Shown here piece by piece: positions 1 through 64,000 of a DNA stretch of 64,000 nt. Where the stretch lies: assembly GCA_030390025.1 (NCBI GenBank), contig CM059431.1, positions 121,460,001 through 121,524,000 on the forward strand, given 5' to 3'. A model generated the notes under the pieces. The model did no database searches. It had not been told where the DNA came from and saw only the letters and a list, made by a program, of their open reading frames with translations. Position numbers and translations under genes: made by a program. Origin of the DNA: Squalus acanthias (Eukaryota). Position 1 is the stretch's first letter. Each line of letters begins with the position of its first letter.

Positions 1-365
1 ACCAAAGGCATAATGGCAAATTGCATAATCAGCAGTTCACCAATGCATAAAGCACGTGACAAATACATTGTTGGGGGGAAGGGAATTAAAGATGGTCATG
101 AGTGAGCTGTTAAGCAGATTGACAGCAGTTGAGGTATTGGGGTGAATGGATAACTGATCTATGTCATTCTTCAACTCTTTCAATTATCTATTTTTATTGC
201 ACTCCCTATTTTAGTGTCATAGAAAATTTAACTAGCTCACATTTGTTTACAGTATGAACCTCATTTGCATAGATTAGAAACAAAATGAATCTAAGCACTG
301 ACCCTTACAGGATTCCGCACCACACCAACCCCATTCTGGCATTCCACCTCTCACGAGGACTCTTT

Positions 366-1204
366 GGGCTGGATTTTGCCAATGGGGAGCTTTTGGAGGT
401 GGGACTCCCACTTGTCGGGTTTCAGTCCCGCCTCCATCAACTACTGGCCAACCCACGCTATTTTCCCTTGATTGACCTTGTTAAGCTCGCCCAGCGGGCT
501 TAGCAGGCCAATTAAGGGAAAGCTGGTTACAGAGAACGTCAACGTATGACGTTTCATCTGTGAAAAAGTATTGACAGATGAATTGTCATCGTTTGACAGC
601 TCTGTGAAGCTGTCAAACACTGACATTCTCTGTAGTTTGATGAGTTCTTGAATTCAAGACCTCATCAAAGCTCTTTCTTTTGCAGAAATTAGATGGTTGT
701 TGCATTGGAGAATGCAGCAGCCATCTCTCATCTCTGCCGCGGAGGTGCGAGACTCTCCGCATACCCACCGATTGAAGACTGCAGGAAGAAACAAAGGTAA
801 GTAATCTTTTTTTAACACTTTCCACTTACCTCAGATACTCACCTCTCCACACTTGCACCCATCACTTACCTCCACAGTACACTTTTGCACCCCCCCCCCC
901 GACCCCCGCAGACCCACTACTCACCTCGGTGACCCTGGCGGGTTCCGGAGCCTTCGGGAAGCCCGCACTTGTGTGGGCAAAATGGGGATAATCCTCTTAT
1001 CTGCCTGTTAACTACCTGTTAACAGGCAGTTAAGTGGCTTTAATCCCTTCCCGCCTCCAAGGAGACGGGACCCGGCGCGGGATGGCTACCCGCCTCCTGG
1101 CAAGATAGCACGGAGGCGGGTTGGGCACCCAACCCCAGATTCTGCCATTTTGCCAACTGTCCCACCTACAAACCCGCCTCCCCAGGGCTGGCAAAATCCA
1201 GCCC
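366..1204 (+). mobile_element. Harbinger-type MITE family A (~840 bp), copy 1, complete
   Basis: Perfect 16-bp TIR GGGCTGGATTTTGCCA...TGGCAAAATCCAGCCC, 3-bp TSD TTT; four further copies in the window. Confidence 0.85.
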
Positions 1205-1538
1205 TTTGTTTTCTATTTTTAAATCAACTCTTTATCCAGTCCAATGTTGTGGATTTCTGTGAATTTTAATGAGAAGTTTTCACGTGGGAATTTGTTAAAA
1301 GACCTCTGAAAGTTCAAATATAGCACATCACAGAAAGTTCCACTCTCTACTTTATCTATAATGTCCTCAAAGAAATCAAATAAATGTTACAGGCAGCATT
1401 TTACCCTTTTAAATCCATGCCTACTGTTTCTTATTTAATTAGTACTACATTGGTATTGTTAGAATAGTTTACATTATTTTATCTGTTGTTGCTATCCGGC
1501 TACTGGGCATGTATAGTTACTTGGGTCATAGAATCATT

Positions 1539-2273
1539 GGCCCGGAATATTTGCGGTCGGGATGAAGGCCTTTGAAACTGACCGCAAATTCGGGATTTGG
1601 TGCATGCGGAAATCCCGAAGTTGTGTTCTGTCAATGACAGCGCCAAAACTGGCTGCGCTCCACCCACCCCCACTCCCCGCACCCCACACTCCCCGCACCC
1701 CACAGAACCGGCAATCAGTGAAATCTCGTAAATCATTGAAACTGACAAAAACTTCGGCTCTTCCGCAGTAATCATGGTGTTAAATTCCCCACTAAAAGTT
1801 AGACCCAAAGGGATTAGGTGTAACTGGGGTTTTAACAGCGTATTGACTGCTACATAAATGTTAAGGCCTGGAAAACTAATTTTAATTTTGTGCAGTGTGA
1901 AATTTGTCCATTTTAATAAAAATTATGTTTTTTAAGTTTGTCCATCTTTATTTCAGGTTTGCCTTTTCCCCATGCGAGAGCCCCAATCTTTCTTTTGCTC
2001 TCTCTAACTATTTTTAAAAGTTACAATTATAAGAGCTTACTCACTTCCTTGTTCACAGTCTGTGAGAATTCTGACTTTTGATTGGCTGCTTAGGCAGCCT
2101 GTTGCTGTCACAGCAGTTCAAACAAGGGGATCCCCACTGCAGTCCATTGAATTGAATTGAAGATCAGAAAACCCAAACCTCTCGACGCAGGGATTGCGAG
2201 ATCCTTGTGCGGAGCGTACTTCAGGGCCAGCAGCGAATGCCTTTGCTTCGCTGCTGACTGCAAATTCCAGGCC
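1539..2273. mobile_element. Harbinger-type MITE (735 bp) inserted in a short minus-strand CR1 tail
   Basis: TIR GGCCCGGAATATTTGCGGTC / GACTGCAAATTCCAGGCC, TSD ATT; flanks rejoin as catagaatcatt-gaatcttatagcacagaa (CR1 3' tail). Confidence 0.75.
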
Positions 2274-2484
2274 ATTGAATCTTATAGCACAGAAAAAGGT
2301 CATTTGGCTCAACGCGGCTGTGCCGGGTCATATTTGCCCTTTTTATGAATTAACTCTGGATTAGCTCGCTGCAGTCTTGCAGAACCTCATCAGGGCCCTT
2401 TGATTCCTGCATAATAATTGCCAGTTCCCCAATAAATTTTAACTCTAGGGAACATGCCATCTAGCCCAGGAGAATGTGCTTATG

Positions 2485-2615
2485 ACAATTGTAAGGTTCA
2501 TAATACAGTAGAGAACCAAACTGAATATAGAAAGTACAGAGGAGATCTAAAAAGGGGAATAAGAGAGGCAAAGAGAGAATATGAGAATAGACTAGCGGCT
2601 AACATAAAAGGGAAC
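2485..2615 (+). mobile_element. CR1 ORF2 fragment
   Basis: Translates as EYRKYRGDLKRGIREAKREYENRLAANIKGN, matching the ORF2 linker of the intact copy (AYESKLAENIKTN). Confidence 0.75.
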
Positions 2616-5240
2616 CACCTTCAACGTTTTGTGCACATATACCCCTAGGTCTCTCTGTTCATGCACCCCCTTTAGGATTGTACCCTTTAGTTTATATTTC
2701 CTCTCCTCATTCTTTCTATCAGAATGTATCACTTCGCACTTTTCTGCATTTAATTTCATCTGCCATCTGTCCGCCGATTACACCAGCCTGTCTATATCCT
2801 CTTGAAGTCTTTTACTATCCTCCTCACTGTTCACTATACTTCCAAATTTTGTGTCATCTACAAATTTTGAAATTGTGCCCTGTACACCCACATCCAAGTC
2901 ATTAATATATATCAAGAAAAGCAATGGTTCTAGTACTGACCCCTGGGGAACACTACTGTATACCTTCCTCCAGTCCGAAAAACAACCGTTCACCACTACT
3001 CTCTGTTTCCTGTCACTTAGCCAATTTTGTATCCATGCTACCTCTGTCCCTTTTATTCCATGGGCTTCAACTTTGCTGGCAAGCCTATTATCTGACACTT
3101 TGTCAAACGCCTTTTGGAAATCCATGTACACCACATCAACCGCATTCCCCTCATCAACCCTCTCTGTTACCTCAATCAAAAACTCGATCAAGTTGGTTAA
3201 ACATGATTTGCCTTTAACAAATAGAAACATAGAAACATAGAATCTAGGAGCAGGAGTAGGCTATTCAGCCCGTCGAGCCTGCTCCACCATTCAATACGAT
3301 CATGGCTGATCATTCAAATCCAGTACCCTGTCCCTGCTTTAATCCCCACAGTACACATATCCCACCCTACCCCCGTAACCCCACATATTTAATTCCCCCT
3401 AACATATCCCTTCCTATCCCCATAACCCCACATATTTAATCCCCCCCTAACACTAAGGGTCAATTTATCATAGCCAAATCAACCTAACCCGCACATTTTT
3501 GGACTTTTCGTAATTAATCTACACTTGTCCAAGTGACTGTTAATTTTGTCCCTGATTATTGTTTCTAAAAGCTTCCCCACTACCAAAGTTAAACTGACTG
3601 GTCTGTAGTTGCTGGGTTTATCTTTTAACCTTTTTTGAACAAGGGTGTAACATTTGCAATTCTCCAGTTCTCTGGCACCACCCCCATTTCTGGATTATGG
3701 CCGTACCTCCGCAATTTCTTCCTTCACTTCCCTCAGCATCCTAGGATGCATCCCGTCTGGTCCTGGTGAGTTATCTACTTTAAGTACAGCCAGCCTTTCT
3801 AGTACCCTCTTTATCAATTTTTATCCCATCCAGTATCTCCTCTACCTCCTCCTTCACTATGTCTGTGGCAGCATCTTCTTCCTTGGTGAAGACAGATGCA
3901 AAGTATCATTTAGCACCTCAGCCATACCCTCTGCCTCCATGCGTAGGTCTCCTTTTTGGTCCCTAATCGGCCGCACCCCTCCTCTTACTATCCGTTTACT
4001 ATTTATATGCCTATAGAAGACTTTTGGATTACCTTTTATGTTAGCTGCCATTCTATTCTCAAACCCTCTCTTTTCCCCTCTTATTTTCTTTTTCACTTAT
4101 TCTCTGAACTTTCTATATTTAGCCTGATTCTCAGATGTATTCTCAACCTGACATCTGTCATACATGGTCTTTTTCTGCTTCATCTTACTCTCTATCTCTT
4201 TTGTCATCCAGGGAGCTCTGACTTTAGTTGCTCTAGCTTTCCCCCCTGGTGGGAATGTACCTCGACTGTACCCGAACTATTTCCTCTTTAAAGGCAGCCC
4301 ATTATTCCATTACAGTTTTGCCTGCCAATCTTTGATTCCAAGTTACCTGGGCCAGATCCGTTCTCATCCCACTGAAATTTGCCTTCCTCCAATTAAGTAT
4401 TTTTACTCTAGATTGCTCCCTGTCCTTTTTCATAGCTGATCTAAACCTAATGATACGATGATCACTGTCCCCTAAATGTTCACACACTGACACTTGCTCG
4501 ACTTGACCTACCTCATTCCCCAGAACCAGATCCAGCAATGCCTCCTTCTTCGTTGGGCCAGAAACATACTGATCAAGAAAGTTCTCCTGAACACACTTCA
4601 GAAATTCTTCCCCCTCTCTGCCCTTTACACTATTACTATCCCAGTCTATATTAGGACAGTTGAAGTCCCCCATTATCACTACTCTATAGCTCTTGCATCT
4701 CTCTGTAATTTCTCTGTGAATTTGCTCCTCCATATTTTTCCCACTACTTGGTGGCCTATATAGAATACACCTAGTAGTGTAATGGCACCTCTATTATTTC
4801 TTAACTCTAGCCATATAGATTCTGTCCTTGACTCCTTCAGACATTCTCTCCCTCCAGCACTGTAACATTCTCCTTAACCAATACTGCCACACCATCTCCT
4901 ATCTTTCCTTCCCTATCTTTCCTGAACACAATATATCCCAGAATATTTAATACCCAATCCTGCCCTTTTTTGAGCCTGGTCTCCATTATTGCCACGTCAT
5001 CATATTCCCATGTGGCTATTTGCGCCTGCAGCTCACCAACCTTGTTTACTATGCTTTGTGCGTTCACATACATACACTGTAAACCTATCTTAGAACATCC
5101 TGTGTTCTCTCTTAGTCTGACCCCACCTAATACCTGACTATTTCTTACTTCAGTGCTATCCATCTCTCCCAATCCTTTGTGCCTTTTGTTTCTCCTTTTT
5201 AAAGCTACATCCTGGTACCCATTCCCTTGCTAACTTAGTA
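2616..5240 (-). mobile_element. Degraded CR1 LINE ORF2 (endonuclease to RT), interrupted by a SINE at 3222-3505
   Basis: Fragmented ORFs with CMYVNAQSI, GDFN, SDH (APE endonuclease), KSCLTNL, YMDFQKAFDKV, VPQGSVL, KFVDD (RT). Confidence 0.9.
3222..3505 (-). mobile_element. 5'-truncated HE1/V-SINE-like SINE with CR1-derived tail
   Basis: Minus strand reads gtccaaaaatgtgcgggttaggttgatttggctatgataaattg (V-domain-like, recalled from memory), then a CR1 3' hairpin and (ctatgttt)n tail; splits the CR1 RT frame. Confidence 0.6.
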
Positions 5241-5249
5241 AGCGTTGAA

Positions 5250-6743
5250 AGCGCTGGCCGCAACCTTTCAATCCTCCTTGGATATGGGGTGGTGCCGGAG
5301 GGCTGGCAGTTTGTTAATGTTTCACCCCTGTTCAAAAAAGGGGAGAGGGATAAACCCGGCAACTACAGGTCAGTCAGCTTAACGTTGGTGGTGGGAAAAC
5401 TTTTAGAAGCAATAATTCGGTACAAAATTAAATGGCATTTGGAAAAGTATGGACTAATAAATGAAAGTCGCACGGATTTGTTAAAGGCAAATCGTGTTTG
5501 ACTAACTTGATTGAGTTCTTTCATGAAGTAACGGATAAGGTTGATGAGGGTAATTCGGTTGATGTTGTGTATATGGACTTTCAAAAGGCATTTGACATTG
5601 TACGACATAATAGACTTGCTAGCAAAATTAAAGCCCATGGGATTACATGGACAGTGGCAGCCTGGATACATAATTGGCTAAGGGACAGAAAGCAGAGAGT
5701 ACTGGTGAAAGGTTGTTTTTCAGACTGGAGGGAAGAATACAGTGGTGCTTCCCAGGGTTCGGTATTAGGACCACTGCTCTTTTTGATATATATTAATGAC
5801 CTGGACTTGGGTATACAGGACATGATTTCAAAGTTTGCAGATGATACGAAACTCAGAAATGTAGTCAACAATGAGACAGATATTAAAAGACTTCAGGAGG
5901 ACATAGACAGACGGGTAAAATGGGCAAACATGTGGCAGATGAAATTTAATGCAGAGAAATGTGAAGTGATACATTTTGGTAGGTGGAATGAGGAGGGGAA
6001 ATAAGAAATAAATGGAACAATTTTAAAGGGGGTGCAGGAACAGAGAGACCAGGGGGTGTATGTACACAAATCTTTGAAAGTGGCAGAACAAGTTGAGAAG
6101 GCTGTTAAAAAAGCATATGGGATCCTTGGCTTTATTAATAGAGGAATAGAGTACAAAAGCAAGGAAGTTATGTTAAACCTTTATAACACACTGGTTTGGC
6201 TCCAGCTAGAGTATTGTGTTCAATTCTGGGAACCACACTTTAGGAAGGATGTCAAGGCCTTGGAGAGAGTGCAGAAGAAATTTACTAGAATGGTACCAGG
6301 GATGAGGGACTTCAGTTATGTGGAGAGACTGGAGAAGCTGGGGCTGTTCTCCTTAGAGCAGAGAAGGTTAACAGGAGATTTGAAAGAGGTGTTTAAAATC
6401 ATGAATGGTTTTGATAGAGGATAAATTGTTTCCAGTGGCAGAAGGGTCAGTAACCAGAGGACACAGATTTAAGGTGATTGGCAAAACAACCAAAGGCAAC
6501 ATGAACAAACATTTTTTTATGCAGCAAGTTGTTGTGATCTGGAATGCACTGCCTGAAAGGGTGGTGGAAGCAGATTCAATAGTAACATTCAAAAGAGAAT
6601 TGGATAAATACTTGAATGGAAAAACAATAGAGGGCTAAGGAGTAAGAGCAGAGGAGTGGGACTAATTGGATAGCTCTACCAAAGAGCTGGCACTGGCATG
6701 AAGGGCTGAATGGCCTCCTTCTGTGCTGTATCTTTCTATGATT
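5250..6743 (+). mobile_element. 5'-truncated CR1 LINE (RT plus 3' UTR), with frameshifts and stops
   Basis: ORFs 5289, 5498, 6032, 6405 give PLFKKG, NYRSVSLT, FQKAFD, QGSVLGP, FADD, LEYCVQFW, TRGH; CR1 3' end ggctgaatggcctccttctgtgctgtatctttctatgatt. Confidence 0.92.
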
Positions 6744-6971
6744 GTTACTCTAAAGGCTATTCAATTTATCAAGTAGCTTGTAAAAACACTGTGATCAGTA
6801 AACCAATAAGCCTTGTAAGTAATATTAATCAAATGGCATCAGAGGAATGCTTAATGCCTTCACCTTAATTCCTCATCAACGAACCAGCTGGTGACTTACT
6901 GTCCATAATGTTTATTAAATGCTGCAATTTAGGTTTCTTAAACCAGCTTACATTAACCAATCCAAAGTATA

Positions 6972-7601
6972 GGGGGTGATTTTGCCAATGGGGAGCTTTT
7001 GGAGGCGGGACTCCCACTTGTCGGGTTTCAGTCCCGCCTCCAACAACTTCTGGCTAACTCACGCTATTTTCTCTTGATTGACCTTGTTAAGCCCGCCCAG
7101 CGGGCTTAGCAGGCCAATTAAGGGAAAGCTGGTTGCAGAGCACGTCAACGTATGACGTTTCATCTGTCAAAAATTTTTGACAGATGAATTGTCATCGTTT
7201 GACAGCTCTGTGAAGTTGTCAAGCACTGACATTCTCTGCAGTTTGATGAGGTCTTCAATACAAGACCTCATCAAACTTCTTTCTTTTACAGAAATGAGAT
7301 GGTTGTTGCATCTGAGAATGCAACGGCCATCTGTCATTCCCAACGCGGACGTCCGAGACTCTCCGCATACACACCGACTGAAGCCTGCAGGAAGCAACAA
7401 AGGTAAGTACACTTTTAATAACACTTTGCACTTACCTCAGATACTCACCTCTCCACACTTGCACCCATCACTCACCTTCACAGCGCACTTTTGCGCCCCC
7501 CCTCCTGACCCCCGCAGACCCCCTACTCGCCTCGCTGAGCCTGGCGGGTTTCGGAGCCTTCGGGAAGCCCGCACTTGTGAGGGCAAAAAGGGGATAATCC
7601 T
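6972..7601 (+). mobile_element. MITE family A copy 2, right end lost at the junction with an LTR
   Basis: Colinear with 366-~995; ends at gggataatcct. Confidence 0.85.
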
Positions 7602-7604
7602 AAA

Positions 7605-8228
7605 ATAAGAGAGCGATGGACATTTGTTGTCTATAGTTATAGTGCTGTGTTCCCTTATCTCCCGCTCAAATCTTATTGTTTGTCCTTTGTGCAATATTGG
7701 CGCTCAAAACTACCAGCATGGGGTGATTCTTGTCCTTAACGGGTTTCGGTAGCACCTGAGACTGGCCAACTACCCGTTAATGTTTTCCCCATTGTTGAAC
7801 CGGCTCGGAGCCTCCCTGGCTGGGTTTTGGGGGCCCCCGAATACTTGTTTAATCACCCGAGAATGGCTCTCTCATTGTAGAGCCGTGGGGGTATTTGCGT
7901 ATTGATGTGTCTGGATGGGCCTTCGATTGCCCAGTACAATGGTCCTTACTTGTGCATGGAAAACGATTCCAGCACTCATATCTTTTGCTATTGTCACAAA
8001 TGCAAACAGGTTGCATCCTGTCTTTATCAGTGCTTATCGAAAATGTTTATTCGAACGCCATCTTGTCTGCCCACTGCACTTCTGGAAACTTCCGCCACGA
8101 TGCGCGGCGGCCATTTTACAGGCTTCTGTGTCCTGTTTAATCATGACAGCATTTTGTTTAAATAAACTGATCAAACGAATCTGCTTCCATCTCGTTATTT
8201 CGAATCGCGATAATTGCGAAACTTTACA
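7605..8228 (-). mobile_element. LTR family 1 fragment (U3-side ~620 bp), ending exactly at the LTR terminus
   Basis: Matches ~10520-11177 and ~52570-53196 and ends in ctttaca as they do. Confidence 0.85.
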
Positions 8229-8627
8229 TATGGGAGGGTGGTTTTATTTAGGATAAAGTATAATGTGTTCCCCTTTTTACGATGTGCCGTGCGTTCTTCA
8301 TTACCATAGACCAAGCTTTATGAATGTATGTATACTTGTACTCTCGTTAATTTGCGCCTGTGACATGTACTTCATGATCTTGGACGCTATGCAATAAAGA
8401 TTTCCATTTTGTACTATTCAACCGGGTCTACTTGAGTTTTTCTCTGCATTACTGCTCTCGCACCTAAGTCCAGTGTTAGAACCGTAAGGGCGAGTGGGTC
8501 GAACCACTCACAGGTGCTTATTGCAACAAGGCTGGCCGGAGACCAGAGCAAGCAATAGTATTAGGCAACGAAGGCCTAACCCCGCACCAGCACCGTCTGC
8601 GATACAAGCACGACACAACCCCTTACA
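8229..8627 (+). mobile_element. LTR family 1 fragment (R/U5-side ~400 bp) in the opposite orientation
   Basis: Reverse complement of 9461-~9860; contains AATAAA near 8393 and ends ccccttaca. Confidence 0.85.
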
Positions 8628-9460
8628 TCATCATTACCCACGTCAAAGTTTTCAGTGTCAGTGGAAGGTCCTTTAACTTAAATATCAATGGCAGGCATCA
8701 ATGCTACTAGGGGTTGTTGAGACTGCTGGCATTTGTTGGCCACTTTGGAAGATGTGGCAGGGCACCCCCACAGCTCCATTTTAAGAATACCCTCCTTTAT
8801 AAGGGTGGCAAAAATCCTTGGGGTTCCACGTTTCATTCCAGGTAGAACTAGATTCCACCACCCAATTGTGGATGCATCCACTTGCTCTTCTTCCATAGGC
8901 TTGGGTGGAATTTTCAGCCCTTAAAATCTTAGCTGCCTACAAGTAGCACTTGTATACTATGTTTGACCTATGGTATTGCTAAAAGGGCTGACAATTTTTT
9001 GGGTCTAAAAATGTTTGCACCATTTAATTAAGCTTGAATCCTCTTCTGCCGTAGTTCAGTTCCAATTCTCTTAGTGGATTTCTCCACAATCATCGCCCAT
9101 TCCTTGTTCAGTAGACATCCCTTTGTTTTTGTGTTTTCTAGATTCGTATTTGTGTATAGTTATAGAAAGTCAAACTGCTGCCACAGACCCTCAGCCATTA
9201 GGAACAGATATCAGGAATATGGGTGCAGCTGAATTCCTGATTGGGTGATCCCACTATCTGACTCTTCCAACGGGAAGCAGCATTCACAGGAAGTGCATCT
9301 TGCCAAACTGCAGGCACGCAGCCTGCAAGGTTCCATCCATTCCTTTTATTGGACTAAAAATCAACAATTTCCCAAGATGTGCTCCCCATGCGCCCCACTC
9401 CTTACTGGGAGCATTGGTTCACAGAATCATTGCAGGGATGTGATCCTGATGGTCAAGGTT

Positions 9461-11177
9461 TGTAAGGGGTTTGCGGCGTGCTTGTGTCGCAGACGGTGCT
9501 GGTGCGAGGTTAGGCCTTCGTTGCCTAATACTATTGCTTGCTCTGGTCTCCGGCCAGCCTTGTTGCAATAAGCACCTGTGAGTGGTTCGACCCACTCGCC
9601 CTTACGGTTCTAACACTGGACTTAGGTGCGAGAGCAGTAATGCAGAGAAAAACTCAAATAGACCTGGTTGAATAGTACGAAATGGAAATCTTTATTGCAT
9701 AGCGTCCAAAATCATGAAGTACATGTCATAGGCGCAAATGAACGAGAGTACAAGTATACATACATTCATAAAGCTTGGTCTATGGTAATGAAGAACGCAC
9801 GGCACATCGTAAAAAGGGGAACACATTATACTTTATCCTTACTAAAACCACCCTCCCTTATCAATACCTACACTACATCTAGATTTGTAGGATCGGGAAA
9901 CATGCTCACCACTCGTGATACTTCGGAGAATTTTAAAGTGAGGCACTCGGCTCGTTTCGCTGCAGCGCCTGACTGTCACGTGTTTGGAGGGGTCTCTGTA
10001 CCCCACTTGTTTATCTTCGCTGCTGCGGCAAGCAGGCTGGGCTCCCCGTTGTCATGAAGAACTCGACAGCACTCGGGCCCGGCTGTAGAACTCAAAGAAA
10101 AGTCTTCCTGTACCGACACCAGTTGTCGGTAGAATTCAAAGAAGAGTCTTTGACCGGTTCGTGCAATAACCTGTAGAGTTCAAGAAATGGGTCTTATATT
10201 TTCGGGCGCGGTCGGGGTTTACTGACCGCAGCGGCACGTGGATTCTTCTTCTTCTCTTGTCATTTCGTCTTGTCTTGTTGGGCCTTCAGGTCAAAACACC
10301 GTTTTCCGACTCTCGGGATGGTGCACCCGGTGACTTGCCTTCGTCGAGGCGGCTCGTTCCGATTGAGCTCCACCCAACATTCGAATAACCAGTCCAGTGC
10401 GGCTAAAGTCCAGAGTCAACAGAGTCCAGATAAAACACAGAAGGCTGCTCGTCCAGCAGAGTGATACCCGAGGATCAGAATTGGAGAATAAAAGTTCAGC
10501 CCGAGTCAAGAGTCCGCAGAGATAAGAGACCGATGGACATTTGTTCACTATAGTTATAGTGCTGTGTTCCCTTATCTCCCGCCCAAATCTTAATGTTTGT
10601 CCTTTGTGAAATATTGGCGCTCAAAACTCCCAGCATGGGCCGATTCTTGTCTTTAACGGGTTTCGGTAGCACCTGAAACTGGCCAACTACCCGTTAATGT
10701 TTTCCCCATTGTTGACCCAGCCAGGATCGTATGAATCGTCTCCCTGACTGGTTTTGGGGTCCCCCGAATACTTGTTTAATCACCCGAGAATGGCTCTCTC
10801 ATTGTAGAGCCGTGGGAGTATTTGTGTATCGATGTGTCTGGATGGGCCTTCGATTGCCCAGTACAATGAACCTTACTTGTGCATGGAAAACAATTCCAGC
10901 ACTCATATCTTTTGCTATTGTCACAAATGCAAACAGGTTGCATCCTGTCTTTATCAGTGCTTATCGAGTATGATCCCGTCTTATATTGAAATGTTTATTC
11001 GAACGCCATCTTGTCTGCCCACTGTAATTCTGGAAGCTTCTGCCACGATGCGTGGCGGCCATTTTACAGGCTGCTGTGTCCTTTTTAATCATGACAGCAT
11101 TTTGTTTAAATAAACTGATCAAACGAATCTGCTTCTCTTTCGTTATTTTTGAATCGCGATAATTGCGAAACTTTACA
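9461..11177 (-). mobile_element. Solo LTR family 1 (1717 bp), ERV or Gypsy type
   Basis: TGTAAG...TTTACA ends, 4-bp TSD GGTT; minus-strand TATA-like at ~10197 and AATAAA at ~9693 give the orientation; second full copy at 51533. Confidence 0.85.
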
Positions 11178-11590
11178 GGTTCAACACTGGGACTGCAATT
11201 TCATCAAATTATCCCAAGTATTTTTTTATAACTGGAGAAGTTGAGTTACTGGATTAACTGCCACAACAACTGCTAAACTTTTCTCTGAACTAAACTCACT
11301 TCTCAAAGTAAATTTCTTTCTTTTTTCTCTACTCGTAGCAATCTGCTCCTCTGGCTGTGTTTCTTATATCGCAAGATCAAATAAGCTTCAGGCAATTTTA
11401 CCTGTCAATCTTTTCTTCAAGGTCTTTTCCAATCCACTTATTGAAAACCTATTAGGTTTTTCAGGATCAGTGAGACCAGTCAATCTGCTGATCAGTGGAG
11501 AGACGGATCCAGGGTGCATTGGAATGATGATGGCTGGAGGCAACCTATGTGAGGCTGCTGTCTCTCAGGACAGAAGCATGTGTCAAGCAT

Positions 11591-12029
11591 GAAAGAAAGA
11601 CTTGCATTTAAAAATGCCTTTCATGACATCCCAAAGCGCTTTACAGCCAATTGAAGTGTAGTCACTGTTGTAATGTCGGAAACACAGCAGCCAATTTGCG
11701 CACAGCATGGTCCCACAAACACTAATGTGATAATGACCAGATCATCTATTTTAGGTATTGGTTGAGGGATAATTGTTGTCCAGGACACCAGAGAGAACTC
11801 CGCTGCTCTTCTTCAAATGGTGCTGTGGTATCTTTCATGTCCACCTGAGAAGGCAGACGGGGCCTCGGTTAACATCTCAGCCAAAAGGTGGCACCTTGAC
11901 GTTGCAGCACTTCCTCAGTACTGCACTGGAGTGTCAGCCTAGAATTTGTGCCCAAATCTATGGAGTGGGACTTTGAACCCACAATCTTCTGACTCAGAGG
12001 CGAGAATGCTACCACTGAGCCACAGCTGA
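11591..12029 (-). mobile_element. tRNA-headed Deu-domain SINE (SacSINE1/AmnSINE-related) with L2-type tail
   Basis: Head tcagctgtggctcagtggtagc...gggttcaaagtccc (A/B boxes), Deu core gagatgttaaccgaggccccgtctgcc...aaagataccacagcacc, tail gtaaagcgctttgggatg...aaatgcaagtc. Confidence 0.8.
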
Positions 12030-12151
12030 AGTATGCAGCCTTCCCCCTCAGAACTCCATGAAGTGACACATATGAGCTGACACCAGGCCGCCCAAAGATG
12101 CAGAAAGCAGCAGATCCTCCGAGGAGCAAGCTGCCACGAGAGGAGGATCAC

Positions 12152-13036
12152 TTTCTTTTTATTTGTTTATGGGATGTGGGCGTCGCTGGCAAGGCCAGCA
12201 TTTATTGCCCATCCCTAATTGCCCTTGAGAAGGTGGTGGTGAGCCACCTTCTTCAACCACTGCAGTCCGTGTGGTGAAGGTCCTCCCACAGTGCTGTTAG
12301 GGAGGGAGTTCCAGGATTTTGACCCAGCGACGATGAAGGATCGGCGATATACTTCTAAGTCAGGATGATGTGTAACTTGGAGGGGAACTTGGAGGTCGTT
12401 GTGTTCCCATGCGCCTGCTGCCCTTGTCCTTCTAGATGGAAGAGGTCACGGGTTTGGGAAGTGCTGCTGAAGAAGCCTTGGCGAGTTGCTGCAGTGCATC
12501 TTGTAGAAGGTACACACTGCAGCCACGATGCGCTGGTGGTGGAGGGAGTGAATGTTTAAGGCGGAGGATGGGGTGCCAATCAAGCAGGCTGCTTTGTCCC
12601 AGATGGTGTCGAGCTTCTTGAGAGTTGTTGCAGCTGCTCTGATCCAGGCAAGTGGAGGTTATTCCATCACACTCTTTACTTGTGCCTTGTAGATGGTAGA
12701 AAGGCTTTGGGGAGTCAGGAGGTGAGACACTCGCCGCAGAATACCTAGCCTCTGACCTACTCTTGTTGCCACAGTATTTATGTGGCTGGTCCAGTTAATT
12801 TCTGGTCAATGGTGAACCCCAGGATGTTGATGATGGGGGATTTGGTGATGGTAATGTCAAGGGGCAGTGGTTAGACTCTCGCTTGTTGGAGATAGTCATT
12901 GCCTGGCACTTGTCTGGCGTGAATGTTACCTGCCACTTATCAGCCCAAGCCTGAACGTCATCCAGGTCTTGTTGCATGCGGGCATGGACTGCTTCATTAT
13001 CTGAGGAGTTGTGAATGTACTGAACACTGTGCAGTC
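12152..13036 (-). mobile_element. 5'-truncated non-LTR retrotransposon 3' end (CR1/L2 group, different family from the main CR1s)
   Basis: MQQDLDDVQAWADKWQVTFTPDKCQAMTIS (RT C-terminus); 3' end gggcaataaatgctggccttgccagcgacgcccacatccc plus A-rich tail. Confidence 0.75.
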
Positions 13037-13169
13037 CCATGAGCCTTTTGTAGCAAAGGAGCAGCCAACCACCTGTCACATTACTGGCCCTTAGTTTGTA
13101 CCTAGGACAAGCACTAGAGTACGAGAAAATGGACCCTTTTACACAATCAGGGCAAACATGATGTAATGA

Positions 13170-13480
13170 TGAAATAAAAACAGAAAATGCTGGAAATACT
13201 CTGCAGGCCAGGCACATCTGTGGAGAGAGAAACAGAGTTAACATTTCAGGTCATTGACCCTTCGTCAGAACTGGAAAAAGCTGGAGATGGAACAGGCTTT
13301 TAAGCAAGTGTAGGGGCAGGGAAAGGGGGGAAGGGAGGAAAGAACAAAAGGGAAGGTCTGTGATAGGATGGAAGGCAGGAGAGATTAAGAGACAAAAGGG
13401 ATGATGGTGCAAGACAAAATGAGATGGTAAATTGACAAGTTAAGAAACAAAAGTTGGCTCTAGATGAATTGTAAATGGCT
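13170..13480 (-). mobile_element. Penelope-like element terminal fragment
   Basis: Minus strand ...ctgacgaagggtcaatgacctgaaatgttaactctgtttctctctccacagatg...ccagcattttctgtttttatttca; same end at 31766-31828 and, degenerate, at ~25693. Confidence 0.6.
13236..13272 (-). ncRNA. Minimal type-I hammerhead ribozyme motif (probably degenerate) in the Penelope-like end
   Basis: agtt-CUGACGA-agg(g)tc/aat/gacct-GAAA-tg-UU-aact: core boxes, stem II and a 4-bp stem I; the expected palindromic stem III (AACGUU) reads AAUGUU. Confidence 0.5.
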
Positions 13481-13710
13481 CAGCGCTGACAGACCCGACA
13501 TTTGGTAAAGGCGCATGACGGCGGTTTGACAGTGGGTTCCCGACCCGCTTGGGAAAAAAAACACTTTCCCACCCAACCCACCACCGATCATGCCTGCTGA
13601 CCCCCTGCAAAATCCAGCCCTTTGTGTTTCTTGTCTTAAAAGAGCGTATGCATTTATGAAATGCTGTGTTATTCATTGAGATTATAGTTATAGAGGAAAG
13701 AGCGTACTTG

Positions 13711-14180
13711 GAAAAAGAAAGTATTGCATTTATGTAGCACCTTTCATGACAACCAGACGTCCAAAGCGCTTTACAGCCAATGAAGTACTTTTTGAATGTA
13801 GGAATGTTGTAATGTAGGAAATGCAGCAGCCAAAGTCGCCCACAGCAAGCTCCCACAAACAGCAATGTGATAATGACCAGATAATCAGTTTTTGGTGATT
13901 TTGATTGACGGCTAAATATTGGCCAGGACACCGGGGATAACTCCCCTGCTTTTCTTCGAAATAGTGCCATCGGATCTTTTACATCCACCTGACAGAGCAG
14001 ACAGGGCCTCGGTTTAATGTTTCATCTGAAGGATGGCACCTCAGACAGTGCAGCACTCCCTCAGCACTGCACTGCATTGTCAGCCTAGATTTTTATGCTT
14101 AAGTCTCTGGAGTGGGTCTATGAACCCACAATCTTCTGAGTCAGAGGCAAGGGTGCTACCAACTGAGCCACAGCTGACAC
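13711..14180 (-). mobile_element. tRNA-headed Deu-domain SINE, second copy
   Basis: Colinear with 11591-12029; head gtgtcagctgtggctcagttggtagc. Confidence 0.8.
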
Positions 14181-16634
14181 TATTCATTTAAGCAGATGAT
14201 TATGACTTGCAAAGTCACGTAAGTCCAAAGAGATCCGATGTGATGTGCTAGAATGGATTGAAAAATTTGTCATTTATCTGAAGATGGGGGGAAAAAAGTT
14301 TTGAAATTGGTGACAAAGAGTGTTTAAGAGACGAGAACAATTCAACAACAACAACTTGTATTTATATAGCGCCTTTAACAAAGTAAAACATCCCAAGGCA
14401 ATTAATTGATAAGTTGTGTCCTGATGCCACTTGCAGTTGTAACTGAGGAATCTGCTGAGTGACAATCCTCCCAATGCTCCATTATATGTCAACTGCTTTC
14501 AAAGCAGCTAGGGCCACTTCCCCAGGAATCGACACGTTCAGGCCTTTTTGAATGAGAAAGCTGTGCAGGGCCTAGCAAAGTACAAGTATGTGGAAAGCAT
14601 GATCTGGAGCATATTATAAAGCCATTTCTAATCTATCAAGACAGCAAATTGGCTCTTTAAGACCCTGATGGTGTTCTCAATGCCCACCCTTTTAAAGGAA
14701 TACACTTCATTGTACCGCCCTTCAGAAGCTGTTCCTGCAAATCTAAAGAGGAGCATTATCCATGGCAGCAAGGGGTAAGCCTTGTTACCTACAAGCCACC
14801 CGTCCATTTGGCTATCTTCTTTGAAGAGCTAAAGAAGGGCATAAAGTCTTGACAATTAAAGCATTAAGGCCTAAATTCCTTAGTGCCTTAAACTGGGCAT
14901 GATTCCAGAGGTGTGCAGTGATGGAGAGCCGAAATGGAGTGGCACGAGGACCAAACTAAATTTGTGCTTGAGCGTCATCATAATAAATCAGGCAAGATGC
15001 GGGCGCCAATCAGGTATCCGACGCAGCTCGCCTGTCGGGGCCTTTAAATTTCTATCCATACCTACAGGAAAATCCGGGGTGGGGGGTGGGTACTAGCAAA
15101 TCTGATATCCACATGAATGATTTTTTGCGTTTGGTCACGCACAATCTGAATATCCAGCAAGTGATGCCACTTTCTTTAAGAGCGTTGACAGGGTTAACTT
15201 TAGAAGCTCATAGTGGTATGTCAGTGCTATCTATTGCAGCCTGCACTTTAAGGAAACAAGAAAAATGATACAACTGAATGACCCTTTTATGCTGCTCCTT
15301 TGCTGTCATGCTAAACCGGATGTTTTTCTTCAGCTCTCCTGAAGAGTGTCATTTACCTGACAAATACATGTCTGGATGGCATTATGGGTGATATTGCACA
15401 GAATTCCCACAACTGCTTAAAATGAGCCTGTGGGTCGTAACTTTGACAACCACAGACAGAGCTATCCGGGCAGATGATCTTGGCCACATGTCTTCATATA
15501 TTAGCTGGCACAGTTCCCCTATTGAGTCTTTGGTAAGTGCACTCTTCTAACATTTAGTGCCTCAGTCAGGTCTCATAGGATATTTGTGGCCTATAAATCT
15601 TGTTGCGGGGGCGGGAATAATATCTTGCAACACCGTCTCGCCCACTTTTCTTCTATCCAGCTTTCTTCTGCTTCCTCCTCCATTAAAATTGAAAACCAGG
15701 GAACACCCATTAGGAATCCCATACCTGGTATTCAGAACCTCATTACCGTAGTAGGGAGCTAAATATTTATCTGTCTTGTCAGAGCTATCAGAGGCAAGTC
15801 CACCGCAATGCAAGAAAGAGTAATTCACTTTGATCAGCCTCAGCTGATACTGACAATGGGCATTTCTGCTTTATTTTCTATTAAGTTAAGTGCAAGTCAT
15901 TGGATTTGGGGAACTCCAACACAGTTCTTCTTCATTATAATTCATAGAAATAAGCTCCCAGTCACATTGGTGAATACACAGGGGAAGGCCCCAGAACACA
16001 CCACAAACTACAGTGCAGCCATTACAGGGTGGAAACCTGACGGAATCTACCTACAGAACACCCCAAGGACACATGTTATCAACTAGAAACTCACCAAAAC
16101 CAGTGAGTAAATTCAGGGCCATCACTTTTTAAAATAAATTCGTAGCTGCTCATCGTTTAAGTATAGTAGCCAAGTTAACACGGCAGTATGTATTGATAAA
16201 TGTATATCATCTTGCTTAGAGCAAGCCGTCAAAGAGTATAGTTAAACTAAATTATTTGAAACAGATTTTATTTTAAAGTTTGCAAGGATAAAAAAAGATA
16301 TGATCCTGTAAATAGTTAAATGAATAGGTCCTTTTAATTTCATGCTCAACGTAGTAGGCGCGATCTCCTCTGTTACCCTTTCTAAGTGCATCGGAGAAGT
16401 CAACTGGAGATATTCATGACTAAATCAGGCTTGGATTTTATTTTCATTCTGTCAGTCAGAGCTTGGGGCTGCGTTAATATTTGAAGTGCACATTTTTCTT
16501 GACCTTCAAGCTCCAGTCACCGGTAAAAGTCGTATATCATTTCTATTTAATCTCCACAGATGGATGTGATATGGTGACCAGAGAATACCCCTGCCTTCCC
16601 CAAAGAAAGTTCATGTAATTGGAATAAGAAGCTA

Positions 16635-18416
16635 GGCCGCGATTTCGCCGACCGAGGCGGGTCTAGGGCGCCAGGGTCGGTGTCGCGGTCCCAGCCCGCT
16701 GCCTACTGCAGCACGCACTCTCCAAGTGATTTTACATTGATTGGGCTTGTTAAGCCCGCCCAGCGAGGTTCCCGGACAATTAAAACGAAGCGGGTCTGAT
16801 GACGTCAATTGATGACGTGTCAGCAGCCAGTTTCCTTAAAGGGGCCATGTCCAAATTGACTTTGACAGTTGTGCTGTCAGTGTTCTACAGCATTGAGGTG
16901 CTGCAAACAATGATTGCATAAAGGTGCACGGCTACACCCAGGCTCTCCCATGACTGTCTCCATATGCTTATGGAGGGAGTCACAGCACGCAGGGAGGTTC
17001 TCTTCCCTTCCAATGGACGGAAGATATCTCCCCAGGAGATCAACACAGCCTGGTTGCACATTGCACAGGAGGGCACAAGCAGGGATGTCGTCAGGAGGAC
17101 CAGGCTGCAGTGGCGCAAACCTTTCAATGATCTCAGTAGATCACGAAACGTTACTGCAAAGCCACACTCAACCTCATCCTGCTGTGCCACTCATCACATT
17201 CCCATCACTCTGCCTTCCCTACCCTACTCCTGTACATCTTTACTCATACCAACTTACCTTGCACCTCCAGCCATCCCTCTCTATCTACATTATAACTTCC
17301 CCATCTCACTAGCCACCACGCACATTCACCCTCATCCTACTGCAAGCATACCAACTAACAACACATAAGGGTAGGCACTTGGGTGGTTTAGCCAATGTTC
17401 ATGTGAAGTTTCTGTTAATGTGCTGTCAAACATTGAAATCTTTATTTTCAAAACTTTGCGTTCTTGGACAGATTTGTGTGCACCTTTGGAAATGGCTTAG
17501 TGAGTTGCAGTGAATGGTGAGACATAACGGTACCCCCCGCAATGGTGATGAGTGTGATTGGAATGTCTTGGGCATTGTAGGGATGCTTTATGGTGTTGGT
17601 GTGGGGTGGTGCCAACCTGGTGCATCATGTGGCAGCCAGGGTGTACAGTGTCAAGTGAAGTAAATCTGGCTATGGTGAGGGCATCCCTGGTGTCTCGGGC
17701 AGAAATGTGGCCGGGTGCTGATGCCCTGTGTCCTGTGCAGCATCAGTTGATTGCGGAGAAGGTTGGTGTTGTTGTTGGTGCTGCTGGTGTGCCTGGTGCT
17801 GCTGGTGTTGGGGCTGATCGTAGTGGGATTCTGAGGACTAAGGTGAGATATTTTCAAGGGCGCCGATGCTGATGGAATAGATGGCAGGTGAGGTTGAGAT
17901 GACAGAAGCGATCTGTCAATGGTGAGAGAGATTGTTCCAATGAGGTGTCACTGGATAGAGAGTTTGCTCCAAACACTTGCTAGCTTCATAAAGCTCAATC
18001 TGTCTTCCAAATGCAGTAAGTAACAGCTTCTGAGCTTGGAAAGTGAAGGCCTACGAAATGGGAGCTTTCATAGACAATTTGCAGCTGTCAGGTTTAGAAA
18101 TCATCCCTTGCTGACCAACACCCGACCTCCTTACCTGACGTGATCCCCGAGCAGCAGGGAAGCCGTTGGCGAACTCTAAAAATCTAAAGGTAAGCTTAAA
18201 ATAAAGCTTAATTGCCTCTTAACAATGCATTTAATTATCTAAATTGTCTCCCCCGCTGCTTGGTGTTGGGTCTATTCTGAGCTGACAGACCCGACACCTG
18301 GGAGACTTACGTGGAGGCGGCTTGACAGCGGATTCCTGACCCGCTGTCAATCTTTTCTATTTTGACAGCTGCCCCGCCTCCGATCCCGCCCTCTCAGTGG
18401 CAGTAAAATTCTGGCC
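16635..18416 (+). mobile_element. Non-autonomous Harbinger family C (~1.78 kb), copy 1, carrying a Myb/SANT exon remnant
   Basis: TIR GGCCGCGATTT / AAATTCTGGCC, TSD CTA; two more copies at 38750 and 51221. Confidence 0.8.
16925..17145 (+). pseudogene. Harbinger Myb/SANT (trihelix, NAIF1/MSANTD-like) exon remnant
   Basis: PRLSHDCLHMLMEGVTARREVLF...AWLHIAQEGTSRDVVRRTRLQWRKPFNDL fits the PRFS..L..L...W..IA..V.....RT..QCRKKFNDL pattern. Confidence 0.7.
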
Positions 18417-20231
18417 CTAGTTACAGATTGAAGGCATCACCTCAAGTTCACTGACGATGACGTTAGTAGTGCGGCAATAGCTCAGTGAGCTTATCTAGTG
18501 AGTAGTTAAGCTATACTGGATCCATAAAGTTCCCAGTTTCAATCCCCATTCTGTGTTGAGTTAGCTGAGCCCATGCAGTTGGGTGGAAAAAATGGCCAGG
18601 ACACCACTGAATTAGAGAAGGGTTCACACTTTTGTTTTCTGCTGGGAGCATGGGCATTGGGCAAAGACAGAATTGGATTTGAAATTAATGGCCACAATGA
18701 TCTTGTAGCCTGTCGACAATGATTGTCCAGGCTTGCATATGAATAATGGCAATTTGGGTCATTAAAGGGAGAAAATTGTTGAGAAGAATAAAACAATATA
18801 TAAACCAAATGTAACATCATAGTAAAGTCAGATGAAAGCTGGCATGTTTGATTACGACCATCCCTGGCTTTTTAATATCAATTAGTTGATAACATTTCTG
18901 CTGCTTAGCAATAGACTGTGGAGAAAAGGTGAATGAAAGAAAGCCAAAGGCCAATTAATTATACTGGAAAGCAGTGGGTAACAGATAAGGGATATAAAAA
19001 GTTTGGGATGAGAGAATGTTGTTTGACCCATCAGTCTGTCCCCTCTACTGCCCATGTGTAAATTTTCTTAATATGAACTGTATCCAATTTATACAATCTC
19101 ATGCGGGAAGCAGCCAATCCCCCACAGATAAACATCTAACAAGATAAATCTGTGTAAAATATACTCCAACCTCCCTTGGTAATCAATGAAAACTCCAGAA
19201 TCTTGCAATATGATTGAATAAATTCCTCAGAGGGTAGAATAAATTCAAAATAGAATGGAAAATGAGCTCTAATGCTCAGAAAAATATAACAGAAATATTC
19301 ATATTAACAGAAAAGATACGCATCATTTGAATTAGTTTGTATTCTGTGCAAAGATAAGTCTGAAGTATTTTGACATAATCACTTATACCTTTAAAGACTT
19401 TTCTGTTAATCATGGGTAGAATTATCACCAGGGAAAGAGCAGGAAGTGGGACTAATTGGATAACACTTTCAAAGAGCCAGCCGAGGCACGATGGGCTGAA
19501 TGGCCTCCTTTATCATTTTATGATTCTATTATGTAAAGTAACGTGAAAAGCTGAGTTTTTGTGTATCTTGAGTTTTTGAATAAACAAACCTGTTTTCCTT
19601 GGCTTTGTAGAAAGGTTTACTTGACTGCTCATTGATCTGTGGTTGAAATATGTCAGCCCTACAACTTCAAAGGTGGTGCAAATCCCTCCAGCACCCATGC
19701 TGTCAGTTGCAGTTCCATGATTCACAAATGACATGGCACCACCTTGGGATCGAGAGAGGCACAGCAATCAACAATGTAGTTGTTAATAACTTGGCACACC
19801 ATTTACTTATAAATTGCATTGTTTGACATCATTGGGGAAGCTCAGATTTTCTGTTAACAGGGCAACATTTCGTTATGGGGGACAAGATGTTACCCCTGAG
19901 ATAGAGGGTGATTGTCAATGTCAGCGTTGCTGGCACCTTCTGTGCAAGGCAAGGTGTTCGGTCATAATGTATTCAGCGCATACTTAAGTGACAAATCATT
20001 CTCCAATTGCCACACATTTGTCCAAACTGCGTTTGTCCTAATTCAAAGCTTACGTGGTACAAATCTGCATTTATCTGATTTAGATAATAAAAACGTAGGT
20101 CAGTAATTCTGAACTTAAGGGTAAATTCAGTGTTTGCCACACATCATTCTCTTTATAAGATCAATCACAGAATCATTAGCTTCAACATCAGTGCTCTGTT
20201 TGCTGATTGTAAATTAGTTCTCTCAGTTTTT

Positions 20232-21194
20232 TATTCCACAGTTATTTAATTAACTGAATTTAAATTTCCCAGCTGCCATGGTGGGATTATGAACTCATGG
20301 GGGTGATTTTGCCAATGGGAAGCTTTTGGAGGCGGGACTCCCACCTGGCAGGTTTCAGTCCCGCCTCCAACAACTTCTGGCCAACCCACGCTATTTTTCC
20401 TTGATTGACCTTGTTAAGCCCGCCCAGTGGAAAGGAAAGCCAATTGCAGAGAACGTCAATGTATGACGTTTCATCTGTCAAAGATTATTTAAAGATGAAT
20501 TGTCATCGTTTGACAGCTCTGTGAAGCTGTCAAACAGTAACATTCTCTGTAGTTTGATGAGGTCTTGAATTCAAGACCTCATCAAACATCTTTCTTTTGC
20601 AGAAATGAGATGGTTGTTGCATCTGAGAATGCAACGGCCATCTGTCATCTCTAACGCGGAGGTGCGAGACTCTCCGCATACACACCGACTGAAGACTGCA
20701 GGAAGAAACAAAGGTAAGTACACTTTTTCTAACACTTTGCACTTACCTCAGATACTCACCTCTCCACACTTGCACCCATCACTTATCTTCACACCACACT
20801 TTTGCACCCCCCCCCCCCGACCCCCGCAGACCCACTACTCGCCTTGCTGACCTGGCGGGTTTCGGAGCCTTCGGGAAGCCTGCACTTGTGAGGGCAAAAA
20901 GGGGATAATCCTATTTTCTGCCTGTTAAGTACCTGTTAACAGGCAGTTAATAGGTTTTCATCCCTTCCCGCCTCCAAGGAGATGGGACCCGGTGTGGGAC
21001 GGCTACCCGTCTCCTGGCAAGATGGCATGGAGGCGGGTTGGGCACCCACCCTCAAATTCTGCCATTTTCTCGGCAGTCCCGCCTCCATACCAGCCTCCCC
21101 AGGGCTGGCATTTTCGCGCCCCATGTCTCTGGATCATTAGTCCAGGCCTCTGGATTACTAGTCCAGTAACATAACCACCATGTTACCGTACCCC
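20232..21194 (-). mobile_element. tRNA-derived SINE head, split by MITE A copy 3
   Basis: Flanks rejoin on the minus strand as gggtacggtaacatggtggttatgttactggactagtaatccagagg...catgagttcataatcccaccatggcagctgggaaattt. Confidence 0.6.
20299..21121 (+). mobile_element. MITE family A copy 3, complete
   Basis: Colinear with 366-1204, imperfect TIRs, TSD CAT. Confidence 0.85.
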
Positions 21195-21296
21195 TGTAAT
21201 TGATGGGTTACTTCAGCTTTTATTCTGGGATTTTAGTTTTAGGTTCCTTCTAAGGCAGCAATGCAAAAAATTATTTTGGCCTCAGAAGTAAGTTGT

Positions 21297-21989
21297 GGGC
21301 TGGATTTTGATACTGGGGCGGGTTGGGGTCGTGTCATCCACTTTTCGTGTTATCCACCCAACTGCAATTGGATGTAGGAGATTGATGCGATTTTCACCTA
21401 ATTGGGCAATTGAGTTCCAGCATGTGGGAACCCATGAACCAATTAGTGTTTTCAGTCTGAAAGTCGCCTCTGATGATGTCATCATTGCTGCTGCATTGAA
21501 GGTCTGCAAAGACTGCCTGGCCTTTGCTGTGAGAGGACCTGGATGCAAAATGAACAGCAGCAGCCCTAAGTCTGCTCCCAGATATTTTTGCACCACCACT
21601 CCCAGATATGTCTATCCATCCATCCATCCATCCATCCATCCATCCATCCAGCCAGCCAGCCTGCCTGCCTGCTAGTCAGCTATCCAAATGTGCTCCCGCC
21701 AGGTTTCACATTCGTGGTTCAGAACTGGCATGCTTCACGTAGAAAAAGGGTTAAAATCACAAAGGCCTTTCAAAATGGCATTATAGAGGCAATTTAGTGC
21801 TTGTTAAGGGCCTTAACAGCCTATCCCGCCTCTTAGAGGCGGGACAGAGTCGGTACCAGCAGACACAATTTAATGAAAATTGAGTGGAGGCGGGTTGGAG
21901 GCGGACTTGTGCCCGCCCGCCAGTTTTCGCAATTTTAACCCCCCACATGCCTCCAAACCCGCCTCCACGGGTCAATGAAAATCCAGCCC
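21297..21989 (+). mobile_element. Harbinger-type MITE family D (~700 bp), copy 1
   Basis: TIR GGGCTGGATTTT / AAAATCCAGCCC, TSD TGT; second copy at 49510-50208. Confidence 0.85.
21613..21672. repeat. Compound microsatellite (CCAT)n(CCAG)n(CCTG)n inside MITE D
   Basis: Read directly. Confidence 0.9.
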
Positions 21990-23104
21990 TGTGTCTTTTA
22001 TGATATATCAAGGGTAGAACATATGATGCATTCTCTTCAGATTTCAATATAACGGTTTCTTTTACTGTTGTGTTCTTTCAAACTGTAGTTTGGATTTTCA
22101 ATGAATGTACATCAGTAACAAACCTTGAAGATTCATGACCATAAGAATGACAATGGATTAAAAGTCATCAGACCATTCTGAGCTTTTACTATTTCAGAAA
22201 TTACACAGAGAAAGAGGAGGATAAACCATTCTCTTTCTCTATCTGAATTAACAGTTCTCTTGAACTAACTTTTTCCAAACTTTTGAAAGAAAAGCAAACT
22301 GAATCCAGTCTCTTTGATAAGGAGCATGCTATTTTAAGCACCAGGAAGCAGGATTCAGGGAAGTACCACATCACTTGGGGAAGGGACAACACAGAATCAT
22401 TAGATCCAGTACTCTCCCAAAACCCAAACAGAATGGTGCTCCTGCAATATTTATAGATGGGGTGTGCACCAATTACTGTGAATAGTACCCTAGAAAGGAA
22501 GACTATATTTGAAGAAATTTGACTTTATTTATCTTTGATTGTACCATTCCCTACAGTTTCTAGATCTACACAGACCTTGGCGACAGCAGCACCGGAACCA
22601 TATACTCTAGATGCCACCAACTCTGATCAGATCACCTGACTCTCAATGTGCATTTGAATTATATAGGGTATACGGCACAGAAACAGGCCATTCGACCCAA
22701 CCAGTCCATGCTGGTGTTCTCAAATTGCATACTGCCATGGAGAAATAAATAGCCTCCTCTGCAAGAGTGGTAAAGTTGCTGAATTCCTAGTATCTGGTTA
22801 TTGCTAAACTCTCTATTCTGCTATTGGAGGCCCTCCCATCCAGTTACAGCACCATGTGAACTTTCCTCCCCAGTGTCAGTGATTATTGATGAATCTTCAC
22901 CTCACATTGTGTTGTGTTCAGAAATACCTGTCGCTTGGTTGAATATATTCAAGTGATCAGAAGAGTCGGTTAGTTCTGATTTAAGTAAGCATTAAATCTA
23001 ACTGGTAAATGAACCAATTGGGTGAGAACATTAGTAAAATGAAGGAGAGTGCAGAATGGGCAAGGTTGTATGTCATTTTTGCTTGGCTGTAAAGTTTCGA
23101 GATC

Positions 23105-23600
23105 TCTGCACTTCTCCAATTCTGGCCTGTTGCGCATTCACGATTTTAATCGCTCTACCATTCAGCTGTCATGGCCCTAAGCTCTGGAATTACCTCTCTA
23201 AATCTCTCTGCCTCTCTACCTTTTCTGACTTTATTTATCTTTGATTGTACTATTCCCTACAGCTTCTAGATTCACACAGACCTTGGTGACAGCAGCCCCA
23301 GAACCACATACCCTAGATGCCACCAACCCTGATCAGACCAGCTGACTCTCAATGTGCATCTGAATGTTCCCAAATTGCATGCTGGCATGCAGAAATGAAT
23401 AACCTCTGCTGCAACAGTGGTAAAGTCTTTTAAGATGCTCCTTAAAACCTACCTCTTTGACCAAGCTTTTGGTCATCTGTCCTGATATCTCCTTCTGTGG
23501 CCCGGTGTCAAATTTTGACCGATAACGCTCTTGTGAAGTGCCTTAGGACGCTTTGCTCATTTTATAGGTGCTATATAAATGCAAGTTGTTGTTGTTGTTG
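23105..23600 (+). mobile_element. L2 LINE 3' end, interrupted by a 200-bp duplicated segment
   Basis: FSCHGPKLWNYLSK...FKMLLKTYLFDQAF; tail tgtgaagtgccttagg...gctatataaatgcaagttgttgttg. Confidence 0.75.
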
Positions 23601-25207
23601 TGCATGTTGGCAATTGAAATCACGAATCAGAAGAAAGATAATTGTTTTGATTAAAAAAATTATGGAAATCCTCACTGTGGTGGACTTGATCTTCTGAATC
23701 ATTAAAAGGTGTACCACAGGTTGGATGGAGTAATTAAGTAAACTACATTTGGCCTGTAGGTCATATTTTATGCAACATTGCTCTAAGGCATCATGACACT
23801 GAAAACAAATGATAGGCTAGTACAGCATTATTACGTCAGCAGAAATTCTTCACATCAATATTTAATCATCAAGACATCTGTGCCCCAAACCTTCAAATCA
23901 ATAAAAATCATGGGAGCATTTAGCCCTCTAATTTTATCAATGTTCGATTTCTCTTATTTTACATTGAAATCATGTGAAAATATGTTGAGCATTTCATTAA
24001 TTAAAGTAATAAGACCCGGACAACTGGATTGGAAAGAACACAGAGGGAGAACCAGTTTATATCATTAGCTATCAAAGCAAATTCAAAGTTTATTTGGCTA
24101 GCATCAAATAAAATCAAAGTAAATCTCCTGTGCATCAAAAAGCTCTTGTTGTACAAAGTAAAATGGTGTTTTTCAGACATGTCTAGAAAGCGTTTCAGAG
24201 CTAGATCTGTAACTACAAATGGACTAGTTTCACTAGAGTCAGCTCGTTAACTGTTCCTGGCTCTGGACTGCTTAGAGTTTCAACCTCCACCTGAGGCACT
24301 GAAGCTAATACTTAACAGTTATAGCCCTTTATTAATGAAACTACACAGTTAAATGTACTATCTTTCTAATGAAAATGAATGATCAGAGCCATCTTCAAAG
24401 TGAATAAATCTTGGGGGAAAAAAACAGTTCAATACCATTCTCACATTTATTGAAATACTGTAAAGAAACTAACAAAGCACTTCCACACAACATTTGAAAA
24501 GCATAATTTAACTGTAAACAGCACAGCACTGTTCTGTGATGTCTATAATCATGTTATTTGAGCTCGATTTGTTACAGGTATTATACGCAGTGTGGGTGAA
24601 ATTTCATTGGGGTTCTCCCGCTTATCTGGGACTTTGGTGGAAGAGGCATGGAAACCCCAGAGTAATGTCAGAAACATCATGGTATTTCCAGCTCTAGGAC
24701 GTCTAATTGATACCAAATTCAGCAATTTGTTGCTTCCGTAACATGGTATCGAATCTTCCAGCAATGTGGGATGCAGAGCATATTAAATTGAAGTATTTAT
24801 TTGATTCATATCATCTTGCATAGCTCTAGAAAAAACATTGTCTGCTGAAAGACCTCATTACCTATATGTCAACTGTTAGCATTTCATGCTGCAATGCTGG
24901 CACGTGGACTGGTCCCCATTCCTGTCGATGCTGCTCCTACCATTCTTGCAAAAATCCTGGCCTCTGGGTCTGTATGTAGTGAGCAGAAGTAGCAGCAGGA
25001 AGAGAAGGAGCGACTCTATTAACTGACGAAGAGGGAAAAGAAGCAACTTTAACTGAAGAGGGTAGGGGTGAGAGGCAGCAATATCTGAGTAATGGGAAGA
25101 ATCCCACCAGCAACTGAGCAGGGTGCAAGAAAGAATGTTATCATTAACCAAGGGGGAGAGGGTGATACCATTAACTGTGGAGGAATAACATTAATGAGGG
25201 GATGTGT

Positions 25208-25530
25208 CCTCCAGTCCTACAACCCTCCAAGAACTCTACACTCCTCCATCTCTGGCCTCTTACGCATCCCCTTCTCCCTTCGGCCGTCATTGGTGGCCGT
25301 GCCTTCAGCCATTTAGGCCCAAAGCTCTGGAATTCCCTTCCTAAACCTCTCTGCCTTTCCAACTCTCTTGCCTCCTTCAAGACCCTCCGTAAAACCTACT
25401 CCTTTGACCATGCTTTTAGTCACCCCTCCTGACATCTCTTTCAACTTTTGTTTGGCAATGCTCATATGAAGCGCCTTGGGATGTTTTCCTATGCTAAAAG
25501 CACCATATAAATGCATGTTGTTGTTATTAT
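25208..25530 (+). mobile_element. L2 LINE 3' end
   Basis: IGGRAFSHLGPKLWNSLPKPL...FKTLRKTYSFDHAF and an L2-type tail. Confidence 0.8.
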
Positions 25531-25949
25531 AATAAGGATATAATCAGAGTCGTTCTTCAGTTGTCGGCTTTCAAAGCCTGTGTCCGCTTTTTGAAGCGGC
25601 TGTTAGCGATTGCTAATTTTCTAGGGTGGCATATTTAGAGAAGGTATGGCATGTTTAATTAATTAAGAACCATGCAAATCACTGGAAGTATGAAACAAAA
25701 ACAGAAAAATGCTGGATGTACACAGCAGATCAGTTAGCAAGTGAAAAGATTAATTTGTTTCAGTTTTAACTCTTGGTCAGTATGCCTAAAACATTAACTT
25801 ATCATTTCTCTTTATACAAGATGGCCAGGATTTTCCACTGGGCTGACATCAGCCTCCAGTTACCCCAGTGGATATAGTGGGAAATTCCTCAGGAGCCGAT
25901 CCGTTGGCTCTCCACTGGTCCCCATCCCTTCCAGGATTTTCTGTCCAGT

Positions 25950-26772
25950 ATGGGCATAAGCAGATTAAATTTATACAATGATCGCCAGTATTGACAGGGG
26001 CAGGTTGGGTAAGCAGTGAGGAGGAGTTTTGGTCGGGAAACCCGGAAGTCCAGGTTTCCCCGCAAGCTGTGGAGTTTTGACTCCACACATGCGTCTTTTA
26101 TTTTCAACAGGTTCCCCGTACAGAAGTCAGCCTGGTTGACAGGCTTGGTTCCCTGTCAGGCGGGCCGCACTCCAGAGGAGGCCACAGGAGCAGGAGCTGG
26201 TAAGGAATCTACGGCTGTGTTAGTGGTGCGTGGGGGGTTGGTCCGTATCCCGGAGGTCCAATTCCCGATCCCGGGGGAGGGATCCAATCCCCGGTCCGAG
26301 GGGGTCGTCTTTAGATTGGGGGGGGGTCCGATGGCAGGGGTCACAAAGGAGGTCCGATAGCGGGGTAGGGGGGTCGTCCGATGGCAGGGAAGAAGATAAA
26401 CTTGGGGGGCTGGGAGGAAGCAATCCTGCTCCTGCTCCTCCTGGCCAGCAAGGAATGCTGTAAAGGCACTTACTTTCCCTGAAGCTCTCCTCGCCTCCTT
26501 TTCACTGCTGGGTTTCCAGAGGCCTGGGAAACCCAGCCAGCCAGGTTTAAAACTGTAATACAGGTTAAATATGAGGCTCCCAGCCTCATTATAATATTTA
26601 AATAGTCAACCGCCTCCTGGGATCGGGTGTCTGCACGCCCCCCTGTCTCACCTCCATTGAACCCGAACGTGGACAGGTTGGAGGCGGGATGGGGTTGGGT
26701 TTGAGATTTTAAAACATTTTTACATCTCACCCTACCCAATCCCACCCTTTTTTGGGGGTTTAAATTACCCCC
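25950..26772. mobile_element. Degenerate Harbinger-type MITE (GC-rich interior)
   Basis: Right end taaattaccccc, subterminal ggaggcggg motif; left end unclear. Confidence 0.45.
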
Positions 26773-26820
26773 ATAGTCTCAGTTGTCACCCACAATCATT
26801 ACTCGGTGGATGAGACATCC

Positions 26821-28015
26821 ATAAGAACATAAGAAACAGGAGCAGGAGTAGGCCAATCAGCCCCTCGAGCCTGCTCCGCCATTCAATAAGATCATGGCTG
26901 ATCCAATCTTGGCCTCAACACCACTTTCCCGCTCTCTCCCCATACCCCTTGACTCCCTTGTAGTTCAAATGTCTGTCAATCTCCGCCTTGAATATATTCA
27001 ATGACTCCACCTCCACAGCTCTCTGGGGAAGAGAATTCCAAAGGTTCACGACCCTCTGAGAGAAGAAATTCCTCCTCATCTCCGTCTTAAATGGGTGACC
27101 CCTTATTCTGAAACTATGCCCCCTAGTTCTAGATATCCCCACTAGGCGTAACATCCTCTCAGCATCCACCCTGTTAATCCCCCTCAGAATCTTATATGTT
27201 TCAATAAGATCACCTCTCATTCTTCTAAACTCCAATGAATATAGGCCCAATCTGCTCAACCTTTCGTCATACGTCAACCCCTTCATCCCAGGAATCAACC
27301 TAGTGAACCTTCTCTGCACTGCCTCCAATGCAAGTATATCCTTCCTTAAATATGGAGACCAAAACTGTATGCAGTACTCCAGGTGCGGTCCCACCAGCAC
27401 CTGTAAAGGTGCATCGAAACTTCCCTACTTTTATACTCCATACCCCTTGCAATAAAGGCCAACATTCCATTAGCCTTCCCAATTATTGCTGTACATGCAT
27501 GTTAACTTTTTGTGTTTCGTGTACAAGGACCCCCAGATCTCTTTGTACCGCAGCATTTTGTAGTCTCACTCCATTTAAATAATAATTTGCTTTTTCATTC
27601 TTCCTTCCAAAGTGGATAACCTCACATTTTCCCACATTATACTCCATCTGCCAAATTTTTGCCCACTCACTGAACCTATCTATATCTCTTTGCAGACTCT
27701 TTGTGTCCTCCTCACAACTTGCTAACCCACCTATCTTTGTATCATCAGCAAATTTGGCTACAGTTAACTTGGTCCCTTCATCCAAGTCTTTAATATAGAT
27801 TGTAAATAGTTGAGGCCCCAGCACTGATCCCTGTGGCACCCCACTAGTTACTGATTCCCAACTGGAAAATGACCCATTTATCCCGACTCTCTGTTTTCTG
27901 TTAGTTAGCCAATCCCCTATCCATGCCAATATATTACCCCCAACCCCGTGCGCTCTTATCTTGTGCAGTAACCTTTTATGTGGCACCTTATCGAATGTCT
28001 TCTGGAAATCCAAAT
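26821..28015 (-). mobile_element. 5'-truncated CR1 LINE (RT C-half plus 3' UTR)
   Basis: ORFs 27483-28019 and 26915-27400: DFQKTFDKVPH, VPQGSVLGP, FADD, HLEYCIQFW, WNSLP; tail (cttatgtt)n. Confidence 0.92.
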
Positions 28016-28060
28016 CCAATGATTTTTAACGTGTCAATAGCTTTGCACTGCAGAGTAAAT

Positions 28061-28064
<4 letters not shown>

Positions 28065-28104
<40 letters not shown>
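28065..28104. repeat. (AT)n microsatellite
   Basis: About 20 AT units. Confidence 0.95.
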
Positions 28105-28108
<4 letters not shown>

Positions 28109-29717
28109 CTCAGATATATATATATCAGATATAATGATTTCCCCAATGTTTTGAGATTACTTAACGGATGAATTTAAATGTAATCCCGAAGGTTCTGGAA
28201 TGGTGATTTACATTCCAGGAAGTGTAGGATCACATTCTCCAGGAGGAAAGAAGAGCACTAATGGAGCAGCGTCTGTGTAACACTGTTTACTCACAGGAAT
28301 GGTGAAACATTATTGATTTCAAACCTCCGATTATAATAGCCACTTAGATTCTCCATAAAATACGTCAATATTGGAGCTTCAGTTGTCAGGCATTGTTACT
28401 TTTTTGGGCTCTCTTTCAGATTTTTACAAATTATTATTTTGCTTGTGCTTTACGATAGACTATGGGGTCCGAAATTTAACATTGTTGCACCTGTTTTCCA
28501 GGCAGGAAACAGGCGCAAGGGTAACCAATTTAGCAGGGCAGAGGCCTGCGCCCAATCTGCATGGGCATTCGCCCACTGCTAAATTGGTTGGAACTTTTTA
28601 TTTCAGCGGTTCCCTGAAATAAATGCAGGACTTATTTCAATATTGAAATGAGGCTCCTGCACCCATTTCTGACTTGGATGTCTAAATTTGTTTAAACTAG
28701 CCCTGAATGAAAGAAAGAGAGAGAGAGATGCAAAAAAAGACTAAATCAAAAGAGAAAGAGGGAAAAGCAAGTATGTGTGAAAAAGAGTCTTCCTGGACAG
28801 AACTTGAACAGTTATCAAATAACTAACTGGCAAACTCATAAATCACAGTGTTTGCATCCTGCAATAATTTTGTCTAGACCTTGAAAAGCAAGGGAAATGT
28901 TTTATTGTACAAGTGTCTGTCAGTTATTAGTTTACAATTATTTTATAGTAAATGATATGACAAAGAGATATGAGCGGTGTTGTCCAAGTCAACTGGAAAT
29001 GCCCATAGTGATCAATAGAACTGTTATAAATGTACCCAGTGTCCCTCAGCCTGTTATTGCACATTTCATCTTGTTATGTGAAAGAGACTGAGAGATATCT
29101 GAAGGATCATTGAACAACAGCCATCTCAATTAACTCTTGAGAAAAATGGTGGCCTTGAGGCAGACTAAGTACTCCAGCTTGTCACAGTTCCTGTTTTGTA
29201 ACGAAGGCAAAGGACAAAATGTTTTCATGATTTACAATCTTTTCAAAAGTTTGTTGAAAAACTAAAATAATTCTTTGCTTCCTAAGTTACTAAAACTATC
29301 TGTGACAATACTTAAAGGGCCATGAACCCTGTGTACATGCATTTTGCAATGATCTGAGGGTGAAAGCTACTTGGTAAACAGGACCTGCTATTGTTTCTAT
29401 TGTGGTCCAGGACTGTTCTATACTCATTTTGTAAGTTTTTATAGAATGCTGGAACAGTGATAATAAACCAAAAGCAATTCATGGATACACAAGGCAAGCA
29501 CATTATGGTTAATTTACAATTCCGCCACTGCAACTTAGTTTGTGCTCCCACCCCAGGCCTCACAAGGAAGCCTTTGGCATTCCCAGTCCAGATCACAGCC
29601 CCGATCTTTGACGTGCCCCCCTCTCCTGATCGCGGTTCGATCTATCACGCTTCCCCCACCATCCCGATCGCGGCTCTGATCTTTTACGCTCCCCACACTC
29701 CCGATAACTGATTCCAT

Positions 29718-30488
29718 GGGGGCGATTTTGACAGCCCTGGGGAGACGGGTTTGGAGGCGGGACTGCCGGGAAAATGGCAGAAACTGGGAGCGGGTACCCA
29801 TCCCACTCCCAACCCGCCTCCGTGCCATCTTCCCAGGTGGCGGGTACCCGACCCACGCCGGGTCCCGTCTCCTCGAGGCGGGAAGGGGATTACAGCCACT
29901 TAACTGCCTGTTAACAAGTAGTTAACAGGCAGTTAAGAGGATTATCCCCATTTTTCCAACAGAAGTGCGGGCTTCCCGATGGCTGCGAACCTCACCAGGG
30001 TCAGCGAGGCAAGCAGTGGGTCTGCGGGGGTGAGAGGGGTCGAAAAGTGCACTGTGGAGGTGAGTGATGGGTGCAAGTGTGGACAGGTAAGTATGTGAGG
30101 TGAGTGAAAAGTGTTAAAAAAAGTTTCCTTACCTTTGTTTCTTCCTGCAGGCTTCAATCGTTTGGGATCCAAGGGCTCCGGCATCTCCACGGCAGAGATG
30201 ACAGAATGGCTGCTGCATTCTCCGATGCAACAGCCATCTGCTTTCTGCTCAGGAAATAGGTTTGGTGAGTCTTGAGTACAAGAACTCACCAAACAACAGA
30301 GATTGTCAGTGTTTGACAGCTTCTCTGTCACCGGCTTTCCCTTAATTGGCCTGCTAAACCCGCAGGGCGGGCTTTACAAGGTTAATCAAGGGAAAATAGC
30401 GTGGGTTGGCCAAACGTCGATGGAGGCGGGACTGAAACCGACAAGCAGCAGTCTCGCCTCTAACACGCCCCCATTGATAAAATTCCCC
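29718..30488 (-). mobile_element. MITE family A copy 4 (diverged, internal deletion), nested in an older MITE (~29545-30824)
   Basis: Reverse complement of 366-1204, TSD CAT; the host ends taaaatcggggcc at 30824. Confidence 0.8.
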
Positions 30489-31559
30489 CATATTTCACAC
30501 TCCCCACCCTCCCGATCACGGCTCCGATCTTTCATATTCCCCGCCCCCCCCCCACATTTGAGACCCAGAGCATCCACTCCACTACTGACTGCCATGGACC
30601 ATTCCCATGGGTCCCCAACTGTGACCTCCTGCCACGAATTTACCTCCCACCCGCTGGACACGCAGTCAATGTGGCCGCCTGTTAGGCGGGAGTCTGTAGT
30701 GATTCATTTAAATAAGGCCCTGCTGTTAAGATTGGCAGGGCCTCCATGCTCCCGGACGTGCCGGGTTCTTTGCCCTTTACCATGCTCCCCGCACCTTCCC
30801 CACCTCTCCATTAAAATCGGGGCCATCGAGCTGCAGACCACTCATGCTGCAGGTTTAGTGCTGCAGCAAAGCAGTTTCCACTTCACATCAATGCTTAAGT
30901 TATAGTATTAATCTGGAGTCCAATCGAGAATTTGTGAGAGGCTTCCTGGAGGGGATAGCATCACACTGCTTGGATTTAACACCACACTGGAGTTATGCTC
31001 GATGCGGGTTTCAAAACATTGTTTTAAAATTGACCAATGGGTCCTTTGGACCTGCTGGACAATGTTTAAAACCTACCTACGGTTAATCTAGATACACAGA
31101 CTGTACAGACACTGCTGTTTGTACACTCTACATATTTCAATTTTGATTGCTGTGAGCGATGCTGTGTGCAGGTGTATAACCACTTATGTGCAGAGCTCTC
31201 TCCTGGTCATCAGTGTTCCAGGCAGGCAGTGTAAATGGGGCACTGTTCGGCTGGGCCTCATATTCCAGGTACCAGGCTGATGCTGATAGCTGCAGTATAA
31301 AGGCAGTATTAGACAGACTGGGTGAAATGTTCTGCTTTGGCAGAATCCCAGTGGAATTTCTGCAAGACAGCAGTTCCACCAGCCCCTCTGCTCGGCCCCT
31401 GACCCTGGCTGATTCAGTAATCTTCCGGCAGGATTCCTGCCTCCATCGGAGAGCAAGGGAGGGGGTGCTGAAGGGTAATGGCTATGGCTGCACACGAGTG
31501 AAAAACTGTTCATGTGCTTGGAATGGGGTTGCAGACAAATTGGGGGTAATTTTTGACTC

Positions 31560-32336
31560 TGGGCGATTATGTAAAATGGGCGATTTTGATCATCTCTCCT
31601 GATGACTTTAATTAAAATGGATTGGGAAAGATGTATAACAGACGGCTGAATCAATATCGCCTGTTTAACACTATTGTCCAAAATCCCAAAGACTCCGATT
31701 ATGACTGCCCCAGCTTGGTGGAAATCGGACGGAGGACAGTTAAAATGAGGACAGAGAATTACTCTGTTTCTCTCTCCACAGTTGCTGTCTGAACTGCTGA
31801 GTGTTTCCAGCATTTTCTGTTTTTATTTCAGAGAATTACTCTCCTTGACCTTGCAGCCTTCCTGCCATGTCCCGATTTTAACCTGCTCTTTTGAGCAATT
31901 AATGTCAGAGGCCTGAACGGGGTAGCAGTGACGGCTCACATGTCAGGCCATACCTTCCAGGAGGGGGGTCATGGGCCAGAAAAGGCCCAACGGGTAAGTG
32001 TTAAAAATGTTATTTTTGGTTTCCTTGTGGGCCAGGAATGCTCCTCCAGGTCTCAGAAGGAAGCCTTGGGCCTGTCTTGCCCCAGGCTCCCCTCTCTCCC
32101 TGATTGTGACCAGAGTCCCCTTGAATTGGCCTCCAGCTCCCAAACTGCCAGCCCATCCCGCCGGCCAGGTAGTGGATCCACTACCTAGCCGGTTTCAGGC
32201 GGGACTCCAGAAAAATATATGTAAATAAGGCCCGGCCGTTAAGATTGGCTGGCCCTCCACATCCCCTGACTCCCCAGGTGCTGTCGTGCATCATGCTCAC
32301 CCATGCACTCCCCCCCCCACTTTAAAATTGAGACCT
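31560..32336. mobile_element. Degenerate Harbinger-type MITE related to the 29545-30824 host
   Basis: Left end gggcgattttgatc, right end taaaattgagacc; shares aaataaggccc..gttaagattggc with 30711-30736. Confidence 0.5.
31766..31828 (+). mobile_element. 63-bp Penelope-like terminal fragment with a long TSD
   Basis: Flanked by direct repeat CAGAGAATTACTCT (31752-31765, 31829-31842); same sequence as the 13170-13235 end. Confidence 0.65.
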
Positions 32337-32973
32337 AAGAGTTGACATTGATGACATTGATAAGATGAATAACATTGTGTAAACCATTACAACCAGTTGC
32401 TTATCATAAGCAGTGCATTAGCCTGCATCCAATCAAGTTACTTCATGTATGAAATCCGGACTGTTATGTTTCATTAAAATTGGTTTCCCTTTGCACAACA
32501 AAAATAAATATCAATGTATACTAAGTATTACTTATGTTGATGGTAAAGTGTGAGAACACGACACAATTAATAATTCCATTTTTTCCTTTGCTATTACATC
32601 CATCTTTAATTGAACCACTCAGTCAAGCAGATTATTAGTCGATCAAAACTAATTGGCATAAAGTTAATTAACTATTCTAGAAATTGATCGATGCTTTACC
32701 TCTATGAACTATCTTGAATTAATGTGGGCTCATACCTTAGTGAACATTAATCTACTGGTTTAATGCTTTTTTATTGTAATTATCTTTCTGATTCTAGACC
32801 ACGTATCCTTTGATGGAGATGCTTTAAGAATATAATAAGAATGTATAACTAATTTGTATGCACCTTTCATCAACTGATTGACACGCACATTGTTTCATTA
32901 CAATCAGTTGTTATTTACACAACAAACAAAACTATCAATGTAAACCAAGTATTGCTCTCGCTCATATTAAAGT

Positions 32974-33098
32974 CATGATGTGGAGATGCCGGCGTTGGAC
33001 TGGGGTGGACAAAAATGAGAAGTCGCACAACACCAGGTTATAGTCCAATAGTAAAATTAAATAAATCTGTTGGACTATAATCTGGTGTTGTGCGTCTT
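32974..33098. mobile_element. Miniature Penelope-like insertion made of an inverted terminal pair
   Basis: ~37-bp inverted repeat atgagaagtcgcacaacaccaggttatagtccaatag / ctgttggactataatctggtgttgtgcgtcttctcat; flanking direct repeat CTCATATTAAAGT. Confidence 0.6.
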
Positions 33099-33491
33099 CT
33101 CATATTAAAGTGTGAGGGATATACAATTAATAATGTATTTATTTAATATTTTATCTTTGCTATCACATCCATCATTACTTGAACCACTTGCTCAGGTAGA
33201 TTATTATTCTGCTTATGTCTGTTGTACAAATGAAAACCAATTGAAATGATTGATTAATGTACAAAATGAACGCAGGCAGAGTCAGCCCTTCCAAAACCTT
33301 GTTCTGAATGTGATTTTATTCTTCTGGACAGGTATTTTGGCTACAATTCTTAAAATATTTTCCAAATTATTGCAAGTTGCATATGTCCTGCAACCACCAT
33401 GAAAGTTTATTTTAAAACCAATGGATTTGCACATGGAAAGTCAGAGCAATGAAAATTTCCAGCAGAGTGTATTTGTGACTGTAGAATCAAT

Positions 33492-34160
33492 GGGCCGGAT
33501 TTTGCTGGAGTGGGGCATCTCGTGGCGTGCCATGTTAGCTAGACTATTATCTGCATCCTTCAGCTCAAAAATGTTTAGGCACCGTAACTTGCTGGAAGTG
33601 CGAGCTGCTAATAGTGCAGTGAGTGCAATGGGACATCTGGGACCTTAGTGAACGGTGGGATCAACAGTGTATCTCCTTAACCAATGAGATTTGAGGGTTG
33701 AGAAAAAAACAGAGGAATGACTGAGAAGGAGGGTGAATTCGAGTGGGTGAATTCAATGTCAAATCAGGTACAGAAAGAGAAATATAGAGAGGGAAAGAAA
33801 GATTGGATTAAGAGAGGGAGAAAAAAGAGACAGAAAGAAAAAGTAAGAAAAGCATTTTTAAAATTTAAATTTGACATTTTTAAAATCTCTCAGAATAATT
33901 TACCACCTGAAGGAATGAGACACTACAGTTTAAATTGTTCAATTTCTGGGACAAAGAGGTTGATTGGCATTGCATTAACAATTGTCACGTTGTTAAAAAG
34001 GTATTATGCTATTAATTACCAGGCTTAACTTTCCGTGGCGAGTTTAATGGGCAATTGATGTGAAAATCCAGCAAGTTCTTAAAAATAACGTGGAGGCTCA
34101 GGGCAAGATGCCGTTTGTGAGAAGCAAATGGCAGAGCAGCGTAAATCGACCAGCAAGTAC
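33492..34160. mobile_element. Degenerate Harbinger-type MITE fragment
   Basis: Starts GGGCCGGATTTTGC; right end replaced by a CR1 tail. Confidence 0.45.
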
Positions 34161-34163
34161 GGC

Positions 34164-35870
34164 TTCCACCATCCAATCAGGCAGTGCATTCCAGATCATA
34201 ACAACATGCTGCGTAAAAAAAATGTTCATCATCTCCACTCTGGCTCTTTTGCCATTACCTTAAATCTGTGTCCTCTGGTTACCGACCCACCCACCAATGG
34301 AAACAGTTTCTCCTTATTTACTCTGTCCAAACCTATTGTAAGTTTGAACAGGTCTATTCAACCTCCCCTTAACCTGAAGGGATAATTACAAGTCCTAGCC
34401 CTTTTCAGGCTACCCCAGATCAGGCGTATTCCCCAGATGTTTACCTTCAACTAAAGTTAGCGGTAGCCGAATTCTGGAGACGCTTAATTGGGTCTAAAGT
34501 TTCAGACTATCTCTCCCTAAAGGAAAGGAATGGCCTGAAGATGTTACTGTCCTCCGGATAGCACTTTTAACAAGTTTAACTAGACTGTAACCTTCCGGAT
34601 ATTATGAGGGTCTGGAAACCCCCCCAGAATTCTGCAACTCCTCACTGAAGAGTGTACAGAAATTGAGTTTGTGAGATTGATACAGAAATACTCTTTGAGA
34701 CAATTTTTAAAATATATAGATTTATTAAAGAACCAACATCTAGTTAAGAGCTGGTATGGCAATCACAACTTTAACCGTTCAAAATTCAAATAGCTTACAT
34801 TTCTTATCAGAGATCCTTATTCTCAAATCTTAACTTCGTTACATTTCCACACTTCTACTTATTTCTTAATCCAGAATATCCACTAAAATCAAATACCTTG
34901 ATTACCTGAGACTCAGAGTTAAAAACTTACAGAGCGTGCCTGTGAAGTTGAGAAAAGCTTGCCCTTCCAGCGACTTCTGACTCTCTATCTGAAAAGCTCT
35001 ATTTTTATACCTTTTTTTAGTGGTATTTTCTTTGAAGTTTCCTGCTGATGTAAACTAATTATCTCTAGTGATACTCTATTGAATTATTTTCTATTCTTAT
35101 TGTCATTTCAGCTGCCAACTTTTAGAATTCTGTCTCTACCTTTAGGTGTTTCAAAAACTATCATAAAATGGTTATTACAGATTTATCTTTTGATGCTATT
35201 CTTAGGAAGTCTTTCTATTGAATTCTTAATATCACTTAACTGCTTGTAAGCCAGACGTCGTGACTCCGTGGTGTTCCAAGTTTAACACATAAACAATGTG
35301 ATTGCTTGGTGTCATCTATTGATATATTTTCAAAGCCTCTCTGTAGGTATATTTTACAATATATAAATCAAAACCACTTCTCTTAGGGTGTTTACTTATT
35401 TTCTTGCTATCTCAATTGGTTGCATATTTAATCGTGTTTCCTGTCTTATTTGATGTTACTTTATGAAGGCATATGGTTGTTTTACTGTTCTGTGCACCTG
35501 TTCGATGTGTTAGATTTTGACACTTTACCTAGGCATTGCTATTGTTTTGTTCCAAACTCCAGACCTGGAAGCGCCAATGGTTTGCTTCAATAGGGGCATT
35601 GTTTCTGTATTTACAAACCAATTCCCATTTCAAAGCTTGTGGTGTTTTATAGCTTTTGTTAACACTTCACCTTATCTCAGAAGCCTGTATTGTATTTGCA
35701 GCCTGTGTCGCCGAGGCTTTCCAGACTTTTAAACCCAGTATGTCTTGTATTAATAATATCAAAATCTGTTCATAGGATGATGTATTTCTTGGAATATGGC
35801 TTATTCCATTACAAACCTTCTCTGCTCTGAGGAGAACAATCCCAGCTTCTCTAGTCTCAACACATAACAT
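34164..35870 (-). mobile_element. CR1 3' fragment split by solo LTR family 2
   Basis: Flanks rejoin as cccttaacc-ttctctgctctgaggagaacaatcccagc, as in the CR1 at 48070. Confidence 0.75.
34375..35813 (-). mobile_element. Solo LTR family 2 (1439 bp, AT-rich)
   Basis: TG...CA ends (TGAAGGGATAA / TTATTCCATTACA), 4-bp TSD AACC, clean interruption of a CR1; minus-strand TATAAAAA at ~35005 and AATAAA at ~34723. Confidence 0.75.
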
Positions 35871-37040
35871 TGCTTCCTAGGTTTGTGGATTTGCAACTTC
35901 TGGAGCTAATGACGCTACAATTAGTGGTAGAAATGTAAAGCAGCAGATAGGATTGTGTGTCACATAATGGTGATATTCAAATAAGGAGTACGTGATATAC
36001 ATAACAAATTTAATACGATATGGATGTACAGGTGGTACTGAGCTACACAGACCAGAAAGGTCCCTGTCTGTGCTAAGCTAACTGGTTTCAGCAGGAGTGG
36101 CAGTAGACACAATACAATTGGCCTCAGTGCCCCTGGGCCAGCGAGTGGAAAATTGGCAATGGTTTCCATTCCACATGATTATGCAGTAATAGAAAGTGCA
36201 TGTGTGTGTGGTCATAGGGTGACCCTGTCCTATTAAATATAAAAAAAGTTACTTGAGTGAGGAGCCAGTGGGCAGCTGGAAACAAGGAATTATATCCCAG
36301 TATGGATCAGTGCCTTTAGTATAGGGGGGGCAAAGAGAACCAGGTTTGTGCACAAAGAAACACTTCTGATCATCCATCATTTAAAAAATATCCTGGAAAC
36401 ATGTGCTGGAACATTTGATACAAACCCATGTATAATCTACAAAATACAGTGTAACACTGGACCAGTCCCATTGATTCCCTATGAGACGTAGTGCTCTCCG
36501 GCCAGTATATGGCCTTAGAAATGGGTAAGTGAGTTTAGCGCCAGGTGCAGGGAACTATATTACATGATGCACAGGAAGCGGCTTTGTTAGAAAAGAGGAA
36601 AACAGTACTTGATTTCTAGCCCTGGTTTTCAAAATCTGGCTCTTAATTTATTCACATTGAGGTAAAATCTATTAAATAACACATCTTCTATTTGGAAGCT
36701 TAAAAATATATCAAATGGTACAAAAGACTAAAATAAAATCTCTGCCAAACAGTAGCCAAAATATTTTTTTAAGATCAGTATTCCATAAAAGCAGAAAAAG
36801 TCTGCACCGTATTTCTTGAATTGCCTCTAAAAAACAGGCATGACAAAGGCACATATCTTTTATCATGATGTAACTCTAAAATCACTTTATCCCTTCACAA
36901 CAAAGGATAAATAGGAATCTTTGGCTTCGCCCCCTTTTATTCCTCCCTTCATTTCCTGATTCTAACAGCAGCCTTCTCTGTATGCCTGAGTCGATCTATA
37001 TATTTCCTAATGGGCTTCAAAGATCCACCTTTTGCCCACT

Positions 37041-37490
37041 GGGGGAATTTTAATCAAAATAAAAATGGGTGTGTTGGGGGCATGGGGCAGTTAAAATGTT
37101 AAAAACGTGAAACCCGACCTGAACCTGCCTCCAACCCGCCCACTTCCGGAACCGGGACGGGACGGGGGCGGGGCGGGACTCTGGGTGGTGTGTAGGAGGC
37201 GCGGCGGGAAGCCAATCCACTGCCAGCAGGCCAGTCGTCTATTTAAATATTATAATGAGGCGTAAAGCCTCTTCTTTAACCTCCACTTTGTCTTTAACTT
37301 TAGCTGGTCGGGCTTTGCACACCTCGTGAAACCCGACAGCTAATGCAACGTAAGGACTGCTGCATCCTGGAATGTCTTTACACTTACCTCCAGAATCCAG
37401 GCTCCCTGCCTAACTCACCCCCCATGATCGTAGACCCCCCCACAACGAGGCCTCCGATCAGCACCCCCCCCACACCCAGGCCTCTGATTT
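37041..37490. mobile_element. Harbinger-type MITE left fragment
   Basis: GGGGGAATTTTAA start; related to 26470-26772 in reverse. Confidence 0.45.
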
Positions 37491-39718
37491 CAAACAGGTT
37501 GGACAATTGAAAAAAAAAACTTGTGTATTAAATAAATTAAGGGAAAGGGAAACCTTTCAACTGGAATTTTTGTCAGAGGTACACCTTTTAAAGAGGGAGG
37601 CATGCAACCATTATACTATTTAAAGAGTGCTATGTGAAGATGCTTTCCACTGCTATCTATCAAGGAAGATGTGGCATCACCAGTACCACTGTTGAAGAGG
37701 ATATCTCACTGCCAGTGCCCATTTTAGAGCTGCAATGTCCCCAAGGTTGGCATTAGATTTACTATTGCAGCATGACCCTTTTTACAGATGCCAACGGATG
37801 AATGTTAAGTAGGCCAATTTACAATAGCCATGTTATACCGTGACCTTGCTTCACTTTTCAGAGACAAATTAAAAAAAAGCAGATTTCTAAATGGTTCCGC
37901 TGAACAGAACAGTGCTCACATACTGAACATTACAACAACTCCTGTCAGAATCAATTTTACCTCAACAAAGTTCTCAAGTAAATTTATTTGATTTCCTTGA
38001 ACAGCTAAGAGCTAAGGATGCTGCATGTTATTAAATGGCTTCTTGTATTATGAGGGCCTTCAAGTTCTTGGACTCTGTGCTTCCTTGGACCAAGGGACAA
38101 AAGGCAGAGGTCAAGGGCAAGGGTACAAAAGACATCCACTTTCTCAATCACTTATACAGGGTCTGGAACCCCTCCCCCCCCCCACCCCACCAGCTACTCC
38201 TCCAGCCGGCCAGTGATGTTCTGGAGCCCCCTCCTCCCCCTTCACCGCGTTGGTCCCAGTCCGCAATCGCGATGTTCTGGACACCCCAGTCCTCTGGCCG
38301 GCCCGCGATATTTACAGATCCCACCCCCCCACTTCTCCAGCCGACCCCGCACACCCCTCCTCCTCTGTGCGGTCTAGTACCACAGGCCTACCTGCCCAGG
38401 GCTAGTTAGCCTGTCAATCTGGTTGGCTGCGGATGGGAAACAGAGGCTTCCCATTCAAATCAGGCCCTGCCGTTAAATTCGGCAGGGACTGCGGGAAACC
38501 CGTTCTCCCGGGTTTCCCAACCGCCTCGGAGCCCCCTGCCCCAACCTGCCTTCCCCACTAAAATTCAGCCCGTTGTGTCCATGAACTCCTCTGTATGGTT
38601 GACTCCAAATTAATACACACTGACATAAATCTGGTCCATGCACACAATTCAACTGTAGCAATCCTCAACCCTCTCACTCTTACTGTTAAAATACATGACT
38701 CAAACATAATAAGGCAAGTGTAAACTGTTCCATAATTAATTGGATTTTAGGCTGAAATTTTACCGGCGCTCAGCGGATGGGATGGGTGGCAGGTCAGCTG
38801 TTAAATTAAAAATGATTGACAGCAGGTCGGGAACCCGCTGTCAAAACGCGAACAATGGACTTTCCCAATGTCGGGTCTGCCAGAGCTGTGCAGACCCGAC
38901 AGGCAGTGGCAGGGGAGGCAATTAAAATCATTAGCGGCTTGTTTACAGCCACTTATCAATGCTTTTTTCCCAGCTTTTTAGATTTGACAGGTCGCCCACT
39001 GGTTTCCCGCTGTGCCTAGACCTTGTCTGTGAAGCTGAGGTGGGAGGTCAGTGGCCATTGAATCAGCTGATGAGTTGACAGCTTCAAATGTCAAGTCAAA
39101 GCTCCCAGCTGATTGAGAAATGTTCCCTTAACCACTAGATTCTCTAAACTGCATTTCCACTACAGATTCAGGATGCTGCAAGTCTTTACACAAGTCTCCA
39201 TCCAGTCTGACCTCATTACCTCGCCCACCATTAACAGATCGCTTCTGTCATCTCTACTTCACCTGCCATCTATTCCATCAGCATGGGTGCCCTTGAAACT
39301 CTCTCACCTTGGTCCTCAGAATCCCACCACGATCAGCCCCAGCACCAGCATCACCAGGCACACCAGCAGCATCAACAACAACACAAACCTTCTCCGCAAT
39401 CACCTGATGCTGCACAGGACAGAGGGCATCAGCACCCAACCACAGTGCTGCCTGGGAGGCCAGGGATGGCCTCACCATGGCCACATTTACTTTACTTGAT
39501 GCTGCATGCCCTGGCTGCCACATGATGCGCCAGGTTGGCACCACCCCTCAGCAACAACATAAAGCATCCCTACAATGCCCAAACCATTCCTTTCACACTC
39601 ATCACCATTGCAGGGGGTACCGTTTTACATAGATACATAGAAGATAGGAGCAGGAGTAGGCCATCCGGCCCTTCGAGCCTGCTCCGCCATTTAATGAGAT
39701 CATGGCTGATCCTTCAAT

Positions 39719-42685
39719 TCAGTATCCCGTCCCCGCCTTCTCTCCGTAACCCTTAACCCCTTTTGCCTGTAGAAATATATCTAATTCCCTCTTAAATATA
39801 TTTAATGAGCTGGCGTACACTGCCCTCTGTGGCAATGAGTTCCACAGGTTCACCACTCTCTGAGTGAAGAAATTCCCCCTCATTTCTGTCCTAAATGGTT
39901 TAGCCCTTATCCTTAAATTATGTCCTCTAGTTCTGTTCTCACCCGCCAAGGGAAACATTCCTTCTGCATCTAATCTGTCTAGACCTGTCAGAATTTTATA
40001 CACTTCTATGAGGTCCCCCCTCAATCTTCTAAACTCCAGTGTGTACATCCCTAAACTACATAGTCTCTCCTCATAGGTCAATCCCGCCATTCCTGGTATC
40101 AGCCTGGTGAATCGCCGCTGCACCCCCTCCATGGCAAGAACATCTTTCCTCAGATGAGGCGACCAAAACTGTACACAGTACTCGAGGTGTGGTCTCACCA
40201 GTGCCCTGTACAGCTGCAGCAAGGTATCCCTGTTCCTGTATTCCAACCCTTTTGCTATGAAGGCCAGCATACCGTTTGCCTTCTTGACCGCCTGTTGCAC
40301 CTGCATGCTCGCCTTCAGTGACTGGTGTACAAGAACACCCAGGTCTCTCTGTACTTCCCCCTCTCCCAATTTATTGCCATTTAAATAATAATTTGCCCTC
40401 CCGTTCCTGCACCCAAGGTGGATAACTTCGCACTTGTCCACATTATAGTGCATCTGCCATTTATCCGCCCAATCACCCAGTCTGTCCAAATCGCTCTGGA
40501 GCTTCCTGGTCTCCTCCTCTGAGCCCACCCCCCCTCCTAGTTTAGTGTCGTCTGCAAATTTGGAAATGCTGCATTCGACTCCCTGATCCAGGTCATTAAT
40601 ATAAATTGTGAACAGCTGGGGACCCAGGACAGATCCCTGTGGTACCCCACTTGTTACTGCCTGCCATTCAGAAAATGAGCCGTTTATTCCAACTCTCTGT
40701 TTTCTATCTGACAGCCAGTTCTCTATCCACGTCAATACTTTCCCCTTTATCCCATGAGCTTCAATTTTCCATGCTAATCTTTTATGTGGGACCTTATCGA
40801 AGGCCTTTTGGAAGTCCAGGTACACCACATCTACTGGCTCTCCCCCATCTATTTTACCAGTTACTCCCTCAAAAAATTCCAATAGATTAGTCAAGCACGA
40901 TTTACCCTTTGTAAATGCATGTTGACTCTGTCCTATCCTGTCCCCATTTGCTAAGTGCTCGGCTATTTCATCCTTAATGATGGACTCCAGCATTTTGCCC
41001 ACAACTGATGTAAGGCTTACAGGTCTGTAATTACCTGCTTTTTCCCTACCCCCCTTTTTGAATAGTGGGGTAACGTTAGCTACCCTCCAATCCATGGGCA
41101 CTGTTCCCGAGTCTAATGAATTCTGAAAAATCATGCTTAGTGCATCCGCTATCTCTAGGGCCACCTCCTTCAGTACCCTAGGATGCATGTTATCAGGCCC
41201 TGGGGATTTGTCCGCCTTCAATCCCTTTAGCTTCCTTAACACCATATCCTTAGAGATATTGATTTGCGTCAGTTCCTCCTTTGCCAATGTCCCTATTTTT
41301 CCCGATATCCCAGGGAGGTTTTTTGTGTCTTCCTTCGTAAAGACTGACCCAAAGTATGCATTTAGTTGGTCTGCCATTTCCTTATTTCCCATTATATATT
41401 CCCCCGTATCTGACTGCAATGGACCAACTTTGGTTTTCACCAGTCTTTTCCTCTTGATATACTTATAAAAGCTTTTGGAGTTAGTTTTTATATTTTCCGC
41501 CAGCTTGCTTTCGTAAGCTATTTTGCCCTTCTTGATTAAGCCCTTTGCCCTCCTTTGCTCTATCTTAAACTGTTCCCAATCTTCCGCTCTGGCGCGTTTT
41601 TTGGCTATTTTATACGCCCTATCTTTGGATTTTATGCTGTCTCTAATTTCCCCTGTTATCCACGGTTGAGTCACCTTTTTAGATTTCCTTTTATGCCAGA
41701 TTGGTATAAACAATTTTTGCAATTTTGTCATTCTATCTTTAAATGCTTGCCATTGTTTATCTACCTCCAGTCCTCCCAGGAACGTTGTCCAATCAGACCT
41801 ACTCAGTTCCCGTCTAATGGCATCATAATTCCCCTTGTTTAAATTCAGGACCTGAGTCTCTGAGTCAATTTCTTCGCTCTCCATTTCGAGTGAGAAATCG
41901 ATCATGTTATGATCGCTCTGTCCCAAGGGTCCCCGTACAACAAGATTACTAATTAGTCCCTTCTCATTGCACAGTACCCAGTCCAATATAGCCTGTTCCC
42001 GAGTTGGTTCCTCGACATATTGATCCAGATAACCATCCCTTAAACACTCAAGGAATTCCTCCTCCTCATTATTTTTACTGATTAGGCTAGTCCAATCTAT
42101 ATGTAAGTTAAAGTCACCTATGATGACAGCTGTGCTCTTATTGCACGCTTCTCTAATTTCCCTCGTGATGCCCTCCCCAACCTCTATTTTACTATTTGGA
42201 GGCCTATATACCACTCCTATTAATGTTTTTCGCCCCTCGCTATTTCTTAGCTCCACCCATATAGATTCTGTATTAACTGAGTTAATATCCTTCCTTTCAA
42301 TTGCATTTATCCCCTCTTTTACCAGCAATGCTACCCCTCCTCCCTTTCTTTTTTGTCGATCCTTCCTAAATACTGAATACCCCTGTATGTTAAGCTCCCA
42401 GCCCTGCTCACCCTGCAACCATGTTTCCGTAATCCCAATTAGATCATAATTATTAACCTCTATTTCCACAGCTAATTCATCTACCTTGTTCCTGATGCTT
42501 CTCGCATTAAGGTATAAAACCCTCAGGCTTTTTTTATGCTCACATTTTTTATGAATTAGTTTGGCCCTTTGTTTTTTGTTCCTCTCCTTTTTACCATTTA
42601 TTTCTGTCTGCCTTTCACTTTCCTCTATTTCACTACATGGGTTTCTAGCCCCCTGCCATACTAGTTTAAATGCTCCCGAACTGCT
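39719..42685 (-). CDS. CR1 ORF2: APE endonuclease plus reverse transcriptase (stop-to-stop open frame; the ORF track starts it at GTG 42469)
   Basis: LRVLYLNARSIRNK (upstream of 42469), GITETW, GDFN, SDH; KSPGPD, NYRPVSLTS, YLDFQKAFDKVPH, GVPQGSVLGP, FADD, HLEYCVQFW, WNSLP. Confidence 0.95.
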   Translation of the reverse strand, partial: SSSGAFKLVWQGARNPCSEIEESERQTEINGKKERNKKQRAKLIHKKCEHKKSLRVLYLNARSIRNKVDELAVEIEVNNYDLIGITETWLQGEQGWELNIQGYSVFRKDRQKRKGGGVALLVKEGINAIERKDINSVNTESIWVELRNSEGRKTLIGVVYRPPNSKIEVGEGITREIREACNKSTAVIIGDFNLHIDWTSLISKNNEEEEFLECLRDGYLDQYVEEPTREQAILDWVLCNEKGLISNLVVRGPLGQSDHNMIDFSLEMESEEIDSETQVLNLNKGNYDAIRRELSRSDWTTFLGGLEVDKQWQAFKDRMTKLQKLFIPIWHKRKSKKVTQPWITGEIRDSIKSKDRAYKIAKKRARAEDWEQFKIEQRRAKGLIKKGKIAYESKLAENIKTNSKSFYKYIKRKRLVKTKVGPLQSDTGEYIMGNKEMADQLNAYFGSVFTKEDTKNLPGISGKIGTLAKEELTQINISKDMVLRKLKGLKADKSPGPDNMHPRVLKEVALEIADALSMIFQNSLDSGTVPMDWRVANVTPLFKKGGREKAGNYRPVSLTSVVGKMLESIIKDEIAEHLANGDRIGQSQHAFTKGKSCLTNLLEFFEGVTGKIDGGEPVDVVYLDFQKAFDKVPHKRLAWKIEAHGIKGKVLTWIENWLSDRKQRVGINGSFSEWQAVTSGVPQGSVLGPQLFTIYINDLDQGVECSISKFADDTKLGGGVGSEEETRKLQSDLDRLGDWADKWQMHYNVDKCEVIHLGCRNGRANYYLNGNKLGEGEVQRDLGVLVHQSLKASMQVQQAVKKANGMLAFIAKGLEYRNRDTLLQLYRALVRPHLEYCVQFWSPHLRKDVLAMEGVQRRFTRLIPGMAGLTYEERLCSLGMYTLEFRRLRGDLIEVYKILTGLDRLDAEGMFPLAGENRTRGHNLRIRAKPFRTEMRGNFFTQRVVNLWNSLPQRAVYASSLNIFKRELDIFLQAKGVKGYGEKAGTGY

Positions 42686-43608
42686 TTATCAAAATTTACC
42701 CCGAGAACATCAGTTCCATCTTTGCACAGGTGTAGACCGTCCCTTTTGTATAGGTCACACCTACCACAAAACTGGTCCCAATGCCTCAAAAATTTAAAAC
42801 CCTCCCTCTTACACCACTGCTCAAGCCACGTATTTAGCCTAACTATCCTGTTCTCTGTACTCTTACTAGCACGTGGCACTGGTAGTAATCCAGAGATTAC
42901 TACCTTCGAGGTCCTACTTTTTAGCTTGGCTCCTAACTCCCTAAATTCTACTTGTAGGACCTCTTCCCTTTTTTTAGCTACGTCGTTGGTACCAACATGT
43001 ATCACGACAACTGGCTGTTCCCCCTCCCCCTCCAGAATGTTCTGCACCCGCGCCGAGACATCCTTGACCCTTGCACCAGGGAGGCAAATTACCATCCTGG
43101 AGTCTCGGTCGTGACCACAGAAACTCCTATCTATTCCCCTTACAATCGAATCCCCTATTACTATAGCCCTGCCACTCTTTTTCCCTCCCTTCTTTGCAAC
43201 AGAGCCAGTCATGGTGCCATGAGCCTGGCTGCTGGTGCCTTCCCCCGATGAGTCATCCCCCCCGACAACAGCACCTAAGGCGGTGAACCTGTTGCTGAGG
43301 GAGACAACCCCAGGGGATTCCTGCACTACCTTCCTGCCCTTGCTCTGCCTTTTGGTCACCCATGTACTATCTACTCTGGCCTTAACCTGCGGTGTGACCA
43401 ACTCACTAAATGTGCTATTCACAACCCTCTCAGAATCGTGGATGCTCCAAAGTGAGTCCATCCGCAGCTCAAGGGCCGTCATGCGGTCCCACATGAGCTG
43501 CAGCTGGACACACTTCCCGCACACATGGTTGTCAGGGACACAGGAAGCGTCCATGATTTCCCACATGTTACAGGAGGAGCATGACACAGGTCCGAGCTCT
43601 ACTGCCAT
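42661..43608 (-). CDS. CR1 ORF1: zinc finger, coiled coil and SGNH/GDSL esterase domain (315 aa)
   Basis: CSSC...CGKC, heptad LQLMWDRMTALELRMDSL, blocks IGDSIVR, PGA, HVGTND, DGLHL; Kozak-like gtcATGG. Confidence 0.93.
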   Translation of the reverse strand: MAVELGPVSCSSCNMWEIMDASCVPDNHVCGKCVQLQLMWDRMTALELRMDSLWSIHDSERVVNSTFSELVTPQVKARVDSTWVTKRQSKGRKVVQESPGVVSLSNRFTALGAVVGGDDSSGEGTSSQAHGTMTGSVAKKGGKKSGRAIVIGDSIVRGIDRSFCGHDRDSRMVICLPGARVKDVSARVQNILEGEGEQPVVVIHVGTNDVAKKREEVLQVEFRELGAKLKSRTSKVVISGLLPVPRASKSTENRIVRLNTWLEQWCKREGFKFLRHWDQFCGRCDLYKRDGLHLCKDGTDVLGVNFDKAVREHLN

Positions 43609-44014
43609 GACTTAACCCTTATATTACTTATTAATTTTCTAGTTTTAGTTTATTTATTGACTTTTGTTTTCCCGAAGCTTACTTAGACCAATGTATACTG
43701 TACTCCTCTTATTCCTTTTTAAACTAACCAAATCGCACTAGTTTTAGTTGTACTTTCTAGGAAGGTTTGAGGAAAGTACTTACCAGTTAGTCTTACCTCC
43801 CTGGTCTTTCGCTGACTTCCCGGTCTTGTGTCCCCTTGGTCCTACGCCGACTTCCCGCTCCTCCCGGTTCCTGCTCTGCTGAAAAGAAACTGAGACCAAA
43901 AAATTTGTGACCTCTGTTTTTAGACTGCTAAAAGACTACTAGGTTAGAGGAGGAGGGCGGGTGGGGGTTCCTACTCTGTAGGAACTCGGGTTTAAGCCAC
44001 CACCCTCCTTAAAT

Positions 44015-44411
44015 GCCGCTCCAACCAGGTCCGCTCCTCCTTCCCCGCTGCCGACCGCTCTGTGGGAGAAAAAGAAAGAAAGGCTCCTCCTCCGCCGCTG
44101 TCGACGCTGGTCTGAGGCCTACCTGAGCCTCGGGGCTCCCTTTATCGACTCGCCGCCGCTCCCGCCGCTCCAACCAGGTCCGCTCCTCCTTCCCCGCTGC
44201 CGACCGCTCTGTGGGAGAAAAAGAAAGAAAGGCTCCTCCTCCGCCGCTGTCGACGCTGGTCTGAGGCCTACCTGAGCCTCGGGGCTCCCTTTATCGACTC
44301 GCCGCCGCTCCCGCCGCTCCAACCAGGTCCGCTCCTCCTTCCCCGCTGCCGACCGCTCTGTGGGAGAAAAAGAAAGAAAGGCTCCTCCTCCGCCGCTGTC
44401 GACGCTGGTCT
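44015..44411 (-). repeat. 149-bp GC/CpG-rich tandem monomers (~2.7 units) at the CR1 5' end
   Basis: Units start at 44015, 44164, 44313 and look identical by eye. Confidence 0.92.
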
Positions 44412-45579
44412 CACCATTTACTGCAGCTCACTAAGCCACTTCCAAAGGTGCACACAAATATGTCCAAGAAGGCACATTTTTGAAAATAAAGATTTCAATG
44501 ATTGACAGCACATTAACAGAAACTTCACATGAACATTGGCTAAAACAGCCAAATGCCTACCCTTGTGTGTTGTTAGTTGGTATGATTGCACTAGGATGAG
44601 GGTGAGTGTGAGGGGTGGCTAGTGAGATGGGGAAGTGATAATGTAGACAGAGAGAGATGGGTGGAGGTGCAAGGCAAGTTGGTGTGAGTAAGGATGTGCA
44701 GGAGTAGGGTAGGGAAGGCCGAGTTATGGGGATGTGATGAGAGGCACAGCAGGATGAGGTTGTGGCTTTTTAGTAACGTCTCGTGATCTACTGAGATCAT
44801 TGAAATGTTTGCGCACTGCAGCCTGGTCCACCTGATGACATCCCTGCTTGTGTCCTCCTGTGCAATGTGCAACCAGGCTGTGTTGGTGTCCTGGGGAGGT
44901 CTCTTCTGCCCATGGGAAGGGAAGAGACCTCGCTAGCGTGCTGTGACTCCCTCCATAAGCATATGGAGGGAGTCATGGGAGAGCCTGGGTGCAGCCGTGC
45001 TCCTCTGTGCAGTGCTTGTCAGTGTTTGCAGCACCTCAATACTGTTGAACACTGACAGCACAACTGTCAAATTAAATTTGGGCATGGTCCCTTTAAGGAA
45101 ACCGGCTGATGACGCGTCATATCTGCCCGCTTCCTTCAATTGGTTGGGAAACGCGCTGGGCGGGCTTAACAAGTTCAATCAGTGGAAAGTCATTTCGGAG
45201 GCCAGGATGGAGCCAGCAGCGAGGCCGAGACCCGCCATGGGACCTGCCAAGGTAGGTTAAATTGCAGCCTTAGTATTCAGTTCAGAAATGACAGCTTTTG
45301 AAGTCTAATCTCTTCTGTGTAATGTTTTCATGAAATATTTTCTGTATTTGCTTAGATTGAATTGCTGAATAGACCATTAAAAACACTATTGTAAAAAGAT
45401 TTGCCAATTGACTACATTGACTATAGAATTCCTGATCCTAAAATGTAATCCTGGTCCAAGTAGAACAGTTCTTGGTGAATGCACTTTAGATTTAACAAAA
45501 ATTAACTTAGTTAGCCCATTTCTAACAATGAAAAATAATTTCCAACAGTAAATAGAACCAAGTATATTATGTACATGAA

Positions 45580-46969
45580 GGCCGAGAGATTCAATCCAAC
45601 CCGGAAATGGGCGCGCAGGGGATGGGGTGCGTATTGCAAACGCCTGTTCACGTTGTCCCAGGGACTATGCAAAACTCATTGTGACAGCTCATTCTAATGA
45701 TTTAGTAGTGCAGCCAGTGCTACCCAGGGTGGGTAATCAGGCATCTCTGACGCCACTTAAAGGCAGCCAACACTTCTTAAAGGGCACTCTGGCTGCAGAC
45801 AACAGAGCAATCTCAGAGTTTAAAAATATGGATGAATTATGTCTGGATAAGGCACCTAGGATGTCTGATGCAGCATTAGAGGTCCGGGTCCAAGCGGTGG
45901 ATAGGAGGATGAAGATCCTGTTCCTCCCAGGGGACAGAAAGCCCTCCAGACAACACCTCTGTCACCAGTGGGAAGTTTGCAGAGAAGGTCAAATACCAGG
46001 ATCTTAGCTCCCAGTACATGGCTGGAATGCTGAAACAAGTTCAATGATGTCACCAGAGTTGTTGAGGTAAGAATAATGCTCTCTAATTCTCTAGTCACAC
46101 CTATACCACCTCCAGCCTCAATTTATGAACTATTTGAGTATGACAGGCACATTCTCTCAAAAGTGCAAGGATGGTGGCCTTAGCTCCATGGGAGAGGCAC
46201 AGGCTAGCCACTCTCAGGATGACAGCGCACCTGTTCCCGCACCACCCACTCTGTCAGTGCCCTTGTTAGTGTCACAGAGCCAGCTGGGCCAGACTGCCCC
46301 TGCCCACGGCAAGCTACTGCAGTCTGCAGCAGGACTCTTAAGGCCCAGAGTTGCTTTCGGTCATCTACCATGGTCATCTGAAGTGTCCTCAATGGAAGCT
46401 CAGCCGTCTTCCACCTCCCAAACTGTAGCTACTGGGGATACATTTTGTAGGAGTACGAGGATAGATAAACAAATTCACAAGACAGGCATTAAGAGGTGGA
46501 AACAAGGTTGATTCTTTATTATTCCTGTTAAATATTAGACACAGATAGAATTGAGTTGTTGGATTTCTTTTTTTCTGGATTTGGTTTTGGTGTTTGTAGT
46601 GAAGTGAAGACCCATAAGGCTGAACTGAAGGAAAGCAATTGGATGGTGGTAGTAAAGACGATGGTAGTAAGGATTATGGGACTTTTGGTGTATTGGGGAT
46701 GTTGTTGAATAAGTTTATCATGTGGCGAGTCAGACGCTAGGGTAGCCCAATTACACAAATGGGTCATACAACGAGGGTAGGACCTGTATTTAAATATTAT
46801 AATGCGCTTCCTCAATCATTCACGCATGTGCCCTGGACGCCTATGGCAGATTCAATGTGGCAGGTGGCGCATTTCCTGCGCGGGAAGGGCACAAGCATAC
46901 CTCCCGCCATATCTTAGGCATCCATTTTACAGCAGTAAAACGGGCGTGGCACAAACAAATTTCTAGGCT
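45580..46969 (+). mobile_element. Internally deleted Harbinger (1.39 kb) with Myb/SANT exon 1, last-exon remnant and a possible convergent transposase stub
   Basis: TIR GGCCGAGAGATT / AATTTCTAGGCT, TSD GAA; the SSMEAQ segment matches the second ORF at ~63100. Confidence 0.7.
45828..46066 (+). pseudogene. Harbinger Myb/SANT exon 1 (disrupted)
   Basis: MDELCLDKAPRMSDAALEVRVQAVDRRMKILF...W...STWLEC*NKFNDVTRVVE followed by donor gtaaga. Confidence 0.72.
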
Positions 46970-48600
46970 GAAGTGTTCATTTAACAGCACAATTCAGTTC
47001 AAGATTCCATCTGCTTAAACATAGATGTCATTCATTGTGGATGGTCAGTGTATAAACTGGATGCAGCTTGCAACTTGCACTTCTCCTTAACTTACCCTTG
47101 TATCACACATTGCAGCACTTAGACCTTTATGGATGATGAAATAGCCATAATATAGATTGAAGCTGAAGGCTACAACAGTTAACTGTTTACCCAAAGGTTT
47201 CCAAACTGGCTAAAAAGGCTACTGTAGTGTTACTGCCAAATAGCCAAAGTTATGATGCAAATAGTTTCTAGTTGTATTCTAAATAAATGGTTGATTTCAA
47301 TCCTTCCATTGACAGGATTTAATGCTGCATTGCTATAAAAGGGCAGGACGATGAAAACTGATATTACTGCAGTACAATTGCAACTAACTGAATTGAATTA
47401 GATCATTGCTGCAAACAGTACAACTCCAATGTAGTTACATCATCAACCTCTTTATGTATGTCATAATATAATGAAACTACAGGATCTGGAAACCCATCAA
47501 AATGTCCCAAATTTAGGCTTGTCTAGCAGGGGACTCATGTCTGGGTCCGAGATCTAATGCCTAATGTGAACTTTCACCTTTGACCATTTCCTTAGCTTAG
47601 TAGAGAGCTAATACTGGCTCTTCAGTATTAATTGTGACTAACTGATTATTTATGGTCACCGGTGAGAGGTGAGACTTGATCCTTCCAAAACCTGCATTAC
47701 AAATGTATAAAACGGGCAACCGATCCTTTGCTGTTCATTAGCTGCCCAGCGGGAACTGTTATATTTAACCACATTCATTCGTACTTTCCTGCATGTGGTC
47801 CTATCCAGTGGTCAGAACAGGAAAACTGGCTGACATTCTCTGTCAATAGCCAAGTGGTATTGAGCATTCTGCCTTCTGCCACACCTTTCAGTTATCTCAG
47901 CACAGTTATCAAATCTTCTGTATAACTCACTGTTGCACCAGGCAAGGCCTTTAACCACTAATGCGGAAGATTGAGTGGTAGTTTCTAACATTACAACGGA
48001 AATAATTGGATTGATTCTAACTGTATTACACCCCGCCCGACTTTCCATTCCCATTATCATAGAATAATAGAATCATAGAATGGTTACAGCACAGAAGGAG
48101 GTCATTCAGCCCATCGAGCCCGTGCTGGCTCTCTGCAAGAGCACTTCAGCTCGTCCCACTCTCTCGCCCTTTCCCCGTAGCCCTGCTAATTTATTTCCTT
48201 CAGGTACTTATCCAGTTCCCTTTTGAAAGCCATGATTGAATCTGCCTCCACCACCCTTTCAGGCAGTGCATTCCAGATCCTAACCACTCAGTGTGTAAAC
48301 AAGTTTTTCCTCATGTCGCCTTTGGTTCTTTTGCTAATCACCTTAAATCTGTGTCCTCTGGTTCTCGACCCTTCCACTAATGGGAACAGTTCTCTCTATC
48401 TACTCTGTCTAGACCCTGTATAATTTTGAACACCTCTATCAAATCTTCTCTCAACCTTCACTTCTCCAAGGAGAACAACCTCAGCTTCTGTAGTCTATCC
48501 ACATAACTGAAGTCCCTCATCCCTGGAATCATTTTCGTAAATCTTTTCTGCACCCTCTCTAAGGCCTTCACATCCTTCCTAATGTGCGGTGCCCAGAATT

Positions 48601-49431
48601 GGGGGAATTTTCCCAGCCCTGAGGAGGCGGGTTTGGAGGCGGAACAAGGGAAAATGGCAGAAACTGGGAGCGGGTACTGACCCCGCTCCCAACCCGCCTC
48701 CGTGCCATCTTCCCGGGAAGCGGGTCCCCGAGTCGAGCAGGGACCCGTCTCCTCGAGGCGGGAAGGGGATTACAGCCAATTAACTGCCTGTTAACAGGCA
48801 GCTAAGAGGCTTATCCCCATTTAGCCACCGCAAGTGCGGGCTTCCCGACGGCTGCGAACCTCGCCAGGGTCAGCGAGGCGAGCAGTGGGTCTGCGGGGGT
48901 GAGAGGGGTCGAAAAGTCCACTGTGGAGGTGAGTGATGGGTGCAAGTGTGGAGAGGTAAGCATGAGAGGTGAGTTTAAAGTGTTAGAAAATGTATACTTA
49001 CCTTTGCTTCTTCCTGCAGGCTTCAACCCTTGGGGATCCGGAGGTGCCTCATCTCAACAGCAGAGATGACAGAATGGCTGCTGCATTCTCCGATGCAACA
49101 GCCATCTGATTTCTGCTGAGGAAAGAGGTTTTGGTGTGTCTTTGTGCAAGGACTCACCATAGAACAGAGATTGTCAGTGTTTGACAGCTTCTCTAAGTTG
49201 TCAAAAGCTGACAATTTATCTGACAAAAAATTTTGACAGATGAAACCTCATACGCTGACGTCCTCTGTCACCGGCTTTCCCTTAATTGGCCGGCTAAGCC
49301 CGCAGGGTGGGCATAACAAGGTCAATCAAGGGAAAAGAGCATGGGTTGGCCGGACGTCATTGAGGGTGGAACTGAAACCCAACAACCATCAGTCCCGCCC
49401 CCTACGCGCCCCCATTGATAAAATCCAGCCC
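48601..49431 (-). mobile_element. MITE family A copy 5
   Basis: Reverse complement of 366-1204; ends aaaatccagccc; TSD imperfect (ATT/ATG). Confidence 0.82.
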
Positions 49432-49509
49432 ATGGACACAATACTTCAGTTGAGGCCGAACCAATGTTTTATAAAGTTTCATCATAACTTCCTTGCTTTT
49501 GTACTATAT

Positions 49510-50208
49510 GGGCAGAATTTTCTTTGACCCGTGGAAGTGGGTTTGGAGGCATGTGGGGGGTTAAAATTGCGAAAACTGGTGGGCGGACACAAGCCCGCCT
49601 CCATTCCGTCTCCATGCAATTTTCATTAAATCGTGTCTGCTGGTCCCGACTCCGTCCCGCCTCTAAGAGGTGGGATAGGCTGTTAAGGCCCTTAACAAGC
49701 ACTAAATTGCCTTTATAATGCCATTTTGAAAGGCCTTTGTGATTTTAACCCTTTTTCTACGTGAAGCACGCCTGTTCTGAACCACAAATGTGAAACCTGG
49801 CGGGAGCACATTTTGATAGCTGACTATCAGCTGCAGGTCCACTATTACAACGGAGATGATGTAGTAGTAGGAGTAGGAGTAGTAGTAAGAATATTATCTG
49901 GGAGTTGTGGTGGTACAAAAATATCTGGGAGCAGACTTAGGGCTGCTGCTGCTCATTTTGCCTCCAGGTCCTCTCACAGCAAAGGCCAGGCAGTCTTTGC
50001 AGACCTTCAATGCAGCAGCAATGATGACATCATCAGAGGCGACTTTCAGACTGAAAACACTAATTGGGTCATGGGTTCCCACATGCTGGAACTCAATTGC
50101 CCAATTAGGTGAAAATCGCATCAATCTCCCACATCCAATTACAGTTGGGTGGATAACACGAAAAGTGGATGACACGACTCAGCCCGCCCCAGTATCAAAA
50201 TCCAGCCC
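49510..50208 (-). mobile_element. MITE family D copy 2
   Basis: TIR GGGCAGAATTTT / AAAATCCAGCCC, TSD TAT; reverse complement of 21297-21989. Confidence 0.85.
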
Positions 50209-51220
50209 TATGCCTCTATTTATAAAGCCCAGGATCCCGTATGCTTTTTTAATCACTTTCTCAACCTGCCCTGCCACCTTCAATGATTTGTGCACATATA
50301 CCCCCAGGTCTCTCTGTTCATGCACCCTCTTTAGGATTGTACCCTTAAGTTTATATTGCCTCTCCTCGTTCTTCCTACCAAATTGTATCACTTCGCACTT
50401 TTCTGCGTTAAATTTCTTCTGCCACGTGTCCGCCCATTTCACCAGCCTGTCTATGTCTTCTTGAAGTCTATCACTCTCCTCCTCACTGTTCACTATACTT
50501 CCAAGTTTTGTGTCAGCTGCAAATTTTGAAATTGTGCCCTGTACACCCAAGTCCAAGTCATTATTATATATCAAGAAAGTGGTCCTGGTACCGATCCCTG
50601 GGGAACCCCACTGTGTACCTTCCTCCAAAAAACAACCGTTCACCACTATTCTCTGTTTCCTGTCACTTAGCCAATTTCGTATCCATGCTGCCACACTGTC
50701 CCTTTTATTCCATGAGCTTCAACTTTGCTGGCAAGCCTATTATGTGGCATTTTATCAAACGCCTTTTGTAAGTCCATGTACACCATGTCAACCACAATGC
50801 CCTCATCAACCCTAACTGTTACCTCATCAAAAAACTCGATCAAGTTAGTTGGACATGATTTGCCTTTAACAAGTCCGTGCTGGCTTCCCTTAATTAATCC
50901 ACACTTATCCAAGTGATTGTTAATTTTGTCCCTGATTATCGTTTCAAAAGTTTCCCCACTACCGAAGTTAAACTTACTGGCTTGTATTTGCTGGGTTTAT
51001 CCTTACACCCTTTTTTGAACAAGTGTGTAACATTTGCAATTCTCCAGTCCTCTGGCACCGCTCCTATACTAAGGTGTGTTGCAAGATTATGGCCAGTTCC
51101 TCTGCAATTTCCACCTTAACCTCCCTCAGCATCCTAGGATGCATCCCTCATGACTTATTTACTTTAAGTACAGCCAGCCTTTCTAGTACCTCTTCCTGAT
51201 CAATTTTTATCCGTTCCAGT

Positions 51221-54101
51221 GGCCGAGATTTTGCTATCCTCGGCGGGTCCGGTACGGCTGGTGTCGGTGGCAGGTCACGGCCCCGCTGCTGGCTCCGTCC
51301 CGCTGCCTTAAATGAACTTACCTCAATGGGGCTTGTTAAGCCTGCCCAGCACCTTACTCGGCCCAATTAGATGGTGCAGATCTGCTGAATTCATTCATGA
51401 CACATCTTGAGCCGGTTTCCTTAAAGAGACTATGGCTACCTTACTTTTGATGTTTGTGCTTTCAGTGTTCTACAGCATTGAGGTGCTACAAACACTGACA
51501 ATCACTGCATAGAGGTGCAGGCCTGCACCCAGTGTAAGGGGTTCTGCGTGTGTCGTGCTTGTATCGCAGACGGTGCTGGTGCGAGGTTAGGCCTTCGTTG
51601 CCTAATACTATTGCTTGCTCTGGTCTCCGGCCAGCCTTTTTGCAATAAGCACCTGTGAGTGGTTCGACCCACTCGCCCTTACGGTTCTAACACTGGACTT
51701 AGGTGCGAGAGCAGTAATGCAGAGAAATACTCAAATAGACCTGGTTGAATAGTACGAAATGGAAATCTTTATTGCATAGTGTCTAAAATCATGAAGTACA
51801 TGTCATAGGCACAAATTAACGATAGTACAAGTATACATACATTCATAAAGCTTGGTCTATGGTAATGAAGAACGTACGGCACATCGTAAAAAGGGGAACA
51901 CATTATACTTTATCCTTAATAAAACCACCCTCCCCTATCAATACCTACACAACATCTAGATTTGTAGGATCGGGAAAAATGCTCACCACTCGTGATACTT
52001 CGGAGAATTTTAAAATGAGGCACTCGGCTCGTTTCGCTGCAGCGCCTGACTGTCACGTGTTTGAAGGGGTCTCTGTACCCCACTTGTTTACTTTCGCTGC
52101 TGCTGCAAGCAGGCTGGGCTCCCCGTTGTCATGAGAACTCGACAGTGCTCGGGCCCGGCTGTAGAACTCAAAGAAAAGTCTTCCTGGACCGACACCAGTT
52201 ACCGGTAGAATTCAAAGAAGAGTCTTCTTGTATCGACACCGGTTGTCGATAGAATTCGAAGAAGAGTCTTTCACTGGTTCGTGCAGCAACCTATAGAGTT
52301 CAAAATGGTCTATATATTTTCGGGCACAGTCGGGGTTTACTGACCGCGGCGGCACGTGGACTCTTCTTCTCTTCTCATCTTGTCTTGTCTTTTCGGGCCT
52401 TCGGGTCCAGAACACCGTTTACCGACACTCGGGATGGTGCACCCGGTTACGCGCCCTCCGTCGAGGTGGCTCGTCCCGATTGAGCTCCACCCAACATTAG
52501 TCGACAGAGTCCAGAGAAAACACAGAAGGCTGCTCGTCCAGCAGAGCGATACCCGAGGATAATGATAGGAGAGATAAGAGGGCGATGGACATTTGTTCAC
52601 TATAGTTATAGTGCTGTGTTTTCTTATCTCCCGCCCAAATCTTAATGTTTGTCCTTTGTAAAATATTGGCGCTCAAAACTGCCAGCATGGGGTGATTCTT
52701 GTCTTTAACGGGTTTCGGTAGCACCTGAGACTGGCCAACTACCCGTTAATGTTTTCCCCATTGTCGAACCGGCTAGGAGCCTCCCTGGCTGGGTTTTGGG
52801 GGCCCCCGAATACTTGTTTAATCACCCGAGAATGGCTCTCTCATTGTAGAGCCGTGGGGGTATTTGCGTATTGATGTGTCTGGATGGGCCTTCGATTGCC
52901 CAGTACAATGGTCCTTACTTGTGCATGGAAAACGATTCCAGCACTCATATCTTTTGTTATTGTCACAAATGCAAACAGGTTGCATCCTGTCTTTATCAGT
53001 GCTTATCAAAAATGTTTATTCAAACGCCATCTTGTCTGCCCACTGTACTTCTGGAAACTTCTGCCACGATGCGCGGCGGCCATTTTACAGGCTTCTGTGT
53101 CCTGTTTAATCATGACAGCATTTTGTTTAAATAAACTGCTCAAACGAATCTGCTTCTATCTCGTTTTTTCGAATCGCGATAATTGCAAATTTTACACCAG
53201 GTTCTCCCATGACTCCCTCCATATGCTTATGGAGGAAGTCAGGGCACACAGGGAGGACGTCTTCCCTTCCGATGGGTGGAAGAGACCACCCCAGGAGACC
53301 AAGACAGCATCATGTGGCAGCCAGGTTGTACAGCATCAAGTGAAGTAAATCTGGCTATGGTGAGTTCATCCCTGGCCTCCCGGGCATCAATGTGCTCGGG
53401 TGCTGATGCCCTGTGTCCAGTGCAGCATTGGGTAATTGCGGGGAAGGTTGGTGCTGTTGTTGGTGCTGCTGGTGTGCCTGATGCTGCTGGTGTTGGGGCT
53501 GATCATGGTCAGATTGTGAGGAACAAGGTGAGACAGTGTAAATGGTACCCATGCTGATGGAATAGTTGGCAGGTGAAGTAGAGATCACAGAAGCGAACTG
53601 TCAGTGGTGAGAGAGGTTGTTCCAATGAGGTGTCACTGGATGGAAAGTTTGCTCCAAACACTTGCAGCCTGCATAAAGCTCAATCTGTCTTCCAAATGGA
53701 GTAAGCAACAGCTTCTGCACTTGGAAAGTGAACAACTATGTGTTGGGGGCTTTTATAGTACATTTCAAGCTGTCAACTAATCAGCTGATTGAATGACCAT
53801 GCAACTCCCGCCTCAGGTTAACAGACATGGTCCACGAGCAGCGTGGAGCCCGTGGGCAAGCAGTTAAAGTTAAAAGGTAAGGTTAAAATCATTATTAAGG
53901 GTCTGTCAACAAGCCAATAATTACTTTAATTGGGTCACCCACCTCTGCGGGTCGGGTCCGATCCGAGTACATAGACACGGCATTGGGAAAGGTGCATAAC
54001 AGCAGGATAATAGTGGGTTCCCAACCCACTGTCAAAAAAATCAAATTTCCCACCCGACCATCCACCGATCCCACTCGCTAACCCCCCGAAAAATTCCGGC
54101 C
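51221..54101 (+). mobile_element. Harbinger family C copy 3 (internally deleted), split by a solo LTR
   Basis: TIR GGCCGAGATTTT / AAAATTCCGGCC, TSD AGT/ATT; halves rejoin as gcacccag-gttctcccatgac. Confidence 0.8.
51533..53196 (-). mobile_element. Solo LTR family 1, second complete copy (1664 bp)
   Basis: TGTAAG...TTTACA ends, 4-bp TSD CCAG, colinear with 9461-11177. Confidence 0.87.
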
Positions 54102-55409
54102 ATTATCTCCAGTACCTCCTCTTTCACTGTGACTTTGGCAGCATTTTCTTCCTTGGTGAAGACAGATGCAAAGTATTCATTTAGTACCTCAGCCATGCCC
54201 TCTCCCTCCATGCGTAGGTTTCCTTTTTGGTCCCTAATCAACCCCACCCCTCCTCTTACTACCCATTTACTATTTATATGCTGATAGAAGACTTTTGAAT
54301 TCCCTTCAATTTGATTTCAATTGAAAGGAAAATCGGGCTGGGTGCAACACAGGCGAGCGACCCACTGGTGCCTGTCTCTCGCCTGGTGGGCAAAGTTAAA
54401 ATCAACCCCAAATTTACAGTCCGGTGACTTGAAATTACCTGCAGCATGCAAGGCATAATCTCCCCGACATTATGCTGTAATCATAGTTACATTGGCAGAA
54501 GAGCGGGCTAGAGGCAAATGCAAATGAGGTAATGAATTCTGCTCACCTGCAGTAACTTCTTGTCGCACCATTGCACAGAATTACCAGCAGTTTGCTGCAA
54601 TAAGATTCCTTTTGTAATGATGATACAAATCACGATAATTAAATTTGTCAATAATTTGTTGTAATTACGTGAGAAAAGGCCAAGTGCATCGTTGCAGATT
54701 CAAGGTTATTCCGAGTACCCAATCAGCCATAGTTTAGAAACCTGAAAACTACACGCAATATTTATTTTATTTGTATCCCGAGACTTCCATTTACTTAGAA
54801 TAGCAAAATAGGACTGAGAGAGCCAGGACCAAAAATTATATTGGTTCTGCTCCTTAATGTTGAAACTTACACTGATGGTAAAATGAGTTAATTTTCAGTG
54901 GGCCTCATCCTCAATGCAGCCTTTCATTTATTATGAACCTAAATGGAAAATGTCGATTCTCTATTGGCAGCTGACACTTACCCATCTAAGACTAGCTTCT
55001 TGCTAATATTGATTTATGCGATATAATGACAATAATTTTCTCCCATGACTGTTTCTTGTCCAGTCATGATTGCCACTTTGGTCCAAATGCACAATAATTC
55101 ATTAAACTCATTATAAACCAAACACATAATAAGCCAAATAATTTGGAGGATTTTAATGCATGTGGTTATTTGCAATTTGCTGACAAACATCTATAATATT
55201 TTATTCAACTTGACAGTACAGTTTTCAGGGCATCTCATGTGAAGAATGTGAAAACAAGATTCGCGTATACGGATGCATTTTTCATAGTTCTTGGTTCTTT
55301 ACTGTTATTAATTTAAAGCATTTTACAACTACAATAAAAGGTTAGAACTAGCTACTACCAGTCCTGTATTTTACAAGCAGTATCATGTTTTGTGTTTTGA
55401 TAAAATTTG

Positions 55410-56104
55410 GGCCTATAAATTTGGCCAGGCTGCACCCATATTTTGGGCACTAACCAGCCTACTATGCCCCCAATATGGCGGCTACGAAACACATGAACAT
55501 TTCCTGCTGGAAGTGTGCTGCTCACCATATTGATGAAGAAAGAAAAATGGGCATCCAGGGACCACACATGGAACAGGCATTAGGCCCTTGGCACATGCAA
55601 ATTAGGGGCCACCTCCTGTTTGAGGCCTCCTTTATAAGAATGGTTTGCCCTGAGGCAGCCGGTGACGTCACTGGTTGGACTCGGTAAAATTGGGATCGCC
55701 TGCTATCAAAAAGGTATGTTTTTTAAAATTGACTTTCCTGAACTTGGAGCTGGGTGGAGCAGGAGTGCTCCTCCTGATCCCACATTTAAAGAATGTGGGC
55801 TTCCACTCCCCCCACACCAATCACTGCTGCTCCACATCTCCCCCACCCGATCGCTGCCACCCCCCCCCCCACCCCCTGACCTCTAACCTCCCGACCCCCA
55901 GCTTCTCTTACCTGCGGGCCGCTGAGACCTGATCTTGGGTTGCTCTTTACCAGTTGGCTGTTTGCAACACTTCAGCTCAATTGAAATGTGGCCCGAGGCC
56001 CAATACCAAGGGCACCTTGTGACTCACCATTCAGGCGCAGGGAATGTACCCTGCACCTCCCCCCACATCCTCCCAAGCCCTGGGCAGGCCCGAATTTCTA
56101 TACC
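55410..56104. mobile_element. Degenerate Harbinger-type MITE
   Basis: Ends GGCCTATAAATT / AATTTCTATACC, imperfect TSD TTG/ATG; internal tgacgtca. Confidence 0.5.
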
Positions 56105-56264
56105 ATGAGGCTTACTCCTATCAGACAGTAGCATTTGCTAAATTACTTGGAAAAGAATCTAAGAAATGGAGTCAGTAAATAAAAGCCATTGAAAACAAGG
56201 AATGATATTGAATGGGAAAGTTACACCAATTAACAAGCATGAGTAAAGAAATATACAGACAATA

Positions 56265-56860
56265 ATAGGAATATAGGAATAGAAGTAGGCCACTCATCAC
56301 CTCCAGATTTATACTGCCCTCTGTGTGAAGAACTGCTTCCTGATTTCACGTCTGAATGGCCTAGCTCTAATTTTAAGATTATGGTCCCTTGTTCTGGATT
56401 CCCCCACCAGAAGCAATAGTTTCTCTGTTTCTACCCTATCAAATCCTTTTATCATTTTAAACACCTCGGTTAGATCACCCTTCAATCTTCTATACTTAAT
56501 GAAATACAAGCCAGGTTTATGTAACTTGTCCTCATGATTTAGCCCTTTAAGTCTCTATATCATTCTGGTGAATCTGCACTGTACCCCCTCCAAAGCCAAT
56601 ATATTCTTCCTAAGTCCCAGTGCCCACCACTGAACGCAATACTCCAGATGGGGTCTGACCAAGGCTTTGTACAACTGAAGCATGACTTCCTCCCCTTTGT
56701 ATCCCAGCCTCCTTGAAATAAAGGCCAACATTCCATTAGCCTTTTTGATTGCTTTTTTTACCTGTCCACTAGCTTTTAGTGATTTGTGTACATGGACACG
56801 CAAATCTCTTTGCTCCACCACAGTTCCTCGTTTCTCACCATTTAGAAAATAAATTGATCC
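56265..56860 (-). mobile_element. CR1 3' fragment
   Basis: KKANGMLAFI, LVRPHLEYCVQWW, RRLKGDLTEVFK, SRTRDHNL. Confidence 0.85.
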
Positions 56861-58183
56861 TGAGAGAATTAATGGAATATATGAGTATAAGGTTTTAGTG
56901 TCAGATTGAAAATAAATACAGAGAAGAATTATACTTGCCGCTGAAAATTTTGTTTATGAGACGGCTGAAATTTGGAAGAATAGAATTGCAGCAATAAAAA
57001 CTCTAATGGAAATAAGGGAGCAAGACAATAGTTTAATCCTTTAAGTAGTATAAAAATGCTTTACTGCTTATTTATGTGGGGATATGCGACACAGGCTCTC
57101 TATGCAACTGCACAAGAATTTTTTTTAAAAACTGTGATAAATACTTGAATTTATTCTAAACAATATGATTACCTAGCAGTCACTACACTCCAAAGTCATT
57201 CATTATATGTGCAACACTTTGAAATCTTTCTGAGTTACTACCTGGCTGTTAAAAGTGAATACTCCAATTCATGCCAGCAATAAATTAAACCTTCCAAAGT
57301 CCGTTCAGTTGAAATTATTTAGACTTACGATTGTAATAAATGGAAATGATGCAGATGGTCTATAGAAATAAACATGCCTTGCAATGTTCTGGCAGGCAGG
57401 AAAGTAACAATTAAAGGAAAGACACAACACACAAACCTTTCACTGAAACTGAACTGTTCTAGTATAGCAATGTGCTGAACTGAACGATCCATTTTGTAGA
57501 AGCAAAACTCAGGGTTGGTAAAATACTGAAAACCTTGATGCTACCAAAGTTTTTCTTTCAAAATATGAAATTCACAAACTTCTCAAAGTGCTTCACCTAC
57601 AATGACTTACTTTAGAGTGCAGTGTGCAGAAAACACATATGCCTGGAACTCCCACACGGGTTCTTCCGATGGAACTTCGGTGAGAATCTCAGAGAAACAT
57701 TGTGAACAGCTGTTGATGCTGTTTCTCCAGGGTTCTGTTGGGAGATTGGGGAACCCCTGTGGAAATTCTACCTGATTAATGATGTAAAACATATAGCTAG
57801 ATGTCTTTCATCTGTTCCAGTACATGATCATGGAATAATATCACTGGAGTCTCATCTTCTTTACCACAAGTGATTGTCTACTCCCTGCATCCTCTTCAGT
57901 GAGGATGTTGCTGCTGGATGATGGTTTGGAGGTTTCTAATACCTGAATATAACTGACTTACTTAAATTAAGTAGAGTCATCTTCTTGTAGTTGGGTAAAT
58001 TAATGTTTTTTGGTTCATTAACAACCCATAACGTAAACTATATAGGAATATGCAGAGTGGTATTAAAATTGTTACTTGCACTTTTGGTTGCTTTTGAAGA
58101 GATATATTACTTCAGTTTAAAAAAAATTGAGTGCACAATTAATAGATTTATTTATTACCCTCCATTATTCTGGGAGACGTACA

Positions 58184-58435
58184 GGGGCAATTTTAACCCT
58201 ATTTGTTCAGCAGAAACCTGGCGGGTTCCCTGGCTCTTACCTGTCCGAAAGCCACCATGATTGCAACATCTGCAATTTTAACCTCCTCTCCTGAGCAGGC
58301 AGCAAGGACACTCGCCCAGAGCCAACAGGGTCCTTCTTTACATATGCATGTTGCGGACCAATGACATCATTGAGACCCGACTGTAATTTTAACTCAGGCC
58401 CGAGCGGGAAATCCACCTGGAGTTAAAATCGGGGC
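58184..58435. mobile_element. Short Harbinger-type MITE (~250 bp)
   Basis: Ends GGGGCAATTTTAAC / GTTAAAATCGGGGC. Confidence 0.5.
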
Positions 58436-59832
58436 TGTTCCGAGAGCAACTGTGTTAATGGTCAGTGCAATATGTATTTATATTTAAAAAGCCCCTTCCT
58501 CCAAGCTTTAATGGAATGTAGGACATAGTCAAAATAACCTAAATAATAATAGACCAGCTTGATTCCTATGACAATATTTTGCATTCTATTAAAGCCTAGA
58601 GAAAGACTCATTTTGAACATAAACACAAATTACATATTGTAACAAATGGTTACATCATCAGCCTCAAAACACATCACTCACTGACAGAAAAATGTTTGAT
58701 AAGTGCACATGAAATTGGGTTCAAAATTTGTATCATATGGTTCAAAAACACAGCTTTCTTGCTGCATTTTCAGTTAGAACTTAATCAGCATAGGCACAAA
58801 AGCTTCTACCTCATTCGTCTGAATGTCAGCTTATTTTTGCCTGGTGACGTACGATTTGAATTGCATTGACTTGACATTGGATTTATTTTACTGCTTATTA
58901 CAAGGATATAACATTCTGTATAAATGAATGGACTCATTAAAATGGTTGTACTTAATACGTTTGTTTTAGACTAGCATGCGCATAAGTGGCAGTCAAAAAC
59001 TATATTCTAATAAGAATATACGCATGCCTCGGTAATGCAGTTGACAATTGACACATTTTACTCCCAACTGCAGCAGCAAGCCTCAAATGGGAGGATGTTC
59101 AGGGCTATAAACCCATCACTATCTGGCTTGTTGGGAGATACTGCCATCTGTGCTGTTGTATTATTTTCAGTGAACTTACTGAGGCATATGTAATCCCTCA
59201 TTGGAGTATAGTTTGACACTTGAAATTTTCTATTAATGCCCACAGATTTAATGTGTGACATGCCCTATGCAAGATTTTTATTAAATTATAATAGATAAAT
59301 AGGTAGATAATCCTGAGACCAAGGCTAAATCTATTTTGAATGCTCACTGTTATATCCTTACACTTGTTTGTGCTCAACACAGCTTTGCAGCAGAGCTGTT
59401 TCTCTGTATGCAATACATATTCTGCATCATTATCTTGGAACACACTGTGGCATCTGGGGAATGTGAAAGTGAACAAAGTTAGAATTTAGACAATTTTTTT
59501 TTGCCAGATTTAATATTTAGAGATAAGAGCATTGAAACTGGGCCATGTAGCACTCATTTTTCAGATGTTAAATGGCCATCTAAGGCCCCGAAATGGCTGG
59601 CAGAAAGTGCGCAGCCTGCCATTTTGGTAGAAGAGGTAACGCTCGCGTAGGAAGCACATGCCGGCTGGATTTAAAACACAAAAAAACAATTATGCAGGTG
59701 AGGGTCCTGCTCGGTGTGCAGGACCTGTTCATCATTTTGGACCGCATCAGCGATCCGGCCACCTCGTGCTGACCTCGCTCAGCGCCACATGACACATGAA
59801 GGTCCCTCATCAGTGATATTTAAAGGGATCAT

Positions 59833-61466
59833 TATCACTAGAGAAAAAGTACTAGGCAAACTTATGGGACTAAAGGTGGACAAGTCCCCTGGACCTGATG
59901 GCCTGCATCCTAGGGTTTTAAATGAAGTGGCTGCAGAGATACTGGATGCGTTGGTTGTAAACTATCAAAATTCCCTGGATTCTGGAGAGGTCCCAGTGGA
60001 TTGGAAAACTGCAAATGTAACTCCCCTATTCAAGAAAGGAGGGAGACAGAAAGCAGGAAACGATAGGTCAGTTAGCCTAACATCTGTCATTGGGAAAATG
60101 CTGGAATCCATTATTAAGGAAGTAATAGTGGGACATTTAGAAAATCATAATACAGTCAAGCAGAGTCAACATGGTTTTATGAAAGGGAAATCATGTTTGA
60201 CAAATTTACTAGAGTGCTTTGAGGATGTAATGAGCAGGGTGGATAAAGGGGAACTAGTAGATGTAGTGTATTTGGATTTCCAGAAGGCATTCGATAAGGT
60301 GCCGCATAAAAGGTTACTGCACAAGATAAGAGCTCATGGTGTTAGAGGTAATATATTAAATTGGATAGAGGATTGGCTAACAGAAAACAGAGAGTCAGAA
60401 TAAATGGGTCATTTTCAGGTTGGCAAACTGTAACTATTGGGGTGCCACAGGGATCAGTGCTGTGATCTCAACTATTTACCATCTATATTAATGAATTGGA
60501 TGAAGGGACCATGTGTACTGTAGCCAAATTTGCTGACGATACAAAGATAGGTGGGAAAGCAAGTTGTGAGGAGTACACAAAACGTCTGCAAAGGGATATA
60601 GATAGGTTAAGTGAGTGGGCAAAAATTTGGCAGATGGAGTATAATGTGATAAAATGTGAGGTTATCCACTTTGGTAGGAAGAATAAAAAGGCAAAATATT
60701 ATTTAAATGGAGAGAGACTACAGAATGCTGCGGTACAGAGGGATCTGGGTGTCCTCGTACATGAAATACAAAAAGTTAGCATGCAGGTACAGCAAGTAAT
60801 TAGGAAGGCAAATGGAATATTGGCCTTTATTGCAAGGGGGATGGAATATAAAAGTAGGGAAGTCTTGTTACAACTGTACAAGGTGTTGGTGAGACCACAC
60901 CTGGAGTACTGCATACAGTTTTGGTCTCCTCATTTAAGGAAGGATATACTTGCATTGGAGGCAGTCAGAGAAGCTTCACTAGGTTGATTCCTGGGATGAA
61001 GGGGTTGTCTTATGAGGAAAGGTTGAGCAGGTTGGGCCTATACTCATTGGAGTTTAGAAGAATGAGAGGGGATCTTATTGAAACATATAAGATTCTGAGG
61101 GGGCCTAACAGGGTAGATGCAGGGAGGATGTTTCCCCTCATGGGGAAATCTAGAACTAGGGGGCATAGTTTCAGGATAAGGGGTCGCCCATTTAAAACGG
61201 AGATGAGGAGGAATTTCTTCTCTCAGAGGGTTGTGAATCTTTGGAATTCTCTACCCCAGAGAGCTGTGGAGGCTGGGTCATTGAATATATTCAAGGCGGA
61301 GATAGACAGATATTTGAAAAACAGGGGACTCAAGGGTTATGGGGATCGGGCAAGAAAGTGGAGTTGAGGGCAACATCTGATCAGCCATGATCATATTGAA
61401 TGGCGGAGCAGGCTCGAGGGGCCAACTGGCCTACTCCTGCTCCTATTTCATATGTTCTTATGTTCT
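59833..61466 (+). mobile_element. 5'-truncated CR1 LINE with 5-bp TSD ATCAT
   Basis: RT motifs across ORFs 59714, 60496, 60921; tail (tatgttct)n; ATCAT at 59828-59832 and 61467-61471. Confidence 0.93.
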
Positions 61467-61699
61467 ATCATGCAGTACTTACAAATTAGTTGCTGGTTTA
61501 GTATTTCTGGCTATTGTTTGACTTTTGGGCATTTTCTGCTTAGTTGCAACACTCTTCAGAGTTCTCTTTGTCTACACGGAGAGAGGTTTCACTGCTTTTG
61601 GACTGCTGTTGTTGTTTGCTTAACATATAGTCTGGCTCCAAACTCGTGTGGTCTGGTAGGGCTGCCTTGAGAAATAAAACATGATTAGGAGCAGTAAAG

Positions 61700-62795
61700 A
61701 AGACATCACAGAGTAGGTCCAGCTGCCAAAAGAAGGAGGAGGAGGAGGGCAATCAACAGGAGGTCATATCTACAGAGAGTCATCAGGGAGCACTTCTCCG
61801 ACCTCAACTTTACTGAGGAGCACTGTATGAGGCGCCTTCGCTTTTCCAAGTAGGTTGTTACCGAGCTATGTCAGTTGCGGCAGCCACAATTCCAGCCTCA
61901 AACCAGGGCATGGACAGCACCGCCAGTGGCTGTCAATGTCACCGTCGCCCTTAACTTTTATGCCACGGGCTCCTTTCAGGCTGCAACAGGTGACATCAGC
62001 AACATCTCATAGTTCGCAATGCAGTGATGTATCAGGAAGGTGACCGAGGCTCTGTCCACCAAGAGAAACACTTACATCTCCTTCCCTATTGACAGAGAGA
62101 CGCAGGACAAGAGAGCATGAGGTTTCACCCGCGCGGCAGCCTTCCCTATGATGCTAGGTGCCATTGACTGCAATTACATTGCCTTGCGTGCTCCCCATTA
62201 GCATCCTGGAATATTTATCAATCAAAAGGGATTCCACTCCCTCAACATACAATTGGTTTGCGAACACAGGCAGCGCATCATGCAGGTCTGTGCCCGCTAT
62301 CCCGGCAGCAGTCATGACTCTTTCATTCTGCGCCAGCCCTCTGTGCCACCTTTATTCCAACCAAGCCTCCAAGTGGCAGGCTGGTTATTGGGTGACAAGG
62401 GTTATTCCCTCTAGACATGGCTCATGACTCCAGTTAGGAACCCATGCACAGCTGTACAGCGGGCCTACAATGAGAGCCATGCAGCCACAAGGTTCTTCAT
62501 CGAGAAAAGAATCAGTATCCTCAAGCAACTGCCTGACCGTTCCGGAGGAGCTTTGCAGTTCAGCCCTGAGCGACTATCCAGATTGGTGGTCATATGCTGC
62601 ATGCTCCACAATTTTGCCATCATGAGGGACCCCCGCACCCCCCCGCCCTCCCACTTATCACCACCTGTGAACCAAAAAGTTTAGAAGCAGGAGGATGAAA
62701 AGCAGAAGGAAGAGGAGGAGGAGAAGCAGTGACCAAGAGAGCCCCTATCTGCCAGAGCTCTTAGGGAGAAGCTAATTGAGGAATGGTTCAACGAA
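61700..62795 (+). pseudogene. Harbinger (HARBI1-like) DDE transposase with multiple in-frame stops
   Basis: My translation: CMRRLRFSK*...VTVALNFYATGSFQ...FPMMLGAIDCNYI...[14 protein letters not shown]...[11 protein letters not shown]...WLLGDKGY...LMTPVRNP...YNESHAATRFFIE...CCMLHNFAI. Confidence 0.92.
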
Positions 62796-63039
62796 GCCAG
62801 TTCTCCTACTATCTATTCACCAACAGTCCCACAATCCTTACTTCTTGTCTTACAACCACTATCAGATTATCTTGCTTCACTCTACACTTATTGGGTTTGC
62901 CCTCACTTCACTGCAAAGATAAATACCAACACCAAATCCAAAATTAAATTTGTCCAATAAATAATGTAATCATTTACAGAAAATATCACTATTCACCCTT
63001 TTGTATTTCCTTACAGCCTGTGTTGTGTGCTCCTTTCCC

Positions 63040-63950
63040 TACCCTAGTGCTCCTATAAGGTGTTTCCCCAGTGGCTACAGCTTGGGAGGTGGAGGATGCT
63101 GAGCTTCCATTGAAGACAACCCAGACGGCCTTAGAGGATGACCTTGAGCAGCTGTGGTCCTAAAGTGCCTGGCTGCAGACTGCAGCAGACTGGGCCAGCT
63201 GGCTGAATGGCACTGGGTGTGTGTCTGGCAAGGGAGCAGGAATGCTGTCATTCTGAGAGAGGACAGCAAGTTCCTTTCCCAAGGAGCCAAGGCCACTCTC
63301 CCATTGCGGCGCCTCAGCATCCTTGTGTTCTATTGGAGTAGAGAGTGATGTGACACCCTGCAAGCCCCTTTCAGCAGTGGTACCCAGAGCCAAGATGGTA
63401 GTGAACTCCCATGGCAGCTGTTTGTGCTGCGATGGAAGCTGTCAGATTTTTCGTGAGACGCTCCACCATGGTGGGTACCACTGAATTGCTGATGGAGTTG
63501 ACCACTCATTCCATATTTGAAAGAATGGTCTCAATGCTCTGCGCAAAGCCTTGGGCCTCGTTGGAGGTGGATTCTACCATGCTCCTTGACATTGTACACA
63601 AGCTCTCCGACCGGCTGCACCAAGCATTTCATGGTGTATGCCCATTAACCATCTTCGATAGCCTGGTCTACTGAAGTCTGCATCTCAGTCCTCTGTAGCA
63701 GAACTAGTATGTGACCTTCCCCTCTGGAATTCTGACACCTGTGGTATCCTATCCCTCTAACCTAGCTCCTGTGCACTTGTGCCCAGTGAGTCACCACGTG
63801 CAGATCCCGCATCTAACCTAACCTCCAAGATCCACGTGGTATCAGTATCCCAGCTGGTGGTTTCGAGAGTTAGATCAAGTGATGGTGCATGTCCATGTTC
63901 ACTCTGCTCCTCTTCCTCCACTGGCTGAGGGGCGATCACATTCTGAGGAG
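63040..63950 (-). pseudogene. 3' exon of the Harbinger second (Myb/SANT accessory) gene, disrupted
   Basis: Acceptor ctctttctcatttcag at 63951, low-complexity S/E/A-rich frame convergent on the transposase, C-terminal similarity to 46300-46450; the Myb domain itself is not in the window. Confidence 0.55.
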
Positions 63951-64000
63951 CTGAAATGAGAAAGAGGGATGGGTTAGGTTATGGGGTGAGGGAGAGCAGA

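What the first reader, a model, noticed from the sequence alone, without database searches (positions are those of the whole stretch)
42630..42690. Candidate -1 programmed ribosomal frameshift joining CR1 ORF1 to an AUG-less ORF2
Seen: on the minus strand ORF1 ends CAU UUA AAC UAG, so a U_UUA_AAC heptamer (42670-42664) lies in the correct X_XXY_YYZ phase directly before the stop. The -1 frame (UUU AAA CUA GUA UGG CAG...) is ORF2, open from 42685 to 39719. That frame holds the first endonuclease motif (LRVLYLNARS) but no in-frame AUG until SDHN-M, after the whole endonuclease domain. Six nt downstream lies a G-rich segment (ggcagggggctagaaacccatgt) that could form a modest stem. Established: UUUAAAC is the coronavirus-type slippery site, whereas human L1 and SART1 make ORF2 by termination-reinitiation. 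Inference: this LINE makes a ~1300-aa Gag-Pol-like ORF1-ORF2 fusion. I cannot check whether this has been shown for CR1.
Basis: partly seen in the sequence, partly recalled or inferred. Interest (0 to 1): 0.8.

Follow-up and report, generated by a model that had tools for sequence, protein, structure and literature searches.

The report
Conserved frameshift site in CR1 LINEs
An intact CR1-type jumping gene ends its first gene with a seven-letter slippery sequence and a stop that distant relatives also keep, while its second gene lies one base back with no usable start codon, so the copying enzyme is likely made by ribosomes slipping back one base, as in retroviruses.

Summary
Observation confirmed. 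The minus strand holds an intact CR1 LINE: ORF1 (315 aa, SGNH esterase) ends U_UUA_AAC then UAG. ORF2 (endonuclease, RT) is open in the -1 frame, and its first AUG (codon 261) lies past the endonuclease. In loci retrieved with mid-ORF1 peptides, 23 of 27 junctions carry a canonical X_XXY_YYZ heptamer (21 U_UUA_AAC), against 12 of 3,699 background positions and 2 of 53 internal xLN sites. All 10 loci with a long intact ORF2 have it in the -1 frame with a stop-free linker; 5 have no AUG before the endonuclease. Published CR1 consensuses from sharks, rays, chimaera, bowfin, coelacanth, frog, lizard and crocodilians show the motif. Best reading: -1 programmed frameshifting giving a predicted 1,296-aa ORF1-ORF2 fusion (about 0.78), untested. 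Against it: 5 loci in the bird-like clade have an in-frame AUG just after the stop. Ten literature searches found no CR1 report, but the key 1997-2005 papers were not read. This scan noted the same idea before on other DNA (e1-8041403, e1-9568866).

The parts
39626..44407 (-). Whole CR1-type LINE copy (about 4.8 kb), both ORFs uninterrupted
   Evidence: The 5' edge is inferred from loose ends at 44408 that match the 3' flank.
44015..44411 (-). 5' UTR tandem array, 149-bp unit, 2.7 copies, 100% matches
42661..43608 (-). ORF1, 315 aa: N-terminal CxxC...CxxC motif and C-terminal SGNH esterase; ends H-L-N-stop
   Evidence: A profile of ORF1 relatives hits PDB 4c1b (ORF1-encoded protein) at E 1.8e-43.
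42715..43158 (-). SGNH/GDSL esterase domain (PF13472, aa 151-298); GDS, GTND and DGLH motifs present
42664..42670 (-). Slippery heptamer U_UUA_AAC, the last codons of ORF1; predicted -1 shift site
   Evidence: conservation
42661..42663 (-). ORF1 stop UAG directly 3' of the heptamer (read as CUA, Leu, after a -1 shift)
   Evidence: A stop follows directly in 22 of 27 junctions.
42649..42655 (-). CAGGGGG motif; G-run at +11 to +15 after the heptamer; candidate stimulator of unknown kind
   Evidence: G in 20-23 of 25-26 junctions at each of these five positions; 18 of 19 Gly codons at this position are GGG
42631..42660 (-).
39719..42685 (-). ORF2 frame (-1 to ORF1), 988 aa stop to stop; overlaps ORF1 by 22 nt before the stop; 981 aa follow the predicted shift
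41909..42508 (-). APE-type endonuclease domain (PF03372, aa 60-259 of the frame), wholly upstream of the first in-frame AUG
40418..41050 (-). Reverse transcriptase domain (PF00078, aa 546-756), with FADD motif
39626..39718 (-). Short 3' UTR ending in two copies of an 8-bp unit (39626-39641), no poly(A)

Best explanation
This intact CR1 LINE likely makes its ORF2 protein by -1 programmed ribosomal frameshifting at the U_UUA_AAC that ends ORF1, which would give a predicted 1,296-aa ORF1-ORF2 fusion beside free ORF1p. Shown here: the heptamer in the right phase, the adjacent stop, ORF2 in the -1 frame, no in-frame AUG before the end of the endonuclease, and conservation of the arrangement in distant CR1-type lineages at synonymous positions. 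Inferred: ribosomes with Leu-tRNA (UUA) and Asn-tRNA (AAC) slip one base back to UUU AAA and read CUA next, giving ...H-L-N then L-V-W-Q-G...; most ribosomes stop at UAG, so ORF1p would be in excess as Gag is over Gag-Pol. More weakly inferred: in vertebrate elements the stimulator is not a local stem but the adjacent stop plus the G-run at +11 to +15, possibly protein-bound; the L032/L039/L052 lineage has a conventional hairpin 8-10 nt downstream.
For: (1) The loci were retrieved with peptide patterns from the middle of ORF1, so retrieval was blind to the junction (66 loci; 26 CR1-type loci reach the ORF1 end, plus the window = 27). U_UUA_AAC in 21 of 27, canonical X_XXY_YYZ in 23 of 27, one more G_UUA_AAC. 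Among the 19 junctions placed mechanically by the first ORF1-frame stop, 15 are U_UUA_AAC. (2) Controls: canonical heptamers at 12 of 3,699 upstream ORF1 codon positions; T-TTA-AAC at 2 of 53 internal xLN tripeptides; pooled ORF1 usage TTA 0.16 of Leu and AAC 0.46 of Asn. (3) The junctions fall in at least six deep ORF1 lineages (tree); 5 of 6 have U_UUA_AAC and the sixth G_UUA_AAC. By hand, with 2/53 per lineage, p is about 5e-7 even if L-N were fixed at protein level. (4) Variants stay slippery: U_UUU_UUA in intact L032, U_UUA_AAU in L007, G_UUA_AAC in intact L002; GUU is a tolerated XXX in equine arteritis virus (PMC3542737). (5) 10 of 10 loci with 250 or more open codons after the endonuclease motif have it in the -1 frame with a stop-free linker of 104-257 nt; the 0 frame is open in 2 of 10 and the +1 frame in 0 of 10. 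(6) The -1 frame is closed by a stop 10-22 nt upstream in 13 of 27 junctions, so entry is confined to the heptamer region. (7) No in-frame AUG before the endonuclease in 5 of those 10: window, L004, L006, L032, L039. (8) Protein ends: 57 of 114 ORF1 representatives end in LN. The residue before LN is E/K/Q/M/W (no T-ending codon) in 1 of 105 held proteins, against 17% nearby. All 9 GN-enders end QGN, which fits G_GGA_AAC (DNA not seen). (9) Published CR1 consensuses show TTTAAAC plus stop at the junction in 18 of 23 motif hits, across cartilaginous fishes, bowfin, coelacanth, frog, lizard and crocodilians (PMC13343379 Supplementary Table 2; judged by eye, motif-selected, no denominator). (10) A hairpin starts 8-10 nt downstream in L032 (z -4.05), L039 (z -0.79) and L052 (z -1.43). 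(11) U_UUA_AAC is listed among the most shifty heptamers for mammalian ribosomes (PMC5009743).
Against: No translation product, reporter or ribosome profile was examined. The window and most vertebrate-type loci lack a stimulatory structure: of 25 downstream segments folded, only L032 had z below -2, and no homologous long-range partner of the G-run was found in 11 loci; standard -1 signals need a structure 5-9 nt downstream (PMC3542737). Five loci in the bird-like clade (L003, L009, L011, L012, L019) have an in-frame ATG 2 nt after the stop, and GTG/TTG stands at that codon in L006, L010, L013, L016 and L052, which fits reinitiation. 4 of 27 junctions are not canonical (L002, and L012, L013, L050, which are visibly decayed copies). 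Eight of the 27 junctions were placed by hand, L060 partly by the motif itself. The 105 LN-ending proteins are not independent of each other. L1 and SART1 use reinitiation-type mechanisms (PMC2881922; PMC3708506), and PMC3708506 argues that ORF1 functions need to be made separately from ORF2p.
Confidence: 0.78

Rival explanations
1. Termination-reinitiation, as in L1 and SART1: ribosomes stop at UAG and restart in the -1 frame a few bases downstream, at AUG where present or at a non-AUG codon. The heptamer and G-run would then be a termination or tethering context, and ORF2p a separate protein.
For: Known for L1 and SART1 (PMC2881922; PMC3708506). In-frame ATG 2 nt after the stop in 5 loci of the bird-like clade, GTG/TTG in 5 other loci. 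Stop directly after the heptamer in 22 of 27. No structured stimulator in vertebrate-type loci. That L1 ORF2 tolerates loss of its AUG is recalled, not read here.
Against: The window has TGG at that codon; others have TCG, GCA, GCG or CCG. Its nearest ATG is out of frame and opens a 4-codon ORF. Reinitiation does not explain why the ORF1 end is always a tRNA re-pairing heptamer, nor why variants remain slippery. A TURBS-like TGGGA within 90 nt upstream occurs in only 6 of 27, at scattered positions, and not in the window.
Confidence: 0.14
2. The nucleotides are fixed by protein constraint or dual coding: ORF1p needs a C-terminal Leu-Asn and ORF2p an N-terminal F-K-L, with ORF2 started inside the short overlap by internal or non-AUG initiation.
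For: L314 and N315 are invariant in the 29-sequence alignment. Annotated natural in-frame fused copies read GFKL at the junction (P0112, P0032).
Against: The overlap is only 10-22 nt in 13 of 27 junctions, and in the window it has no AUG or near-cognate codon. Teleost L2-type esterase ORF1s lack the LN end, and the match to the solved esterase ends before it. Internal xLN sites use T-TTA-AAC in 2 of 53.
Confidence: 0.04
3. ORF2 is made from a spliced or subgenomic RNA, or by transcriptional slippage that adds one base near the junction.
For: Not excluded by any stranded RNA data; a G-run of 5-7 bases lies near the junction.
Against: Splicing would not require the -1 frame to be open right up to the heptamer (10 of 10). 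The G-run lies after the ORF1 stop, so slippage there cannot join the ORFs, and the heptamer has no run longer than three.
Confidence: 0.04

Closest known systems
Canonical vertebrate CR1 LINEs with esterase ORF1 (e.g. consensus ScyCan_CR1-1a, PriPec_CR1-7, AllMis_CR1-6a in PMC13343379 Supplementary Table 2)
   Same: Esterase ORF1, APE-RT ORF2, octamer-type tail. The published consensuses show the same heptamer, stop and G-run at the same spacing.
   Different: That paper's main text has no occurrence of 'frameshift', 'slippery', 'overlap' or 'translat': the sequence is in print, the mechanism is not discussed there.
Retroviral gag-pol/pro-pol and coronavirus ORF1a/1b -1 frameshift signals
   Same: X_XXY_YYZ heptamer at the end of a structural ORF giving access to a polymerase in the -1 frame; U_UUA_AAC is the IBV site (PMC5009743; PMC3542737).
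   Different: No pseudoknot-like or stable stem 5-9 nt downstream in the window or most relatives (pseudoknots were not modelled); the host is a non-LTR element and ORF2 shows no protease match.
Dictyostelium TRE5-A / TRE3-A non-LTR retrotransposons
   Same: APE-type LINEs said in a review figure legend to require a -1 frameshift for ORF2 (PMC5911963).
   Different: A different clade and host; ORF2 there carries a zinc finger. I saw only the review's statement, not the primary evidence or the shift site.
Human L1 and silkworm SART1 ORF2 translation
   Same: Bicistronic LINE mRNA in which ORF2 output depends on ORF1 translation (PMC2881922).
   Different: They reinitiate and give a separate ORF2p (SART1 at UAAUG; PMC3708506). 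Here no in-frame AUG is available and a fusion is predicted.
PRRSV nsp2 protein-stimulated frameshift (C-rich motif bound by nsp1beta/PCBP)
   Same: A short unstructured conserved motif 10 nt downstream of the shift site replaces an RNA structure (PMC7618472); the G-run here also begins after a 10-nt spacer.
   Different: The motif is G-rich, not C-rich; no binding protein is known or tested; the analogy rests on spacing alone.

Membership tests
CR1 LINE (canonical vertebrate CR1) | ORF2 with APE endonuclease then RT | tested here: met
   PF03372 aa 60-259, PF14529, PF00078 aa 546-756
CR1 LINE (canonical vertebrate CR1) | [quoted passage not shown] | tested here: met
   PF13472 E 2.5e-11; CxxC...CxxC in the alignment; 4c1b hit; definition from PMC13343379 section 15 and PMC4316615
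CR1 LINE (canonical vertebrate CR1) | 3' UTR ending in an octamer microsatellite, no poly(A) | tested here: met
   Two copies of an 8-bp unit at 39626-39641; definition from PMC4316615. The 3' hairpin was not folded.
CR1 LINE (canonical vertebrate CR1) | RT phylogeny places it in CR1 rather than L2 | tested here: inconclusive
   No RT tree with named references was built. The ORF1 esterase tree groups it with cartilaginous-fish proteins (98/98), apart from teleost L2-type ORF1s; by eye the junction region closely resembles consensus ScyCan_CR1-1a.
-1 programmed ribosomal frameshift signal | X_XXY_YYZ heptamer in zero-frame phase inside the ORF overlap | tested here: met
-1 programmed ribosomal frameshift signal | Downstream ORF open in the -1 frame from the heptamer, without its own start | tested here: met
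-1 programmed ribosomal frameshift signal | Evolutionary conservation of site and phase beyond protein constraint | tested here: met
   23 of 27 against 12 of 3,699 and 2 of 53; six lineages
-1 programmed ribosomal frameshift signal | Stimulatory stem-loop or pseudoknot 5-9 nt downstream | tested here: inconclusive
   No significant stem in the window (z -0.25 to -1.03) and no conserved long-range partner; pseudoknots not modelled; hairpin present in L032 (z -4.05). So this is not filed as a classical structure-stimulated signal.
-1 programmed ribosomal frameshift signal | Trans-frame product demonstrated | not testable with these tools
   Needs a reporter, proteomics or ribosome profiling
Termination-reinitiation signal (SART1/calicivirus type) | In-frame AUG overlapping or close to the ORF1 stop | tested here: not met
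   First in-frame AUG is codon 261 in the window; met in 5 loci of the bird-like clade out of 27 junctions
Termination-reinitiation signal (SART1/calicivirus type) | TURBS motif UGGGA 40-90 nt upstream of the stop | tested here: not met
   Absent in the window; 6 of 27 at scattered positions; definition from PMC3542737

The most novel reading that the evidence does not exclude
CR1, the dominant LINE of most vertebrates, has used a retrovirus-like -1 frameshift since before sharks and tetrapods split, and in vertebrates the shift is driven by a new kind of stimulator: an adjacent stop codon plus an unstructured G-run 10 nt downstream, bound by a protein (host factor or the element's own ORF1p). 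Other lineages swapped in a hairpin or another heptamer (U_UUU_UUA, G_UUA_AAC, probably G_GGA_AAC). The esterase ORF1p would be covalently fused to the endonuclease-RT, giving Gag/Gag-Pol-like stoichiometry in a non-LTR element.
Probability: 0.3. Interest if true: 0.88.

Novelty: new variant of a known kind. Interest (0 to 1): 0.72.

Why it matters
How bicistronic LINEs translate ORF2 is described as unclear outside L1 and SART1 (PMC3708506). CR1-group elements are the dominant retrotransposons in most vertebrate species (PMC13343379 abstract, seen in the search listing). A conserved 7-nt site gives a one-construct test of the question. If true, ORF2p of CR1 is an ORF1-ORF2 fusion, which changes how CR1 ORF2 is annotated (no initiating Met should be sought), what an intact or active copy looks like, how the esterase could bring the RT into the particle, and it adds a frameshift signal that seems to work without a local RNA structure.

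Tried and rejected
No whole genome is held for this window, so copies of this family could not be counted. The window has only one ORF1 copy. Scans of viral contigs and genome contigs gave no usable junction: L001 and L068 show only weak esterase matches and no ORF2 or junction, and L069 ends before the ORF1 stop. So DNA for the QGN-ending group was not obtained. A long-range partner for the G-run was not found at homologous positions in 11 loci. A G-quadruplex was considered and set aside by inspection: the window and the L004 group have a single G-run. The internal heptamer at 42697 was rejected because family contigs in four runs read another base at 42695; the one at 42802 was rejected because the -1 frame has stops between it and ORF2. 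None of 13 joints in four runs had GT-AG ends on the coding strand, but these are contigs and the RNA status is a guess, so this is not evidence against splicing. Rfam gave nothing above gathering score. A search for longer proteins found 12 hits, none a full ORF1-EN-RT fusion by its Pfam list; only P0112 joins esterase and endonuclease. Three loci that reach the ORF1 end but look L2-type or unrelated (L024, L048, L059) lack the motif and were left out of the 27; 37 of the 66 loci do not reach the ORF1 end. Five short rows (L042, L048, L049, L053, L060) were left out of the tree. Host taxa of the non-vertebrate-like loci were not established: Atlas hints were Arthropoda for L039 (0.93) and mixed Cnidaria/Chordata for the L004 group. 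Literature searches found no paper proposing frameshifting for CR1; PMC11835228 appeared in three listings and was not opened.
Full report
Observation. The minus strand carries a two-ORF LINE. ORF1 (43608-42661, 315 aa) ends CAT TTA AAC TAG, placing TTTAAAC at 42670-42664 in X_XXY_YYZ phase. The -1 frame is open from 42685 to 39719 (988 aa) and encodes an APE endonuclease (aa 60-259) and RT (aa 546-756); ORF1 encodes an SGNH esterase. The first in-frame Met is codon 261; the nine ATGs between 42700 and 42300 are all out of frame and open ORFs of 1-13 codons. One heptamer alone proves little: the window has 18 TTTAAAC and ORF1 has two more phase-correct heptamers.

What the element is. It spans about 44407-39626, with a 149-bp tandem array in the 5' UTR and an 8-bp repeat tail. 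The closest named ORF1 relatives are from cartilaginous fishes (69% identity to a Pristiophorus protein), and the esterase tree groups it with them. Esterase ORF1, APE-RT ORF2 and octamer tail match the published description of CR1 (PMC13343379; PMC4316615). No RT tree with named references was built. The family is present in public runs of several coded organisms. In one search, contigs spanning the junction in three runs have 4, 2 and 2 differences, matched in number by listed changes outside 42661-42670, so the heptamer and stop appear unchanged (the table of differences was cut, so this rests on matching counts). The same contig sets carry a change at 42639 that weakens the proposed stem and one at 42695 that removes the internal heptamer at 42697.

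Conservation test. 26 CR1-type loci reach the ORF1 end; with the window that is 27 junctions. Three L2-type or unrelated loci reach the end without the motif and 37 do not reach it. Nineteen junctions were placed mechanically by the first ORF1-frame stop and 8 by hand (the L052 offset was corrected). Result: U_UUA_AAC in 21 of 27 (15 of the 19 mechanical), canonical X_XXY_YYZ in 23 of 27, one G_UUA_AAC, and three non-slippery variants in visibly decayed copies. Controls: canonical heptamers at 12 of 3,699 upstream ORF1 codon positions, and T-TTA-AAC at 2 of 53 internal xLN sites. The loci fall into at least six deep ORF1 lineages: the window's; a main clade with bird proteins; the L043/L047 sister clade; the L004 group; L002; and L032/L039/L052. 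Treating lineages as independent at synonymous sites, 5 of 6 at 2/53 each is about 5e-7 (hand calculation).

Frame and start codons. All 10 loci with 250 or more open codons after the endonuclease motif have it in the -1 frame with a stop-free linker of 104-257 nt, while the 0 frame is open in 2 and the +1 frame in none. With the looser rule that also admits short contig ends the count is 12 of 15; the three failures are L012, L027 and L042. The -1 frame is closed 10-22 nt upstream of the ORF1 stop in 13 of 27. Five of the 10 have no in-frame ATG before the endonuclease. Against my reading, L003, L009, L011, L012 and L019 have an in-frame ATG 2 nt after the stop, and five other loci have GTG or TTG there; reinitiation may operate, alone or additionally, in the bird-like clade.

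Protein-end evidence. Of 150 representatives at 50% identity, 114 reach the ORF1 end; 57 end in LN and 9 in GN. The residue before LN is one without a T-ending codon in 1 of 105 held proteins, against 17% nearby, as expected if the codon must end in T; these proteins are related, so the nominal p overstates the case. All 9 GN-enders end QGN, compatible with G_GGA_AAC, but I obtained no DNA for them. Two annotated stingray proteins in which ORF1 runs into the -1 frame read GFKL at the junction and continue into the endonuclease (P0112, P0032).

Independent named sequences. In Supplementary Table 2 of PMC13343379 (only the first 400 characters of each consensus are held), 23 hits to TTTAAAC plus a stop were listed; by eye 18 lie at an ORF1/ORF2 junction, in families named for catshark, dogfish, stingray, sawfish, chimaera, bowfin, coelacanth, bullfrog, bearded dragon, alligator, crocodile and one labelled Crack (species read from the name prefixes). 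Two hits are in CR1 5' UTRs and three in L2 or Rex1 rows. This search was selected for the motif and has no denominator; it shows breadth, not frequency.

Stimulator. A stop follows the heptamer directly in 22 of 27. G dominates positions +11 to +15 (20-23 of 25-26), and 18 of 19 Gly codons at that position are GGG, which suggests constraint on the RNA rather than the peptide. No conserved local fold or long-range partner was found for it. The L032/L039/L052 lineage instead has a hairpin starting 8-10 nt downstream, significant only in L032 (z -4.05). In print, a stop 3 nt after a shift site is required in pea enation mosaic virus (PMC5009743), and an unstructured motif 10 nt downstream works through bound protein in PRRSV (PMC7618472); both are analogies only.

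Mechanism. Most likely (0.78): tandem slippage on U_UUA_AAC, continuing at CUA, giving a 315 + 981 = 1,296-aa fusion. Shown: site, phase, open frame, absence of AUG, conservation. Inferred: the slip, the fusion, its efficiency and its stimulator. Rivals: reinitiation (0.14), protein or dual-coding constraint (0.04), splicing or transcriptional slippage (0.04).

Comparison and novelty. It would work like retroviral and coronaviral -1 frameshifting, but a classical downstream structure was not found, so it is not filed as a standard structure-stimulated signal. A -1 frameshift is stated for Dictyostelium TRE5-A and TRE3-A (PMC5911963), and a frameshift within HeT-A gag (PMC5009743), so the mechanism is not new to non-LTR elements. 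Ten searches of the open-access library found no paper proposing it for CR1. I could not read Kapitonov and Jurka 2003 or Kojima 2005, and did not see Haas 1997 or Kajikawa 1997; I recall that the turtle CR1 paper described overlapping ORFs and it may have suggested frameshifting. Two earlier AI notes of this scan reached the same idea; they are not counted as support.

What I saw of each paper: passages only for PMC2881922, PMC5009743 (first 300,000 characters held), PMC4255032, PMC5911963, PMC5006619, PMC3708506, PMC3905857, PMC4316615, PMC7618472; passages and part 1 of section 12 for PMC3542737; passages, section 15 and supplement searches for PMC13343379; search listing only for PMC11835228. 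Supplement cells were cut at 400 characters, and supplements of the other papers were not opened; these may bear on both breadth and priority.

Verdict: real, conserved, well supported computationally, untested experimentally. New variant of a known kind; interest 0.72.

Noticed in passing
window 44015-44411: The 5' UTR holds 2.7 perfectly identical copies of a 149-bp unit, suggesting a young copy and an array-type promoter region.
   Followed up: no
window 44408 and 39625 (element ends): Loose ends at 44408 in two runs match the 3' flank, so the element sits inside another high-copy repeat, with no clear target-site duplication.
   Followed up: partly
P0196, P0201, P0202, P0206, P0208, P0214, P0216, P0243, P0266: A group of esterase ORF1s ends in Q-G-N, compatible with a different slippery heptamer (G_GGA_AAC); others end or nearly end in KN or FF, compatible with A_AAA_AAC or U-rich sites. 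DNA not obtained.
   Followed up: partly
L032:1487-1517, L039:1636-1660, L052:1521-1557: A distant CR1-type lineage has a GC-rich hairpin 8-10 nt after the heptamer, with differing arm sequences in the three loci; its 3' arm contains the AGGGG motif that vertebrate elements carry unpaired.
   Followed up: partly
P0013: An ORF1 protein 56% identical to the window's is filed under Pseudomonas aeruginosa as an SGNH/GDSL hydrolase; probably host DNA contaminating a bacterial assembly.
   Followed up: no
P0112, P0049, P0127, P0292-P0296, P0299: CR1 ORF1 sequence is absorbed into host gene models under unrelated names (hydroxyacid oxidase 2, TMEM204, sarcosine dehydrogenase, mesothelin), mostly likely annotation artefacts.
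   Followed up: no
window 1194-6650, 26927-28013, 34161-34375, 48165-51219, 54146-56851, 59828-61352: Many decayed CR1-type ORF2 fragments on both strands, none with an ORF1 match.
   Followed up: no
PMC13343379 Supplementary Table 2, row AldAff_Crack-2: A consensus labelled Crack begins with sequence that by eye looks like a CR1 esterase ORF1 end with the same heptamer and stop; it may be mislabelled or chimeric.
   Followed up: no
L069: A contig in a bacterial MAG carries an esterase ORF1-like frame, possibly host LINE contamination; it ends before the stop.
   Followed up: no
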